Shown here: positions 1 to 64,000 of the stretch, piece by piece
Position numbering within the stretch: position 1 is the first letter of the stretch
How the letters are laid out: every line of letters starts with the position of its first letter
NCBI GenBank assembly: GCA_963666315.2
Contig: CAXXHG010000021.1
Span: 164,869 to 228,868, forward strand
Length of the DNA: 64,000 nucleotides
Origin: Candidatus Binatia bacterium
Lineage (GTDB): Bacteria > Desulfobacterota > Binatia > Bin18
Reading direction: 5' to 3'
Position numbers and translations under genes: made by a program
The notes under the pieces: generated by a model
Told to the model about the DNA's origin: nothing
The model's database searches: none
Seen by the model: the letters and a program-made list of their open reading frames with translations, nothing else

Positions 1-4
1 GATC

Positions 5-862
5 GTGGCCCACGATAAGATTCAAGAAATCGTGGATGCGGCGAATCGTGGCGATTCGATTCTTGTCACTGGCATTGTCATTGGTAAGGACATTCCTGAA
101 AAGAAGTCAACGATCATTCAAGTTGAACCAACGGTTGTCGGACGCATCATTGGGCAAACCGGATCAGCGGCAGGCGGCCAAGAACAAAAGCCGTTGTTCG
201 AAACAGAACAGGAGAAAGATATCGCTCTTACAACTCTGGAAGTCTTCAAAGAGTTTGAGCGTCTCTCCCGCTCCTCTGATCTTACATCACCAGAAGTACA
301 GCGGAAAATTGTCGAGAAAGTACACGCCGTAATTACGCCCGCTCAGAGAAAATTGGTAGGTATAGCGCAACCGCCGCCTGACGTTCCAGCGGTTGTGGAG
401 AAAACAACAAATACATACGTAAAACTATCCATTGATGTGCCCCGCGTTGTTGTTGTCCCGACCGGTGAAGTTACGTGTGGTGTCCAGGACTTCGCCCTCG
501 ACACCAGTGGCATCCATCTACAGCCAGTGCCGCACGATATCCTTATACAGATGCTTCGTGACAATCAGCGCTAGCGGTTAAGTCCCGTGAACGTCGCAGC
601 AGAGGAGAGACTTGAGAACTATCTCGTTCGAGGGCTGATTGATTTCGATGACATCAGCTACGACGAGCATGCGAAATTGCTCTACAAGTTAACCGGCCAA
701 ATGGTTGCCCATTTACAATCACATCTCTCTAATGGAGACGACGTACTCAATGTCCTACAAGCCGACAGTCAGCATTTGGTACGTATCGTCTACACGCAAA
801 TGCAAGAGCATTCCCAACAAGCTCTTTGCGGGCCACAAACCCAGCAGCGACGTCTTGAATAG
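5..862 (+). pseudogene. Type III restriction enzyme Res subunit (helicase) fragment; runs off the window start, in-frame TAG at 572-574, truncated before the nuclease domain
   Basis: ORFs 5..574 and 587..862 share a frame across one TAG. VAHDKIQEIVDAANR, IDVPRVVVVPTGEV and LENYLVRGLIDFDDISYDEHA resemble type III Res C-terminal regions. Confidence 0.7.
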
Positions 863-1010
863 CTGTGCCGACTGATTTGAAGAGGGTGATCTCGTCCAGG
901 CCTGACCGGTCTTGGGCGCGACCAACAACGTGAATAATCAGTAGTATTTGCACCCGCTCACTTCTGTCGTTACGCAGCCTTTCTTCTCGTAATGCTTGAG
1001 AGAGGTCCCA
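810..1010 (-). pseudogene. C-terminal remnant of an ornithine cyclodeaminase/mu-crystallin family gene
   Basis: DEITLFKSVGTAIQDVAA (843-896) is the characteristic OCD/CRYM C-terminal motif; the rest of the gene is absent. Confidence 0.7.
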
Positions 1011-1039
1011 TGTTGCTTGGAGATTCATCCAGAGCTTAG

Positions 1040-1462
1040 CCGACGGACACTGCACTTCGGTGATACCCCATCGCAAACTATGCAGCCGCAGGTACAGATT
1101 GAGTTAGTGTCGCCCTCTCAGGCATATTCCCACATTGAGAGACCGGAGGCGAAAAAGAGGCAGCTGAGGCCGGTTTCGGAGAGAACGCCCGTAGGCAAGC
1201 AAGAGCCTCAAGTCTATAGCCAGGCTGAGGTGGAGCTGTACACCACCAGTTGCTGCCATTACTGTAAAAAGGCGCGCGCGTTTTTTAACGGGCGTGGCGT
1301 TCTTTTTCTGAATATAACATTGAAATCGACGCAGAGGCGGCCGTTCGTAAACAAGAGATCGATGGCCGTCCCGGGGTTCCGCTTGCCCTGGTGAATGGTC
1401 AAGCGATTCATGGGTTCTTGCCCCAGTTGTATGAGCAAGCCTTGCAGGCCGGATTGCCATGA
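1040..1462 (+). pseudogene. Glutaredoxin-like protein with a DUF4124-like N-terminal stub, frameshifted
   Basis: TLHFGDTP, then VELYTTSCCHYCKKARAFF. After a frameshift in the T-run near 1300-1308 it continues EYNIEIDAEAAVRKQEIDGRPGVPLALVNGQAIHGF to TGA at 1462. Confidence 0.7.
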
Positions 1463-1684
1463 ATTACCAAAGCCGATCCACTCTGCCTGGATTTCCTCTC
1501 ATCTAAATTGCCACCGGATGAACGCCGCAGTCGGTTGATTCGTAAGTGTCGTAAGCGACTGTCTCTGCTGCGCTGTGTCTACGACACGCCTTCTGCCTTA
1601 ACAATCCGCTCCCCCTGGGTCCCTGCCCATGCTAGGCTGATTGCATCTTTCTAGGCATTGCCAGGCATTACGAGGAACCGCAAC

Positions 1685-2332
1685 GTGAAATTTCAGGCTG
1701 TTATTTTCGATTGTGATGGTGTGCTTGTTGACAGTGAAACCCTGGCCAGCCGGGTGCTTGTCGAGTACGTTGACGAGCTGGGCCTGACACTTTCGCTTGA
1801 AGAGGTCCTGGCCCTGTTCAAAGGCCGCAAGATGGCCGAGTGTGTAGCCGACGTTGAACAACGGCTCGGACGGGCTGTGCCGGCCAGCTTTGTCCCAAAT
1901 TTTCGTGTGCGCTGTGCCAAAGCGTTTCAAACTCATCTCAAGCCGATACCTGGAGTCGAAACCGTGCTGCGTATGTTGTCCGTGCCGTTCTGTGTGGCTT
2001 CCAGTGGGCCGCGGGAGAAGATGGAGCTGACGCTCAGTATCACTGGGCTGCGAGCCTATTTTGAAAACCGAATTTTCAGTGCCTACGAAGTCGGAAGTTG
2101 GAAACCCGATCCTGGTTTATTTCTGCATGCCGCACAAGCGCTGAAGGCACCGCCACGAGCGTGTGCCGTAGTTGAAGATAGCCTACCCGGGGTGCAGGCC
2201 GGCGTTGCCGCAGGGATGACGGTATTCGGTTATGCAGCAGGCGCTGACGCCGCGCCCCTTATTGCAGCCGGCGCGTCTGTCTTTCATGAGATGGACCAAC
2301 TCTTGGAGCTGCTCACCACAGACGCGCAGTAG
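1685..2332 (+). CDS. HAD-superfamily hydrolase (YieH/beta-PGM-like)
   Basis: DCDGVLVDSE motif I, KPDPGLF, VVEDS; GAGGA before GTG at 1685. Confidence 0.9.
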   Translation: MKFQAVIFDCDGVLVDSETLASRVLVEYVDELGLTLSLEEVLALFKGRKMAECVADVEQRLGRAVPASFVPNFRVRCAKAFQTHLKPIPGVETVLRMLSVPFCVASSGPREKMELTLSITGLRAYFENRIFSAYEVGSWKPDPGLFLHAAQALKAPPRACAVVEDSLPGVQAGVAAGMTVFGYAAGADAAPLIAAGASVFHEMDQLLELLTTDAQ

Positions 2333-2333
2333 T

Positions 2334-2371
2334 CAGGAGGAGTGATGACCATCCTGGCATCATTCCTCCTG
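2334..2371 (+). terminator. Strong hairpin downstream of the HAD gene
   Basis: caggaggagtgatg pairs with catcattcctcctg; no U-tract; tcctggcatca also occurs twice as a direct repeat. Confidence 0.4.
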
Positions 2372-2565
2372 GCATCAGACCAGCTGATCTTCCGCCGATG
2401 GCAGTGCCGGGTTAATTGACTCCTTGGAGCAAGGCATCTCTTGCTGAGTCTTCCTTCTCGGTGCGAACACTTCTATGGTAAAATAAGTGGGCGGACTCTT
2501 GAAAACTGTGAAAAACTTACCCGCAGCAGAGCCGTCTGAAAGCCGAGCAACAGCGGAGGCAGATC

Positions 2566-3417
2566 ATGGGGCAAGCCAATCTTGGACATTGGGTGATCGG
2601 TATTGAAGGTCTTGCTTTGCTTCGCCACTGGCTCACCGGAGCAGGAGAAAACGTTGCAGACCGCCTCCGAGAGATTACGCGATTTATCAACGTGCCTGGT
2701 GCCGCACCTCTCTCTATCCTCTTCGACGTGCCGGAAAAGGACTGCCGGGATGGGTACGCGGCCTGGTCTGCGACCTACGATTATATCCCCAACCCGCTGA
2801 TTCAGATTGAAGAGCCGCTGCTGCGCTCTCTCATTGACCAACTCCCTATCGGGAAAGCCCTAGATGCCGGCTGTGGGACGGGGCGGCACGCGGCCTATCT
2901 CGCCTCACGTGGCTATGAAGTCATAGGCGTGGATGCGAGCCCCGAGATGTTGGCTCATGCTCGGACAAAACTACCGGGAGCAAATTTTCGGATAGGCGAT
3001 GTTGCCTCTTTTCCTCTGACGGATGGCAGTATTGACCTGGCCGTGTGTGCCTTAACCCTGGTGCATTTCGCCGATCTTGAGCCACCTATACGAGAACTGG
3101 CCCGCGTTGTCCGGTCCGGTGGTCGGATTCTTTTGTCGGACCAGCATCCTTTTATGGCGGCCCTGGGCGGTGCGGCATTTTATGTGAGCGGGGATGGCAG
3201 TTTTGGTTATATCACAGGCTATTTTCATCTCCACACTGACTACTTTGCCGCATTCAAAAAAGCGGGTCTGGTCGTCCAACAATGTCTCGAACCGTCTTAC
3301 GGACCGGCAGAAATTGATATCTTAGCAGACAGTGTCAAAGAGATTGCGGGTGCAGCATTTCAGACCGCACTCAATGGGATTCCCAGCGCGTTGATCTGGG
3401 AGCTCTCGAAAGAGTAA
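2566..3417 (+). CDS. Class I SAM-dependent methyltransferase
   Basis: LDAGCGTG motif I, GVDASPEML; GGAGG RBS. Confidence 0.9.
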   Translation: MGQANLGHWVIGIEGLALLRHWLTGAGENVADRLREITRFINVPGAAPLSILFDVPEKDCRDGYAAWSATYDYIPNPLIQIEEPLLRSLIDQLPIGKALDAGCGTGRHAAYLASRGYEVIGVDASPEMLAHARTKLPGANFRIGDVASFPLTDGSIDLAVCALTLVHFADLEPPIRELARVVRSGGRILLSDQHPFMAALGGAAFYVSGDGSFGYITGYFHLHTDYFAAFKKAGLVVQQCLEPSYGPAEIDILADSVKEIAGAAFQTALNGIPSALIWELSKE

Positions 3418-3422
3418 CCAAC

Positions 3423-4595
3423 GTGAACGCTGAACGCAGTGGACTGATCAAAGCCCGTGAACGTATTGAACGTCTGCCGACCTCGAAGATCCGAGAGATT
3501 GCCAATACCAGTCTGGGCCTCGAAGGGCTGATCCCGCTGTGGTTTGGGGAGTCGGATCTGCCCACGCCGGATTTCATTAAAAAGGCCGGAGCAGACGCTC
3601 TGATGCAGGGCTGTACCTTTTACACCCACAACCGAGGGATTCCTGAACTTCGCTTAGTCTTGGCCGAGTATCTGACTCGTTTACACGCTCGCCCGGTGGA
3701 CGTTGACCGGATCACGGTAACAGCGTCAGGCTGTGCTGCGATTAATCTCATCCAACAAGTCCTGACTGATCCTGGATCGAATACCGTCGTGGTCGGTCCC
3801 CTGTGGCCGAACCTTATTGAGACGGTACACATCATGGGCGGCGAGACCCGGATTGTGCCCCTGACCTTTGGCGCGCATGCGTGGACGCTCGACCTGGATC
3901 GGCTCTTCGACCAAGTCGACGCTAAGACCAGTGCGATTCTTATCAACTCACCCAGTAACCCCACAGGCTGGGTGATGGACCGAGACCGTCAGTACGCCGT
4001 GCTCGACTTTTGTCGTAAGCGTGGGGTGTGGCTGATTTCCGATGAGGTCTATCACCGCCTGGTGTATGCTCAGCCGCTGGCACCGTCTTTGCTGGATCTT
4101 GCTGAACCTGAGGACAAGGTGATTGTGATCAACAGCTTCTCCAAGACCTGGGCCATGTCGGGCTGGCGCTTGGGTTGGATTACGGCCCCGCCGCCACTGG
4201 GAGATATTTTTGAGAAGGTCATTGAGTTTCACTATTCGTGTCCCGCCCATTTTAGTCAGCTGGCCGGGATTTCTGCAGTGACGGAGGGCGAGGACTTCGT
4301 GCGTGCTTCCGTCCGGCGCTACCGGGCTGCACGTGATCTGAGCGTCGAGCGGCTGGGTTCTCTGCCGCGTGTCCAGCTCCACAGTCCGCCGGGTACGTTT
4401 TATCTATTCTTCGCAGTGAACGGCATGAAGGATAGTGTTGCAACCTGCCAGCGTTTAGTTGCCGAGACACGCGTCGGCCTCGCCCCAGGCGCGGCGTTCG
4501 GCGCAGCCGGTGAGGGGTTTCTTCGCTTGTGTTTCGCTAACAGTCTGGAAACGCTGAATACGGCGTTAGACCGGCTATTGCCGCTGCTGGATTGA
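3423..4595 (+). CDS. PLP-dependent class I/II aminotransferase
   Basis: NSPSNPTG, SDEVY, SFSKTWAMSGWRLG (PLP lysine). Confidence 0.92.
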   Translation: MNAERSGLIKARERIERLPTSKIREIANTSLGLEGLIPLWFGESDLPTPDFIKKAGADALMQGCTFYTHNRGIPELRLVLAEYLTRLHARPVDVDRITVTASGCAAINLIQQVLTDPGSNTVVVGPLWPNLIETVHIMGGETRIVPLTFGAHAWTLDLDRLFDQVDAKTSAILINSPSNPTGWVMDRDRQYAVLDFCRKRGVWLISDEVYHRLVYAQPLAPSLLDLAEPEDKVIVINSFSKTWAMSGWRLGWITAPPPLGDIFEKVIEFHYSCPAHFSQLAGISAVTEGEDFVRASVRRYRAARDLSVERLGSLPRVQLHSPPGTFYLFFAVNGMKDSVATCQRLVAETRVGLAPGAAFGAAGEGFLRLCFANSLETLNTALDRLLPLLD

Positions 4596-4688
4596 TTCTT
4601 TCGCACCGGGCCAGCCTTTTGCGCCCCTCTTTACTTGCCGTTTGCGGGCCACATAGAGTGGCCGCATCTTATTTCGTGGGAGGCTGGT

Positions 4689-5297
4689 ATGAAGATCTAT
4701 GACGCCGAGACCGCGCCGAATCCGCGTCGCGTGCGGATCTTTATTGCGGAAAAGGGTATCGAAGTAGCGTACGAACAAGTGGACATCATGAACGCCGTGA
4801 ATCGCGGGGAAGAATTCCGGAAAAAGAATCCCATGGGCACCCTGCCGGTGCTCGAACTCGATGACGGAACCTGTATTGCGGAAAGCGGTGCTATCTGCCG
4901 CTATTTTGAAGAGCTGCATCCGGACCCGCCACTGATGGGTGTGGATGCCCAGGATAAAGCGGTTGTAGAGATGTGGCACCGTCGCATTGAATTTGAGCTA
5001 TTCCAACCGACCACGTTTGCTTTTCAGCAACAGCACGCATTCTTTAAGGGCCGGGTCACTCAGGTCCCGGAGTTTGCCGCAGTGTCGAAACAGAAAGCCG
5101 AAAAGAGCTTGGCTTGGTTGGATGGGGTTCTGGCTGATCAGCCTTTTATTGCCGGCGAGCGCTATACGGTGGCCGATATTGTTGCGCTGTGCGCGGTTGA
5201 TTTTGGGCGGGTATCGAAGATTAAAATACAGCCGGATCAGAAAAACCTGGCGCGCTGGCACGAAGAAGTTTCGGCTCGACCCAGCGCCAAGGCGTAA
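4689..5297 (+). CDS. Glutathione S-transferase
   Basis: APNPRRVRIF, NPMGTLPVLELDDG, ESGAICRY, YTVADI; GGAGG RBS before ATG at 4689. Confidence 0.92.
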   Translation: MKIYDAETAPNPRRVRIFIAEKGIEVAYEQVDIMNAVNRGEEFRKKNPMGTLPVLELDDGTCIAESGAICRYFEELHPDPPLMGVDAQDKAVVEMWHRRIEFELFQPTTFAFQQQHAFFKGRVTQVPEFAAVSKQKAEKSLAWLDGVLADQPFIAGERYTVADIVALCAVDFGRVSKIKIQPDQKNLARWHEEVSARPSAKA

Positions 5298-5356
5298 AGG
5301 AGCGCAAGAGTCAGCCCCATCCCACGATCCTATCGTACTTTTAACGATAGCAATGC

Positions 5357-6595
5357 CTACGCCTGCCGCACTCGCGGCCCGGTCTCTTTGAGAAATAGAA
5401 AGAGAACGGCCGACAGCATATAACAGCCGCCCCAGAAGAAAAAACCCGCGGCTGGAGTGATATCAATCAGCCACATGCCGATGATGGGCGCGAGCACGCC
5501 ACCCAGATAACCCGCAGTGATAGCAATGCCGACGGCAGAGCCGGCCAGGCGGGGGCCAATGCCGTCCATTTCCAGCGGCACAACAAAGGCCAGCGGCGCG
5601 GCTCCGGCGGCAAAGCCCCACACCAGAGCGGTAATCCACAGCGGTGTCCCCAGGGCATAGGCAGCCACCAGCATGCATGCGCCGGCTATGAACATGCCGG
5701 GGAAGTAGAAGGTCTTTCGTAGTCCCACTCGGTCTGAGAGTGAGGGAAGGACCAGCGCGCCGACCACGAACGCCCACAGAATGAGCGAAAGAATAAAACC
5801 AGCCTCTGCCTGGGTCATACCCTGGACGTCAGCAAAATAGGTCGGCGCATAGCCGATGATACCAATATAGCCACCCAGGAACAGCATGTGGCACACGGAG
5901 AGCATCCAGATATCACGGATTTGGAGAACCTGACGAATAGCCGCCAGCGTGCCCAATTGTTCAGTTTGACCTACAGTTGACTCTTCGGCTGCGGACTTCA
6001 GTGGCTCAGGCGTCCTATCTCGCACTGTCAGAAACCACAGCACGCCAATCGCGATAGTGGCAAAGCCTAAGAGATAGGTGAGGTTGCGCCAACCGCCGAC
6101 CGGTTCTAGCACCAAAGGGGTGAGCACAGCGGACAGGGCCCCGCCAACGCCGTAGCCGGCCTGGACTGCGCCATTGGCCAAGCCGAATTCTTCAGGGGCA
6201 AACCACATGCCCAGTGCTTTAGGAACGTTTGGAAAGGTCAGGGCCAGGGCCATGCCGAAGAGAAACATCCAGGCATACATTGAGCCAAAACTCGTTGCTG
6301 TGGCTCGCATCAGCAGGGTGGCGCCCATCAGCACGACGCCCAGACCGACGATCTTTTGGACACCGTAACGATCGCCCAGGGCCCCGCCGACCATGGCAAA
6401 GACCAGCGTGCCAAGGGAGATGGCCGACCAGAGGGTGGCCCAGCTGGACAGATCTAATTCCAGGTCGGCAAGCACCTGGGCAACGACCATGACCATATAC
6501 GTCCAGCCAAAGCCAAAGGCGACGGTGAAGACCAGGACGCCATTCGCAAGAACGAGCCAACGATAGCTGCTTTTTGCCGCGCGTATGTCTGACAT
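5357..6595 (-). CDS. MFS transporter
   Basis: About 12 hydrophobic segments; GALGDRYG and LSDRVG MFS loop motifs. Confidence 0.9.
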   Translation of the reverse strand: MSDIRAAKSSYRWLVLANGVLVFTVAFGFGWTYMVMVVAQVLADLELDLSSWATLWSAISLGTLVFAMVGGALGDRYGVQKIVGLGVVLMGATLLMRATATSFGSMYAWMFLFGMALALTFPNVPKALGMWFAPEEFGLANGAVQAGYGVGGALSAVLTPLVLEPVGGWRNLTYLLGFATIAIGVLWFLTVRDRTPEPLKSAAEESTVGQTEQLGTLAAIRQVLQIRDIWMLSVCHMLFLGGYIGIIGYAPTYFADVQGMTQAEAGFILSLILWAFVVGALVLPSLSDRVGLRKTFYFPGMFIAGACMLVAAYALGTPLWITALVWGFAAGAAPLAFVVPLEMDGIGPRLAGSAVGIAITAGYLGGVLAPIIGMWLIDITPAAGFFFWGGCYMLSAVLFLFLKETGPRVRQA

Positions 6596-6657
6596 ACGCG
6601 CAGCCTGCCATACGCGGCTACCGTGGTCTATGGTCCGGTTGCCGCGTCCGTGCCCGT

Positions 6658-7047
6658 AATGGCAAAGTTCTGGAGACTCTGGACCCAGACGATAGTGGTA
6701 TTCACACCCGGTTCGGGGAAGTCGGCAATCACGAACTCGCCGCTCAATCCCTCGGCAAACTCTACGCCCAAAGTGGTGACCGTAAACGTGGTACTGGCGA
6801 ATTCTACGCCGTCTGCCAGCACGCTAATGGTGTGCTCACCGTCGGTTAAGAGGTTCCAGTTGAGCAACGGGGAAAAGCCGTTGTTTTGATCCCCGCAGGT
6901 GCCTTCCGTATCTGCCCGCCCGGCACCGTAGGCGGCTTGGAGCGTGATTGTGTCGTCAATGACGATTTCGATGCTGACGGCATCACACACCCAGCCGCTG
7001 ATGACGCCGACCCCACTGTGGGCTGTGCCTAGACCGGGATTTTCGAG
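6658..7047 (-). repeat. LENP...GWxC protein module, copy 2 (~130 aa)
   Basis: LENPGLG-SGWVC-GAGRADTEGTCG-NGFSPLLNWNLLTDGEHT-EFAEGLSG-FPEPG-WVQSLQNFAI. Confidence 0.8.
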
Positions 7048-7098
7048 CCGCTGGGGGCCGCTGCCACTTGTCCCCCCAGTACCTGTACCCGCCGGCCC

Positions 7099-7491
7099 GA
7101 TGATGAACGCCTGCAGGCCTTGCTCCCAGTGGATGAGGGTCGTCACGTCCGGCTCGGGGAAGTCGGCCAAAGGGCATTCTCCGCTTAAGCCGGTCACAAA
7201 CTCTTCGTCGCTAATGGCGGCCACGGTAAAGGTCACCCGGGCGAATTCCATGCCATTCACGCGGGCGCTCAGGGTATGCGTTCCTTCGCCCAGCAGGGTC
7301 CAGTTGATGAGCAGACCAAAGCCCGTGTCGCTGTGGCCACAGGCGGACTGCGTATCGGTCCGGCTCGTGCCGTGGATGGCCTCCAAAACGAAGAGGTCGT
7401 CAATGACAATATCAATGCGCCCGGCTTGACACGTCCAGCCGCCAATAATGCCGATGCCGGCCTGGATGGAACCCGGCTGCGGGTTCTCGAG
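7099..7491 (-). repeat. LENP...GWxC protein module, copy 1 (~131 aa)
   Basis: LENPQPG-GWTC-GTSRTDTQSACG-GFGLLINWTLLGEGTHT-EFVTGLSG-FPEP-WEQGLQAFII. Confidence 0.8.
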
Positions 7492-9549
7492 GTTTGCGGC
7501 CCCGATAGCCGAGGTCGCGCTCAAGACAGCAACGAAAATCTCTGAGTTGCCGCCTGCATTGTTTCCGGTCAGGTTGGTGCCATCCGCCGCAACGGCGAAG
7601 AGTTCTTGCGCGGTGTCCGCCCGCCCGCCCAGCGGCGCGGTCGACGTAAAAACGATGACGCTGCCGTCTCCATTGATCGTTAAGCCCTGTAGGTTTAGGA
7701 GGGCACCGCTAGCGGCGACAAAGGGGCCGTTAGTTCCGGTGCTGGTGAAGGTCAGCTGACGCAAATTCGTTCCGTCAAAATTGACGCTAAAGAGTTCCAC
7801 ATTGCCGTCGGCATTCGTGCCGAGCAGATCGGCATTCGAGGTAAAGACAATGGTACTGCCGTCATCACTCAAGACCGGGAAAGCACTGCCCGTGGTTGCG
7901 TCTGCAGAGTCCGTGAGCTGGCTGATGGTTGGGGGAGCTGTCGACAGATCGGCCGCAAAGATCTCAAACGAACCATCCGGATTCGAGCCGACTGGGTCAG
8001 CGCTAGAGACAAAGGCCAGCCGCTTGCCGTCGCCGCTCAGGGACGGGGTGAAATTTTCATCGGTCCACGCCGTCACCAGGTTATCGCTGGTATCCGAAAC
8101 CTGGTTTATGATTAAAGGCGCTGCCACTGCCGGTATTGTCAGACTCCAGCTCGTAATACAGGCCCGGCATAATGCACATATCGTCACTCGATTTAAAGCC
8201 GAACACGAGGTTTGCAGGCACGCACTTGCCGGTGCCAAAACCCGCGCAGTCCACATCTTCGCTGCACGCCAGGGTGGGCTGGAGCGGCGTGCCAGGTGCT
8301 ACGCCTGCTTCTACTTCGCAGCCTAACTTGACGTCACGATTGACCCCGTTGTCGTGGTGGCAGGTGTAGACTAAGCGTTATCCCGGCTCCAGGATGAGGG
8401 CGGGGTCAAAACTGAGCTGCCCCGGATCGGCATAGTCGGTATTCACATACAGGTGCCGATTGCCTTCCGGGTCAACGGGCTCGTCGGCCGGATTTTTATC
8501 ACTACCGTCATCGCCAACATAATCAATCGTGAACAGGGTGCCCCGCCTATGCATATGTGAGGTCAGCCCAATCAGGGCCACTCGCGTGCTCGGAGACCAG
8601 TTCCAGCCGACGGTTTTAGTGGAGAACGGCGGCACATCGATCAAGGAGTTTGCCACAACGTCAAACAGATTCTTGGCTTCGTGTTCGACTTGGTCTGCGG
8701 GTACGATGTAGAAGTTCACTAAGACTTCGCCTTCCGTGTCTCCGTAGTAGTTGATGTAATGCACGTTCAGCAGCAGACCCTGGCGCGGCTGCAGTTTGAG
8801 CGCAATCCCGTCCTGGTACGCCACCTGGACGGTGGGCACTGCCGCGCCGGCAATTAACGCTTTCCGGAAGCTATCGTCCGGCCCTTCATCGGTACAGCCA
8901 ACATCTTCGACGAACTCCGGCGGAAACGCCTCGCCCGAATCTTGATCCACACAATTCGGCGTCCCGTCTCCGTCATCATCCCGCTCACACGCATCGCCGT
9001 TGTACGGATAGACTATGAAATGGTGACTGCCCGGGCGCATCGAGATGTCATAACCAGAAACGTAAATTTGGTCCGTGTTGGGCAGACGCACAAACTGGCA
9101 GCCTTCGAGTTCCGCCGCATCTCCTATCGAGAAGGCCGGGATAGACACTTGAGTTCCCCCGCCGGCCGGTGGTGGAGCGAGAGGTTGAATCAGGGTTGTT
9201 CCCCAGCGAAATCTCCACCGCCCCCGTCAGCGCATTCCACTACCCCCTCTTCCGGGGCACCGGCGAGGATCCAATCCCCGATTAAATCGACTAAATCTGG
9301 ACGCAGGGCAACAGCCCCTGCGTCCCCAGCGGCATGGCCGCCCCTTCTCCCGCCTCCAGTAAGGCATTGATTTTGTGCCACAGAAAACTATTGTCCAGAT
9401 CGCCCGGCGCAACGAGCAGCTTGCCTGCGGCACTGGTGGTGGGGTTGGCCGGGGTAATGCCCACCAAGTTGTGGTAGGCATCGTCCTCAAGAGACAGGCC
9501 CCCGGCTTGGAACGAGCCATGGCAGGACTGACTTTCCGAGCAGTGCAAG

Positions 9550-9579
9550 CTGCGGGCATCTGCAGGCATCTACAGGCAT
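9550..9579. repeat. 3 x 10-bp tandem repeat at the broken 5' end of the monooxygenase gene
   Basis: ctgcgggcat ctgcaggcat ctacaggcat. Confidence 0.7.
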
Positions 9580-9668
9580 GCGGTGGTGTTTCTCTCTGGC
9601 ATGATTATCTCGGGTTTGGTATGGTCCACACTTCGGTGAGGAGAGGCTCGCATCAAGAAGGGGGACGT

Positions 9669-10784
9669 ATGCATACGCCTAGACTGGGTTGGTATTTTTT
9701 GATTGGGTGCTGTGCGGTTGGAATCACGATGCTGGGCTGCACCTCTAGCGAACAGCAGCAGACCTCATCCAAACAGGTCGAGCAGCAGGCTGAGCAGGAG
9801 AAGCCCGCGGCTGGGGTGGAAGCTGAATCTGCTGAAGCTGTGCCTGTTGCGACTGCTATACCTCCGCTTGAGCCAACGGACTACTACGATGTCATAGACC
9901 CGGACCTGAATTGTGAGGATGCGAATCGCTTCTCGGTCCGCACTGTCGAGCGTTTAGGCTATGAGGTAACTTCCTTCACGCCGGCTGTAGAGGACACCGA
10001 GGGCCGGATAGAGGCCAAGCAAATCGGCCGGTGGGGAGGGGAAGAGCAGGTGTCCGTCGTTATCGCATGCGGTCCGAAAGGCACCCGTATGAGGCCGCGC
10101 TCGAATGTTCTCCCGTGTGACCAAGCCAACATAGTCATGCGTCAAGCGCTACGGAGTAGTGGTTTTACGATCACCTCGGATACTCCGGCAACGTTAGCTA
10201 GTGCCGGGATGATTACAGGTGAAAAGGAAGGCGCGAAACCCACCTCTGTTTCGATTACCTGCCATATCGACCGGAACCGTGTTGTGATGGAGATCAGTCA
10301 GGATAGTCCGCTTGTTGACAATGTCGACTTCTATAAGGCGCTGTCCGATTTCCAACTCGGATTTTATACTGCATTTAACACGGCGGAGGGGCGGATAGCC
10401 CGCAACCCGGCGGATGAGGGTCGGTTGTATGTCAGTGTACGTCTGATGAATCTGGTTGATACCCAAATCGTGTTTGGGGCGAAGGATCTTAGGGTCCTGC
10501 CGCTCAAGGTCAATATCGCAAATCCGACCGACCTCACGTATGTGCTGGAAACAGAAAAAATTGTCTTGCTAGAGGAATCCTCAGGAAAACGCATCAAACC
10601 CCTCAGTGCTGAGGAAGCGTCCCTGCCTACCCCCCCGCTGACCGATCGGCCGGTTGGTCCGGGGGCGAGTATTCAAGGCTATTTATACTATCCGCCCGGA
10701 ACGTATACGGGCGCCCGCGGGTCCATGGCGGAACGGCAGAGTCAGGAACGGGAAGGGTTTAGCGTCGAGTTCAAACCCTGGTAA
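9669..10784 (+). CDS. Lipoprotein of unknown function with two internal Cys-bracketed repeats
   Basis: Lipobox MLGC after a hydrophobic stretch; GGGG RBS; CEDANR...GYEVTSFTPA...IAC vs CDQANI...GFTITSDTPA...ITC. Confidence 0.8.
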   Translation: MHTPRLGWYFLIGCCAVGITMLGCTSSEQQQTSSKQVEQQAEQEKPAAGVEAESAEAVPVATAIPPLEPTDYYDVIDPDLNCEDANRFSVRTVERLGYEVTSFTPAVEDTEGRIEAKQIGRWGGEEQVSVVIACGPKGTRMRPRSNVLPCDQANIVMRQALRSSGFTITSDTPATLASAGMITGEKEGAKPTSVSITCHIDRNRVVMEISQDSPLVDNVDFYKALSDFQLGFYTAFNTAEGRIARNPADEGRLYVSVRLMNLVDTQIVFGAKDLRVLPLKVNIANPTDLTYVLETEKIVLLEESSGKRIKPLSAEEASLPTPPLTDRPVGPGASIQGYLYYPPGTYTGARGSMAERQSQEREGFSVEFKPW

Positions 10785-10818
10785 GCTGGAGAGTCACACA
10801 GAGAATGGAGGGCGCTTC

Positions 10819-11907
10819 ATGGCAGATAAAACGTATAAGGCTCAGATTGATAGAAAGAAGGTCCGGGAAACCGTCGAACATGCCTTCGGTTTCCTCAGCG
10901 GTGCAGTGGTGTCGGGCATGATTTATCTGGGGGATCGTCTAGGCCTGTACCAGGCTCTGGCGGGTGCTGGGCCGATGACAAGTGAAGAGTTGGCGCAGAA
11001 AACCGGCCTACATGAGCGGTGGCTCCGGGAGTGGCTCCAAGGCCAGGCAACGGCAAAGCTTCTTGACTACCCGGGCGATGGCCGTTTTGAACTCTCGGCT
11101 GAAGCCGCTTTGGTGCTGGCCGATGAAAATAGTCCAGCATTCGCGGCTGGTGGATTCTGTTCACTACCGCAACAGATGGCTGTCTTGGAACGCTTGCCTG
11201 AATCGTTCAAGACAGGACTAGGATTATCCTACGACGCGTTTGGATCCGAGGGGGCTCGCCAGGTTGAGCGGATGGCTGCTCCGTGGCTGCGAGCACATCT
11301 TGTCCCTCGTATTCTGCCTCTGCTTGACGGGGTAGTGTCAAAACTTGAGGCTGGGGGAAAAGTGGTCGACGTCGGCTGTGGTACAGGGGCTGCCCTGATT
11401 GAGATGGCCAAAGTCTACCCGCGATCAGATTTTCGTGGATATGATATTTCACAACATGCGTTAGAGCGGGCGGAAGAAAACCGGGTTCAAGCTGGTGTAC
11501 GAAATGTGACATTCCATGATGCTGGCCGGGACCCTCTTCCTGAGGACAACAGTATCGACTTTGTGACGACTTTTGATTGCCTGCACGACATGGCGCATCC
11601 GAGTCAGGTGATCCACAACATTACGCAGGCCATTAAGCCTGACGGGAATTGGTTAATCGCAGACATCAATACGTTACCGTCGTTTGAGGAGAACATGGCC
11701 CAGAATCCTCTTGCCTCCATGTGGTATGGATTCTCCGTTCTGTGCTGCATGTCGTCTGCTATGTCAGAGCCAAATAGCGAAGGTTTAGGAACCTTGGGGT
11801 TTACTGAACCAGTTGCCCGGGAGATGGTACAAAAGGCGGGCTTTACACGTTTTAAGCGTCTCGAAGTGAAGAATCTTGCGAATGCCTATTATGAGGTACG
11901 ACCGTAG
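10819..11907 (+). CDS. SAM-dependent methyltransferase with N-terminal winged helix (Rv2258c-like)
   Basis: LGDRLGLYQAL...LHERWLREWL, VDVGCGTG, FDCLHDM; GGAGGG RBS. Confidence 0.9.
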   Translation: MADKTYKAQIDRKKVRETVEHAFGFLSGAVVSGMIYLGDRLGLYQALAGAGPMTSEELAQKTGLHERWLREWLQGQATAKLLDYPGDGRFELSAEAALVLADENSPAFAAGGFCSLPQQMAVLERLPESFKTGLGLSYDAFGSEGARQVERMAAPWLRAHLVPRILPLLDGVVSKLEAGGKVVDVGCGTGAALIEMAKVYPRSDFRGYDISQHALERAEENRVQAGVRNVTFHDAGRDPLPEDNSIDFVTTFDCLHDMAHPSQVIHNITQAIKPDGNWLIADINTLPSFEENMAQNPLASMWYGFSVLCCMSSAMSEPNSEGLGTLGFTEPVAREMVQKAGFTRFKRLEVKNLANAYYEVRP

Positions 11908-11934
11908 TGTCTATTCTCTAAGAGTAAATATCCC

Positions 11935-12014
11935 CCCTTCGACAATCTCAGGGCGAACGGAAAAAGAGACTCTGTAGCTGGTCCGTTCGTGCTGAGCCCG
12001 CCGAAGTATGAACG
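11935..12014. repeat. Inverted pair of CCCTTCGAC-N-CTCAGGG-GAACGG type dispersed repeats (REP/MITE-like)
   Basis: Left arm cccttcgacaatctcagggcgaacgg; right arm ccgttcgtgctgagcccgccgaag is its imperfect reverse complement; a related copy lies at ~32619-32643. Confidence 0.7.
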
Positions 12015-12128
12015 CATGTGTAGACGCGCTTTGCGCCTGAACATATCCCCACGGCCTGACTTTGTCAGCGCCTTCTCTTTCATCAGAGATTGGGATACAC
12101 CGACTCCAATCTGTGTATGGAGGGTAAT

Positions 12129-13355
12129 GTGAAACCACTCGAAGGTCTCGTCGTCTTGGATTTAACCCGTTTTTTGGCGGGTCCGTACTGTACGCTGCTG
12201 CTGGGCGGGCTTGGTGCGGAGGTCATTAAGATTGAGTCTCCGCATGGCGGAGAGGCGCATCGGAATCGGGCGCCCTTTGCTGGACCCCAAGGGGCCAGCA
12301 TGTCTCGACAGACCGATGACGACATAGGCCTGATGGTCCTACATCGGGCACGCAATAAGAAGAGTGTGACGCTGAATCTTCGTAAGCCTGAAGGTACCGA
12401 GCTGTTTAAACAGCTGGTGAAAAAAGCGGACATTGTGGTAGAGAATTTCTCGCCTGGAACCATAGCTCAGATGGGGCTGAGTTATGCGACGCTCCAGGAG
12501 TGGAACCCGCGTATCATTCTGTGCTCTATTTCCGGCTTTGGCCAAGAAGGACCACGTCGTGATTGGCGCGCGTATGATCCGATTATCCAGGCTGCCAGCG
12601 GCATCAATAGTGTGACCGGCTTTCCGGATCATCCCCCCGCGCGCTGTGGGGCGGCAATCAGCGATACCACGGCTCCGTTGTTTGCCGTCATCGGCATTCT
12701 GTCTGCGCTACAGCTGCGTGAGAAAACGGGTCAAGGCGAATGGGTGGATACCTCTATGCAGGATGGTACGTTTTTCTTGCTGCCGGATCTGATTGAGTAT
12801 ATGGCTGCGGGCGTGATGCCCAAACAGCGCGGGAATACCCATCCGGGCGGCGTCCCGTTCAACGTGTATCAGGCCCAAGACGGTTATGTCTCAATCTGTG
12901 CGGTGTCGGCACGAAACTGGAAGAGTTTGCTCGCAGCGCTCAAGCGGGAAGATTTGCTTGACGATCCAAGATTTGCGAACTTACAGAAACGTATGGAATT
13001 CCGCGATGACGTTGACGCTATCGTCCAGGCCTGGATTGAACAGCGTACGGTTGACGAGGCGGTTGTGTACCTCCAGCAGCATGAGGTCCCGGCCGGTCCG
13101 GTCTTGAGCCCGGCAGAACTGATCAAGGATGAGCATTTGATCCAGCGCAATATGGTCGTCGATGTCGTTCATCCCAAACATGGAGCCCTGCCCGGAGTCA
13201 AAGGTATTGGCATGCCCATTAAGTTTGTGGGTAAGTCGTTCGGATTCGATCAGCCCTGCCCGGAAGTGGGACAACACAATGAAGAAGTATACGCTGGCCT
13301 GCTTGAGCTCGATGAGGCCAGGCTTGGAGAGTTAAAAGAAAACGGGGTGATTTAG
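12129..13355 (+). CDS. Family III CoA transferase (CaiB/BaiF)
   Basis: VLDLTRFLAGPYCT, RNKKSVTLNL, VENFSPG, AYD active-site Asp. Confidence 0.93.
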   Translation: MKPLEGLVVLDLTRFLAGPYCTLLLGGLGAEVIKIESPHGGEAHRNRAPFAGPQGASMSRQTDDDIGLMVLHRARNKKSVTLNLRKPEGTELFKQLVKKADIVVENFSPGTIAQMGLSYATLQEWNPRIILCSISGFGQEGPRRDWRAYDPIIQAASGINSVTGFPDHPPARCGAAISDTTAPLFAVIGILSALQLREKTGQGEWVDTSMQDGTFFLLPDLIEYMAAGVMPKQRGNTHPGGVPFNVYQAQDGYVSICAVSARNWKSLLAALKREDLLDDPRFANLQKRMEFRDDVDAIVQAWIEQRTVDEAVVYLQQHEVPAGPVLSPAELIKDEHLIQRNMVVDVVHPKHGALPGVKGIGMPIKFVGKSFGFDQPCPEVGQHNEEVYAGLLELDEARLGELKENGVI

Positions 13356-13391
13356 TACTGTCTTCTTGAATGGCCGAGAAGGAGAATCGCT

Positions 13392-14363
13392 ATGGGCATG
13401 ATCATTGACGGTGTATGGCAGGCGGATGGTAATGCGCAGCAAATTACAAATGGACGGTATATTCGGCGGGATAGTCAGTTTCGGGATTGGGTGACTGCCG
13501 ACGGTTCGTCTGGGTTTAGGGCCGAGTCTGGTCGGTATCACTTATATATCGCCGTGAATTGTCCCTGGGCGCATCGCACGCGCATCTTTCGGACACTCAA
13601 ACGGTTAGAGGATGTAATTTCTATGTCGATTGCCCTGCCGCGTCGGACGGACCAAGGCTGGGTGTTTGACCATGACGACCCACACTACCGCGATAATTGC
13701 CTTGGAATGCAGGCGCTGCACGAAGTTTATAGCCTTGCCCAAGCGGACTACTCCGGCTCGGTAACCGTGCCAACGCTGTGGGACACTGAACGGCGCACTA
13801 TCGTGACCAACGAGTCATCGGAAATCATTCGTATGTTGAACAGCGAATTTCAGGCGTTCACGGATGATCCGGCAGATTATTATCCGGAGTCGTTACGCAC
13901 AGAGATCGACGCATTAAACGATGTCATCTACCCCACGGTGAATAACGGTGTGTACCGGGCCGGTTTTGCATCAACCCAAGGCGCGCAAGAAGAAGCATGT
14001 GCGGGCGTGTTTGTCACACTCGATCAGCTCGAAGAACGTCTCGCGGCGCAGCCCTATCTGCTTGGCGATCAACTGACCGAGGCCGACTGGCGGTTGTTTC
14101 CGACCTTGGTACGCTTCGACGCTGCCTACTACGGAGCGTTTAAGTGCAACGTCCGGCGTATCGTCGATTATCCTAGCCTGTGGGACTATACGCGTGAGCT
14201 GTATCAGATGCCCGGCATCGCCGAGACCGTCGATATAGAGATCTTTAAGCGTGGCTATTATTCGCCCAGCCCAATGCGCAATCCGTTTGGCATCGTGCCC
14301 AAGGGGGCGATGATCGACTTTTCTGTGCCGCACGGACGAGGACGTCTACAGGCGTCCGCTTAG
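13392..14363 (+). CDS. yqjG: Glutathionyl-hydroquinone reductase (YqjG/Xi-class GST)
   Basis: GRYHLY, CPWAHR, TVPTLWD, NESSEII, NNGVYRAGFA, RFDAAY. Confidence 0.88.
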   Translation: MGMIIDGVWQADGNAQQITNGRYIRRDSQFRDWVTADGSSGFRAESGRYHLYIAVNCPWAHRTRIFRTLKRLEDVISMSIALPRRTDQGWVFDHDDPHYRDNCLGMQALHEVYSLAQADYSGSVTVPTLWDTERRTIVTNESSEIIRMLNSEFQAFTDDPADYYPESLRTEIDALNDVIYPTVNNGVYRAGFASTQGAQEEACAGVFVTLDQLEERLAAQPYLLGDQLTEADWRLFPTLVRFDAAYYGAFKCNVRRIVDYPSLWDYTRELYQMPGIAETVDIEIFKRGYYSPSPMRNPFGIVPKGAMIDFSVPHGRGRLQASA

Positions 14364-14391
14364 TGAAGCTGCATTGTAGGGAGTACCGAGA

Positions 14392-15468
14392 GTGCCTGAG
14401 ACACAACGCGACAGCTTGCAGCTCGGTATCTTTATGCCCAACTGCAGCTACGCCTATTCGATTAGTACCTATAAACCTGAACCTGAGGATTGGACGTACG
14501 AATCCAATAAGAATATTGCGCAGGCGGCTGAGGTGGCTGGGTTTGATTTTCTGTTTCCGGTCAGCCGTTGGCGGGGGTTCGGGGGAGAGACAAATTATCT
14601 TGGCACGTCGCTCGAAACAATGACCTGGGCGTCCGCCATCCTGGCGGCTACCCGGAAAATTCGAGTGTACTCAACCGTGCATGTTCCAGTTTTTCATCCC
14701 TTAGTCGCGGCCAAGATGGGTGCCACGCTTGATCATATAGGTCAAGGCCGCTGGGGGATTAACATCGTCAGTGGTTGGAGTGCAAACGAGTTCGGGATGA
14801 TGGGAATCGAACTCCTGCCCCACGAGGAACGCTATCAGCGCACAACGGCGTTTATTGAGATCCTCAAAGGACTGTGGACTGAAGAGCCCGGCACTTTCGA
14901 TCATGAGTCCCCCTGGTACCAAATCAAGGGCGGATATGTGATGCCGCAGCCCATGCACGAACCGCATCCGCCGATTGTGAACGCCGGTACGTCTGATGCT
15001 GCACGTGATCTTGTTGCCCGCTTGTGTGACTGGGCCTTTATTGCTCCCCCGTCTGCCGAAGCCACTCCCGAAATGTCACAAGATTTCAAGCAGCGTGCAG
15101 AACGCTACGGAAGACGGGTCCAGTGTGCGGGCATGCCTTTTGTGCTGTGGCGGGAAACCGAGCAAGAGGCCCAGGCTGAAGTGCAACGCATTATGGATAA
15201 CACCGATATGGTCGCGGCCCAGAACTGGGCGAGTGGGCTGAGCATAGGCAGTGAGTCTATGACTGACTTTACGCTCAAGATGTTCGCGCTTGGAGCAGGC
15301 GCCTTACCGGTTATAGGCACGGCGGAACAGGTCGCAGAACAATTGGCACGTTTGTATGAACTGGGTATGGATGGTCTGCTTATCGAATTTCTCCATTACC
15401 ATGACGACACCGTTCGGTTTGGTAAGGAGATCGTACCTCTGCTACGGCAGCTGGGGGTGGTGAAGTAG
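14392..15468 (+). CDS. LLM-class flavin-dependent monooxygenase (SfnG/RutA-like)
   Basis: GFDFLFPVSRWRGFGG, HPLVAAKMGATLDHI, NIVSGW, NAGTS. Confidence 0.88.
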   Translation: MPETQRDSLQLGIFMPNCSYAYSISTYKPEPEDWTYESNKNIAQAAEVAGFDFLFPVSRWRGFGGETNYLGTSLETMTWASAILAATRKIRVYSTVHVPVFHPLVAAKMGATLDHIGQGRWGINIVSGWSANEFGMMGIELLPHEERYQRTTAFIEILKGLWTEEPGTFDHESPWYQIKGGYVMPQPMHEPHPPIVNAGTSDAARDLVARLCDWAFIAPPSAEATPEMSQDFKQRAERYGRRVQCAGMPFVLWRETEQEAQAEVQRIMDNTDMVAAQNWASGLSIGSESMTDFTLKMFALGAGALPVIGTAEQVAEQLARLYELGMDGLLIEFLHYHDDTVRFGKEIVPLLRQLGVVK

Positions 15469-15573
15469 GGGGATCAGCGGAGAGACCCAGTCGGGTGACT
15501 GCGTGTTCTGTCCCCTCCATGCCGCCTCGATAGCTACACTGTAGCCTGGAACGCGGTGGAATCCTGGTCTGTT

Positions 15574-16200
15574 CTACGCAGCTTTTCCAGCTGCTTGCTC
15601 AGGCGTTCCTAACGCGACTCCGGTCTCTGACGCCTTTTGCGTGCCGGCATCAAGCTGGAGACCGAACCCGTCGGCCAGCCGCGTCAAATGGTTGAAGATG
15701 CCCACAATGTGAGCGACCTCAAGACACGCCTTGTCGTTAAAGCCCAGCACGCGCAACGGCTTCCAGTCGTCCTCGGTCATGCGGGTAGGCGTCTCACTCA
15801 GTTTATCGGCCACAGCGCATAACGCCCGTTCACGCTCGGAGAGACCGCCGACGTCGTTCCAGCGCCGTGTTTTAATCGCTTCGACCAGCTTCGGATTCCC
15901 GTCTTCAACACGCAGAAACTCTGCGTGAGACTGAGTTCAATAGTGGCAGTCTTGGGCTGAGGCTGCCACTCCGGCAACCATCTCCCTTTCTTTGCGACTG
16001 AGATGGCCTGGCGCAAACATGATCTGCAAATACAGATTAAAAAACGCTGGAGCTATTTGGTCGTGCGCGGCGAGCAGCCGGCCCATAGCCGGGACGAAGC
16101 CAAATTGGTATGCGCCCGTTTGCCCAGGGGGCGTGTTCGCCCGCATTTCTTCTTCAGTCGGAATCCGCACCCACGCCTCGGGCACCGTTTGCGCAGTCAT
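15574..16200 (-). CDS. AhpD/CMD-like peroxidase, predicted selenoprotein (CHYU motif, Sec88)
   Basis: ORF 15937..16200 ends CHY-TGA and continues in frame TQSHAEFLRVE...ADKLSETP...IFNHLTRLADGFG; a SECIS-like hairpin follows; GGAGG RBS. Confidence 0.85.
15909..15927 (-). promoter_or_regulatory. Bacterial SECIS-like hairpin
   Basis: mRNA sense cacgcag-AGUUU-cugcgug; the loop begins after 16 nt following the UGA at 15937-15939. Confidence 0.75.
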
Positions 16201-16297
16201 GTTGTCGCCTCCTTTTTTTCTCAGCGATGTCTAGTCCAAAGAGTGAGAGGGCAGCCTACCACCCTCCTGAGGGTGGGCCTACTCCCTTTCGCTAACC

Positions 16298-17189
16298 TTA
16301 ACTGAAGTGCCGAATCAGCTCGGCTCCCTTTTCCAAAATAGGCCACTGGACCTCCGGGGCAGCGGGCTCGATCAGAAAAACAATGCGGGTGAAGCCCAGG
16401 TCAGCGAGTTCGCGCAGCCGTTTGAGCGCGTCGGGGGCCGCCTGTGTATAGGCAGTTAAAACCCAAGTGATGACTGTCAAGTGGAACTCTTCCATCGCCC
16501 GCCCCATCCGGTCGGCTTCGGTTCGGATGGCTTTAAGTCCGTTCGACAGCTCCCCGAGTCCCTCGACTAATCCATCAACCGGAAACCAGCCGTCACAATA
16601 CTCGACCACGCGCTTGGGCGTCCACTTGGAACTCGCGCCCATCAGTATAGGCGGTCCACCGGCTTGCATGGGCTTGGGCCAAGACTATAAGGGGTCGAAG
16701 CTGACAAATTGACCGTGGAATTCGGCCACCTCCTTGGTCCAGATTTCCCGCATGGCCAGGATACTCTCACGGGTGATTTTCAAACGATCTTTGTAGGCAA
16801 CTCCGTGATCGGCCATCTCTTCTGCATTCCAGCCCGCGCCGATACCGAACAAGAAGCGTCCGTTGGCGACTCGATCCAGACAGGCGATTTCCTTCGCTAG
16901 GGTGATGGGATGATGTTCAGGCACTAGGCGACCGAGGTGCCGACCTTGAGCTTTTGGGTCACTGCGGCCGCGGCGGTCAGGCCAATAAAAGGATCAAAGA
17001 ATTCTTTATAATAATCCGGCAGATCCCCACCGCCGGGAAACGGGCTCTGACGGCTGGTCGGAATATGCGTGTGTTCCCCAAAGAAGAGAGATTCGAATCC
17101 GTTGTCTTCTAGCCAGCGTGCGAAATCGACAGGTTGAATGGTGTATGCGTGGGTATTGTTACAATCCCGAAATCCGGTATACCGGCCAT
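16298..17189 (-). pseudogene. LLM-class F420-dependent oxidoreductase, two frameshifts plus an internal TAG
   Basis: Pieces GFESLFFGEHTHIP, DPFIGLTAAAAVT, LVPEHHPITLAKE, GIGAGWNAEEM, FDPL*SWPKPMQAGGPP. Confidence 0.85.
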
Positions 17190-17317
17190 GTATTCCTCCT
17201 GTTGTGTTGACATGTGCAGCCTAGCTGAAATGATAAAAAATGTATTGTGCGCGAGAAGGACAACGCTTGTCTCGGGAAGCGAACAGGAGAGTGCAGACAC
17301 ATACAGGAGGTTTTCTG

Positions 17318-18079
17318 ATGGCAGAGCTTTTAGATGGAAAAATTGCGTTGATCACCGGTGCGGGTTCAGGCATAGGCCGTGCATCTGCACTGACGTTTGC
17401 CCGTGAAGGTGCGAAAGTCATGGTGGCAGATATCGTTGTTGAGGGTGGAGAAGAGACCGTTCGGTTAGTCAAGAACGCCGGTGGCGAAGCCAGCTTTATC
17501 AAAGTCGATATCTCGAAGGCGGCTGAGGTTGAGGCGATGATCAATAAAGTTGTTCAGACCTATGGCCGGATCGACTGTGCGCACAACAACGCCGGTATCG
17601 AAGGCCAGCTGGCTCCCACTGACGAGTACTCTGAAGAGATGTTTAACCGAGTGCTGGCCATTAACCTGACTGGCGTATGGCTGTGTATGAAATACGAAAT
17701 ACCACACATGCTCAAGCAAGGCAGTGGTACCATTGTGAATACGGCGTCGGGTGCCGGCTTGGTCGGTGTGGCGGGTATGTCGGCCTATGTGGCGAGTAAA
17801 CATGGCGTCGTGGGGCTGACCAAAACGGCAGCGTTGGAGTATGCCAAGTCAGGCATTCGGGTGAATGCGGTCTGTCCTCGGCTGATTCAAACGCCGATGG
17901 TAGAGCGCCTGACTCATGCCCAGCCGCAGCTAGCGGAAGCGCTTGTTGCGGCCGAGCCTATCGGCCGAACAGGCAGGCCAGAGGAAATAGCAGAATCCGT
18001 GGTCTGGCTGTGTTCCGATGCGGCGTCTTTTGTGACCGGACATGCTATGTCGGTTGACGGCGGTTATGTTGCGCAATAG
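17318..18079 (+). CDS. SDR family oxidoreductase (glucose-1-dehydrogenase-like)
   Basis: TGAGSGIG, NNAG, YVASKHG; the usual PG in VNAVCPG is PR here. Confidence 0.92.
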   Translation: MAELLDGKIALITGAGSGIGRASALTFAREGAKVMVADIVVEGGEETVRLVKNAGGEASFIKVDISKAAEVEAMINKVVQTYGRIDCAHNNAGIEGQLAPTDEYSEEMFNRVLAINLTGVWLCMKYEIPHMLKQGSGTIVNTASGAGLVGVAGMSAYVASKHGVVGLTKTAALEYAKSGIRVNAVCPRLIQTPMVERLTHAQPQLAEALVAAEPIGRTGRPEEIAESVVWLCSDAASFVTGHAMSVDGGYVAQ

Positions 18080-18100
18080 GCGCATCGTACCGGCTAGATG

Positions 18101-18130
18101 GTAGGGCAGGTTAGCGTAGCGTAACCCGCC
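18101..18130. repeat. GTAG-type REP element
   Basis: gtag ggcaggtta gcgtagcg taacccgcc imperfect palindrome, followed by a second hairpin gggtgggcc-aaa-ggtccaccc. Confidence 0.6.
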
Positions 18131-18225
18131 GATAAATGGGTGGGCCAAAGGTCCACCCGACCAAACGAAAATGGAAGGAGAGGTCATGAGTTCATTACTC
18201 CCCAGTCCGGAGGCAACCCAACAAT

Positions 18226-18756
18226 TTATGAACAACCCGGAGTGAATAACATGCCAATTCTGCGCCTGTTGGGAAAGAACCGCAGAAAGGCGTTAATTTG
18301 AGCATCAAAGGGCCATCGATCACTAACCCCTGTGATGTTTTCTCCTGGACGCTGTAGGTCGCGAACCAGACCTATCCCTATAGGGTCGGACACGCCAGAA
18401 AAGACAATTGGAACAGTCTTTGTTGCTTTGGCGACTGCAAGGGCCGAGGGGGTTGATATGGGCACTATGACTGCTGGGAGCTGCCGTACGAATTCTTGTG
18501 CAATGGGGAGGGTAAGTGAAGGATCGCCGTTTGCATTCTTGAAGACAATTCTGATAGTTTTCCCATTTTCATATCCGCGTTTTCTTAATCCTTCGATCAA
18601 GCCTTGTCTAACCTCGTCAAGCGCAGGGTGTGTGGCTATTTGCGTAATTGCCACTATTGGTAGATTAGACGATGAAAGGAGGTAGGAGAGGAATCGAGAG
18701 TAAACCACTACCAAGAGAAGAACCCCGCCTCCAATCCAAAGACTCTAGCGATTCAT
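18226..18756 (-). pseudogene. ABC transporter substrate-binding protein (ABC_sub_bind family), early TAG and 3'-truncated
   Basis: ATG AAT CGC TAG, then a signal-like region, QIATHPALD, NANGD, PIVFSGVSDPIGIGLV, NITGVSD; ends at about half length. Confidence 0.8.
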
Positions 18757-18924
18757 AACCCCCTCGTAATGAGTTCTACAGCGTCTTTCAGTCTCATGTC
18801 AGGAGACTTCCTAGTCATTTTTGAATTTGGCTATCGTATCAGTAACTGGGGTAAACTCCAACGATACGTCAATGCGAGAAATGAAAAGGGTATGACGGAT
18901 CCTCTTGATTAAACATATTTTTTT

Positions 18925-18944
18925 GTTAGTGAACGTTCGCTGAC
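18925..18944. promoter_or_regulatory. Putative TetR operator overlapping the tetR promoter
   Basis: Imperfect palindrome gttagtgaac|gttcgctgac just before the ATG; ttgatt -35 candidate at 18905; no SD sequence. Confidence 0.6.
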
Positions 18945-18946
18945 TT

Positions 18947-19528
18947 ATGGACATACTCCAACAAAAACCCAACACCAAGCGACCAGCCATGGTCCAAGCC
19001 GCACTGTCCCTTTTTGCTGAGCGGGGACTCGACGGCACGAGTATGCGAGACATTGCCCGAGCGGCTGGGGTACAGGAAGCCGCCATCTACCGTCATTTTG
19101 CCGGTAAGGAAGCGCTGGCCCGAGAACTTTTTCTGAGCGTCTATCTCTGGCACTGCACGCAGGTACAGGACATTGTGACCGGAGGCGAACCGCTCAAAGA
19201 TAAACTCCGCGACATCGTCCGTCAGGAGTTCGGTATGGCTGAGCGCTACCCCGAGGCGTTTGTGTACGTATGTGAGAATGAACAAAGGTTTTTCGCCGAC
19301 TTGCCTGCTGGCGTTCCCAATGTGCGAAGCATTTTGATCGAGTTCATCACACACGGGCAGGAGCGGGGAGAGCTAGATACGGGAGACTCGGACCTGATCG
19401 CCGACATGCTCAGCGGAGCGCTGTGCGAAGTGGCGTTATCGTTGGTGCGCCGACAGCAACAAGACCAGTTGCGGCGTCACATCGACCTGGTGACTGAGAA
19501 GTGCTGGAGCATGATGTGCAAAATGTGA
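18947..19528 (+). CDS. TetR/AcrR family regulator
   Basis: AALSLFAERGLDGTSMRDIARAAGVQEAAIYRHF HTH. Confidence 0.93.
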   Translation: MDILQQKPNTKRPAMVQAALSLFAERGLDGTSMRDIARAAGVQEAAIYRHFAGKEALARELFLSVYLWHCTQVQDIVTGGEPLKDKLRDIVRQEFGMAERYPEAFVYVCENEQRFFADLPAGVPNVRSILIEFITHGQERGELDTGDSDLIADMLSGALCEVALSLVRRQQQDQLRRHIDLVTEKCWSMMCKM

Positions 19529-19662
19529 GAGACGGTCACGTGGGCGCGAAGATACAGTTCGACAACTGTTAGGACCGGTGAGAGAGATAAGGCCACGGAG
19601 AGATGTCAAACAATCAGCGGCCTGAAAATAGGCCCCGTATACGAGGAAGCGGAGGAACACTC

Positions 19663-20226
19663 ATGGAAGCACCGCTGTGGTTACTGCTCAGCTGGGGCGG
19701 AATCGGCGCCATTGATTTCGTCTACAACCACATCTATCGCTACCGCCTCCATGCGCATGCCTCCAGTTTTCGTGAGCATGGGGTCCACACCCTGCTCGCA
19801 TTGGTTCTCACCGTCACGGTGGTGATGCTAGTCTTTGTCGAAATGGGGACGCTGGGATTTACTATCTTTCTCGGCGTTCAGGCATGTGCGGTGATCTTCA
19901 CCCTGTGGGATGTGTCAATCGAGCCCGCGTCGCGGGAGCCGCTGGGAGGATTGCCTCCACACGAATATCTGGTGCATACGATCGTCTTTCTGATACACGG
20001 CGCCTTTGTGTGGGCGGTGATCGCCGACGCCGATAAATTGGTACACGGCGCGGGATTCGGACTATGGCGCTGGCCTCAACTTCCCGCGTTTTTGCTTTTT
20101 TATGCCGTGCTCTTTACGTTTGTTGGCGCCGGTGTCTTGGTCTTACACGTTTACCTGCTGGCCGTGGGTTATCGGAAGTTCAAAACGGTGCCTGGAGTGC
20201 CTATTGAAGGAACCAGCCGTGTGTAA
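19663..20226 (+). CDS. Membrane protein with His/Glu/Asp motifs, unknown function
   Basis: About 5 TM segments; DFVYNH, EHGVH, WDVSIE, EYLVH; GGAGG RBS before ATG at 19663. Confidence 0.75.
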   Translation: MEAPLWLLLSWGGIGAIDFVYNHIYRYRLHAHASSFREHGVHTLLALVLTVTVVMLVFVEMGTLGFTIFLGVQACAVIFTLWDVSIEPASREPLGGLPPHEYLVHTIVFLIHGAFVWAVIADADKLVHGAGFGLWRWPQLPAFLLFYAVLFTFVGAGVLVLHVYLLAVGYRKFKTVPGVPIEGTSRV

Positions 20227-20260
20227 GGTTGGCAAGGTTGGCTGGTTGTGTGGAGGAGCA

Positions 20261-21577
20261 ATGCTGTTCCAAAGTGTCTGTTGTGTGGTTCTGTTCCTGT
20301 GGAGTGTTGCGGCGGTACACGCCGAGCCCGCGCGTATGTGGCACACTATTGCTGAGCTTTCCGAGACAGAGCGTGCCGAGCTCGACCTGCGGACCGACAC
20401 TCCCCGCGACCCTCAGGTGCCGTATCTGCCGGCTGAAAAATACCCGTTCGCTGCGCCGTATACTGCTGAGGAGATGGGCTACCGCGCCATGGAGTTTACC
20501 CATATCTCGCGGTGGTCACATGCTATGGCCGACGCCTTTGGGGCGCTGACCAGCAGCGGTTATCTCAACCAGGGGGTCATGGTTGGCTTGAATTTCTACC
20601 TGCCTGGAGATGCGGGGATGATGGGCCAAGTTCACACCGCGCCTGGTGAGGACTATTATCGCATGGCCTTCTACTACACCTATCCGCCTGAGAGTAACGG
20701 GGCCCAGGATTTATGGGTGCTCAAACGCACGGATCAGCGGTTCACCACCAAGCTTGATTATTTTACCTATTCTCCCACTCTGCGCCGTGTACGTCGCCAG
20801 CCACAGCCGCGCCGTGATACCCGCTTTCCTAATAATGCTCAGTCCTTTGACGATGTCATTGGGCGGGATGCGTGGGAGTTTTCCTGGCGACTGCTGGGCA
20901 CGGATGTCCTGGATAAGACGGTCCGGTTTCCCAACACGCGGACCTTGGTGACGTTAGCTCATCCGGATGGGACGTTCCGTGAAGTACCGACGGCGCAGCT
21001 CAAGATGATGGGGGACAGCTATCCCTTTTATACCGCTGAGGGCGGGGTAGCGTGCTATGTGGTGGAAGCCGAGGCAAGGGCAGAGTGGCTGCCCGATTAT
21101 GCCATTAGCAAGCTCATTTACTGGCTGGACCGGCATTATTTCTATCCACTGCGCATCGAGCAATACAACCGACAAGGCAAGCTCAATATGATCGAGGAGC
21201 GACTGGCCAAGCAGGAGAACCCTGCCCGCGAAGACAGAGGCTACGCCGCCTTACTCGCCCTGTACTATGATCTTTCCTTGGATCTCATGAGTTACAGCCT
21301 GCACGACGCCCACTTGGTTAAAGAGTGGACGCCGAAGGACCGCGAAGTCCTGTTCGGTCCGGACTTTATGCGCCGCGGGTGGCTGATGTACCCGCTCAAA
21401 ACCCAGGCCCTGGTCAACTCACCCGCCGAGTTTTACCTGCGCCCGCTCTTATACCTGGACAAGTTTCCTCAGGAGCGGAAGATCGAACTCTCGCCAGAGG
21501 TCGAGCGGCGCGTGGGGGCTCAAGAAGCCGCCGGTCATGTAGTGTTCGACTCCCAAGTCGAGGCGAGTGCACCGTGA
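20261..21577 (+). CDS. DUF1329-family periplasmic protein (LolA/outer-membrane-sorting-like)
   Basis: Signal peptide (AVHA), YSPTLRRVRRQP, FDDVIGR, CYVVEA, SKLIYWLD, IEQYNRQGKL. Confidence 0.8.
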   Translation: MLFQSVCCVVLFLWSVAAVHAEPARMWHTIAELSETERAELDLRTDTPRDPQVPYLPAEKYPFAAPYTAEEMGYRAMEFTHISRWSHAMADAFGALTSSGYLNQGVMVGLNFYLPGDAGMMGQVHTAPGEDYYRMAFYYTYPPESNGAQDLWVLKRTDQRFTTKLDYFTYSPTLRRVRRQPQPRRDTRFPNNAQSFDDVIGRDAWEFSWRLLGTDVLDKTVRFPNTRTLVTLAHPDGTFREVPTAQLKMMGDSYPFYTAEGGVACYVVEAEARAEWLPDYAISKLIYWLDRHYFYPLRIEQYNRQGKLNMIEERLAKQENPAREDRGYAALLALYYDLSLDLMSYSLHDAHLVKEWTPKDREVLFGPDFMRRGWLMYPLKTQALVNSPAEFYLRPLLYLDKFPQERKIELSPEVERRVGAQEAAGHVVFDSQVEASAP

Positions 21578-21673
21578 AGCAAGTATAGTAGCGATCGTCG
21601 ATACGTTTCACGGTCTGCACGAGCGCGGGCCGCTTCCTCTTTTGTCCAACTCCGATTACAATTTCTTCCACCT

Positions 21674-22375
21674 ATGGACAAGGTCGCTCTTCCAGTCGTA
21701 ATCGCTGATGCAGAAGCCCTCATCTTCGACCTCTTTCACACCCTCACGCGCGTCGACCCGGCGTGGGGGACATATAAGCTGCTGGGTATTTCTAAAGAAG
21801 TGTAGAACACGCACCTGCTTGAAAAGTCGCCTGACCGGCTCACTGGGAAAGAAACTGATCCGCTGACTATTATCCAAAGTCTGGCCCAGGCGATTGACCC
21901 GTCCATTCCACACCATGTCATCCAGCACGGGACGGAAAATCGGATCCAAAAGTTTGCGCAGGCGCTGATCGAGATACCCACGGAAACGGTCCGGTTTTTC
22001 GAGCGACTGAAGAGCACGGGTAAGAAAATCGGTTTGCTCAGCAATGCCGACATCATGGAGTGTGCGGCCTGGGAACAATCTCCCATTGCTCCGTTTTTCG
22101 ATAGCGTGCTCTTTTCCTGCCGCGCGGGCTACGCCAAGCCCGCGCGGCAGATTTATGAAATGAGTCTGCATGAATTACAAGTCCGGCCGCAAGACAGTGT
22201 CTTTATTGGTGATGGTGGGTCTGGAGAGCTGGAAGGCGCGCAAGCAGTTGGCATGACAACGGTCATGATGACCGGCATTATCAAAGATCTCTGGCCGGAC
22301 AGGATAGAGCCCAGAAAACCGTATGCTGATTTTGTGATTGAAAGTCTGACTGAGTTAATCGAAGATCCGCCATAG
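21674..22375 (+). pseudogene. HAD family hydrolase, frameshift plus internal TAG
   Basis: ALIFDLFHTLT motif I is out of frame with KIGLLSNAD, KPARQIY and VFIGDGG; EV*N stop near 21803. Confidence 0.8.
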
Positions 22376-22377
22376 CT

Positions 22378-22974
22378 GTGCCGCCCATTTTCCGAATCGC
22401 CAGCGAACGAGACGCTGAGCAAATCCTGGCGATCTACGCGCCGATCGTGCGGGATACCATCATTTCGTTCGAGCTCGAACCCCCAAGCGTGGCAGAGATG
22501 CGGCAGTTTATCCTCAGCAGCCTGGCAACGCATGCCTGGATGGTGTGTGACAATATTGGAGAGATCTTAGGCTATGTGTACGCAACCCAACATCGTAGCC
22601 GGGCTGCGTACCAGTGGGCAGCGGATGTATCTGTCTACATCAAAGAACAGACGCGGCGTTCAGGATTGGGGCGGGCACTGTATACTTCACTGTTCGAACT
22701 GCTCAAATTGCAAGGTTTCTATCAGGCCTATGCTGGCGTTGCATTGCCGAATCCAGCCAGCGTTGGTCTGCATGAAGCCCTGAGCTTTCAGGCTATCGGT
22801 GTGTATCGTTCAGTTGGGTTTAAGTTTGGCCTGTGGCGGGATGTGGGCTGGTGGTGCTTGCCGCTCCAAGCCGCAGACGCACCTCCCCCGAGGCGGCCCA
22901 TTGATTTGAAAGATGTAAAACAAGACTCCGCAGAATGGAAAGTTGCTCTCAAGTCCGGCTTGTCACGGTTTTGA
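22378..22974 (+). CDS. GNAT N-acetyltransferase (phosphinothricin acetyltransferase/ArsN-like)
   Basis: IYAPIV, ISFELEPP, RAAYQW, SVYI, GLGRALY, PNPASVGLHE, GFKFG-WRDV. Confidence 0.88.
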   Translation: MPPIFRIASERDAEQILAIYAPIVRDTIISFELEPPSVAEMRQFILSSLATHAWMVCDNIGEILGYVYATQHRSRAAYQWAADVSVYIKEQTRRSGLGRALYTSLFELLKLQGFYQAYAGVALPNPASVGLHEALSFQAIGVYRSVGFKFGLWRDVGWWCLPLQAADAPPPRRPIDLKDVKQDSAEWKVALKSGLSRF

Positions 22975-23049
22975 CGAACAACATATCGACGGTAGAACAG
23001 TCGGGAAATATGAGTCCACCAGATCGCCCGTTCTTTCTCTCTCCTTTCA

Positions 23050-23083
23050 TTGCCTTCCTGGTCGCAGCGAGTAGAATGTTGCT
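23050..23083 (+). promoter_or_regulatory. sigma70-like promoter, probably giving a leaderless mRNA for the TA pair
   Basis: ttgcct-16 nt-tagaat, then 6 nt to the ATG at 23084; no SD sequence. Confidence 0.55.
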
Positions 23084-23353
23084 ATGCCTGAGCTAGGTCG
23101 TTTCTTCGGGATTATTATCCATATGTATGCTGAATTCGGTGCACCACCTCATGAGCCCCACTTCCACGCGTACTACCAGGACGATGTAGCAATCTATGGA
23201 ATAGAGTCGATTGAGCTCATTGCTGGGGCGTTTCCACGACGCCAACAGCGTCTGGTTGAAGCATGGGCCGAATTGCACCAAGAAGAGTTGCTGGCCGACT
23301 GGCAGCAGTTACAGGCAGGCCGGAAGCCTAACCCTATCAAGCCACTCAAGTAG
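23084..23353 (+). CDS. DUF4160 protein (putative type II toxin)
   Basis: MPELGRFFGIIIHMY...HEPHFHAYY...LVEAWAELHQEELLADW. Confidence 0.88.
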   Translation: MPELGRFFGIIIHMYAEFGAPPHEPHFHAYYQDDVAIYGIESIELIAGAFPRRQQRLVEAWAELHQEELLADWQQLQAGRKPNPIKPLK

Positions 23354-23365
23354 ATGGGAGAATAC

Positions 23366-23680
23366 ATGCAGCATCCAATACACAAGGTCAAATCCTTCGA
23401 TAGCTTAGGACCTTACACACTCCGTATCTGTTTTGATGATACTACCGAACAGGCTATCGATTTTCAGCCTGTTCTTGCAGGCGAACTGTACGGCCCACTA
23501 CAGGATCAGGCATTATTCAATCAGGTCAGAATTGACCCAGAGGTCCATACTCTTGTCTGGCCTAATGGTGGCGATTTTGACCCCGCTCTTTTGCATGACT
23601 GGCCCCAGCATTGTGTAGCGTTTATGGCTCGCGCCCAGCAATGGGAAGAAGTGTCAAGGGGAGGGCATGCCTCGGAGTAA
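23366..23680 (+). CDS. DUF2442 protein (putative antitoxin)
   Basis: YTLRICFDD, GPLQDQALFNQVRID, TLVWPNGGDFDPALL; adjacent to DUF4160. Confidence 0.85.
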   Translation: MQHPIHKVKSFDSLGPYTLRICFDDTTEQAIDFQPVLAGELYGPLQDQALFNQVRIDPEVHTLVWPNGGDFDPALLHDWPQHCVAFMARAQQWEEVSRGGHASE

Positions 23681-23756
23681 CCAGGGGAAGCGTCTTTTGG
23701 GAGACTTGGGAGAACGGAGTACCTCAATGCACGGGTCTCCTGCTGCGTAAGACACT

Positions 23757-24254
23757 ATGGCTACTCCTCCACAATCGGAACATGCAGAACATGCAGAACA
23801 TACGGAGCTGAAACTGGCGCGGCTGAGCGATGCCTACCGCATCGCGCTTATGTCGCGTGACCTTGTTGAACAGGGGCTGCCCTGGTCCTGGCCCGCACGC
23901 CGGGTGGCCGTACATATTCGCGGTGGTGAGAGTAATGTGCTCACCGCTTGGGTGAAGGGCCGACTCGTTGGTTTCGCGATTATGCAGTTCTATGACGACC
24001 GGGCGCATTTGAATTTACTAGCAGTCGATCCTGCTACGCGGCGTTTTGGGGTTGGTCGCCGTTTAGTCGAGTGGCAAGAAGAGGTGGCCCTCAGCGGAGG
24101 GATGCATATTGTCAATTTAGAAGTCCGAGCCAAAAACGCTGGTGCGAGAGCATTTTACCGCATGTTGGGATATCGAGAAAGCAAACGTATCCCCGACTAT
24201 TACAGCGGTCGGGAGGCAGCGATCCGCATGACGCATGATTTGCGACACGGCTAA
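23757..24254 (+). CDS. GNAT acetyltransferase (RimI-like)
   Basis: AHLNLLAVDPATRRFGVG, LEVRAKNAGARAFY, YYSGREAAIRM. Confidence 0.85.
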   Translation: MATPPQSEHAEHAEHTELKLARLSDAYRIALMSRDLVEQGLPWSWPARRVAVHIRGGESNVLTAWVKGRLVGFAIMQFYDDRAHLNLLAVDPATRRFGVGRRLVEWQEEVALSGGMHIVNLEVRAKNAGARAFYRMLGYRESKRIPDYYSGREAAIRMTHDLRHG

Positions 24255-24333
24255 CACAGGCTGTTACTGGATATCAGGCCATTGGCCCTGTTTGCCGGCG
24301 CATGTGCACGTCGTGCGTCCATACTGACGTTTC

Positions 24334-26382
<2,049 letters not shown>

Positions 26383-26384
26383 TT

Positions 26385-26417
26385 AAAAGAAAGCCCCTGA
26401 AGAAAACTCCAGGGGCT
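26385..26417 (-). terminator. Intrinsic terminator just upstream of the ligA start
   Basis: Minus strand agcccctg-gagttttctt-caggggct followed by ttctttt. Confidence 0.7.
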
Positions 26418-26468
26418 ACGAGGGACCGACGAAACACGATGCTTAGATTTTCTAAACGACGAAATTGC

Positions 26469-26496
26469 ATTATATCGACTCTGCCCGACGGTGCAA
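26469..26496 (-). promoter_or_regulatory. sigma70-like promoter upstream of the ligA leader
   Basis: Minus strand ttgcac-16 nt-tataat. Confidence 0.6.
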
Positions 26497-26533
26497 TAAC
26501 CTCCCTGCCGGAATGGACTTTTTGCCTGCTCTC

Positions 26534-27889
26534 TTAGCCTTGATCCAGTGGCATTCGCACATGGTATTGCTGCCGACCGCGTCCAATAGAGAGTAGGACG
26601 TTTTGTTTCAGACGGACGTCTATAATTTTCCGGCGGAAGTCATCCCGCGTATGTATCTGGATTCCGGCCAGACCGATGATCTGGTCTCCCCGTTCTAACC
26701 CAATCCGCACGGCTGGACTGCTGCGTCGGAGCTGTCCAATCTGAAGACCGTACGGCGTTTCTTTGACGTGAAAACCAAGCAGCCGCCACATCAGGTCGTC
26801 GGCTTTTTCAAACGGAAAGCGGGCCGCCGTAACGGTGAGGGTATCTTCTTTTTCCTGGCGGATAATACGGAAGCGCAGGCTGTCTCCACTTTGGTAGCCC
26901 CGCTCGCGCTGTCGATATTCCTCGCTGGAACGTATCGTTTTGTCGTTGAGGCTGATGATCACATCTCCCCGCTGAAATCCGGCGCGCGAGGCCGGGCTGG
27001 CGGCTTCAACAGTCCGCACCAGGACGCCTTTATTATTGTTCAAAGAGAAATGAAATGCCAAATCGGGAGTCAAGGTCTGTACGACTAACCCGACCCACGG
27101 TGACTCAACCGTCCCGTGGCTGATCAACTCTTCTACAATGCGTTTTGCCCGAGAGATGGGAATGGCGAACCCAATGCCTTGGGCCTTGCCGTAGATGGCG
27201 GTGTTGATGCCGATCAAGGCGCCGTTGATATTGAGCAGCGGCCCGCCCGAATTGCCGGGATTAATGGACGCATCGGTTTGAATGAAATCATAATACGTGC
27301 GACCATCGGTGTTCAGCGAGCGGTTCTGAGCGCTGATGACGCCGGTTGTGATGGTATGCGAGAGGCCGAAGGGATTGCCGATGGCGATAACCGTCTCGCC
27401 GATCATCAGATCGTCGGCACTGCCCAGCGGCAGGTGGGGCAGGGATGTCGTACCGTCGATTTTCAGGACCGCGAGGTCAGAATCAGAATCCGCGCCAACC
27501 AGGCGGGCCTCGAATGTGCGTTCGTCAGCAAGTTGCACCTGGATTTTTCCCGCTTGCAGAATGACGTGTTCATTGGTCAAGATGTAACCGTCGGGACGAA
27601 TGATGACCCCAGACCCCAGACTCCGCCCTGGCCGCTGGCGCGGTAAGGGTTCGAAAAAGTCACGAAAGAATTCATCAAAAAAAGGAGAGCCGCCAAACGG
27701 GCTGCGCGCACGGCGCCTCCCCGCCCCGGACAGAATACTGACAACCGCCGGACTGGCCTTTTCCACCACAACCACAACCGGACTGCGGCGTCCTGACTGC
27801 GCCCATACGGGAGGGGATGGGGAGGCGTACCGCCCAATGCCTCCAACTACAAGGAGGAAGATAACAATCTGAGATGAAGGTCTATTCAT
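26534..27889 (-). CDS. htrA: DegP/HtrA serine protease with two PDZ domains
   Basis: Signal peptide, LGSGVII, TNEHV, DLAVLKI, IQTDASINPGNSGGPL. Confidence 0.93.
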   Translation of the reverse strand: MNRPSSQIVIFLLVVGGIGRYASPSPPVWAQSGRRSPVVVVVEKASPAVVSILSGAGRRRARSPFGGSPFFDEFFRDFFEPLPRQRPGRSLGSGVIIRPDGYILTNEHVILQAGKIQVQLADERTFEARLVGADSDSDLAVLKIDGTTSLPHLPLGSADDLMIGETVIAIGNPFGLSHTITTGVISAQNRSLNTDGRTYYDFIQTDASINPGNSGGPLLNINGALIGINTAIYGKAQGIGFAIPISRAKRIVEELISHGTVESPWVGLVVQTLTPDLAFHFSLNNNKGVLVRTVEAASPASRAGFQRGDVIISLNDKTIRSSEEYRQRERGYQSGDSLRFRIIRQEKEDTLTVTAARFPFEKADDLMWRLLGFHVKETPYGLQIGQLRRSSPAVRIGLERGDQIIGLAGIQIHTRDDFRRKIIDVRLKQNVLLSIGRGRQQYHVRMPLDQG

Positions 27890-27936
27890 AATGTCATAAC
27901 GTCATACTGGTTCGTCTGCGCAGTCTGCTCCCGATA

Positions 27937-29010
27937 CTATTCCGTCAGACCGGGTTGCTGCATGGTCAGACAATGAATGGCACCAAAGCCGAGTACCAGG
28001 TCGGCGCACGGAATCCCAACAGCCCGTCTGGTCGGAAAAAGTTCTTGAAGCACCGCAAGCGCCTGCTGGTCGTTCGGATGGTCATAGGTCGGGACAAGGA
28101 CAACGGCATTGGCAATATAGAAATTAGCATAACTAGCCGGCAGTCGCCCGCCCGCCTGCTCGACGGGACCGGGCATGGGCAAAGGAAGGACGTGGAGCGG
28201 CTGCCCGGCCTGATCCGTCATATGCTGCAGCCGTTCGAGATTATCTTGGAGTGGTTTATAATTCACATCAGTCGGATCGTCTTCTACAGCGCAGACGACG
28301 GTCGTGGGATTTACGAACCGGGCGATGTCGTCTATATGCCCATCCGTATCGTCGCCCGTGATACCGTCTCCCAGCCATCCGATATGGGTAACGCCGAGAT
28401 AGGCCCGGAGTGTAGCCGCAATATCTGAGCGGCTCAGTGTCGGGTTGCGATTCGGGTTGAGCAAACACGATTCGGTCGTGAGCAGCATGCCACACCCATT
28501 CACGTCAATGGAGCCACCTTCGAGCACCAGGTCTGGGGTAAAAGGTGTGATGCCGAGGTATTGGGCAATCTGTTGCGGGACTGCATTATCCAAGTCCCAG
28601 GGCGGATATTTCGATCCCCACGCGTTGAACGTCCAGTCTGTCAGTGCGAGTTCGGCTGTGTCAGAGTGCCGCCGAGTGAGAAAGATCGGGCCGTGGTCGC
28701 GGGCCCAGGCGTCGTTGGTTGGGATCTGGTGCAAGGCAATCTGAGAGAGTGGGATCCCTGCAGCGTGCAGCTGTCGCCGCACGCTAGCGGCAGTGGATGC
28801 GTCATTGACGCAGATGTTGACCTGCTCGGTCCGGTGTAGAACGTTGACCAGCTGGATAGAGATCTCCGGGATGGTTGCAAACTTCCCCGGCCAGGTTTCT
28901 CGATTATGTGGCCAGGCCAGCCAGGTGGCGGCGTGACGCTCCCACTCTGCGGGCATGCGGAAGCCCAGACTCGCGGGGGAGGGTAGTGCATCTCGGGAGG
29001 GAAGACTCAT
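27937..29010 (-). CDS. aguA: Agmatine deiminase
   Basis: RMPAEW, DAWARDHGP, LEGGSID, DTDGHID, ASYANF, GAIHCLT. Confidence 0.93.
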   Translation of the reverse strand: MSLPSRDALPSPASLGFRMPAEWERHAATWLAWPHNRETWPGKFATIPEISIQLVNVLHRTEQVNICVNDASTAASVRRQLHAAGIPLSQIALHQIPTNDAWARDHGPIFLTRRHSDTAELALTDWTFNAWGSKYPPWDLDNAVPQQIAQYLGITPFTPDLVLEGGSIDVNGCGMLLTTESCLLNPNRNPTLSRSDIAATLRAYLGVTHIGWLGDGITGDDTDGHIDDIARFVNPTTVVCAVEDDPTDVNYKPLQDNLERLQHMTDQAGQPLHVLPLPMPGPVEQAGGRLPASYANFYIANAVVLVPTYDHPNDQQALAVLQELFPTRRAVGIPCADLVLGFGAIHCLTMQQPGLTE

Positions 29011-29043
29011 CGAAGGAAGGCGACCTCTGAAAACCAGCACTGC

Positions 29044-29937
29044 TCAATCAATATAGCGCAGGTTCATATCTCCGTAAGCGTCAATACGGCGATCACGCAG
29101 AAACGGCCAATGCTGCCGGGTTGTTTGAATGGCCGTCAGGTCACACGGAACAATCAGGGTTTCTTCACCGTCAGCGCCGGCCTGTTTGAGCACACGGCCA
29201 AACGGGTCACTCACAAACGACGTCCCCCAAAAATTGAGTTTACCTTCTTGGCCGACGCGGTTGATGGCAGCAATATACACCCCATTTGCGATCGCATGGC
29301 CACGTTGGACAGTCTGCCAGGCGTCCTGCTGGACCTGGTATTCTTGGGCATCGTCTGCCGGATGCCCGCCTATGGCCGTAGGATAAAAGAGGATCTGGGC
29401 TCCACTCAGGGCGGTTAAACGGGCTGCCTCTGGGAACCATTGGTCCCAGCATATGAGTACGCCGATCCGCGCATAGCGGGTGTGAAACGTCTGAAATCCG
29501 AGGTCTCCTGGTGTAAAGTAAAATTTTTCGTAATACAGCGGATCGTCGGGAATATGCATTTTGCGGTATTTCCCGATCAGGCTGCCGTCGGCATCAATGA
29601 CGACGGCAGTATTATGAAAGACCCCCTCCGCCCGCTTTTCAAACACGGGTACGATCAGCACGACTTGATGGCTGGCTGCAAGCTGACTCAGCCGCTGCGT
29701 CGTCGGGCCCGGAATGGTCTCGGCAAGTTGAAACCGCTCCACATCTTCACTTTGGCAGAAATACTGGGAACGAAAGAGTTCTTGGAGGCAAATGATCTGT
29801 GCGCCCTGCCGGGCTGCACTCTGGATGTGGTGCACTGCTTTAGCTAGATTGTCCTGGAGCTGATCAGTGCAAGACATCTGGACTAGGCCCAGCGTGACCT
29901 GCTGTAGAGGGGAGCGACGAGTCTGTGTATCTACCAC
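29044..29937 (-). CDS. aguB: N-carbamoylputrescine amidase (nitrilase family); start approximate
   Basis: LQELF, YRKMHIPDDPLYYEKFYF, ICWDQWFPEAAR, WPFLRDRR; adjacent to aguA. Confidence 0.9.
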   Translation of the reverse strand: MVDTQTRRSPLQQVTLGLVQMSCTDQLQDNLAKAVHHIQSAARQGAQIICLQELFRSQYFCQSEDVERFQLAETIPGPTTQRLSQLAASHQVVLIVPVFEKRAEGVFHNTAVVIDADGSLIGKYRKMHIPDDPLYYEKFYFTPGDLGFQTFHTRYARIGVLICWDQWFPEAARLTALSGAQILFYPTAIGGHPADDAQEYQVQQDAWQTVQRGHAIANGVYIAAINRVGQEGKLNFWGTSFVSDPFGRVLKQAGADGEETLIVPCDLTAIQTTRQHWPFLRDRRIDAYGDMNLRYID

Positions 29938-30228
29938 ATACAGAATTGTAGGCGATGGGGTTCCCCGGCTCAATGCCGTCGGACACACGGCCTTGCAGAT
30001 AATGAGGATGCATAAGCAATGATACGCCACGAATCTGCCCTTCGCTGCGCGAGGCAGCAACGCGAGTTCGATACCATGGTAGGGCCGACGATTCGGGGTT
30101 GACTTTTTTGCAACCAGGGGGTGTAAAAGCAATTTATGCTACGGTCACGAGAGCGCTGCGCTTCGGCGTAGGGATACAAACATTTACGTGCGCGACGCAG
30201 CGCCTACAGCGAGCAAAGGATACACGCT

Positions 30229-30993
30229 ATGGAATACGTCGATATCAGCCAGGTCATTAAAGCCGACGGGTTGCGCATCACACTCGTGCAAGGGTTTCCC
30301 AGCCCGTGGGCCCAGGCTGCCAAGGCAATGATGGAGTATAAGAGTCTCGACTATATTGCCGGTCCGCACCAGCCCGGTGGCGAAAATGCCGAGCTGGCGG
30401 CGTGGTCGGGTGTGAACAGCGGGCCGGTCGTTGCCTGGAACGATGAGCAACCTATCAATCGCTGGGATGACATCCTGTTTCTCCTGGAGCGCCTGGCTCC
30501 GGAAAAACTGCTGATCCCTGAAGCGGCGGCAGAACGCGTGCAGTTTTTCGGCCTGGCGCATGAAATGTGCGGCGAACTCGGCTTCGGCTGGAACCGGCGT
30601 CTTGACATGTTTAGACCAGCCATGGAGTCGGGCGAACCGCCGGCAGGCATCGTCAGCATGGGCAACAAATACGGCTACAACCAATCCGATGTTGCGCTGG
30701 CCAATCCGCGCACTATCGCCCTGCTCGAGCTGTTGGCGGCGAGACTCGAGGCGCAGCGCGACAAGGGCAGCAATTACCTCATCGGTGATCAGGTGACTGC
30801 GGTCGATTTTTACTGGGCTGCGTTCAGCAATATGGTGGTCATTCAACCGCCCGAAGAGTGTCCGCTCGATGCCGCTATCCGGCCGATGTTCGAAAACACC
30901 CCGCCGGATGTAGCTGCAGCAGTCGCTCCGATTCTGATTGAACACCGTGATCAGATTATGCGCGCGTATTTCAGAATCCCGATGGAATTCTGA
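30229..30993 (+). CDS. GST-like protein
   Basis: PSPWAQAAK, SGPVVAW, YLIGDQVTAVDFYWA (GST C-terminal motif). Confidence 0.8.
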   Translation: MEYVDISQVIKADGLRITLVQGFPSPWAQAAKAMMEYKSLDYIAGPHQPGGENAELAAWSGVNSGPVVAWNDEQPINRWDDILFLLERLAPEKLLIPEAAAERVQFFGLAHEMCGELGFGWNRRLDMFRPAMESGEPPAGIVSMGNKYGYNQSDVALANPRTIALLELLAARLEAQRDKGSNYLIGDQVTAVDFYWAAFSNMVVIQPPEECPLDAAIRPMFENTPPDVAAAVAPILIEHRDQIMRAYFRIPMEF

Positions 30994-31022
30994 TCATCGG
31001 GACGGTGACTCCGGGGGTCTAT

Positions 31023-32150
31023 ATGCCGAACGTCGTTGAAGAAATCCCTACCGAGTTGAAACCAGCCGCAGAGGCGGCGCTGGCCTGGATCAACCAGGAA
31101 CACGGTGCCCAATTTAAGCTCACCGGGCTGGTGGACGCCGACAAGGCCATGGGCCGAAAAACGGGTCAGCCGATCGAGCTGGAGCTGGTCCTGTGCGAGG
31201 GCGACCTGTGTCTTCGCGAGCATGTGCGCGTGGAGGCCACGAGCCAAGGCTTCGAGGTCAGCGCGATCGAAGCCGAGACGTTGGTGATTCCGCCGCATCT
31301 GGACCCGCCGCTCGGGGTGCGACAGAGCTGGCTCGATGATCAACTCGGGAAGCACGCCTTCATCGTGCTCCTGTTCTACCGCGGGCTGTGGTGACCGCCC
31401 TGCCGCTCCGAGTTGCGGAGCTACGCAAAGTCCGGGGTTGTCGACGCGATCCGCGCAGCTGGTGGTGAAGTTTTCGCCTTAACTAGTGAGCCGCAGAGCC
31501 TGGCGACAGAGGCCGGGCAGGCGTGGGAGATCGGTTTCCCTGCCGTCGGCGATCCCCATCACGAGATACGGAGCGCCTGTCGCCAGGGCGGTTTCTTAAA
31601 CCTATTCGCGAATGAAGACTTCGGACATTTGAGGTTGAGGTCTTGGGCCGCCCATCCCAAGGGCTACTTCCAACCTGGCGTGTTGGCGCTCACGAGTGCA
31701 GGCGGCGTGCTCTATCGGTGGCGATGTCGCCCGACGCACAAGAACATGAGCGGCGCCGGCCGGCGCCCAACCCCTGCATACGTGTGGGCGCAGATGCAGT
31801 CGCGGCTCGCGGACGGCACGGATGACGCGGAGTTGGACGAGGCTCCCGAGTTTGCCAGGCAGGACCTGTCGTGGCCGTTCTTCGTCACGATACTCCTGGC
31901 ACACGGCTGGTTCTTGCGTCCAAAAGCGTTCCCGCTCGGTCGTGCCGATGACATGCCGTCTGCGAAACCTCAGAATATGAAGCGGCGGATCGCCATTTTC
32001 GTCGGCGCCTGGATCGCCGCGTTCGCGGTCCTGCCGACTGGTTGGGCGGCGCTGGGTCTGGCCGCCTGGGGAGCACTCGTATGGCCCGGCTTGGCTGAGC
32101 TTCACCGCCAGTTCCAGAACGTACCGAACGGTGAACCCGACCCGGTTTGA
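31023..32150 (+). CDS. Peroxiredoxin/AhpC-TSA-like predicted selenoprotein (UPPC, Sec124) with an extra N-terminal domain and C-terminal membrane segment
   Basis: LLFYRGLW-TGA-PPCRSELRSY; ORFs 31005..31394 and 31413..32150 share a frame; thioredoxin-fold motifs VFALTSE, GFPAVGDP, QPGVLAL; SECIS-like hairpin. Confidence 0.85.
31405..31421 (+). promoter_or_regulatory. Bacterial SECIS-like hairpin
   Basis: gcuccg-AGUUG-cggagc; the loop begins after 16 nt following the UGA at 31392-31394. Confidence 0.75.
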
Positions 32151-32367
32151 GACTCAACCGCCCGGATGCCTCGGCGCCTTATCAGGGGAGGATGGCCGGG
32201 CATTCAGAAGCGGTTGCGAAGAGTGCGCCAGAATCGGGAAGTGGTCCAAGGTGCCGCATCTTGGAGGGAATCGGCACATTATCCAGGCCCTGGCAAACTT
32301 CTGAGACGCGTGTGGGGCGGCCTCGGGTCAGCCGGAAAGTTGGGAGCCAACCGGCTGCAGGAGCCGG

Positions 32368-34719
32368 TTAGTACAGTTCCTCAAGCAACGCTTTCGCATT
32401 CTTCAGGTCTGCCGTGTCAAAGCCTTCGGAGAACCAATTGTAGACGGGAGCGAGCAGCTCCCGGCCTTCAGCCTGCTTGCCCTGTTGCTACCACAGCCGG
32501 GCAAGACTTGTGGCGGCGCGCAGCTCCCAGGATTTGGCCTGTTGGTGTTGAGCAAGGCGGATGGCCTTGTGAAAGCATGCTTCCACCTCTTCCCCGCCGT
32601 TGAACTCTGAACCTTGAACCCTTCGACTGGGCTCAGGACAGGCTTTGAACTTCTCCAGCGTCAGCTCCCCCTGGAGCCGATACAATTCGGCCTCATAGTA
32701 ACGCTCCTCGGTTCTCTCGACAAATGCCAACGCCTCGACCACTACCCTCACCTGCCTCGGCTTGTCCTCCCTTCCCGTATGCCTCGGCCAATAAGGCAAG
32801 AAGATGCGACCGTCCCAGCTCTGACCCCGTGGGCTGCCAGGCAGCCAGTCCCTGGCGTATCTGGCTGATGCCTTCCTCTCCTTGCCCCTGCTGGGCCAGT
32901 GCCCAACCCCGCAGCATAGGCCCCTGCGCCAAGTACACCGGAAATCCCTGCTCGGTCGCCAGCGCAATGAGTGCCTCGGCCCGGTCTTGGACTGCTCGCC
33001 CCTCCCGGCGCAACTGATGGCGTGTGGCAGTTTAGTCCAGGGCAAAAGCCAGACTAAGGAGGTAAGAGAGTTCTTGGGCCAGGCTCAGTGACTAACGACT
33101 CCTTTTTAGGGCCTGCTCCGGATAGCCAAGATGCCACAGGACCTTGGCCGCATAGCTGAGAGAGGCTACCCCAGGGTCAAAAGACCCATAGCTGAAAGTC
33201 AAAGAGTGGTGGTGCTGGGAGTCGTAGAGAGCACTCTCTTGCTCCAGCTGTATTCGGGCGGGGGCTCGCTCTCCGAGGTGGAACAAGACGCCCCCCAACG
33301 CAAAATGGGCTACCACCAGCAGAGCGGGGTCTTGCCTGCTTTGGGCAAAGTGCAGCAGTTGCTCGCATAACTCGTGCGCCCTCTTGTGCTCCGCCCGTAG
33401 TATATAAACCGCCTGCAGTCCAAACAGCATCGGGAAGAGTTCAGGGATTTCCCCCATCTGCTTACACAGCTCCTGTGCCCGCGTATAAGTGTGTTCCGCT
33501 TCTGGGGCAGCCCAGCCTTTAGTGACCTGCAGCGCCAGTTCTTGCTGGCTACGCGCAGGGCTGTCTTCAGGGGTCTGGAGCACCTCTATGGCAGTGGTGA
33601 AGTGCCCAATCGCCTCGACAGTCGCCGACCGCTGCACCGCCTGGTGGCCGGGGCAAGTTTGAATTCGTAGAACAACCGCGATTTGCCTAAGGCTGGCTCA
33701 CCCAGTACCCCCACGATTTGGCCGTGGCCTTCTTTCGCTTGCGCCCGCGTGCCCTGCATCTGGTCCAGTTCACTCTGTCGCCCCACAAAACGGGTCAGCC
33801 CTCGACGGGCGGATACTTGCAGACGAGTTCTAAGCAGACCAGCGCCTACGACCTCATAGATATCGAGCGGTTCTCCCACGCCCTTGATGTCAGCAGGACC
33901 GAGCGCCTTCAGCTCGAAATACCCCTCGGTCAACTTCCGCGTATACTCGCTAATCACGATCGAGCCCGGGTTCGCCATTTGCTCCATCCGCGCTGCTAAG
34001 TTCGTGGAATGCCCGACTGGGACGTAGTCGGTGTGGAGATCGTCTTTGCGAATGGACCGCACCACGACTTCGCCGGTATTGATCCCGACGCGCATCTGGA
34101 GCGGAATGCCATGTTTCAGGCGGACTTGGTCATTATACCCCCGCATCTCCTCTTGCATCCGCAGCGCTGCATATAGTGCCCGTTGCGGATGGTCTTCATG
34201 CGCAATTGGGGCACCGAAGAGGGCAAAGATGCCGTCGCCCAACGCCTGGGCCACATAGCCGTCATAGCGATGCACGGCGTCCATCATCAGCTGCAGCGCA
34301 GGGTCAATAATGGCGCGGGCGTCTTCGGGGTCGAGGCCTTCAATGAGTGCTGTCGAGCCTTTGAGGTCAGCAAACAGGGCGGTGATGGTTTTGCGCTCCC
34401 CATCCGCTGCGCCACGGGATTCCATGGCGGCTTGTTCAGCGCGGATACGCTCGGCGAGATGTGGCGGGGTGTACGTTGAGAGAGGTTGGGATTGCGCAGA
34501 CGAGGGAGTGGGTGCGGAAGCTTGGCCACCCTTACCCATCCAGACGAGGATTTTTCCCTCTTCATCTGCGGCTACTCCTTGGGCCTCAATAAGTTCAAAC
34601 CGGAGGTCGTCGAGTGCGTCCTCATCGAGGGAGAATTGGCGCTTCAGTATCCGATACGAGACTCGGCCCTGCTTCTGGAGCAATTCACGCGTTTTCTCCA
34701 ACACTTCAAGGATATCCAT
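32368..34719 (-). pseudogene. Class III adenylate/guanylate cyclase + STAND ATPase + TPR protein, internally deleted and with stops
   Basis: ERKTITALFADLKGST, GDGIFALFGAP, RVGINTG, NLAARME, FVGRQSE, GEPALGKSRL, then a jump to TPR; [25 protein letters not shown]. Confidence 0.88.
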
Positions 34720-34836
34720 GGGCACCTTTGTCACATGGGGGATTGTAGTAAAGCGGGCCGATTATACAAGAAGTCCGTGCGACAACAGCGCGGGCGCAAC
34801 AGGTCTGAGCTTTTCGCACGCAGCAACAAGACGAGA

Positions 34837-34865
34837 TTGCCAGCTCCATAACTCCCCCCTATGAT
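34837..34865 (+). promoter_or_regulatory. sigma70-like promoter
   Basis: ttgcca-17 nt-tatgat. Confidence 0.55.
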
Positions 34866-34893
34866 ACGACGTAGTTCTGGCGAGGAGGAGATT

Positions 34894-34962
34894 ATGCCAA
34901 CATTCAGGACCGAAGACGGGGCCGAGCTGTATTACTCAACCGTCTGGAGCGTCCTCGAATGA
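34894..34962 (+). pseudogene. N-terminal stub of an alpha/beta hydrolase-like gene, ATGA-overlapping the SSS gene
   Basis: GAGGAGGAG RBS, then MPTFRTEDGAELYY...*, typical of the start of non-heme chloroperoxidase-like hydrolases. Confidence 0.5.
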
Positions 34963-36515
34963 TATTGGATGCATTGATCATCGTTTCGTACTTTATCATC
35001 ATCATGGTCGTCGGCATCGCGGCGGCCCAACGTCAGACTGAAACCACTGCCGAGGAGTACTTTCTCTCCTCGCGATCATTGAGATGGCCGTCCATTGCCA
35101 TCTCCACCATCGCAACGAACATCCATGCCGGGCACTTCCTCGGTATGGCGGGGTCAGCCTACCTGTTCGGTCTAGCGCAGGCCAATCTCGAGATCAACGC
35201 AATCGTCGGCATTCTGATGGCGACATTCATCTTCGTGCCTTTCTACTTACGCGCCCGGGTGACGACGATCAGCCAATTCTTTGCATCAAGATTCGGTCCC
35301 AAGGTGGGGCTCACCTACTCCGTATTGATGATGGTGTTATACGCGTTCATGTACCTGGGCTCTGCTCTGTTCTGGGGCGCGTGGGCGATCGACGGCGTCT
35401 TCGGCGACTTTGTCACTTTTCTGGGTGATAGCGCACCCGTACGCCTGGGTTGCATGGTGGTGATCCTCGGCCTTTTCTCTGCCACGTATACCTACTTGGG
35501 TGGACTCACTGCGGTCGTGCGCACTGACATGGTGCAGTTCGTGCTGCTGGTTGTGGGTGGTCTGCTCATGATGGATTTGGCAATCCGCGAACTCGGTGGC
35601 TGGACTGAACTTTACATCCAGACGCCCGACAAGATGCACCTGCACTTACCTGCCGATCACGAAACACTCCCGTGGATAGCGCTCATCGGCATGAATTTTC
35701 TCAACCTCAACTATTGGGGCGCCAACCAGATCATTCTGCAACGCGCCCTCGCGGCCAAGAGTTTGGCCCATGCTCAGATTGGGCTCCTGGTGGGGGGGGT
35801 CTTCAAATATCTCATGGTCCTCATCATCATCGTGCCGGCCATTGCCTTGGTCGGCATCACCGCGGCCCATCCGCTCACGGATCCGGATCAAGCCTACGCA
35901 ACCATGGTGAAAACACTGCTACCCAGCGGGCTGCGAGGCATCATTCTATGCGGCCTGTTCGCCTCTTTGATGAGCACGGTGGATTCGATCTTCAACTCCG
36001 TATCCACCCTGTGGTCGGTGGATATCTATAAGCGCTACATCAAAACCGACGCCAGGGATGCGGAGATGGTACGCGCCGCGAAGTGGGCCATCGTCGGTAC
36101 ACTCCTAACCGGATTGAGTTTTGCTCTCATTCAGATCTACATCAAGTTCGATAATCCCGAGTTCCCGCTGACGCATTGGTTCAACGAGCTCAGCTACTAT
36201 GTGAAGAATGGTTTCGTTCTGCTCGTAGTCGCCGCCATCTTTTTGCTGCGACCATCGCCTCGGCTTGTGCTGACGATGCTGGCGATCAGCATTCCCCTCA
36301 CGGTGGCATTCAAGCTCGGCTTTCCCGAGATGAATTACTTCGTCCGCTCCATGTGGATCATCTTGGGGCTGGTGCTCGGCACGGCAATTCCCACCTGGTT
36401 CAAGCATGGCTGGCGTCTTGACATGAAACTGGTAGAGTCCGCGAGTCCTGCTGTGGCACGATTTGGTATTGCGTTGGCAGCCTCCCTGATCGCTTGCCAC
36501 ATCGTCTTCCACTGA
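34959..36515 (+). CDS. Sodium:solute symporter (SLC5, sugar/inositol-type)
   Basis: EEYFLSSRSL, SIATNI-like motif, YTYLGGLTAVVRTD, NQIILQRALAAKS, ASLMST. Confidence 0.92.
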   Translation: MILDALIIVSYFIIIMVVGIAAAQRQTETTAEEYFLSSRSLRWPSIAISTIATNIHAGHFLGMAGSAYLFGLAQANLEINAIVGILMATFIFVPFYLRARVTTISQFFASRFGPKVGLTYSVLMMVLYAFMYLGSALFWGAWAIDGVFGDFVTFLGDSAPVRLGCMVVILGLFSATYTYLGGLTAVVRTDMVQFVLLVVGGLLMMDLAIRELGGWTELYIQTPDKMHLHLPADHETLPWIALIGMNFLNLNYWGANQIILQRALAAKSLAHAQIGLLVGGVFKYLMVLIIIVPAIALVGITAAHPLTDPDQAYATMVKTLLPSGLRGIILCGLFASLMSTVDSIFNSVSTLWSVDIYKRYIKTDARDAEMVRAAKWAIVGTLLTGLSFALIQIYIKFDNPEFPLTHWFNELSYYVKNGFVLLVVAAIFLLRPSPRLVLTMLAISIPLTVAFKLGFPEMNYFVRSMWIILGLVLGTAIPTWFKHGWRLDMKLVESASPAVARFGIALAASLIACHIVFH

Positions 36516-36703
36516 GATTTGTCAGCCATCGCGCCTCTCACCCGTTGCGCCATAATCATCTGCAGCCGACACTGTATTCACGGTCTTTCGTCCCGGCGTC
36601 ATGACGATTGGCGCTTGAGCTGACTTGAGACAGCGCGGGGTCAGAGCGAACTCATGGGCCGGTCTGTCTACTGCGCGTCTCGTCCCTCTTGTGAGGAATA
36701 CGC

Positions 36704-37489
36704 TCAGTTCGACGGCTGCGATTCGATTACGAGCAGGACGTTTTCGTCGTCCCACACTACGGCGTCGGAGCCGTTGCTCTGACTCTGGATATTGCGCTCA
36801 AACGTTTGCAGCGCCTCGGCGAACTCCTGAGGCCCGTACAGAGACAGCGTCGAGTAGTGTCGAGCATGTGCCTGCTGAAGGAGTCGCGCGACTGTGGCGC
36901 GCCGCGTGAACTGGAAAGTCTCCACGTCGCTCAGCACGCAACCACTCTCCTCAACCCAGGTTCGCATCTGGTCCTGGCTATACAGGCGCTGCTCCTTGTC
37001 CAAAAATCCTGGAAAATACTGCCCCCATACCGATTTGGCATTTTGTTCGGGCGTTCGTGTATACACGAATATTTGGCCCCGCGTCCGCAGAGCGCGGCTC
37101 GCATTCCGAATAAAGGTCCGGAAGTCGAAATGATGAATGGCGTTGAACGTGAACACCGCGTGCAGGGAGTTGTCTTTCAATCGGAGTTCATCGACGCCGG
37201 TGTGGACGGGTTCGAAGCGGTCGATGCCGGCTTCACGCAGGTGCTCGGTCAAGTGGCGAAGCATTTCGGCACTACGATCGATGCACAAGAGATGCAGCTC
37301 GGGCATCTTCTGTAGTAACAGCAAGTCGTATCGTCCGGCGCCACAACCGACATCAGCTGCCCTTGTGCACCCACGTTCCGCAAGCCTCTGGCAGATGGAG
37401 TGGATCGGTGCCTCGTCTGTGGTGCGGACGTTCCGGTAGTGTTCGGCCACCTTCGCAAAATGGTCTTGCATGTGCATCGCTTTGGACAT
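36704..37489 (-). CDS. Class I SAM-dependent methyltransferase
   Basis: ADVGCGAG, IDRSAEML, FNAIHHF; GGAGG RBS. Confidence 0.88.
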   Translation of the reverse strand: MSKAMHMQDHFAKVAEHYRNVRTTDEAPIHSICQRLAERGCTRAADVGCGAGRYDLLLLQKMPELHLLCIDRSAEMLRHLTEHLREAGIDRFEPVHTGVDELRLKDNSLHAVFTFNAIHHFDFRTFIRNASRALRTRGQIFVYTRTPEQNAKSVWGQYFPGFLDKEQRLYSQDQMRTWVEESGCVLSDVETFQFTRRATVARLLQQAHARHYSTLSLYGPQEFAEALQTFERNIQSQSNGSDAVVWDDENVLLVIESQPSN

Positions 37490-37931
37490 AGCTCAACCTC
37501 CGGCTTAAATAGATGAATAAAAAGATTGTAGCGGAAGATGTCAACGGGGTTGAGACCCGCATGTGTAGGGGTGGCTGCTGTAGGTTATTGAGATGCGCGC
37601 ACTCCTCGGTAGATCTCGGGACCTATTCGAGAGGGACGAGACGCGCTGTACGTAGCCCTCGTGTTGCTTCTCTAGTGTTTTCATTTGCATGACCGCGCTC
37701 AGCCGGAGGCGGCGCGTGAGCGATCCCCGTTTTCCGTTCCCGGGGTACTCCGAGGGGACTCAGAAATGCTCTTGATGTTCCCCGGCCAGTAGTCTACGCT
37801 CCTGTTCGATCAGTTCTGGCGGGCGGATGAGAACGTCCGCCGCCACGCAGTGAGGACTAGGCAACCTGCCGCCGAGACAGTGTTCGGCTCGCCGGGGCGC
37901 CCGTCTTTCCATGAAGAGTAAGGAGCACGCA

Positions 37932-39023
37932 ATGAGCGGAATCAAGATCGCGATTGTCGGAGTGGGGAACTGCGTCAGTTCCCTCCTGCAGGGCATCGAG
38001 TACTACCGGGAGCAACCCCAGGACGTCGTCGGCCTGATGCACTGGGACATCGGGGGCTATCAGCCCGGCGATATCAGCGTCGTCGCGGCCTTTGATATCG
38101 ACCGGCGCAAAGTGGGGCAAGACGTCCATGCGGCGATCTTTGCCCCGCCGAACTGTACGACCGTCTTCTGTGCCGATCTGCCGCCGGCGGGGGTCACGGT
38201 CCAGATGGGGAAGATTCTGGATGGAGTGTCTCCCCATATGCACGAGTATGACGATAAATACACCTTCGTCGTGGCCGACCAGGCGGAACCCAGCGCCGCG
38301 GCCGTGGTCAAGATCATCAAAGACTCCGGCGCGGACATGCTGCTGAATTATTTACCCGTGGGCTCGGAAGAGGCGACGCGGTTCTATGCCGAATGCGCGC
38401 TCCAGGCCGGCGTCGCGTTTATCAATAATATGCCGGTCTTCATCGCCAGCGACCCGCTCTGGGCGCAGCGGTTTGCGGAGCGCAAGCTGCCTCTGATCGG
38501 GGACGACATCAAGGCGCAGTTGGGGGCGACGATCACCCACCGGGTCCTGACCGATCTGTTCAAGAAGCGCGGGGTGAAACTGGAGCGCACCTACCAACTC
38601 AATACGGGCGGCAACACGGATTTTCTGAACATGCTCAATCACCGCCGGCTGGCCTCGAAGAAAGTGTCCAAGACCGAGGCGGTGCAATCCGTGTCGGCTA
38701 CCCGGTTGGCGGATGAAAACATTCATATCGGGCCGAGCGATTTCGTGCCGTGGCAGAAAGACAACAAAGTGTGTTTTCTGCGCATGGAAGGCAAGCTCTT
38801 CGGCGGGGTCGATATGAACATAGAACTGCGCCTCTCCGTGGAGGATTCCCCCAACTCCGCCGGGGTCGCCATAGACGCGATCCGGTGTGTCAAACTGGCC
38901 TTGAACCGCCGGCAGGGGGGCATCCTAGAGGCCCCCTCCGCCTATTTTTGCAAACATCCCCCCCAGCAGTTCACCGATGACGAGGCCTTTCAGATGCTCG
39001 AAGCCTTCATCCAGCGCTCCTGA
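37932..39023 (+). CDS. ino1: Myo-inositol-1-phosphate synthase
   Basis: GVGNCVSSL, NYLPVGS, GDDIKAQ, QLNTGGNTDFLNM, SKKVSKT, DSPNSAG. Confidence 0.95.
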   Translation: MSGIKIAIVGVGNCVSSLLQGIEYYREQPQDVVGLMHWDIGGYQPGDISVVAAFDIDRRKVGQDVHAAIFAPPNCTTVFCADLPPAGVTVQMGKILDGVSPHMHEYDDKYTFVVADQAEPSAAAVVKIIKDSGADMLLNYLPVGSEEATRFYAECALQAGVAFINNMPVFIASDPLWAQRFAERKLPLIGDDIKAQLGATITHRVLTDLFKKRGVKLERTYQLNTGGNTDFLNMLNHRRLASKKVSKTEAVQSVSATRLADENIHIGPSDFVPWQKDNKVCFLRMEGKLFGGVDMNIELRLSVEDSPNSAGVAIDAIRCVKLALNRRQGGILEAPSAYFCKHPPQQFTDDEAFQMLEAFIQRS

Positions 39024-39027
39024 CCCG

Positions 39028-39222
39028 ATGCAGTGTCTGATCATTGCGGCCGGCCAGGGCCGCCGACTCCGACACCAGGGCGACAGCAAACCCCTCGTGC
39101 CCCTCTTAGGCGTCCCCCTGATCGAACGCGTCATCCGCGCCGCCCGAGAGGCGGGCGCGGATGACTTCTATGTGGTCATCGGCTACCAGGGGGATCGGCT
39201 AATGACTCTCACCGCCCGTTGA
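39028..39222 (+). pseudogene. Truncated nucleotidyltransferase (IPCT-like, di-myo-inositol-phosphate pathway)
   Basis: MQCLIIAAGQGRRL...SKPLVPLLGVPLIERVI...VVIGYQG directly after ino1; homology stops near 39200. Confidence 0.75.
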
Positions 39223-39299
39223 TACGGGTACGGAACGATTGTTTGAACCATAGCAAGAGAGTCGTTTTAAACTGAAAGAGGTAGAACATTGGCCTCAAT

Positions 39300-40154
39300 C
39301 TATCCACCCTTGCTAGGCGACCAGTTGTAGAGCTTGGCGAGGGTCCCGCCCATGAGTGCGCAACGCTCTGAATCCGACAGCTGGTCAGTGACCCGGAACG
39401 CCTCAACGCCCTGCTCGTAGGTCAACAATTCTGCTGCCCGGGTCCAGTCGGTGCCCCACATGCATCGTGCGAAGCCGAATGCGTCGAATATCTTGCCCAG
39501 AGGCTGCCAGATATCCTGGTATGGGAAGGGCTGATGGGACAGGGTACAGGCTCCCGAAATCTTGATGGCCACGTTGTCGCATTCCGCAAGCGCAACCACG
39601 TGGGCCAAATCGGCGAACGGTTCTGACGGCGCTGGTGGTCCGAAGGGTTGGATCAGACCCACATGATCGACCACCACCTGAGTGTCCGGATTGCGGCGGG
39701 CCAGTTCACGCAACAGAGACAGCTTGCCCCAGCCCAAAACATTCACCGGAATACCCGCTTTGGCTCCGGCGGCGAGTATGCGATTGAGACCCGGATCGTC
39801 CGCCTCGGGTGATCGGGCCGTGAGCATGAGGCGGGCGCCGACCACCCCCGGTGTCCCTGCCCACTCTGCGATCTCGTCAGCGACCGCTTCGGACCGAGGA
39901 TCGAAGGGTTTGATCAAGCCGAACTTGTCTGGATGTTTGGCGTAGACCTCGAGGACATAGCCGGCGTCGTAGCGATACATCGTGTAGGGCGACACTAGTA
40001 ACGCCCCATCGACGCCGACCGCGTCCATGGCTGCCACCATGTCGTCGCCGGTGACCTCATCCGGCCCCGGCAGGACTCCGCTCCAAGGACGCTCAGGACG
40101 ATCCCGCTCGTAGGCATGGACTTGTGAGTCTATCGTGGGAGTCTGAGCTGCCAT
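39300..40154 (-). CDS. Amidohydrolase_2 family protein
   Basis: IDSQVHAY, VVVDHVG, IKISG, MWGTDW. Confidence 0.88.
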   Translation of the reverse strand: MAAQTPTIDSQVHAYERDRPERPWSGVLPGPDEVTGDDMVAAMDAVGVDGALLVSPYTMYRYDAGYVLEVYAKHPDKFGLIKPFDPRSEAVADEIAEWAGTPGVVGARLMLTARSPEADDPGLNRILAAGAKAGIPVNVLGWGKLSLLRELARRNPDTQVVVDHVGLIQPFGPPAPSEPFADLAHVVALAECDNVAIKISGACTLSHQPFPYQDIWQPLGKIFDAFGFARCMWGTDWTRAAELLTYEQGVEAFRVTDQLSDSERCALMGGTLAKLYNWSPSKGG

Positions 40155-40170
40155 CGTGCTTGCCCCTTTT

Positions 40171-41442
40171 CTAGACTGTCTGAGTAGAGGAAATCCCGTG
40201 AGGTCGAGGAACTGTGGGCCGTGGCGTGAGGAGGAGCAGGAGTAAGGCGACCCCACCCGTCAGCGCGCTATACAGAAAGGCGGGCTGGTAGCTGCCGCTG
40301 ACATCCCGTAGATAGCCCGCAATCATCGGCCCCCATGCCCCCAGAATGCCCGCGCCGGCAAAAAGAAACCCGGTAATGGACCCGGCGTGCAACCGACCAA
40401 AGAAGTCGCCGACCAGAGCCGGGAGCAGCATCGTCAGCCCACCGTAGAAAAAACCAAACGCCACGGCTCCCGCGTATACTCCGTCTCGACTCTGTGCCGA
40501 AAAAAAGAGGAGATACGCCGCGATCTGCACACTCAAAGCAATCGCCAGCCCCGTCCTGCGACCGATACGATCCGACAGCGGGCCCAGTGAGAGGTTGCCC
40601 AGGACAGCGCTTATCCCCATGGCACTCACCGCCAGGGCTCCTTGTGCGTGCGAGAGTCCAAGGTCTTGGGCAAAGACAACAATGTGAACAAACGGCACGG
40701 GCACAGTGAGGAAGGTAACCACCAGCGTGATCGCTAACAGCCAGAATGAACGCGTGGTTCGGGCTTCCTGTAGGGTCCAGTTTTTCAGAGAGACAGTTTC
40801 CCTGTCTGTCAGAGGGGCGGCGGGACTCTGGGGTAGACGTTCACCGTCGGGCGTCAGTCCCAACTGTTCTGGGCTGCGCACCATAAATCGGGCCAGCCCA
40901 TTCAGGAGTAGCACGATAATAATGCCACACACGAGATAGACAGGACGCCACCCCCAACGCGCAATACACACGGCAGCCAGCCAGGGACAGACCAGGATCC
41001 CGCAGCTACTTCCGCTCGCAGCCAGCCCTAAGGCGAGGCCCCGTTTGCGTTGGAACCATTTTACGACGGTCGTATTGCAGGGAATGTACGCGCTACTCAT
41101 GCCCAGCGCCGCAATCAGCCCATAACACAGGTACAGCTGCCATTGGGCCGTCATTTGACTCGTAGCGATAATCCCGCCGCCCAGTAAAACCCCGCCAGCG
41201 GCAATGACCCAACGCGGGCCGGCGGTGTCAGTCAGCCGGCCGCTGATCCAGCTGCAGCCACTATACACCATGGTATAGAGCGAAAAGGCGCCGCCCAAAC
41301 TCGCCCGCTGCCAGCCCAATTCGTCCAACATCGCGGGCAAAAATACCCCAAAAGAGTATTGCACCCCGTAGGTCGTGAAAAGCACCAGGAAGGCACAGCC
41401 CGTGACAATCCAGCCATAAAAAAGGGAAGGGAAAAGGCGCAT
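40171..41442 (-). CDS. MFS transporter (OFA/MCT-like)
   Basis: YGW, YSFGVF, KWFQRKRGLA, LSDRIGRR. Confidence 0.9.
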   Translation of the reverse strand: MRLFPSLFYGWIVTGCAFLVLFTTYGVQYSFGVFLPAMLDELGWQRASLGGAFSLYTMVYSGCSWISGRLTDTAGPRWVIAAGGVLLGGGIIATSQMTAQWQLYLCYGLIAALGMSSAYIPCNTTVVKWFQRKRGLALGLAASGSSCGILVCPWLAAVCIARWGWRPVYLVCGIIIVLLLNGLARFMVRSPEQLGLTPDGERLPQSPAAPLTDRETVSLKNWTLQEARTTRSFWLLAITLVVTFLTVPVPFVHIVVFAQDLGLSHAQGALAVSAMGISAVLGNLSLGPLSDRIGRRTGLAIALSVQIAAYLLFFSAQSRDGVYAGAVAFGFFYGGLTMLLPALVGDFFGRLHAGSITGFLFAGAGILGAWGPMIAGYLRDVSGSYQPAFLYSALTGGVALLLLLLTPRPTVPRPHGISSTQTV

Positions 41443-41489
41443 AACAACGTATTTTCAAAGCCTCCCTATCAAGCGTTCTACCCCTAGGC

Positions 41490-41571
41490 CAAAATCCTCA
41501 GGATTCGGTAGGAAACCGGCCTTGACTCGCCGCAGCTCCCGGCTGTGTTCCAGTACCTCAAGAAATGTCAT
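41490..41571 (-). pseudogene. N-terminal scar of the cyclase-STAND-TPR family
   Basis: MTFLEVLEHSREL...SQGR-SYRILR (frameshifted) matches MDILEVLEKTRELLQKQGRVSYRILK at 34719. Confidence 0.65.
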
Positions 41572-41620
41572 ATGGATTCCTCTCCTGCCTCTGCCTTCTC
41601 CGGCACGTCTGAGGTGCTCT

Positions 41621-42382
41621 TCAGACTGCTGCCAGAAAATCTTCGACGAGCTGCATATAGTCCGCCCGGTTACGAAAGAAAATATCGTTGTGGCCACCCT
41701 GGTAGAAGATGCGGAGCTGCTTGGGCTCACGCGCTGCGCTATACAGCCGCTCCGCATGGTGGGCACCGATTAACTCGTCAAAGCGCGCATGCAGTATCAA
41801 GGTCTGTCCCTGAAAACCCGCCAGCTTCGGGGCAAAGTCAAAATATTTTCTCAACTCATCTGCGACCTCCGGCTCGGACATCCCCAGCTCTTCGGGTAAG
41901 ACCCGTTGGAAAAACCGTTCGGTGATATCGGCAACACAGCTTTCAATAATCAGGCCGCCAATCTGTGGGTATCGAGAGACGCCGTGCAAAGCGTACAGCG
42001 ACCCAATCGACCGACCGAAAAGCACCATCTTTTGATCCGGAGTGTGCAAGCTTTGGATGATGGGAACCACATCCTCCAGCATGCCGACCAAAGCGGGCTG
42101 ACGGTCTGACATCCCGTATCCACGATATTCGGCGAGCAAAAGATTATGTCCGGCCCGGGATATCCAGGTGGCAAAGTCGGGCAGATAGTCAGCCACGACT
42201 TCGCCATTCCCGTGAAAATACACTACGGTTTTGGCGTCCGGATGAACAGCGTGGTAATAGCACTCCAGCCTGCTCCCATCGTCAGCCTCGACCCAATACG
42301 TATCAGAAAGCGGGGTCCTGCGTGGAAAAAAATAGCGGCTTGAAACAAGGGGATGATCGAGCATTGAGGAGGAGGCGGACAT
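41621..42382 (-). CDS. Alpha/beta hydrolase (ABHD17/BEM46-like)
   Basis: YFHGNGE, EYRGYG, GRSIG nucleophile motif, GGHNDIF. Confidence 0.88.
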   Translation of the reverse strand: MSASSSMLDHPLVSSRYFFPRRTPLSDTYWVEADDGSRLECYYHAVHPDAKTVVYFHGNGEVVADYLPDFATWISRAGHNLLLAEYRGYGMSDRQPALVGMLEDVVPIIQSLHTPDQKMVLFGRSIGSLYALHGVSRYPQIGGLIIESCVADITERFFQRVLPEELGMSEPEVADELRKYFDFAPKLAGFQGQTLILHARFDELIGAHHAERLYSAAREPKQLRIFYQGGHNDIFFRNRADYMQLVEDFLAAV

Positions 42383-42452
42383 AACAAATCACTCTATTCC
42401 ATCAGGGCCGTCACGGTCTTTGGGGCGTCTTCTTGCAAGAACTGACCGCCGG

Positions 42453-42929
42453 CTAGTCGCGGCCGGAAGACAACACCCCCTTCGCGGCAACCGCCAACAA
42501 CACCACAACTAAAATCACGCTCGGTACGCCGGGCAAGAATCCGATGAGGCCGATGGTGTCCGCCTCACCCAAGGGGCTGTCACCCATGCTCAGCGCCCGA
42601 TTACTGGACGCATTACCCAACCAGTAAAACACGGTGAATGACCAGGCGATATAGATAAATCCATAGGCTGTGAATCGCTGCATGAATGCGCTTAAACGCA
42701 ATTTCGGCAACACCAGCGCCATGACAATGACTAACATCCCATTTAAGGTGCCACCGGTATGCGCCCGTACCCAACCCTCGCTGCTGCCATAGAGTGGCAG
42801 TGGAATGATCTTCCCCGGCCAGACCTCAATGCCGCCAAGCAGGGTAAACATCAACATAAAGCCGGCCAGCATGGCAATGAGCACCACGACCAGTCCGTTG
42901 GCGATCATGATCCGCTCAAGTCTTTCCAT
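42453..42929 (-). CDS. styC: Styrene oxide isomerase (StyC)-like heme membrane protein
   Basis: GGIEVWPG, GSSEGWVRAHTGGTLNGMLVI, VFYWLGNASSNRALSMG closely resemble StyC; H57/N63/Y102 correspond to StyC H58/N64/Y103. Confidence 0.8.
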   Translation of the reverse strand: MERLERIMIANGLVVVLIAMLAGFMLMFTLLGGIEVWPGKIIPLPLYGSSEGWVRAHTGGTLNGMLVIVMALVLPKLRLSAFMQRFTAYGFIYIAWSFTVFYWLGNASSNRALSMGDSPLGEADTIGLIGFLPGVPSVILVVVLLAVAAKGVLSSGRD

Positions 42930-42960
42930 GGTGCCCCCCTCATCGCTGTATCCGCGATGT

Positions 42961-43896
42961 TTATTGTTTAATATGAACGGCCGCAAACGGAACCGGCATC
43001 TCGGGGCTGTTGGTATCAATCAACGGCAGCAATGCGCCACCGGGCAGGGTGGCGTGACCCGCCACCCAGTCTTTCATCCATTGCGGATCCCCTTCACAGC
43101 GGGGATTGTGCCAGGGCAGGAGGCCCCGCAGGAGATAGGGGCCGACATGAAATGTCATCGACAATATCTCTCGAAGCGCGCTCATCAGGTGCCGTGGGCG
43201 GCTGAGCAATTTATCCTTTTTCAAGGCCGTAAACATGCCTACCAGAGCGAACCAAACTACGTGGAATGATCCGTGGAACATGCCGAAATCGCGTGGAAGA
43301 TATTTTCCCGAATAGGCCATGTAAGCGTCAAACGCGACTGTTTTATGTTCGGTTTCCTCCACCATATGCATGGGCCAAAACGAGGATACGTGCGGGGACG
43401 CACCACGAAAAAGGCGCGTCCCTTTGTTTATCAACCAATGGGTGAAACCATTCGTCATAGTCTCGAATCCGGCGTTATAGGCCAGCTGCGTACGCAGACT
43501 CTTTTGAGACAATCGATCATAAGATGCGGACAGCCGTTGTTCGACAGCGACAAGCTCCGGATATCCATTCGCTTTCAATAGTTCGTTTAAACGTCGATGA
43601 CATTGATAGTGGAGGCCCTCTTGTCCGTTGAACCCGCGTATGTCTTTCAATAACTCAGGCTCGCTGATGTGGGCCATCGCTTTCTTCATGGATTTCATCA
43701 AATAGGGCTCAAGATACGGCATAGTCAGAGATAGACCATTGAAGAGATGCGATCGGAACGGGTTGTCGGGGACCCAAACCGGGTCGAGATCGTCGGGGAA
43801 CTCAAACGCAAACGGCCGAATAATGATCTCATCAACGCATTTGGGTTCGTATGTATAAGTTCGCTCGCCATGTTCCCTCCTCTCTCGTCGCTCCAC
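42961..43896 (-). CDS. Predicted 'metal-dependent hydrolase' family protein with ferritin-like di-metal ligands; 5' end possibly frameshifted
   Basis: PYLE, GQEGLHYQCH, AGFE, HMVEETEHK. The best RBS+ATG (AGGAGGG, 43871) is out of frame with the body. Confidence 0.75.
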   Translation of the reverse strand: MERRERREHGERTYTYEPKCVDEIIIRPFAFEFPDDLDPVWVPDNPFRSHLFNGLSLTMPYLEPYLMKSMKKAMAHISEPELLKDIRGFNGQEGLHYQCHRRLNELLKANGYPELVAVEQRLSASYDRLSQKSLRTQLAYNAGFETMTNGFTHWLINKGTRLFRGASPHVSSFWPMHMVEETEHKTVAFDAYMAYSGKYLPRDFGMFHGSFHVVWFALVGMFTALKKDKLLSRPRHLMSALREILSMTFHVGPYLLRGLLPWHNPRCEGDPQWMKDWVAGHATLPGGALLPLIDTNSPEMPVPFAAVHIKQ

Positions 43897-44148
43897 GCTG
43901 AGACTGCCGATTACCGATCATCGATCATCCGAGCGCATCATAATGGGGCGATTTTACTCAGTCTCGGTTGCTATGTCGAGAACTGCAGGTTGTTGATCAT
44001 CGGTGCTGCGGACGCCCCAGCGGGACGTAATCCGGGTGCAAATCGTCAGTGCGGATGGACTGTGCTGCGCTTCGGTTGACGCGAAGGATCGGAGAGGCAT
44101 ACACGCAAAGGACGAACTGATCGCGAAGGAAGTACAAAGGAGGAACTC

Positions 44149-44679
44149 ATGTCGACCTGCAGACGCGTTGTGACTGGCCACCGAGCAGACGGTAAATCGA
44201 TCATTGTGAGTGATGGAGAAGTTGCGGGTATCGAGGTCCCTGGTCTGCCTGGGGCTACATTGACCACTCTGTGGGGCGCGGACGAAACGCTCACTTATCC
44301 TGACGATGGTGGGGAACCACGCCATCACGACTGGTTTCCGCCAGCCGGCGGTTTTCGCTTCGCCTCATTTGTTTTATCTCCGGACAGCACGCCACCTGCG
44401 GACACCGACCCAGAAGCAGCAGCTGCCGAAACCGAACGCCTCTTTCCAGGGTTGCTGGCGACCATGCAGCCGGATGATCCAGGGATGCATCGCTCGGCGA
44501 CAGTCGATACGTTGTATATCGTGTCTGGACGCTGCGTTCTCGAACTCGACGACGGCTCAAAAACCGAACTTGGCGCGGGCGACGTGATCGTCCAGAGTGG
44601 GACCATGCACCGCTGGCACAACCCCTGGGATGAGCCTTGCCACGTCATCGCCTTTCTAGCGGGCGCGCAAATGAAGTAG
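44149..44679 (+). CDS. Cupin domain protein
   Basis: RRVVTGH, MHRSATVD, GDVIVQSGTMHRWHN; GGAGG RBS. Confidence 0.9.
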   Translation: MSTCRRVVTGHRADGKSIIVSDGEVAGIEVPGLPGATLTTLWGADETLTYPDDGGEPRHHDWFPPAGGFRFASFVLSPDSTPPADTDPEAAAAETERLFPGLLATMQPDDPGMHRSATVDTLYIVSGRCVLELDDGSKTELGAGDVIVQSGTMHRWHNPWDEPCHVIAFLAGAQMK

Positions 44680-44825
44680 AGTAGGCACGTCCCATTGTCC
44701 CATCGATTTTGAATCGGGACCGCTGCACCAAGCGCAACTACGCTCTAGAGGGAATAGCGGACGGATGGTTGGCGAATAAGGCCGCCTGTAAACCCTCAAG
44801 CGCCCCTATGCTATTGTCCTCTTCG

Positions 44826-45262
44826 TCAGTTCAGTTCCTCTAGCAGGGCCTTCGCATCCTCGGTGAACCAATTGTAGACGGGAGCGAGTAGGTCATGGGT
44901 TTCCGTCGTCATCCGCGGCTGCTGCCACAGCCGGGCCAGGCTCGTAGCGGTGCGCAGTTCCCAGGATTTGGCTTGCTGCTTTTGAGCAATCGCAATGGCC
45001 TTGTGAAAGCACGCTTCCGCCTCTTCTTCGACCTGTGACCTTTGACTTTCGACTCTTGAAGCGTCAGCTCCCCTTGAGCCGATACAGCTCGGCTTCATAG
45101 AACCGCTCCTCGGTGCTCTCGACAAAAGCCAACGCCTCGGCCACCGTCCTGAGCCCTTCCTCCACCTGCTCGTCTTTCCCGTAGGCCTCAGCCAAGAAGG
45201 CAAGAAACAGTGACTGATAGGCCTCCGACCCCGTGGCCCGCCAGGCAGCCAGTCCCTCACGT
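44826..45262 (-). pseudogene. C-terminal TPR remnant of the cyclase-STAND-TPR family
   Basis: REGLAAWRATG...EAELYRLKG, frameshift, EAEACFHKAI...SWELRTATSLARLWQQ...WFTE. Confidence 0.85.
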
Positions 45263-45319
45263 ACGCGCAAGCACCACGCTGCTTGCGCAGTGTTCGGTCT
45301 TCCTTAATGATACCGGTCC

Positions 45320-46753
45320 ATGGCACCCAAAGACTCTTTGTCCGGCCCAGTCAAAATTGCCTACGGCTTTGGACTCTCCGCCGAAGGTATTAAGACCAAC
45401 GCGTTCAATCTCTTCCTCCTCTTTTATTATCAGCAAATTGTTGGCCTGGACCCCGGTCTGTGCGGCCTGGCCCTCTTTATTGCGCTGCTCATCGACGCCG
45501 TGACGGATCCCGCAGTTGGGGTGTGGTCAGATGGATTGCAGTCTCGGTTCGGGCGGCGGCATCCCTTTATGTATGCGTCTAGCCTACCGCTCGCGGCGTG
45601 TTTTATCGGTGTCTTTATGCCCCCTGTAGGCCTGAGCCAGACAGCGCTGTTTCTGTGGCTGCTTGGATTCGCATCTGGGACGCGCTTTGCCATGACGCTG
45701 TTTGCCATTCCGCACCAAGCGTTAGTACCGGAGCTGACCAAGGACTATGACGAACGGACGTCGCTGCAAACGCTCCGGCTGGTCTTTGCGTGGCTCTTTG
45801 GACTGGTATACGCCTTCCTAGCGTATGCGGTGTTTCTGCCTGCGACAGAGCAGTATCCACAGGGGCTGCTGAACCCCGACGGCTACGTCAGCTTTGCCAT
45901 CTGGGGCGCGATTATTATGGTCGTGACGACCCTTTTATCCTCACTTGGGACACAGCGCGCTGCGCTCCGGACACAGGTCGATGAGAGCCGCGTGCAGCAG
46001 GTCCGTCTCAGTAAACTCCCACAGGATATCAAAGCGGCACTGCAAAGTCCTTCGTATCGGGCGGCTGTGTTGGGCGGCTTGTGTTTGTGGGTCTCCTTTG
46101 GGGTGACCCAAACCCTGAATAATTACTTGTTTACGTTCCTGTGGGGCTTTACGTCAGAGCAGCTCACGATTTTTATCTTTGTCATCATGGCTAGCTCTAT
46201 GCTTGCCCTGGCCATTACCCGGCCGCTGGCGCAACGTCTTGGGAAAAAGCACCTCACCATCATAACAGCCGTGGTTGCCCCGCTCATCTTGTCCACGCTC
46301 ATTTTTGTCCGGCTCGCCAGCCTATTGCCGGGTACTGGTGCGCCTATTCTGATGTGGGTCGTCGGGGCTGCGTCATTTGTGAGCTACACCGCTATGATCA
46401 TCTCTATGATCATGGTCGGGTCGATGATAGCCGACGTTACCGACGAACATGAGCTACGGACGGGAGCCCGCCAGGAGGGACTGTTGTTCTCGGCTAATGC
46501 CCTCATTGCTAAAGCGTCGTCCGGGCTCGGGGTGCTGGTCTCGGGGTTCGTGATTAAACTGGCCGCGTTTCCAGCCAATGCGACGACTGGCAGCGTTGAG
46601 CCCCAGGTGGTCCATAACCTGGGACTGTTTACCGCACTGATTACGCTGCTCTTCGGAGTGGGTATGGTGCTGGGATTTCTCCCCCACCGGCTCACTCGTG
46701 AACGCCATGACGCGATTATCGAGGAGCTGCAGCGGGTCCGGGAATCCGCGTGA
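45320..46753 (+). CDS. GPH/MelB-family MFS transporter
   Basis: KIAYG, DAVTDP, SRFGRRHPF, ELTKDYDERT, MIADVTD, RQEG. Confidence 0.9.
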   Translation: MAPKDSLSGPVKIAYGFGLSAEGIKTNAFNLFLLFYYQQIVGLDPGLCGLALFIALLIDAVTDPAVGVWSDGLQSRFGRRHPFMYASSLPLAACFIGVFMPPVGLSQTALFLWLLGFASGTRFAMTLFAIPHQALVPELTKDYDERTSLQTLRLVFAWLFGLVYAFLAYAVFLPATEQYPQGLLNPDGYVSFAIWGAIIMVVTTLLSSLGTQRAALRTQVDESRVQQVRLSKLPQDIKAALQSPSYRAAVLGGLCLWVSFGVTQTLNNYLFTFLWGFTSEQLTIFIFVIMASSMLALAITRPLAQRLGKKHLTIITAVVAPLILSTLIFVRLASLLPGTGAPILMWVVGAASFVSYTAMIISMIMVGSMIADVTDEHELRTGARQEGLLFSANALIAKASSGLGVLVSGFVIKLAAFPANATTGSVEPQVVHNLGLFTALITLLFGVGMVLGFLPHRLTRERHDAIIEELQRVRESA

Positions 46754-46947
46754 GTGGGCAGCGGCGTCGACGGAGAACGGATTCAAGGCGGTCGGTCTGA
46801 CTGGAAAGACTCGGCACAGCGCAATTTGCTGTGGGATACTGCACAGGAGCTGGACCAAGTTGAGGCACCCACTGTTAAGCACGACGCGAGACGGTCGCCT
46901 CCCGAGCGCGGGAGATTGGACAGCAGAGGTGTGGACCCTGCATGCGG

Positions 46948-48261
46948 CTACGCATTCTTAGCCTGGAGATCCGCCTGAAGCGTTCGAGCGGCCAGGGCGA
47001 AGTGAACGGCCGCCCAGACCGTCATGAGAATGGACAGGACCAGGGAATAGCGGATCGCCTCGTCCCCGAGCGAGGACGCAAGCAGATCATTCACGATCCC
47101 GACCGCCTGCGGGCCAAATCCGAGGCCGATCAGGTTAATGATGGAGAACAGGATGGCGGACGCGACGGCTCGCATGCGGAGCTTTACCAGGGCCTGGGTT
47201 GTCGCGAGGATAGCGGCGAGCCACATGGCACTGAGCACCGCGGCGGGGATATAGGCTATCAGGGCGAGCCCCAGCGAGTCGAACAGCAGGAACGGCAGGA
47301 CAAACGGGACCAAGCTGATCGACGTCAGCGCCGAGAGCCAGAGATACCAGCGCTTGTCCCGCAGGCTGAGGCGATCGGCCAGAAGGCCGCCGAGCACCGC
47401 ACCCACCGCGCCGCCCAGGCCGATAATGAGCCCGAGATAGGTTCCCGCCTCAGCTGCGCTGAGAGCGTGGACTCGACGCAGGAAGGTCGGTGCCCAAGTG
47501 GCTAAGCCATAGCCTGAGAAGGCGTGCAACCCTGAGGCCAGCGCCAGGTGCCGGAAGGAGCGCAGCGACCACAGGAAGCGGAACACCTCCCTGGTGGGTT
47601 CGGGCGGCTCGTCGACCGTCACGCCCTCGGAGATACCGCGCTGCGGCTCGCGGATCGTCCAGCGCACGAGCACGGCCAGCGCCAGTCCGGGCAGGCCGAC
47701 CACGATGAATGCCCAGCGCCAGCCGAAGTATTCGTTGAGCCAGCCACCGGCTACCAAGCCAAACAGGATCCCGATATTGATCCCCATGTTGTAGACCGAC
47801 AGCGCGGTGGCGCGCCGCTGTGGGGGGAAGTAGTCGGCAATTAGCGAGTGGGCCGGCGGGCTGCAAGCAGCCTCCCCCACCCCCACGCCTACGCGGGCGA
47901 TCGCCAGTTGGATAAAGTTTTGCACGAGTCCTGAGACAGCGGTCATCGCGCTCCAGACAACGAGACCGAGCGCAATCACTGAGCGACGCACGCCCAGATC
48001 AGCCCAGCGGGCGATCGGGATTCCGGCGACGGTGTAGAAGAGGGCGAAGGCCATCCCGGTGAGAAAGCCCATCGCAGTGTCTGAGACGCCGAGCTCCGCC
48101 TTGATATCTTCCAGGAGGATGGCGAGGATCTGGCGATCGACGAAGTTGAAGACGTAGACGAGGAAGAGCACCCCGAGGACGTAGTTCGCATAACCGCAGC
48201 TGGCAGGCTGGGCGGCCACCTTGGTCTCGCTCAGTTCGGAGGTGCCGGCCTCGCGGCTCAT
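46948..48261 (-). CDS. Spinster-family MFS transporter
   Basis: NFVDRQIL, GVGEAACSPPAHSLIADYFP, WRWAF. Confidence 0.9.
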   Translation of the reverse strand: MSREAGTSELSETKVAAQPASCGYANYVLGVLFLVYVFNFVDRQILAILLEDIKAELGVSDTAMGFLTGMAFALFYTVAGIPIARWADLGVRRSVIALGLVVWSAMTAVSGLVQNFIQLAIARVGVGVGEAACSPPAHSLIADYFPPQRRATALSVYNMGINIGILFGLVAGGWLNEYFGWRWAFIVVGLPGLALAVLVRWTIREPQRGISEGVTVDEPPEPTREVFRFLWSLRSFRHLALASGLHAFSGYGLATWAPTFLRRVHALSAAEAGTYLGLIIGLGGAVGAVLGGLLADRLSLRDKRWYLWLSALTSISLVPFVLPFLLFDSLGLALIAYIPAAVLSAMWLAAILATTQALVKLRMRAVASAILFSIINLIGLGFGPQAVGIVNDLLASSLGDEAIRYSLVLSILMTVWAAVHFALAARTLQADLQAKNA

Positions 48262-48354
48262 CCCTTTGCCCCGATGACAATCCTCATCCTAGAATCTTGA
48301 ATCCCCTATCTAACTGCCTATGCCTTGTGGGCGTTAAGCCGTCCAGAACGTGTG

Positions 48355-49482
48355 TTATTTCTGGGGGCAGATCAAGTATTTTTCGCCAGTCGCCTTTCTG
48401 CCGAAAGCGGCAATCGAATCAAGACCCAAGACCTCACTGAGAGAGACCTCGTTCGAATACACGCTGGCGAACGTCGTGGTGATCTCGGCAGCAACTTTTT
48501 CACGAAGTTTTTGCCCGGCTTCAAGACCAATCTTCGCCATGAACGCGGGCATCAGCCATCCGCCGATCCCCCAGGCCAGGCCAAAAGCCCGATCGATTTG
48601 TGTGGGCGCGCGATCCAGGCCACCATAGATGTAGACCTGCTTGTGGGTCGTCGATCCATACGGTCCGACCGCACTGCCGGAACGAGCCTGTGCGGTCTCC
48701 ATCGCAGCTATGATCTGACCCGCAAGGGTGCCGCCACCAATCGCGTCGAATGCGAGCGTCGCGTTCGTTGCCATGAGTGCCTCAATCAGCTCATCCATGA
48801 AAGAAGCTCGGCGCGAATCGCACACATACCCGGCGCCGAGAGATTTCAGCAAATCGACGTGTTGGTGACGCCGTACGATATTGACCAGGTCGACGCCCTC
48901 ATTGATGCATAGTTTGCTGAGCATCTGTCCGAGGTTGGATGCGGCAGCGGTGTGCACGAGCGCCGTATGCCCTTCCATGCGCATGGTTTCCACCATACCC
49001 AGTACGGTCAGCGGGTTAACGAAACAGGACGCCGCCTCGACCGGCGTCGTGCCGTCCGGCATGACCAGGCATTGCTTGGCCTTCGCGATCCGGTACTCGG
49101 CATACATCGCACCACCCATGAGCGCGACGGTCTTGCCTGTCAAAGCCAGGGCCGCTGCCGTTGTGCCAGCCTTTTCTACGATTCCGGCTCCCTCAATGCC
49201 AAGCGTCACAGGCTTACCCACTCTGGCTGCCGCCGCCTGCCTCAGGTTCGCCGGCACCGTGGCGATCACTATCGGATTGTCCGGGCTACCGGCCGCCTGT
49301 GCCGTCGCCATATCGGCAGGGCCGAACATAGCACCCAGATCAGACGGGTTGATGGGAGATGCCTCCACCCGAATGAGTACCTCGTCGTCTGTCGGTTCCG
49401 GCCTGTCCACGGTCGCAATCGATAGTTCGAGTTGACCCTCATTGGTGAGCGTCGATACCAGTTGCCGCATTGTCCCACTCAT
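48355..49482 (-). CDS. MDR-family (enoyl/quinone reductase-like) oxidoreductase
   Basis: EASPINPSDLG, GIEGAG, VNPLT, HTAAASNLG, FDAIGGG. Confidence 0.88.
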   Translation of the reverse strand: MSGTMRQLVSTLTNEGQLELSIATVDRPEPTDDEVLIRVEASPINPSDLGAMFGPADMATAQAAGSPDNPIVIATVPANLRQAAAARVGKPVTLGIEGAGIVEKAGTTAAALALTGKTVALMGGAMYAEYRIAKAKQCLVMPDGTTPVEAASCFVNPLTVLGMVETMRMEGHTALVHTAAASNLGQMLSKLCINEGVDLVNIVRRHQHVDLLKSLGAGYVCDSRRASFMDELIEALMATNATLAFDAIGGGTLAGQIIAAMETAQARSGSAVGPYGSTTHKQVYIYGGLDRAPTQIDRAFGLAWGIGGWLMPAFMAKIGLEAGQKLREKVAAEITTTFASVYSNEVSLSEVLGLDSIAAFGRKATGEKYLICPQK

Positions 49483-49633
49483 AATCGTCTCCTAAATTTC
49501 GCCTGGTCGGGCGGTTCTCCCAATAGCTGACATTGAAATCTATGACCGGTGTTCAGTTATTTGATTGATCCTTACCCTTTATCTCAGAGGATGCATTACG
49601 GGACATCGGCTACTCCAATGCGTATCCCGGCGC

Positions 49634-51013
49634 CTAGGCGTCGACCTCCGCCAACCACCGCTGTAGTTTTGCTACGGCAGCCACCGCCACGCGTTGCGCA
49701 AGTTCCTCGTCCACTTCACCTCCCGCATCCGGCGCGTTGAGAAAATCTAAGCGCGAATGCCTCAGCCAGGCTTGCAGCTCCGCATCTTGCGCCCAGCGCC
49801 CTGCATTCAAGAGATTCCCAAGGACCGTCCGCAGGTAGTCGAGAGGGGTATCGGGATGCGGCACCGGCGTGCACAGCTCATTCTTCAACGCTTCCCCGTC
49901 GTACGCCGATTCGATGTGACCAATGAATGCCGCACTAAAGACCTGTTGGCACATCCGAAGCGATTGGAGGGTAATGTCACGCCCAGCAAATACGGGTGTC
50001 GCGGGTCGTTTCTCCAATCCATCGGCCGTGCAATCGATATGGAGTGTGGTAGGGCTGGTCGGAGCCGTCCCTTGATCCAGCACAATGCTATGCGCTTCGA
50101 TACGTTGGACATGCCCGCTGCGGATTATGGTGTTGATCTTGCGCAGCTGCACAAGTTCGGCTTGGGTCACCGTCGCACAGCGCCACATCGTGGGTCGCAC
50201 GGTCTCGTCCAAGCGCAATAACAATCCGCGTGCGCTCAGATTCGCGAAGAACTCGTCGACGGACTCTGACTCGGCGATCGCGTCAAACGTCTCGCCCCCC
50301 CAGCGGCCTAGGGTCCGCGCAAACATCTGCCCGCCCTGAATGTCCGCACGATCGAACAGCCATGCATGGCGCGGCATGACCCAAGCGATCTGGGCTGGAA
50401 CAACGCTGTTTCTCAACAAAAACAGACACGCATCCATACCCGTTTTGCCGGCCCCGACGACGACATAGCGGTCCCATTGACCAGCCAGCCGAGGTAACGC
50501 ATTCAGCGGAACGCACGTCGCCCCCTCGGCGACCTCGTACGGAGGCGGCCGCATAGACGGCACGGTCACATGCATATAGGTGGCATCAACGATCTTTGTC
50601 GCCACTACGTCATACTCCGCATCCGACACCAGCGAGACAAAGTGTTGGTCGCCCCGGTACTCGCACATCGGGAAATATTGCACGCGTCCCGAAGGCAGAA
50701 ACTGTTGCTGCATTACTTGATCGAAGTAGGCGCACACTTCCCCATTGGTCGCCAGTTCATACAACCCCTTATTCCATCCCGTCGCATCAATGGTGTCGCT
50801 GCCGAGCGTCTTTGAATTGACGCCATAGAAGGAAGACGGTTGATGCAGGCGCACGAACGGATAGGCGTCGTTCCAATGCCCGCCGGGTTGATGGTGGCGA
50901 TCCAGCAGGATCACGGTCGCATCGGTCTCGGTCATGAGCACATCGGTGAACGCCATCCCCATAGCGCCGCCCCCGATGACCAAATAATCCGCTTCCAGTT
51001 TTTTGTCGCTCAT
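49634..51013 (-). CDS. FAD/NAD(P)-dependent oxidoreductase (flavin monooxygenase-like)
   Basis: VIGGGAMG, GGHWNDAYPFVRLHQP, second Rossmann motif VVGAGKTGMD. Confidence 0.85.
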   Translation of the reverse strand: MSDKKLEADYLVIGGGAMGMAFTDVLMTETDATVILLDRHHQPGGHWNDAYPFVRLHQPSSFYGVNSKTLGSDTIDATGWNKGLYELATNGEVCAYFDQVMQQQFLPSGRVQYFPMCEYRGDQHFVSLVSDAEYDVVATKIVDATYMHVTVPSMRPPPYEVAEGATCVPLNALPRLAGQWDRYVVVGAGKTGMDACLFLLRNSVVPAQIAWVMPRHAWLFDRADIQGGQMFARTLGRWGGETFDAIAESESVDEFFANLSARGLLLRLDETVRPTMWRCATVTQAELVQLRKINTIIRSGHVQRIEAHSIVLDQGTAPTSPTTLHIDCTADGLEKRPATPVFAGRDITLQSLRMCQQVFSAAFIGHIESAYDGEALKNELCTPVPHPDTPLDYLRTVLGNLLNAGRWAQDAELQAWLRHSRLDFLNAPDAGGEVDEELAQRVAVAAVAKLQRWLAEVDA

Positions 51014-51084
51014 TCTCGAACTCCTCCATCACGGACGATTTTTAAGACCGGTCATCCCTCCATACGGACGTCCGATGCCGCAAT

Positions 51085-52182
51085 CTACAGCGAACAGGCG
51101 AAGCCGGTGATGTCGCGAATCGTAGCCGCATACACTTCCGGGAGAGCCTTGCGGAACATGACATCGCCCGCATGGCTCGTGCCGTTAACGGTCCGGCTGT
51201 ACACGCTCACACCGGCTGCCATGAGCATGTGAAAGTACTTGAGCCCCTCGTCTCGTAAGGGATCCAACTCGTTGACGGAGATCACATGTGGGGGCAGACC
51301 TTGCAAGTCATCGTTGCTGGCCCAGTAGGGCCAACACAGCGGGTTGGTGTCGTTCTTGTGCTCCGGGTCATAGACCGAGGCGATCACGGCGGACGCGCCG
51401 CAGTTGAGCAGGTAGTTATCGTTTTCGTACAGGGAGGGCAGCTCTGTGAGCTTCTTCTCCCAGGCATTCGAGATGAAGGGACACAGGGCATACACCCCGT
51501 CAATCTGCTTCAGTTTGTCGTCTTGCTTGGCCTTTAATGCGGTCGCCAGGGTGAGGTTGCCGCCCCCGGACTCACCAGAGACGATAATGCTGGACACCCC
51601 GAGCGTTGCCTTCTGGTCGTATGTCCTCTGGAGCCCGGTCATGCAATCATTGAGGCCGGCCGGGAACGGGTGGTTGCCAAGCTTGCCCCCGCCGTTGCGG
51701 AACTCTACCCCCACCACCACCATACCCTGGGCACACAGCTCGTCGCGCCAGCGTCTATACGCGGTACCTGCCGCCTCCAGTAAGACCATGCCGCCCCCGT
51801 GAATATGATACACACACGGGACCGCAGCCGTAGCGTTCGTGGGCGTGTGGATGTACAAGTTGATGGGATTCTCATCCACGCCGAGGATGACCTCGGTCCG
51901 CCGCTCCACATTTTCAATCGGTGGAAGGTCTGTGAACAACGCGTCGAACAGACCTTCAAAGCCGCGCTCGGCGGCTGCGATGTGGACGAGCCGTTCCTCC
52001 AAGGGCGAGTCGGCCTGCACCGATATGGGAGCGGGGGCCTCATCTAAGCGAAACGGAGCCAGGGCCGTGAGAATACGCGGGTCGGTCCGCGGGTCGGTCC
52101 GCAAGACCTTCTGGGGGTCGGCAAGGCGGCCCGGCAGCAGGGGTTGCTCGTGGTCGGAGTTGCTTGGTCTGGACGCTGTCAT
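51085..52182 (-). CDS. HSL-family esterase/lipase
   Basis: HGGG oxyanion motif, GESGG, NELDPLRDEG, GTSHAGD. Confidence 0.92.
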   Translation of the reverse strand: MTASRPSNSDHEQPLLPGRLADPQKVLRTDPRTDPRILTALAPFRLDEAPAPISVQADSPLEERLVHIAAAERGFEGLFDALFTDLPPIENVERRTEVILGVDENPINLYIHTPTNATAAVPCVYHIHGGGMVLLEAAGTAYRRWRDELCAQGMVVVGVEFRNGGGKLGNHPFPAGLNDCMTGLQRTYDQKATLGVSSIIVSGESGGGNLTLATALKAKQDDKLKQIDGVYALCPFISNAWEKKLTELPSLYENDNYLLNCGASAVIASVYDPEHKNDTNPLCWPYWASNDDLQGLPPHVISVNELDPLRDEGLKYFHMLMAAGVSVYSRTVNGTSHAGDVMFRKALPEVYAATIRDITGFACSL

Positions 52183-52338
52183 GGTGTCTCCTTTCGTCTG
52201 GTTCCTAATGAGGGTGACATGCCTGCATACCTCGTGTCATGGAATACGGGGACGTGTCACCACCAGTTGTGTCGTGAAATTAGTGTCAAGTCATCGGGAC
52301 GCTTGTGCAGCAGCCGCTCCATATGTCGTAAAGAAGGC

Positions 52339-52425
52339 ATGCTCTCGCGTACCATAAGTCGATATAGAAATCAGCGTTTCCCGCACGAAATCACTGCCCA
52401 TGCTGTGTGGCCCTACCATCGCTTC
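52339..52425 (+). mobile_element. IS6-family transposase N-terminal remnant
   Basis: YRNQRFPHEITAHAVWPYHRF matches the IS6-type start Y-x-x-HRFP-x-EII-x-HAVWLY-x-RF. Confidence 0.65.
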
Positions 52426-52489
52426 GAAACTATACATGCCGGAGCTAGGTCGATACTAGCGGTGAAATTTCGACCCGGTTTGGGGCAGG

Positions 52490-52749
52490 CCTCCGCAGAC
52501 TACCCCAACGATGACAAGATCATTACTGCCCTGTCCAAGGAGACCTTCGAGTTCCAACGTGAGCAGGGATCGGCTTGGGTCGGCACGCCGGATGTCATAG
52601 TCCGGCAGATCACAGACTATCATCAGCGTGTCGGCGGGTTTGAGATTGCCTCGATGCAGGTGAATTTCAATGTGCTGAAGCGGGAAGACGCCGAAGCATC
52701 TCTGCGTTTGTTTGGTGCGCAGGCGCTGCCCCAATTCAGCAGCCAGTAG
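52490..52749 (+). pseudogene. C-terminal remnant of an LLM oxidoreductase, in frame with the IS6 stub
   Basis: AWVGTPDVIVRQI...SMQVNF...SLRLFGAQALPQF. Confidence 0.65.
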
Positions 52750-52820
52750 ACTACCCAAACACGACTTACAATGATGATTTGTCCGATGAACTTTTCGTGA
52801 CTTGTCGTTGGCTTTTCATC

Positions 52821-54050
52821 TCACCGCTCTCTTGCGACTGATTCCACCTGCCCCATTACGCGAAGCAGGTTTTCGCCTAGGACCTTACGGACCGTTTCCT
52901 CCGAATGACGCCGGGCCAGGAGCCCGGCCGTCAGGCGCGGCAGCTGTGCCACGTCGTCCATGTCTCGGGGCATGCTGGGTACGCCGCCCCAGTCCGCACC
53001 GATCCCAACGTGATCGACGCCGGCCACACGAATGGCGTGGTCAAAGTGTTCGAGCAGTACCTCCAAGCTCGTCTGGGGTACCGGGTGTGCGGCGAAGTGC
53101 ACGCGCCGCGATTGAGCCATTGCGCTGGCGTCCTCCCCGTGCTCCGCTTTCATCGCCTCAAAGGTCGACTTCCACTTGTCGAAATAGGCCTTCGTCGCGC
53201 GGCTGGCTTCTTCGTCGATGTAGGCAGGATAGAAGTTGATCATGATAACGCCGCCGTTCTGGGCAAGTGCGCGCAACAGGTCGTCATTCACGTTGCGTAT
53301 GTGGTCGGCGATCGCTCGACATGCAGAGTGAGACGCGATCACCGGGGCGCGGCTCACCCTCAAGACATCGAAGAAGGTCTCATCCGACACATGGGAGACG
53401 TCGACCATCATGCCGAGCCGGTTCATCTCCAGCACGACTTGCTCGCCGAACTTCGTCAGCCCGCCATGGACTGGCTCCGGCAGCGTAGAGGTTCCCGAGG
53501 AGTTGGCCCAGCTCGTGTGGAACGAGTGGGTGAGGGTCATGTAGCGTACCCCCAGGCGATAAAAGGTGCGCAGGACGGCCAAATTGTCCTCCATCATGTG
53601 ACCGCCTTCGACGCCCATCAGGCTGACGAACTTCCCCGCCGCGACTAGGGCGCGAATCTCGGTCACGGTCGTCGCGAGTCCGATCTCTGCCGGGTAGCGC
53701 CCCACCAGCCTGTGGACCGCGTCGATGCGCTCAAGTGCAATGCGCATCGCCTCGCCCGGCACCTCGGATTTACCGGTATAGATCGACCAAAACTGGACGT
53801 CCAGACCGCCCTCGCGGATCCGAGGCAGATCCATATGCGAGTCGCTCTGCAGATGCCGCTCGCTAAAGTCCCAGTCGTCCCTCTGGAAGCGAGGCGTGGT
53901 ATCCGAGTGGGTGTCGATCACGATGGCCTCGCGATGGATGCGCGCTGCGTGCTCTTGCGGGGATTCGGCGTGACTGGAGGTCTGGCAGCCACAGACGAGC
54001 CAGAAGAAAGGGAAGAGCACGAAGAGGAGGAGACCCCGTGAAGTATTCAT
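52821..54050 (-). CDS. Membrane dipeptidase (peptidase M19), probable lipoprotein
   Basis: IDTHSD, GVEGG, YMTLTH, MVDVSH, IASHS, HVGIGAD; LVCGC lipobox-like. Confidence 0.9.
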   Translation of the reverse strand: MNTSRGLLLFVLFPFFWLVCGCQTSSHAESPQEHAARIHREAIVIDTHSDTTPRFQRDDWDFSERHLQSDSHMDLPRIREGGLDVQFWSIYTGKSEVPGEAMRIALERIDAVHRLVGRYPAEIGLATTVTEIRALVAAGKFVSLMGVEGGHMMEDNLAVLRTFYRLGVRYMTLTHSFHTSWANSSGTSTLPEPVHGGLTKFGEQVVLEMNRLGMMVDVSHVSDETFFDVLRVSRAPVIASHSACRAIADHIRNVNDDLLRALAQNGGVIMINFYPAYIDEEASRATKAYFDKWKSTFEAMKAEHGEDASAMAQSRRVHFAAHPVPQTSLEVLLEHFDHAIRVAGVDHVGIGADWGGVPSMPRDMDDVAQLPRLTAGLLARRHSEETVRKVLGENLLRVMGQVESVARER

Positions 54051-54149
54051 TTCTTGCTGCGCGTCTTTCACGTCCGCTGTGTCAAACCCTACGGAGAACA
54101 AGTTGTAGATCGGGGCGAGCAGGTCGCACGTTTCTGTAGCCTTCCCCAA
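54051..54149 (-). pseudogene. Extreme C-terminal scar of the cyclase-STAND-TPR family
   Basis: GKATETCDLLAPIYNLFSVGFDTADVKDA vs [29 protein letters not shown] at ~54650-54750. Confidence 0.75.
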
Positions 54150-54515
54150 CTACATCGACTCGGTCGTCGTCACAATGAGGTGGGAATCTTCAAGCGCCTC
54201 ATTGCGGTAGTGGACAATGGTCTTATACTCTGCGCTCTGGACGAGGGAGAGAAACGCGGCGCGATTCGGATACTCCGCCAACACTACCAAATCCCACTGC
54301 TCTGGCCCGATGACGCTCACCTGCCCGGCTCCCGCGTACATGAACCGGATCCCCACTTTCTCCCCCAACGGGCGGCCATGCTCCATATACTTCGCAAACG
54401 ACGCCCGACCGACCTCCCCTTTGAAGCGTAGGAGATTCAACATCACGACGGGTCCTTCGTGTGGCAGGTTCGCGACCGCCTCCAGCTTCTCCTCCAATAA
54501 TTCGATATGGGCCAT
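54150..54515 (-). CDS. DUF1330 family protein
   Basis: GPVVMLNLLRF, WDLVVLAEYP, RNEALEDS; GGAG RBS. Confidence 0.85.
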   Translation of the reverse strand: MAHIELLEEKLEAVANLPHEGPVVMLNLLRFKGEVGRASFAKYMEHGRPLGEKVGIRFMYAGAGQVSVIGPEQWDLVVLAEYPNRAAFLSLVQSAEYKTIVHYRNEALEDSHLIVTTTESM

Positions 54516-54633
54516 AGGCGTCTCCTTTCCTCTGTCTCTCCATACCAAACCGTGGCGGCAGGGAAAAGGAGTTGGCCGGTGGCATCGCCCCAGTGGCTCG
54601 CAATGACACGGACGGCGAGCACGCCACATGCTG

Positions 54634-56669
54634 CTACGATAAGTGGTCGAGGAGTGCTTTGGCGTCCTTCAAATCCGCCGTGTCAAACCCTTCGGTGAAC
54701 CAGTCGTAGATGGGAGCGAGCAGCTCCCGCGCTTCGGCCATCTTCCCCTGCTGTTGCCACAGACGGGCCAGGCTCGTGGCCGCGCGCAGTTCCCAGGATT
54801 TGGCCTGTTGTTTTTGAGCAATCGCAATGGCCTTGTGAAAGTACGCTTCCGCCTCTTCTTGGGCCTGTGACCTGTGACCTGTGACTTTTGACTCTTGAAG
54901 CGTCAGCTCCCCTTTCAGCCGATACAATTCGGCCTCATAGAACCTTTCCTCCGTTCTCTCGACAAAAGCCAACGCCTCGACCAATGCCCAACCCCGCAGC
55001 ATAGTTTCCATCCCCAACCAGGCTGGAAAGCCCTGCTCGGTCGACAGCGCAATGACGGCCTAGGCCCGCTCCTGGACCGCTTGCCCCTCCCGGCGCAAGT
55101 GGTGGAGCCGGGCAGCGTAGTTCAGGGCAAGAGCCAGACTAAAGGGGTGAGACAGTTCATGGACCAGCGTCAACGCTTCGCGACTGCGCTCCCGTGCTCC
55201 AGGTGGGTGCGGGCAGCCCTTTGCCCGCCACCCGCTCAACCATCGCGGCGATATCCTGCTGCGGTATACGGTTGAGGCACATCTGCAAGGTATGCGCTTG
55301 CGCCGGCCACGGCGGCGTGAACTCGGGGCGGAACGTGAGTAGCAGGAGCATCCGCGACGCAGGCGCTTGGTCGATGAGCAGGCCCAACAGTTCCAACATG
55401 GACGGGTCAGCCCAGTGTAGGTCTTCGATTTCCAGGCGTACCGGTCGTTGCTCTGCTGTCTTGTGGAGCCAGGTGACCAACGCGTGGAGCGTCTTCTCTT
55501 TCTGTTTTTGCGGGCTGTATTGGAGGGGCGGATGATTGTCGGGTAGCGGAATCGACAGGAGCGTAGCTAACAGTGCCGCGGTCTCCTCGTCATGCATGTC
55601 CACGGGTTCGAGGGATTGGGTGAGCTTAGCGAGCTTGATCTCTACCGTATCGTCCTTGTCGAATTGCAACACCTGCTGCATGCGGTCGATGATCGGGTAG
55701 AGGGCACAGTTCTGATAAAACGGCGAGCAACGACACAAGATACTCAGATGGGGCTCGTTGTGACTATGATCGCGCAGCACCTGCACCAGGCGGGATTTAC
55801 CAATGCCGGCCTCGCTACTCAGCAACACCACTTGGCCGTTGCCCGCCTTGGCCCGCTCCCACCGCCGCAACAGTAGCTCTACTTCTTCTTCTCGCCCAAC
55901 GAGCGGCGTGAGGCCCTGTTGCACGGACACATCAAAACGATTTTGCGCCGCCCCTGCTCCAGTCACCCGATAGAGGGTGAGGGGAGACGAGAGTCCTTTC
56001 AGCTCCTGCGGTCCCAAGTCGTTACACACAAAGAAGCCTTGCACCAGGTGGAAGGTATCGGTGCTAATGACCACCGTATTGGGGTCTGCTTGCCCTTGCA
56101 CGCGGGCGGCAATGTTCGGCGTTTCGCCCAGGGCCAGCTGTTCGGTGTGGTCCCCACCTCCTACCGCGCCGATGACGACCGGGCCGGTGTGCAGACGAAT
56201 GCGGCCTTGAATGGGCTGGGCGAGTTGCAGCCTCGGTAAGGCGGCTAGGATGTCCGGCCCCGCTCTCACACCCCGAATGGCATCGTCTTCATGCGCCGCC
56301 GGATAGCCGAAGTACACCAGGATGCTGTAGCCGAGATATTGCGCGATATGCCCTTCCTAGCGTTCACTGACCTGACGACACGCATCTTGATAAGTGCGAA
56401 CAAGGGCGTGAAGGTCTTCAGGGTCGAGTTGTTCGGATAAGGCGGTGGAGCCGACCAGGTCACCAAACATGACGGTGAGCTGACGGCGTTCGCCGGCGGA
56501 GGCTTCCTGCTCCGGGTGGGGTGCCGGGGCTGGAGATAAGGTGTCGGACGGACGCGAGAGAGACAGCTGAGAGGCGGTCTTCTCCCGGATATCGCTCCCT
56601 GTCCAGACCAAGACTTTTCCGTTCTAATTTACCGCCACGCGCTTGTTCAATAACCTCAACAAAATCCAT
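54634..56669 (-). pseudogene. Second cyclase + STAND ATPase + TPR gene, with deletions, frameshifts and a TAG
   Basis: [60 protein letters not shown], then a jump to TPR and [11 protein letters not shown]. Confidence 0.88.
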
Positions 56670-57016
56670 TGCAGTCCCCTGCGTGCCACACAGGAGTGTA
56701 TAAGAGCCCACCGGGCAGGGATAGCAGCCGCACGACCATGGGTAGGAAAGATTGCGGAGTTATTTACAGGCAAAAGGGGAGGGCAGTTCCTCCGTACAAG
56801 ATAAAAGGTGTTAGCTGTGGGGGTCGGCCAACACTATCGTGGAGCAAGCGGCAGTTGCTTCAAAACTTCTGGCGTTGCTTACGTGAGCTTTCTGTTCCTC
56901 TCTACCCCAACACCTGACTTAAGCCGCTTTATCCCAGGAGCAGTGCATGGTGGTCACCACCGTCTGACGTCCACTCGTTCGGCCTTCAGATGTGAGCCCG
57001 TAGGCTCCATCTCTAT

Positions 57017-57226
57017 TTAGGGCAGCCGTACATCATCCTTCCAGACATACCCGGATGGCTTGGGCGGATTTGAGCGGGATACAACTTTGAGCCAGTTTCC
57101 AGTGAGGGCAACAACCTGAATTCTCGTCCCGGGCTTTAGCCGCTCGATCTCTTTGCCACGCCAGCTGGGTGCAACGCGGACTGCGGTGGAGGTGGTTAGC
57201 TGGTGGTAGCGACGGGGGGGAGACAC
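57017..57226 (-). pseudogene. Isolated bacterial SH3 domain (gene fragment)
   Basis: VRVAPS...IERLKPGTRIQVV...WLKV...GYV; no convincing start. Confidence 0.6.
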
Positions 57227-57569
57227 GGACTGTTCAGCCGGCTGTGAGCCGATGACCTTTTGACACGAAATGTGAAAGCCACTATATACAGATGAAGCTC
57301 TGACATTGACCTGAGGTGGGACCTACGGCGTTGACTAGACAATCGATCGACAAGCGAGTTTGTGTAGATCTCCAAGGAAAAGTTTTCTGTTGGGCTATTC
57401 TCGTGAGCCCCCGTTTTCCACTATCGTAAAGCTTTTGATTTGAACTGAACCGCTGATCGCGAGCGGGTGCGAGACGTAGGGTATGAGCGCCTGTTCTGAG
57501 CCCTCGCTGACTTACGGCTGAGCTGAGCCGCCAGACGACCGACCCCACCACACGGAGGGTGTGTACCGA

Positions 57570-59633
57570 ATGAGCATGCTGACGAAGAGTGAAACAGGGG
57601 AGGCGAGAACGCCTCTCGGACCAGGCTTAGGCGCTGACACTGGAGTAGGCGTCGAGAATCGTACCTCGTTTGTCTCAAGTGGTCCAAGTGGCCCAAGTGG
57701 TCAAACTGGCCAAACCGTAGTGGAGGAGACCAGAGACCTATACGGCATTCAGAACTGGGGTCGTGAGTATTTTGATGTGAATGCGAGCGGTGAAGTCGTC
57801 TGTACGTTTGCCACGTCCCAGTGCCCGTCAAGCACGCTCAAGGGTATTATTACCGAGCTTGAGCAGCGGGGTATCTCAACCCCCATCATCCTGCGTTTCC
57901 CGCAAATTATCGACTATCAGCTGCAGAAGCTGACTGGAGCCTTCCACGCCGCAATCAAGGAGTTTGCATACAAGCGAGAATATATCCCGGCTTACCCGCT
58001 CAAGGTCAATCAGAAGAAGGAGGTCGTGCAGGACGTCTTGCGCTTCGGTGATCAATATAGCGTTGGTCTGGAAGTGGGCAGTAAAGCTGAGCTCATGGTC
58101 GCGCTGGCGCTGACCCACCATCCGGAATCTCCGATTATTTGCAATGGCGTGAAGGACGAAAGCTATCTCAAACTGGCGTTTATAGGCAAACATATTGGCA
58201 AGCGGGTGTTTCTCGTACTAGAGAGCTTGTTTGAGCTGCGCGTCCTGCTTGAACTGAGTCAACGCCTGGCGATGCGGCCTTTGATCGGTCTGCGGCTGAA
58301 GCTGTCTGCTCGGGGGAGTGGGAAATGGGAGAAGTCGAGTGGTGATCTTTCCAAGTTCGGGTTCACGACGACGGACCTCTTGAAATGTGTCCATCTTCTG
58401 CAGGAAGCTCAAATGACCGACTGTCTGAGTCTGTTGCATTTCCATATCGGTTCGCAGGTGACGGACATAAGGCGGGTCAAATATGCGGTCAAAGAGGCAG
58501 CCCGGACATATGCCAAGCTGCGTCAGATGTGCCCGCAGCTCGACTATCTCGATGTCGGAGGAGGTCTAGGCGTTGATTACGATGGTTCGCGGACGGCGTC
58601 TGAGTCGAGTCTGAATTATTCTGTCGAGGAATATGCCAACGACATTATTTATTCGATCAAGGAGGTGTGCGAGAGCGAAGAGATCGAAGAGCCCACGGTG
58701 ATTACCGAAACCGGGCGGATGATAGCCGCTCCACACGCCATGCTTGTTTTCAATGCGGTTGATGAAATCGCGCTGGCGAACGGCCCGACAGACGTGCAGG
58801 ACCCGGAGAGCAAGCCCGAGGTCATTCAAGAGATGTACGACATCTATACAGGGACGAATGCCAAGAACTACCGCGAGTATTATCACGATATCCTTGAACA
58901 GCGCGAAGAGATGTTTTCCTTATTCAACCTGGGTTATCTGTCGCTTGAAGATCGAGGGCTGGGGCAGGAATTGTTTTGGGGCACGTGTGAACGCGCGCTG
59001 AAATTTGCCAAGGCGGTGAAGCATATGCCTGAGGAATTTGAAGATCTGGAACAACGCCTGGCGCACAAGTTTATTTGTAATTTCTCGGTTTTTCAGTCCA
59101 TTCCGGATGCGTGGGCGTTGGAGCAACTTTTCCCCATCATGCCGATTCATCGACTCAACGAGATCCCTGACCGCAAAGGCTATTTGGCAGATCTGACCTG
59201 CGACTCGGACGGTAAAATCGATAATTTTGTCGACCAACGAGACATCAAGGAATATTTGGAATTACACGCTCTGAACGGAGAACCGTATTATCTCGGCGTG
59301 TTCTTGACCGGTGCGTATCAAGACGTCATGGGCGACTACCACAATCTCTTTGGCCACGTGCATGATGTTTCGGTCGTTGTGGATGAAAACGGTATCATGC
59401 AGATTGCCGGCATTACTCCGGGCCATACGGTGGAAGACGTACTGAGCGTGTTCCGGTACGGGCGCGAAGAGCTGTTGGCGGAGTTCCGTTGCCGAGTGAG
59501 CGAAGGCGCTGCACGGCATGAGGAGAATGGACGGAATGGGCAGGGTGAAATTGTTGCCAAACGGCAGGAGCAACTGCTGCGTGAATACGAGGCGGTCTTG
59601 GGTAGCTATACCTATCTTACGTCTGAAAAGTGA
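57570..59633 (+). CDS. speA: Biosynthetic arginine decarboxylase
   Basis: YPLKVNQ, GLEVGSKAE, HFHIGSQ, DVGGGLGVDYDG, FQSIPDAW, DLTCDSDG, HNLFG. Confidence 0.96.
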   Translation: MSMLTKSETGEARTPLGPGLGADTGVGVENRTSFVSSGPSGPSGQTGQTVVEETRDLYGIQNWGREYFDVNASGEVVCTFATSQCPSSTLKGIITELEQRGISTPIILRFPQIIDYQLQKLTGAFHAAIKEFAYKREYIPAYPLKVNQKKEVVQDVLRFGDQYSVGLEVGSKAELMVALALTHHPESPIICNGVKDESYLKLAFIGKHIGKRVFLVLESLFELRVLLELSQRLAMRPLIGLRLKLSARGSGKWEKSSGDLSKFGFTTTDLLKCVHLLQEAQMTDCLSLLHFHIGSQVTDIRRVKYAVKEAARTYAKLRQMCPQLDYLDVGGGLGVDYDGSRTASESSLNYSVEEYANDIIYSIKEVCESEEIEEPTVITETGRMIAAPHAMLVFNAVDEIALANGPTDVQDPESKPEVIQEMYDIYTGTNAKNYREYYHDILEQREEMFSLFNLGYLSLEDRGLGQELFWGTCERALKFAKAVKHMPEEFEDLEQRLAHKFICNFSVFQSIPDAWALEQLFPIMPIHRLNEIPDRKGYLADLTCDSDGKIDNFVDQRDIKEYLELHALNGEPYYLGVFLTGAYQDVMGDYHNLFGHVHDVSVVVDENGIMQIAGITPGHTVEDVLSVFRYGREELLAEFRCRVSEGAARHEENGRNGQGEIVAKRQEQLLREYEAVLGSYTYLTSEK

Positions 59634-59635
59634 AG

Positions 59636-59708
59636 AGGGATTAGGGGATAGTTTTTAGGGGCTGGTTTAATTTTTCCAGCCCAACCCCCAACCTCGACCC
59701 CTACTCCT
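59636..59708. repeat. Inverted G-rich/C-rich degenerate heptamer tracts between speA and tsaC
   Basis: agggatt aggggat agttttt aggggct ... ccagccc aacccc caacctc gacccct; resembles STRR-type arrays. Confidence 0.5.
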
Positions 59709-60686
59709 ATGGCCCAGATTCTTGACGGTAACGATCCGCGTTCAATCAGCCGAGCCGGAGCACGGCTCAAAGCCGGAGATATCGTTGCCTTCCCAACTGA
59801 GACCGTCTATGGCCTTGGGGCAAATGCCCTGGATGAAAGGGCCGTTGCGCATATTTTTGCGGTGAAAAATCGTCCCTCTTTTGATCCGCTCATTGTTCAT
59901 GTTGCAGACAGAGCCGTTGTCTCTTCTTATGTCAAAGAAATTGACGAACGCGCCACAAGACTCATGGATCGCTTCTGGCCTGGTCCGCTGACGCTCGTCC
60001 TGCCAAAACAGCCCAGCATTCCCGATATTGTGACAGCCGGACTTGGGACAGTTGCCGTCCGTATGCCCGCTCACCCAGTTGCCCTGGCCTTATTACGTGC
60101 AGTCGATTTTCCTATTGCCGCCCCCAGCGCCAACCCATTTGGTTATGTCAGTCCGACGACGGCCGCCCATGTACAAGGCACGCTCGGAGATGCGATTGAA
60201 ATCATTATCGATGGTGGGCCGTGTACTATTGGGTTGGAATCAACCGTGTGTGCGCTGACTGAAGATCAGGCGGTTTTGCTCCGACCTGGGGGTGTGACGG
60301 TTGAGCAAATCGAAGCGGTGATTGGCGCGGTTCAGGTTGGGGACCCGGCCAGAGCCGACACACGTTCGCCGGGGATGCTGCTTTCGCATTACGCTCCGAG
60401 AGTTCCTGTGACCCTGCTTGCTCTCGGGGAACCGTTGCCTCAGCCGGATCAGAGTGAACACGTTGGATTGCTGAGCCTAGCCCCGCGATCTGAGGCCGCA
60501 GGCTACGCAAAGGTTGAATCCTTATCGAAAGATGGCGACCTGCCTGAAGTCGCAGCAAATTTATTTGCTGCACTGCGTCGCCTAGATGGATACAGTCTGG
60601 ATCGAGTGATAATAGAATCAGTTCCAGAAATCGGCATTGGACGAGCCATTATGGATCGACTGCGCCGAGCGGCGACCCGGCACTGA
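59709..60686 (+). CDS. tsaC: Threonylcarbamoyl-AMP synthase (Sua5/TsaC)
   Basis: AFPTETVYGLGA, KNRP, FWPGPLT, AAPSAN, HYAP, C-terminal SUA5 domain. Confidence 0.95.
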   Translation: MAQILDGNDPRSISRAGARLKAGDIVAFPTETVYGLGANALDERAVAHIFAVKNRPSFDPLIVHVADRAVVSSYVKEIDERATRLMDRFWPGPLTLVLPKQPSIPDIVTAGLGTVAVRMPAHPVALALLRAVDFPIAAPSANPFGYVSPTTAAHVQGTLGDAIEIIIDGGPCTIGLESTVCALTEDQAVLLRPGGVTVEQIEAVIGAVQVGDPARADTRSPGMLLSHYAPRVPVTLLALGEPLPQPDQSEHVGLLSLAPRSEAAGYAKVESLSKDGDLPEVAANLFAALRRLDGYSLDRVIIESVPEIGIGRAIMDRLRRAATRH

Positions 60687-60884
60687 ACGACTTTTCGATT
60701 CTTGAGCGTCTAGGGTTTAGTTTATGTAGTGATGTTACTACCTATACGAAAATCGTTCATTTTATCACCGGAGATAAGAGAGAGTTCCTAGCGACTCAGA
60801 CCCTCGGTTTAGAAACTCTTTGGCTGGGGGAGTAAAGGACCAGGGCCGCCCTCGCCTGCGGCTCGGTTCTGTAATGACCCCCTT

Positions 60885-60930
60885 GTAGGGGCGGTTCATG
60901 AACCGCCCGGGACGCAGGCATGCTGCGCCC
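60885..60930. repeat. GTAG-type REP plus a second hairpin
   Basis: gtag gggcggttca|tgaaccgccc perfect palindrome, then gggacgcag-gcatg-ctgcgccc. Confidence 0.65.
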
Positions 60931-60934
60931 TTGT

Positions 60935-61924
60935 CTAGCGCAGGTGGGGCAGAACGTCGGCTGCAAAGCGCTGCATAGAACCCCGCGACATAGCGCGATC
61001 CATGCCGGGGAAGTGGAAGAACAGGACGAGCTCATCCATGCCCGCCTCAGCTTCAAAAGCCTTGATCTGGTCAAGCACCTTTTGGGCTGGTCCAGTAAAG
61101 AAATTACTCAGGTCACGGAATCCATCTGACGTATTGCTACGGTCTTCTGGTTTGTCATTCGCGTCATGCATCCACTTGGCGTAATGCTCGACCTGGTAGT
61201 TCACGTGCGGCCATACTGTGTCCAACTCGCTGTCATGCTTGTCGGTCACATAGCACGAACGCAGGATCCGGACCTGGCCCGGTTCGCGGCCGAGTTCCGT
61301 ACAGGCAGTGCGGTAGATATCGATATCCTCGGTGTTCCCGATGGGCAGGAAATGACAGCCCATGCGGGCGACTCGTTGGATCCCTTTTATACTCCGTGCG
61401 CCGGCCATCAGCGGCGGTCCTCCAGGCTGGGCTGGTGATGGTGTGACGGTAATATCGGTGTAGTGCCAGTACTTGCCCGCATGAGAAAACGTTTCCCCAG
61501 ACCACGACTTGCGCAGGATGTCGATGCCTTCGGTCAGGGCCTGGCCTCGACGTTTGTGATCTTTTTCAAAGCCGCTAAACTCTCCCACTCGATAGCCCTG
61601 TCCCAAGCCAAGAATGAGCCGTCCGCGAGAAATCAGATCGACGACGGCTGCATCTTCGGCGACTCGAACGGGGTCGTGCAGAGGTAAGAGTAAGACAAAC
61701 GTGCCGAGACTAATACGCTGCGTTCTGGCAGCCACAGCCGACAGGACGGCTAACTGGGACGGGAGATAGCCATCCTCAAGAAAGTGGTGCTCCGTGGTCC
61801 ATGCCGTATCGAAACCGAGTTCCTCAACGGACACCATGTCGTCGATCGTATCGTTATACAGATCGGCGTAGGGTTGGGCCCATTGGGGCGGATTCCGAAA
61901 GTCAAACAAACACCCTATCTTCAT
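60935..61924 (-). CDS. LLM-class flavin-dependent oxidoreductase
   Basis: WTTEHHF, HDPVRVAED, LGLGQGYR. Confidence 0.9.
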   Translation of the reverse strand: MKIGCLFDFRNPPQWAQPYADLYNDTIDDMVSVEELGFDTAWTTEHHFLEDGYLPSQLAVLSAVAARTQRISLGTFVLLLPLHDPVRVAEDAAVVDLISRGRLILGLGQGYRVGEFSGFEKDHKRRGQALTEGIDILRKSWSGETFSHAGKYWHYTDITVTPSPAQPGGPPLMAGARSIKGIQRVARMGCHFLPIGNTEDIDIYRTACTELGREPGQVRILRSCYVTDKHDSELDTVWPHVNYQVEHYAKWMHDANDKPEDRSNTSDGFRDLSNFFTGPAQKVLDQIKAFEAEAGMDELVLFFHFPGMDRAMSRGSMQRFAADVLPHLR

Positions 61925-62292
61925 CGCATTGCTCCTTTATGAAAATCCGGCAGCACTTTCCAGAGTTATGGAACATTCTTCGGGCGAAATCAATATGGTG
62001 GCCCACGCTATTCTCAGCGCGAAGGCAAGACGCCGACATTTGTCTGGCCCAAGCAAGCGCGTGAACTGCTAGAGTTCATCAATACCGGCCACGTGATGGG
62101 CTTGCGTGTTGAAAAGCAGGGGAAGAATTCAAAATCAGAAGGCCGACTGATGGTACTGCAACCGCACCAAACACAGCTGTCACAGCTCGGTGCGCTTTTG
62201 TGAAGACTGTCCCCGGCACGGGGAGGACGATAGGGCCATCACGCGAGAGGCGGAAGAAGCCCCAGAAATCCTACACAGGTTGTATCAAAGCT

Positions 62293-63420
62293 TCACGGCG
62301 CCGTCTCAAAAAAGCTCGACGAGAGCGTCTGGTTGCCGCTTGTCTCTCTGGCTAACACCTCGAAATTGTGCTCCGTGCCTGGGATGCGGAATTCCGACGG
62401 AACCTTCACGTTCGTGACTGTAGGCGGGAGAGTCATGCTCAAGACACGTAGCGGATCCTCCCGCTCGACAATGAATTCGTACCTGACAATTTTACTGTCG
62501 GGTGGATCAGGAACGGGATTCCAACTAATGATAACGTCGTTCAGGTCCACCACTGCACCCTCTGCAGGCGAGACAAACACGGGACCGTCCGGAATAGCGT
62601 GAGTGAACGTCGCCGTGCTCGCTAGCGTTTCGCCCTCAATGGTCTAGCCATAGAATTGATATTCTCCCGCTGGAAACCGGGCCAGAAACACGTCGAGTGG
62701 GCCGTCAGCGAGCGATGGCTCTCCACTCTAGAAGAACAGCTCGGTGAGGCCTCGCGTCCGCACACTCCCCCTGCCAGCGATCTCCGAGATCCTACTTCCG
62801 TTCGGGCCGATGATTGTAAGATTCTCCCAGCGTTCTGCATCGAGAGAGACTTGAATGCCTACATCTTCGTCCGTGGAGTTGAACTCGATGAAAAACTCCG
62901 CACTGCTGAAGGGGATATCTCCGTCTCCAGGGTCAGCAGAGAAACTTTGAATGACAAAGTTCTGTAAGTTCTCCTGCCAAACAAGATTGACATTACTCCC
63001 CACCTCAGGAAACCCAAAGGCCATAGCTTGGCCACTGACCCCGGTCACAAACTCTTGGTCCTCAAATGTCACCACCGTAAACGTCGCTCGGTCTATCTCG
63101 ACGCCATCTGCTAACAAACGTGCTGTATGCTCGCCAGCTCCGTAGAGGTTAGTATTAGCCAGGAGACTAAACCCGTTGTTGCCATCGTCTCCGTATGCCT
63201 CAATAGTATCGTTCGGACTTGTCGGATAGCCAGCCTGGAGAATCGATCCATCGACGTCGATCTCCACGCGTGTGGTTGTACACACCCATCCCGAGAACGT
63301 CGTGAGGCCGCCTATAGAGGAGCCATCTGCTGGGTTTTCTAGGATGCCCTGGGCCGACAGGAGGGCGGGAAAGGTGAAGTTGAGTAGCACAACAGCAGAC
63401 ACCATTCGAATACCTTTCAT
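62293..63420 (-). pseudogene. Secreted protein (signal peptide + LENP module + beta-rich/FN3-like C-terminal region), TAG plus frameshift
   Basis: MKGIRMVSAVVLLNFTFPALLSA; ELFF*SGEP at 62728; continuation AIPDGPVF...SWNPVP...YEFIVE...EVLARETSGN. Confidence 0.7.
62950..63342 (-). repeat. LENP...GWxC protein module, copy 3 (~131 aa)
   Basis: LENPADG-SGWVC-NNGFSLLANTNLYGAGEHT-EFVTGVSG-FPEVG-WQENLQNFVI. Confidence 0.8.
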
Positions 63421-63456
63421 AACATTTCCCCCTTCTTCTTCGTATTACTCTGTCAC

Positions 63457-63945
63457 TCAGAGAAGAGCATTTTTCGTACCAGTGCTGCCATACAAAAAGC
63501 GCTGCTTATTCAGGAAGAGCGCGGCGTGTGAAGGGGAATGTCTACGCTCTTTGCAGATTATTTTTGCGGGGGTGACGCTTTTTGCAGACGAAGTCTGCGC
63601 AGGCTCTGCGGGATTTTCGGCCAGAGCGAGGCCAAAGCGAGGCAGAGGGAAAACTCCTGCGGCATGCAGGGCTGCGCGGCACGTCCAGACAATGTCGAGT
63701 TGACTCGGCGCCCCTTCTGGCGGTACCAGGGACGATAGCATCGCAAGGCGAAGCGCCAGAAAGACGCCAACGACACACAAAGCAAAACCGTACTTTATAG
63801 TATTGAGCAATAACGTAAGCCCGCCCATCTCCGGGGTATTCGCTTTTACGTCAACCCAAGGCGCTGCAAGCCGAAAGAACCACCAGAGCGCCACCCCAAC
63901 CACCAGAAAAGCACCCATCGAAATGAAAATTTTATGCTTCGGCAT
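63457..63945 (-). CDS. Small membrane protein or gene fragment
   Basis: Two hydrophobic segments in the first 70 aa; the remainder looks non-coding-like. Confidence 0.35.
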   Translation of the reverse strand: MPKHKIFISMGAFLVVGVALWWFFRLAAPWVDVKANTPEMGGLTLLLNTIKYGFALCVVGVFLALRLAMLSSLVPPEGAPSQLDIVWTCRAALHAAGVFPLPRFGLALAENPAEPAQTSSAKSVTPAKIICKERRHSPSHAALFLNKQRFLYGSTGTKNALL

Positions 63946-64000
63946 GACGAAGGACAGTGGACGACAGGTCTAAAATGTAAAGACAAACGTGACGCCCCCG

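Follow-up and report, generated by a model that had tools for sequence, protein, structure and literature searches.

Two predicted selenoprotein genes in a Candidatus Binatia bacterium carry similar hairpins that are probably ordinary bacterial SECIS elements

The stretch of Candidatus Binatia bacterium DNA analyzed here (64 kb, hereafter the window) contains two unrelated genes, each with an in-frame TGA that is predicted to encode selenocysteine (Sec, U) and a short hairpin immediately downstream (Table 1). Gene 1, an AhpD-like peroxidase-related gene, has 208 codons including the single in-frame TGA, which falls in the motif CHYU. It ends in TAG (15574-15576), and its ATG at 16200 has an AAGGAGG-like ribosome-binding site immediately 5′. 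The product matches TIGR01926 at 127.9 bits (cutoff 81.8) and also PF02627, and the family matches span the TGA. Gene 2 belongs to the Prx-like family and encodes 375 residues plus a stop codon, with the motif WUPPC at residues 123-127; its start was set by aligning full-length Cys homologues that begin MP.V.ETIP. PF00578 matches residues 104-184 (34.9 bits, cutoff 26), such that the AhpC/TSA domain spans the UxxC.

Table 1. Positions of the two predicted selenoprotein genes, their Sec codons and their putative SECIS hairpins in the window.
Feature	Position	Strand	Basis
Gene 1, predicted AhpD-like/peroxidase-related selenoprotein	15574-16200	-	ORF with TGA read as U; TIGR01926, PF02627; Cys homologues
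Gene 1, predicted Sec codon UGA	15937-15939	-	ORF with TGA read as U; homologue alignment
Gene 1, putative SECIS hairpin	15909-15927	-	Sequence, MFE fold, codon-choice probability
Gene 1 hairpin, 5′ arm CACGCAG	15927-15921	-	
Gene 1 hairpin, loop AGUUU	15920-15916	-	
Gene 1 hairpin, 3′ arm CUGCGUG	15915-15909	-	
Gene 2, predicted Prx-like (AhpC/TSA) selenoprotein	31023-32150	+	PF00578; Cys homologues; same family in GOS Dataset S1
Gene 2, predicted Sec codon UGA	31392-31394	+	Cys-homologue alignment; TGA in 78/80 orthologous loci
Gene 2, putative SECIS hairpin	31405-31421	+	Sequence, MFE fold, covariation in 79 sequences, synonymous-site pattern
Gene 2 hairpin, 5′ arm GCUCCG	31405-31410	+	
Gene 2 hairpin, loop AGUUG	31411-31415	+	
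Gene 2 hairpin, 3′ arm CGGAGC	31416-31421	+	

Both genes have homologues with Cys at the position of the in-frame UGA and homology on both sides of it. The AhpD-like proteins (TIGR01926/COG2128, CxxU) and the Prx-like thiol:disulfide oxidoreductases (PF00578, UxxC) appear as selenoprotein families in the family lists of PMC13188914 and PMC2398784. Gene 1 shares with the former the above-cutoff match to TIGR01926 and the CxxU motif, while its subtype, CHYU-TQSHAEFLR, is not in GOS Dataset S1 (0 matches to UTQSH). The gene 2 architecture with WUPPCR[S/F/L]EL occurs 25 times in that dataset; gene 2 differs from the Prx-like selenoproteins by a ~100 aa N-terminal domain and a hydrophobic C-terminal part, neither of which is covered by Pfam or NCBIfam models. 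Relatives of the ORF at 30229-30993, upstream of gene 2, were sought in all of the gene 2 loci described below and none was found, and thus we claim no operon link.

The TGAs could instead be true stops or disabling mutations, leaving pseudogenes or split genes beside incidental hairpins. Public gene callers do mostly split both genes. Among the matches to gene 1, 39/65 are ORFs of 114-129 aa; three of them were aligned, and each starts just past the Sec position. Full-length homologues have Cys there, or else W/G produced by read-through calls. Of the 120 matches listed for gene 2, about 114 span no more than 47-65% of the query, and all three that were aligned begin just after the Sec position. 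Such short ORFs are the usual mis-annotation of selenoprotein genes. It also speaks for true stops that the 64-kb window holds no SelB, SelA or SelD gene and no tRNA-Sec. Against this, both TGAs occupy the catalytic Cys position in motifs of the CxxC type. In 80 orthologous gene 2 loci, where the Sec codon was located by tblastn, this codon is TGA in 78 and TGT in two, and the frames on either side of the TGA are open and conserved. The gene 2 hairpin covaries (see below) and its family is in a published selenoproteome set. True stops are thus extremely unlikely, and the two genes suggest that the source organism uses Sec.

The two hairpins have in common an in-frame TGA, 16 nt, and an AGUUN loop closed by a G-C pair on a stem of 6-8 bp. 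This architecture was the subject of a preliminary description of the window, and it proved real when the spacing was recounted. Each complete string, from UGA to the end of the hairpin, occurs once in the window, at 15909-15939 (-) and 31392-31421 (+). The gene 1 stem is 7 bp; pairing of the loop A with the last U would extend it to 8 bp and leave a GUU triloop. The hairpin encodes His-Ala-Glu-Phe-Leu-Arg-Val, with the loop formed by GAG UUU (Glu +6, Phe +7). The gene 2 stem is 6 bp and lies within the codons for Arg-Ser-Glu-Leu-Arg-Ser, with the loop formed by GAG UUG (Glu +6, Leu +7). Both hairpins are present in the MFE folds. For the 45 nt from the UGA the MFE is -16.7 kcal/mol in gene 1 (z -2.5) and -15.5 kcal/mol in gene 2 (z -0.80); for folds of 66 nt, the gain in stability over shuffles is not significant (z -0.74 and -1.01, respectively).

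The rarity of the bare pattern in the window is slight. TGA-N15-GAGTTNC has two matches on both strands, the gene 1 and gene 2 sites, and this is only mildly unusual because 0.49 are expected and 9/100 shuffles of the window reach two or more. GAGTTNC alone is not enriched in the window (26 seen vs. 30.3 expected). The part that goes beyond chance is the context, namely in-frame TGAs at redox positions with Cys-containing homologues. The preliminary description proposed a comparison with normal TGA stops, and in this window it came out as predicted. The motif follows both Sec-type TGAs, and a stem of at least 6 bp with a G-led loop 14-20 nt downstream of the stop was found after 0/21 of the TGA-terminated ORFs (among 59 window ORFs of at least 120 aa). 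Across the window and the gene 2 loci (1.4 Mb), 80/82 strict matches are Sec sites, and the stems of the remaining two are just 2 bp long.

The general bacterial SECIS model (the bSECISearch consensus of Zhang and Gladyshev, 2005, as summarized in PMC13188914) places the element in the coding region directly 3′ of the UGA. The values given in that summary are an apical loop of 3-9 nt, an upper stem of 4-16 bp, 16-37 nt from UGA to loop, a G among the first two loop positions that is usually followed by G or U, and an MFE of -7.5 kcal/mol or lower. Both elements fall within every value listed there (PMC13188914). Their loops are 5 nt (alternatively 3 nt in gene 1), their stems are 7-8 and 6 bp, AGUUU and AGUUG match N1-G-[G|U]-N-N2, the spacing of 16 nt is the lower bound of the allowed range, and both MFEs given above lie well below the limit. 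Conserved structure with compensatory changes was looked for among the gene 2 orthologues and found there. Beyond the general model, the two window elements share an A before the G, a U after the GU, the G-C closing pair and the 16-nt spacing. By a rough estimate, such extra agreement of two loops would occur well under 1% of the time under a flat model, and there may be a narrower preferred motif than the general model describes.

The hairpins also resemble experimentally studied ones. The loop G-U dinucleotide is the main SelB contact in SECIS hairpins, and the loops of Escherichia coli fdhF and Moorella thermoacetica read GGUC(U). Unlike these, the window loops are AGUUN with no evident bulged U. 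The description in PMC4605307 gives SECIS hairpins a stem of 6-8 bp and a conserved loop G about 20 nt past the UGA, and has the fdhF and Moorella hairpins bound by SelB WHD3-4 near the mRNA entrance (PDB 1WSU, 2UWM). The window hairpins are alike in being short, in the 6-8 bp stem and in the loop G ~20 nt after the UGA. We did not find a match to Rfam at the gathering score in the whole window, nor a SECIS model at an E-value of 10 or lower around either site.

One reading is that the likeness of the two elements is a coding coincidence, in which GAG-UUN follows from a protein need for Glu-Phe/Leu at +6/+7, any stem-loop suffices and the loop sequence is unselected. The Cys forms of gene 2 do retain the Glu. 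However, the hairpin Glu is GAG in 79/79 sequences, compared to 57% of the 2073 Glu codons in the rest of these genes, and the hairpin Leu is UUR in 78/79, compared to 20% of 2861 Leu codons. Third codon positions are invariant or nearly so inside the hairpin and carry 1.0-1.9 bits just outside; thus, synonymous sites in this family are frozen inside the hairpin and saturated outside. In a set of 79 related sequences, 98.7% of the gene 2 stem cells are paired, vs. 30-55% when the 3′ partners are slid, and compensatory changes occur in 2/6 stem pairs (CG/UA and CG/UA/GC). Covariation also links the third base of Arg +8 to the second base of codon +5. On a tree from which the SECIS codons were left out, the type of codon +5 has changed at least 12 times. 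The Cys (TGT) forms, only two in number as controls, each have one stem mismatch, and one of them (L068) also lacks the loop G through the use of GAA. The gene 2 element is probably under RNA-level selection. The loop is at the same time an in-frame Glu-Leu/Phe codon pair (GAG UUN), and it is therefore shaped by both RNA-level selection and protein context.

In support of coding coincidence, Glu +6 and Phe +7 of gene 1 are invariant in 11/11 aligned homologues, including three Cys forms, and with the codon usage of the window the gene 1 peptide by itself yields a stem of at least 5 bp at this place with p 0.23. However, with the peptide fixed, the observed hairpin plus AGUUN loop would arise from synonymous codons with p ~0.025 in gene 1 and ~0.004 in gene 2. 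Taking both genes together, we consider it very unlikely that coding needs are the sole cause of the shared loop. The gene 1 hairpin is best read as a putative SECIS element, as suggested by one sequence and the codon-choice statistics. No gene 1 relatives were found at E ≤ 1e-5 in the 80 gene 2 loci, one of which (L001) ends about 1.3 kb short of the gene 1 position. On plasmids, the search for gene 1 relatives gave 74 records; none reaches 60% identity, and the listed ones carry annotations of ordinary proteins. A relative on the Agrobacterium Ti plasmid (CSYC-VFNHRP) was considered as a control and rejected as too distant; it has neither Glu-Phe at +6/+7 nor an in-register hairpin.

The preliminary description went further and took the motif as a lineage-specific SECIS consensus, usable as a descriptor to mine the whole selenoproteome, including unknown families. 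On this view, a narrow form (UGA, 16 nt, G-AGUUN-C) would be set by the lineage's own SelB and be present in all of its selenoprotein genes. The presence of the motif after both Sec-type TGAs of the window and after none of the 21 ordinary TGA stops examined, its specificity in 1.4 Mb and the agreement of the two loops beyond the general model all favor this view. However, GAGUU[G/A]C at the same spacing is present in 77/78 of the TGA-bearing gene 2 orthologues, and submitters label these 78 loci as Alpha- and Gammaproteobacteria, Myxococcota, Acidimicrobiia, Hydrogenedentota and others. This points to a property of the gene family or of SelB in general. For comparison, LigA of the window has its closest matches, at 72-75% identity, in MAGs named Desulfurellaceae, Deltaproteobacteria or Candidatus Binatia. 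In locus L077, the gene 2 orthologue with a loop of this type adjoins another Prx-like selenoprotein gene, in which 21 nt separate the UGA from a GGU loop, a different geometry that the strict motif misses. Among the AhpD-like selenoproteins in part 1 of GOS Dataset S1, many, indeed most, do not have Glu-Phe/Leu at +6/+7, and thus cannot carry GAG-UUN in that register. The proposal also draws on only two genes of the window's genome; neither fdh nor selD, which the preliminary description named for a check, lies in the window. Since the shared features lie inside the general bacterial SECIS model, a lineage-specific consensus is unsupported, and we regard it as improbable. What stands of the earlier proposal is the pair of hairpins with their shared features, most plausibly the SECIS elements of two unrelated selenoprotein genes.

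Further selenoprotein genes were sought in the window and loci by three scans, all of them insensitive. A search for a hairpin with a nearby Cys gave 713 candidates, nearly all off-frame noise. Joining ORFs across a TGA gave 136, mostly same-frame neighbors, and its filter wrongly dropped gene 1 of the window. A codon-usage frame test gave 535. Only the second gene of the locus discussed above (L077:3758) stood out.

The most probable explanation, in our view, is that both hairpins are ordinary bacterial SECIS elements belonging to known selenoprotein families (AhpD-like CxxU and Prx-like UxxC). As inferred from the established mechanism, each hairpin would form just 3′ of the UGA, and the C-terminal winged-helix domains of SelB would bind the apical loop, with the G-U near the loop start as the main determinant. 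SelB-GTP-Sec-tRNA(Sec) would thereby be tethered at the mRNA entrance and the UGA read as selenocysteine. The geometry demanded by SelB would comprise a G-U at positions 2-3 of a small loop closed by G-C, a 6-8 bp stem and a loop G 18 nt after the UGA, here at the shortest allowed spacing. Both genes reach it through in-frame Glu (GAG) and Phe/Leu (UUN) codons at +6/+7, residues that Cys-containing relatives have too. The likeness of the two elements would then come from a common SelB constraint acting on a favorable coding context, and not from the lineage of the organism.

A more specific proposal, which we consider unlikely, is that G-AGUU-N-C exactly 16 nt after the UGA, always in frame as GAG-UUN, is a distinct and tightly constrained minimal-spacing class of bacterial SECIS, reached independently by unrelated families and working with the SelB of several phyla. 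If true, A-G-U-U, beyond G-U alone, would be a near-universal high-affinity SelB ligand, and the descriptor would pick out one defined subset of selenoprotein genes at a very low rate of false positives. Such a class would also account for the way residues +5 and +9 are substituted in pairs in the gene 2 Prx-like family.

For annotation, genes 1 and 2 should be called as full-length selenoproteins; in most public homologues the call is split or cut short at the UGA. As a method, the strict motif is highly specific, yet it missed the sole other selenoprotein gene seen, and thus should not be used alone to define a selenoproteome. The gene 2 hairpin is preserved nearly unchanged in distant bacterial groups and is not special to Candidatus Binatia bacterium. 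The current view of Sec decoding is unchanged by these results. The gene 2 family would be useful for teaching or as a benchmark, as a clear case in which a coding-region RNA signal freezes synonymous sites and forces paired amino-acid replacements.

Both hairpins of the preliminary description are present in the window as it claimed. The strings quoted for the AhpD-like gene (gene 1) and the Prx-like gene (gene 2) each occur once, on the strand and at the position assigned to them, and a base count agrees with the common layout: a UGA, 16 nt, and a loop of AGUUU (gene 1) or AGUUG (gene 2) closed by a G-C pair. The stems are CACGCAG/CUGCGUG in gene 1 and GCUCCG/CGGAGC in gene 2, and minimum-free-energy folds contain both. 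The 45 nt from the UGA fold at -16.7 kcal/mol (z = -2.5) in gene 1 and at -15.5 kcal/mol (z = -0.8) in gene 2. The strict motif of this layout, TGA-N15-GAGTTNC, matches the window at these two sites only, with an expectation of 0.49. At least two matches were obtained in 9 of 100 shuffles, and GAGTTNC by itself is not enriched.

Features in the window and in locus L077, which carries a gene 2 orthologue
Feature	Position	Strand	Description
Gene 1	15574-16200	minus	208 codons, open frame with TGA read as U, motif CHYU
Gene 1 hairpin string	15909-15939	minus	
ORF near gene 1	16298-16669	minus	123 aa, no Pfam match
ABC_sub_bind ORF near gene 1	18226-18714	minus	model positions 2-141 of 293
Polyamine pathway genes	27937-30132	minus	
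Block absent from L001 and L002	30001-31005		
ORF just upstream of gene 2	30229-30993		254 aa, no Pfam match
Gene 2	31023-32150	plus	375 residues, open frame with TGA read as U, motif WUPPC
Gene 2 hairpin string	31392-31421	plus	
Block absent from L001 and L002	32226-39284		
First cyclase-domain gene	32488-34734	minus	adenylate/guanylate cyclase domain
Block absent from L001 and L002	43679-57256		
Second cyclase-domain gene	55157-56317	minus	adenylate/guanylate cyclase domain
Polyamine pathway genes	57561-59633	plus	
Second selenoprotein gene of L077	L077:3524-4783	plus	AhpC-TSA + DsbD_N, motif WUPPCW

Both genes belong to selenoprotein families that are already known. Gene 1 scores 127.9 bits against TIGR01926 ('peroxidase-related enzyme', cutoff 81.8) and also matches the Pfam CMD family; gene 2 scores 34.9 bits against AhpC/TSA (cutoff 26). 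AhpD-like (TIGR01926, CxxU) and Prx-like (PF00578, UxxC) proteins both appear in the available portions of published prokaryotic selenoprotein lists (PMC13188914; PMC2398784). In GOS Dataset S1, WUPPCR[S/F/L]EL occurs in 25 sequences that have the architecture of gene 2, and the UTQSH of gene 1 in none. Full-length homologues of each gene have Cys at the U position. Public gene calls mostly end at the UGA in both families. Among the gene 1 matches, 39 of 65 are ORFs of 114-129 aa, and the three of them that were aligned start immediately downstream of Sec. Of the 120 gene 2 matches listed, about 114 span just 47-65% of the query; the partial ones aligned likewise start immediately downstream of Sec (3/3). 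Some database homologues of gene 1 (P0002-P0004, P0015) align a W or G with the Sec itself, which suggests that the TGA was read as an amino acid under another genetic code. Such calls are a mis-annotation distinct from the usual truncation. The window itself contains no Sec machinery genes. Near gene 1, the 123-aa ORF and the ABC_sub_bind ORF look like gene remnants, the latter abutting an SDR gene on the opposite strand.

According to the accessible text of PMC13188914, a general bacterial SECIS combines a stem of 4-16 bp with a 3-9 nt loop that has a G within its first two positions (mostly N1-G-[G|U]-N-N2), a UGA-to-loop distance of 16-37 nt and an MFE of at most -7.5 kcal/mol. The accessible text of PMC4605307 describes the usual hairpin as a 6-8 bp stem whose loop has a conserved G some 20 nt past the UGA, bound by SelB WHD3-4 close to the mRNA entrance. 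Both elements agree with this published picture throughout, at the shortest spacing allowed. Neither has a match in Rfam. The two elements share three features beyond the demands of the model as published: each loop has an A ahead of the G and a U behind the GU, and each is closed by G-C.

Comparison of gene 2 orthologues provides evidence for selection on its hairpin as RNA. Standard pairs fill 98.7% of stem cells in an alignment of 79 sequences; in a control in which the 3′ partners were slid by 1-3 columns, pairing was 30-55%. Two of the six stem pairs show compensatory changes (CG/UA; CG/UA/GC). With codons numbered from the Sec UGA, codon +5 covaries with two later codons: its second base with the third base of Arg +8, and its first base with the first base of codon +9. 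Because of this covariation, the residues at +5 and +9 occur as matched pairs (Ser/Ser, Leu/Gly, Phe/Ser, Arg/Gly). A G-G mismatch occurs in six sequences whose codon +5 is GCC. Third codon positions within the hairpin (columns 21, 24, 27, 36) score 0-0.17 bits and flanking ones 1.0-1.9 bits. Glu +6 is GAG in 79/79 sequences and Leu +7 is UUR in 78/79; in the rest of the same orthologues, GAG accounts for 57% of 2073 Glu codons and UUR for 20% of 2861 Leu codons. On a FastTree phylogeny with 81 rows, built from the protein sequence that follows the SECIS codons, the type of codon +5 requires at least 12 changes. Thus, compensation arose repeatedly. Each of the gene 2 Cys forms, a small sample of two, has a stem mismatch, and that of locus L068 also has GAA for GAG.

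The preliminary description took the shared layout as a lineage-specific SECIS consensus. For gene 2 this is unsupported. A single scan of genome contigs with the gene 2 alignment gave 80 loci, with TGA at the Sec codon in 78 and TGT in two. With the window counted in, 52 of the TGA sequences have the loop context GAGTTGC, 26 have GAGTTAC and one has GAGCTGC, with constant spacing. Submitters labelled these loci as Alpha- and Gammaproteobacteria, Myxococcota, Acidimicrobiia, Hydrogenedentota and others, some of the labels being doubtful. Since loci labelled as such distant groups share loop and spacing, the gene 2 SECIS belongs to the gene family rather than to the window's lineage. The window's LigA is closest to that of MAGs named Desulfurellaceae, Deltaproteobacteria or Candidatus Binatia (72-75% identity), and is 90% identical to LigA on the contig of locus L001. 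Loci L001 and L002 are the closest relatives, with about 84-91% DNA identity to the window in aligned blocks; the L001 contig stops about 1.3 kb short of the gene 1 position. Their titles ('uncultured Enterobacteriaceae bacterium') are at odds with the LigA likeness and look like placeholder taxonomy.

Three blocks of the window are absent from both relatives. The ORF just upstream of gene 2 lies within one of them, and none of the 80 loci contains a relative of it. The first cyclase-domain gene is followed by ORFs of 181 and 185 aa on the same strand, in different frames and without Pfam matches; together the three could be one large regulator in pieces.

As a tool for mining the selenoproteome, the other use proposed, the motif has limits. 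Across 1.4 Mb (the window and the 80 loci, both strands, ~38,300 TGA triplets) it has 82 matches: 78 gene 2-type sites, window gene 1, and two sites with 2-bp stems. In the proposed comparison with ordinary stops, no SECIS-like hairpin follows any of the 21 TGA stops among the window's 59 long ORFs. The strict motif is therefore highly specific, but it missed a gene with another geometry. Directly downstream of the gene 2 orthologue of L077, which carries the AGUUG element, lies a second selenoprotein gene. In its predicted SECIS, 21 nt separate the UGA from a GGU loop, and the stem is 5 bp long. The same protein sequence is present in GOS Dataset S1. It was the only other selenoprotein gene recognised in the flanks, where scans for more were noisy and insensitive. 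Part 1 of GOS Dataset S1 contains many AhpD-like selenoproteins with other residues at +6/+7. The window's polyamine pathway genes are ordinary and include arginine decarboxylase further along. Agmatine deiminase and N-carbamoylputrescine amidase are adjacent in the same frame with a TGA stop between them, a junction that read-through scans wrongly pick up as a candidate.

The loop of each hairpin is formed by codons +6 and +7, which read GAG-UUN in frame. All 11 aligned gene 1 homologues, Cys forms included, have Glu-Phe there, and the Glu is retained in gene 2 Cys forms. Thus, the coding context supplies the basis of the loop, which codon choice then completes. Under the window's codon usage, the peptide would be encoded with the observed hairpin and an AGUUN loop with a probability of ~0.025 in gene 1 and ~0.004 in gene 2. 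SelB would require an early G-U in a small loop ~18 nt past the UGA, and the two genes probably meet this common requirement with similar codons. Both elements are best read as ordinary bacterial SECIS of the kind already known. What their loops and closing pairs share beyond the published model leaves room for a narrower preferred ligand.
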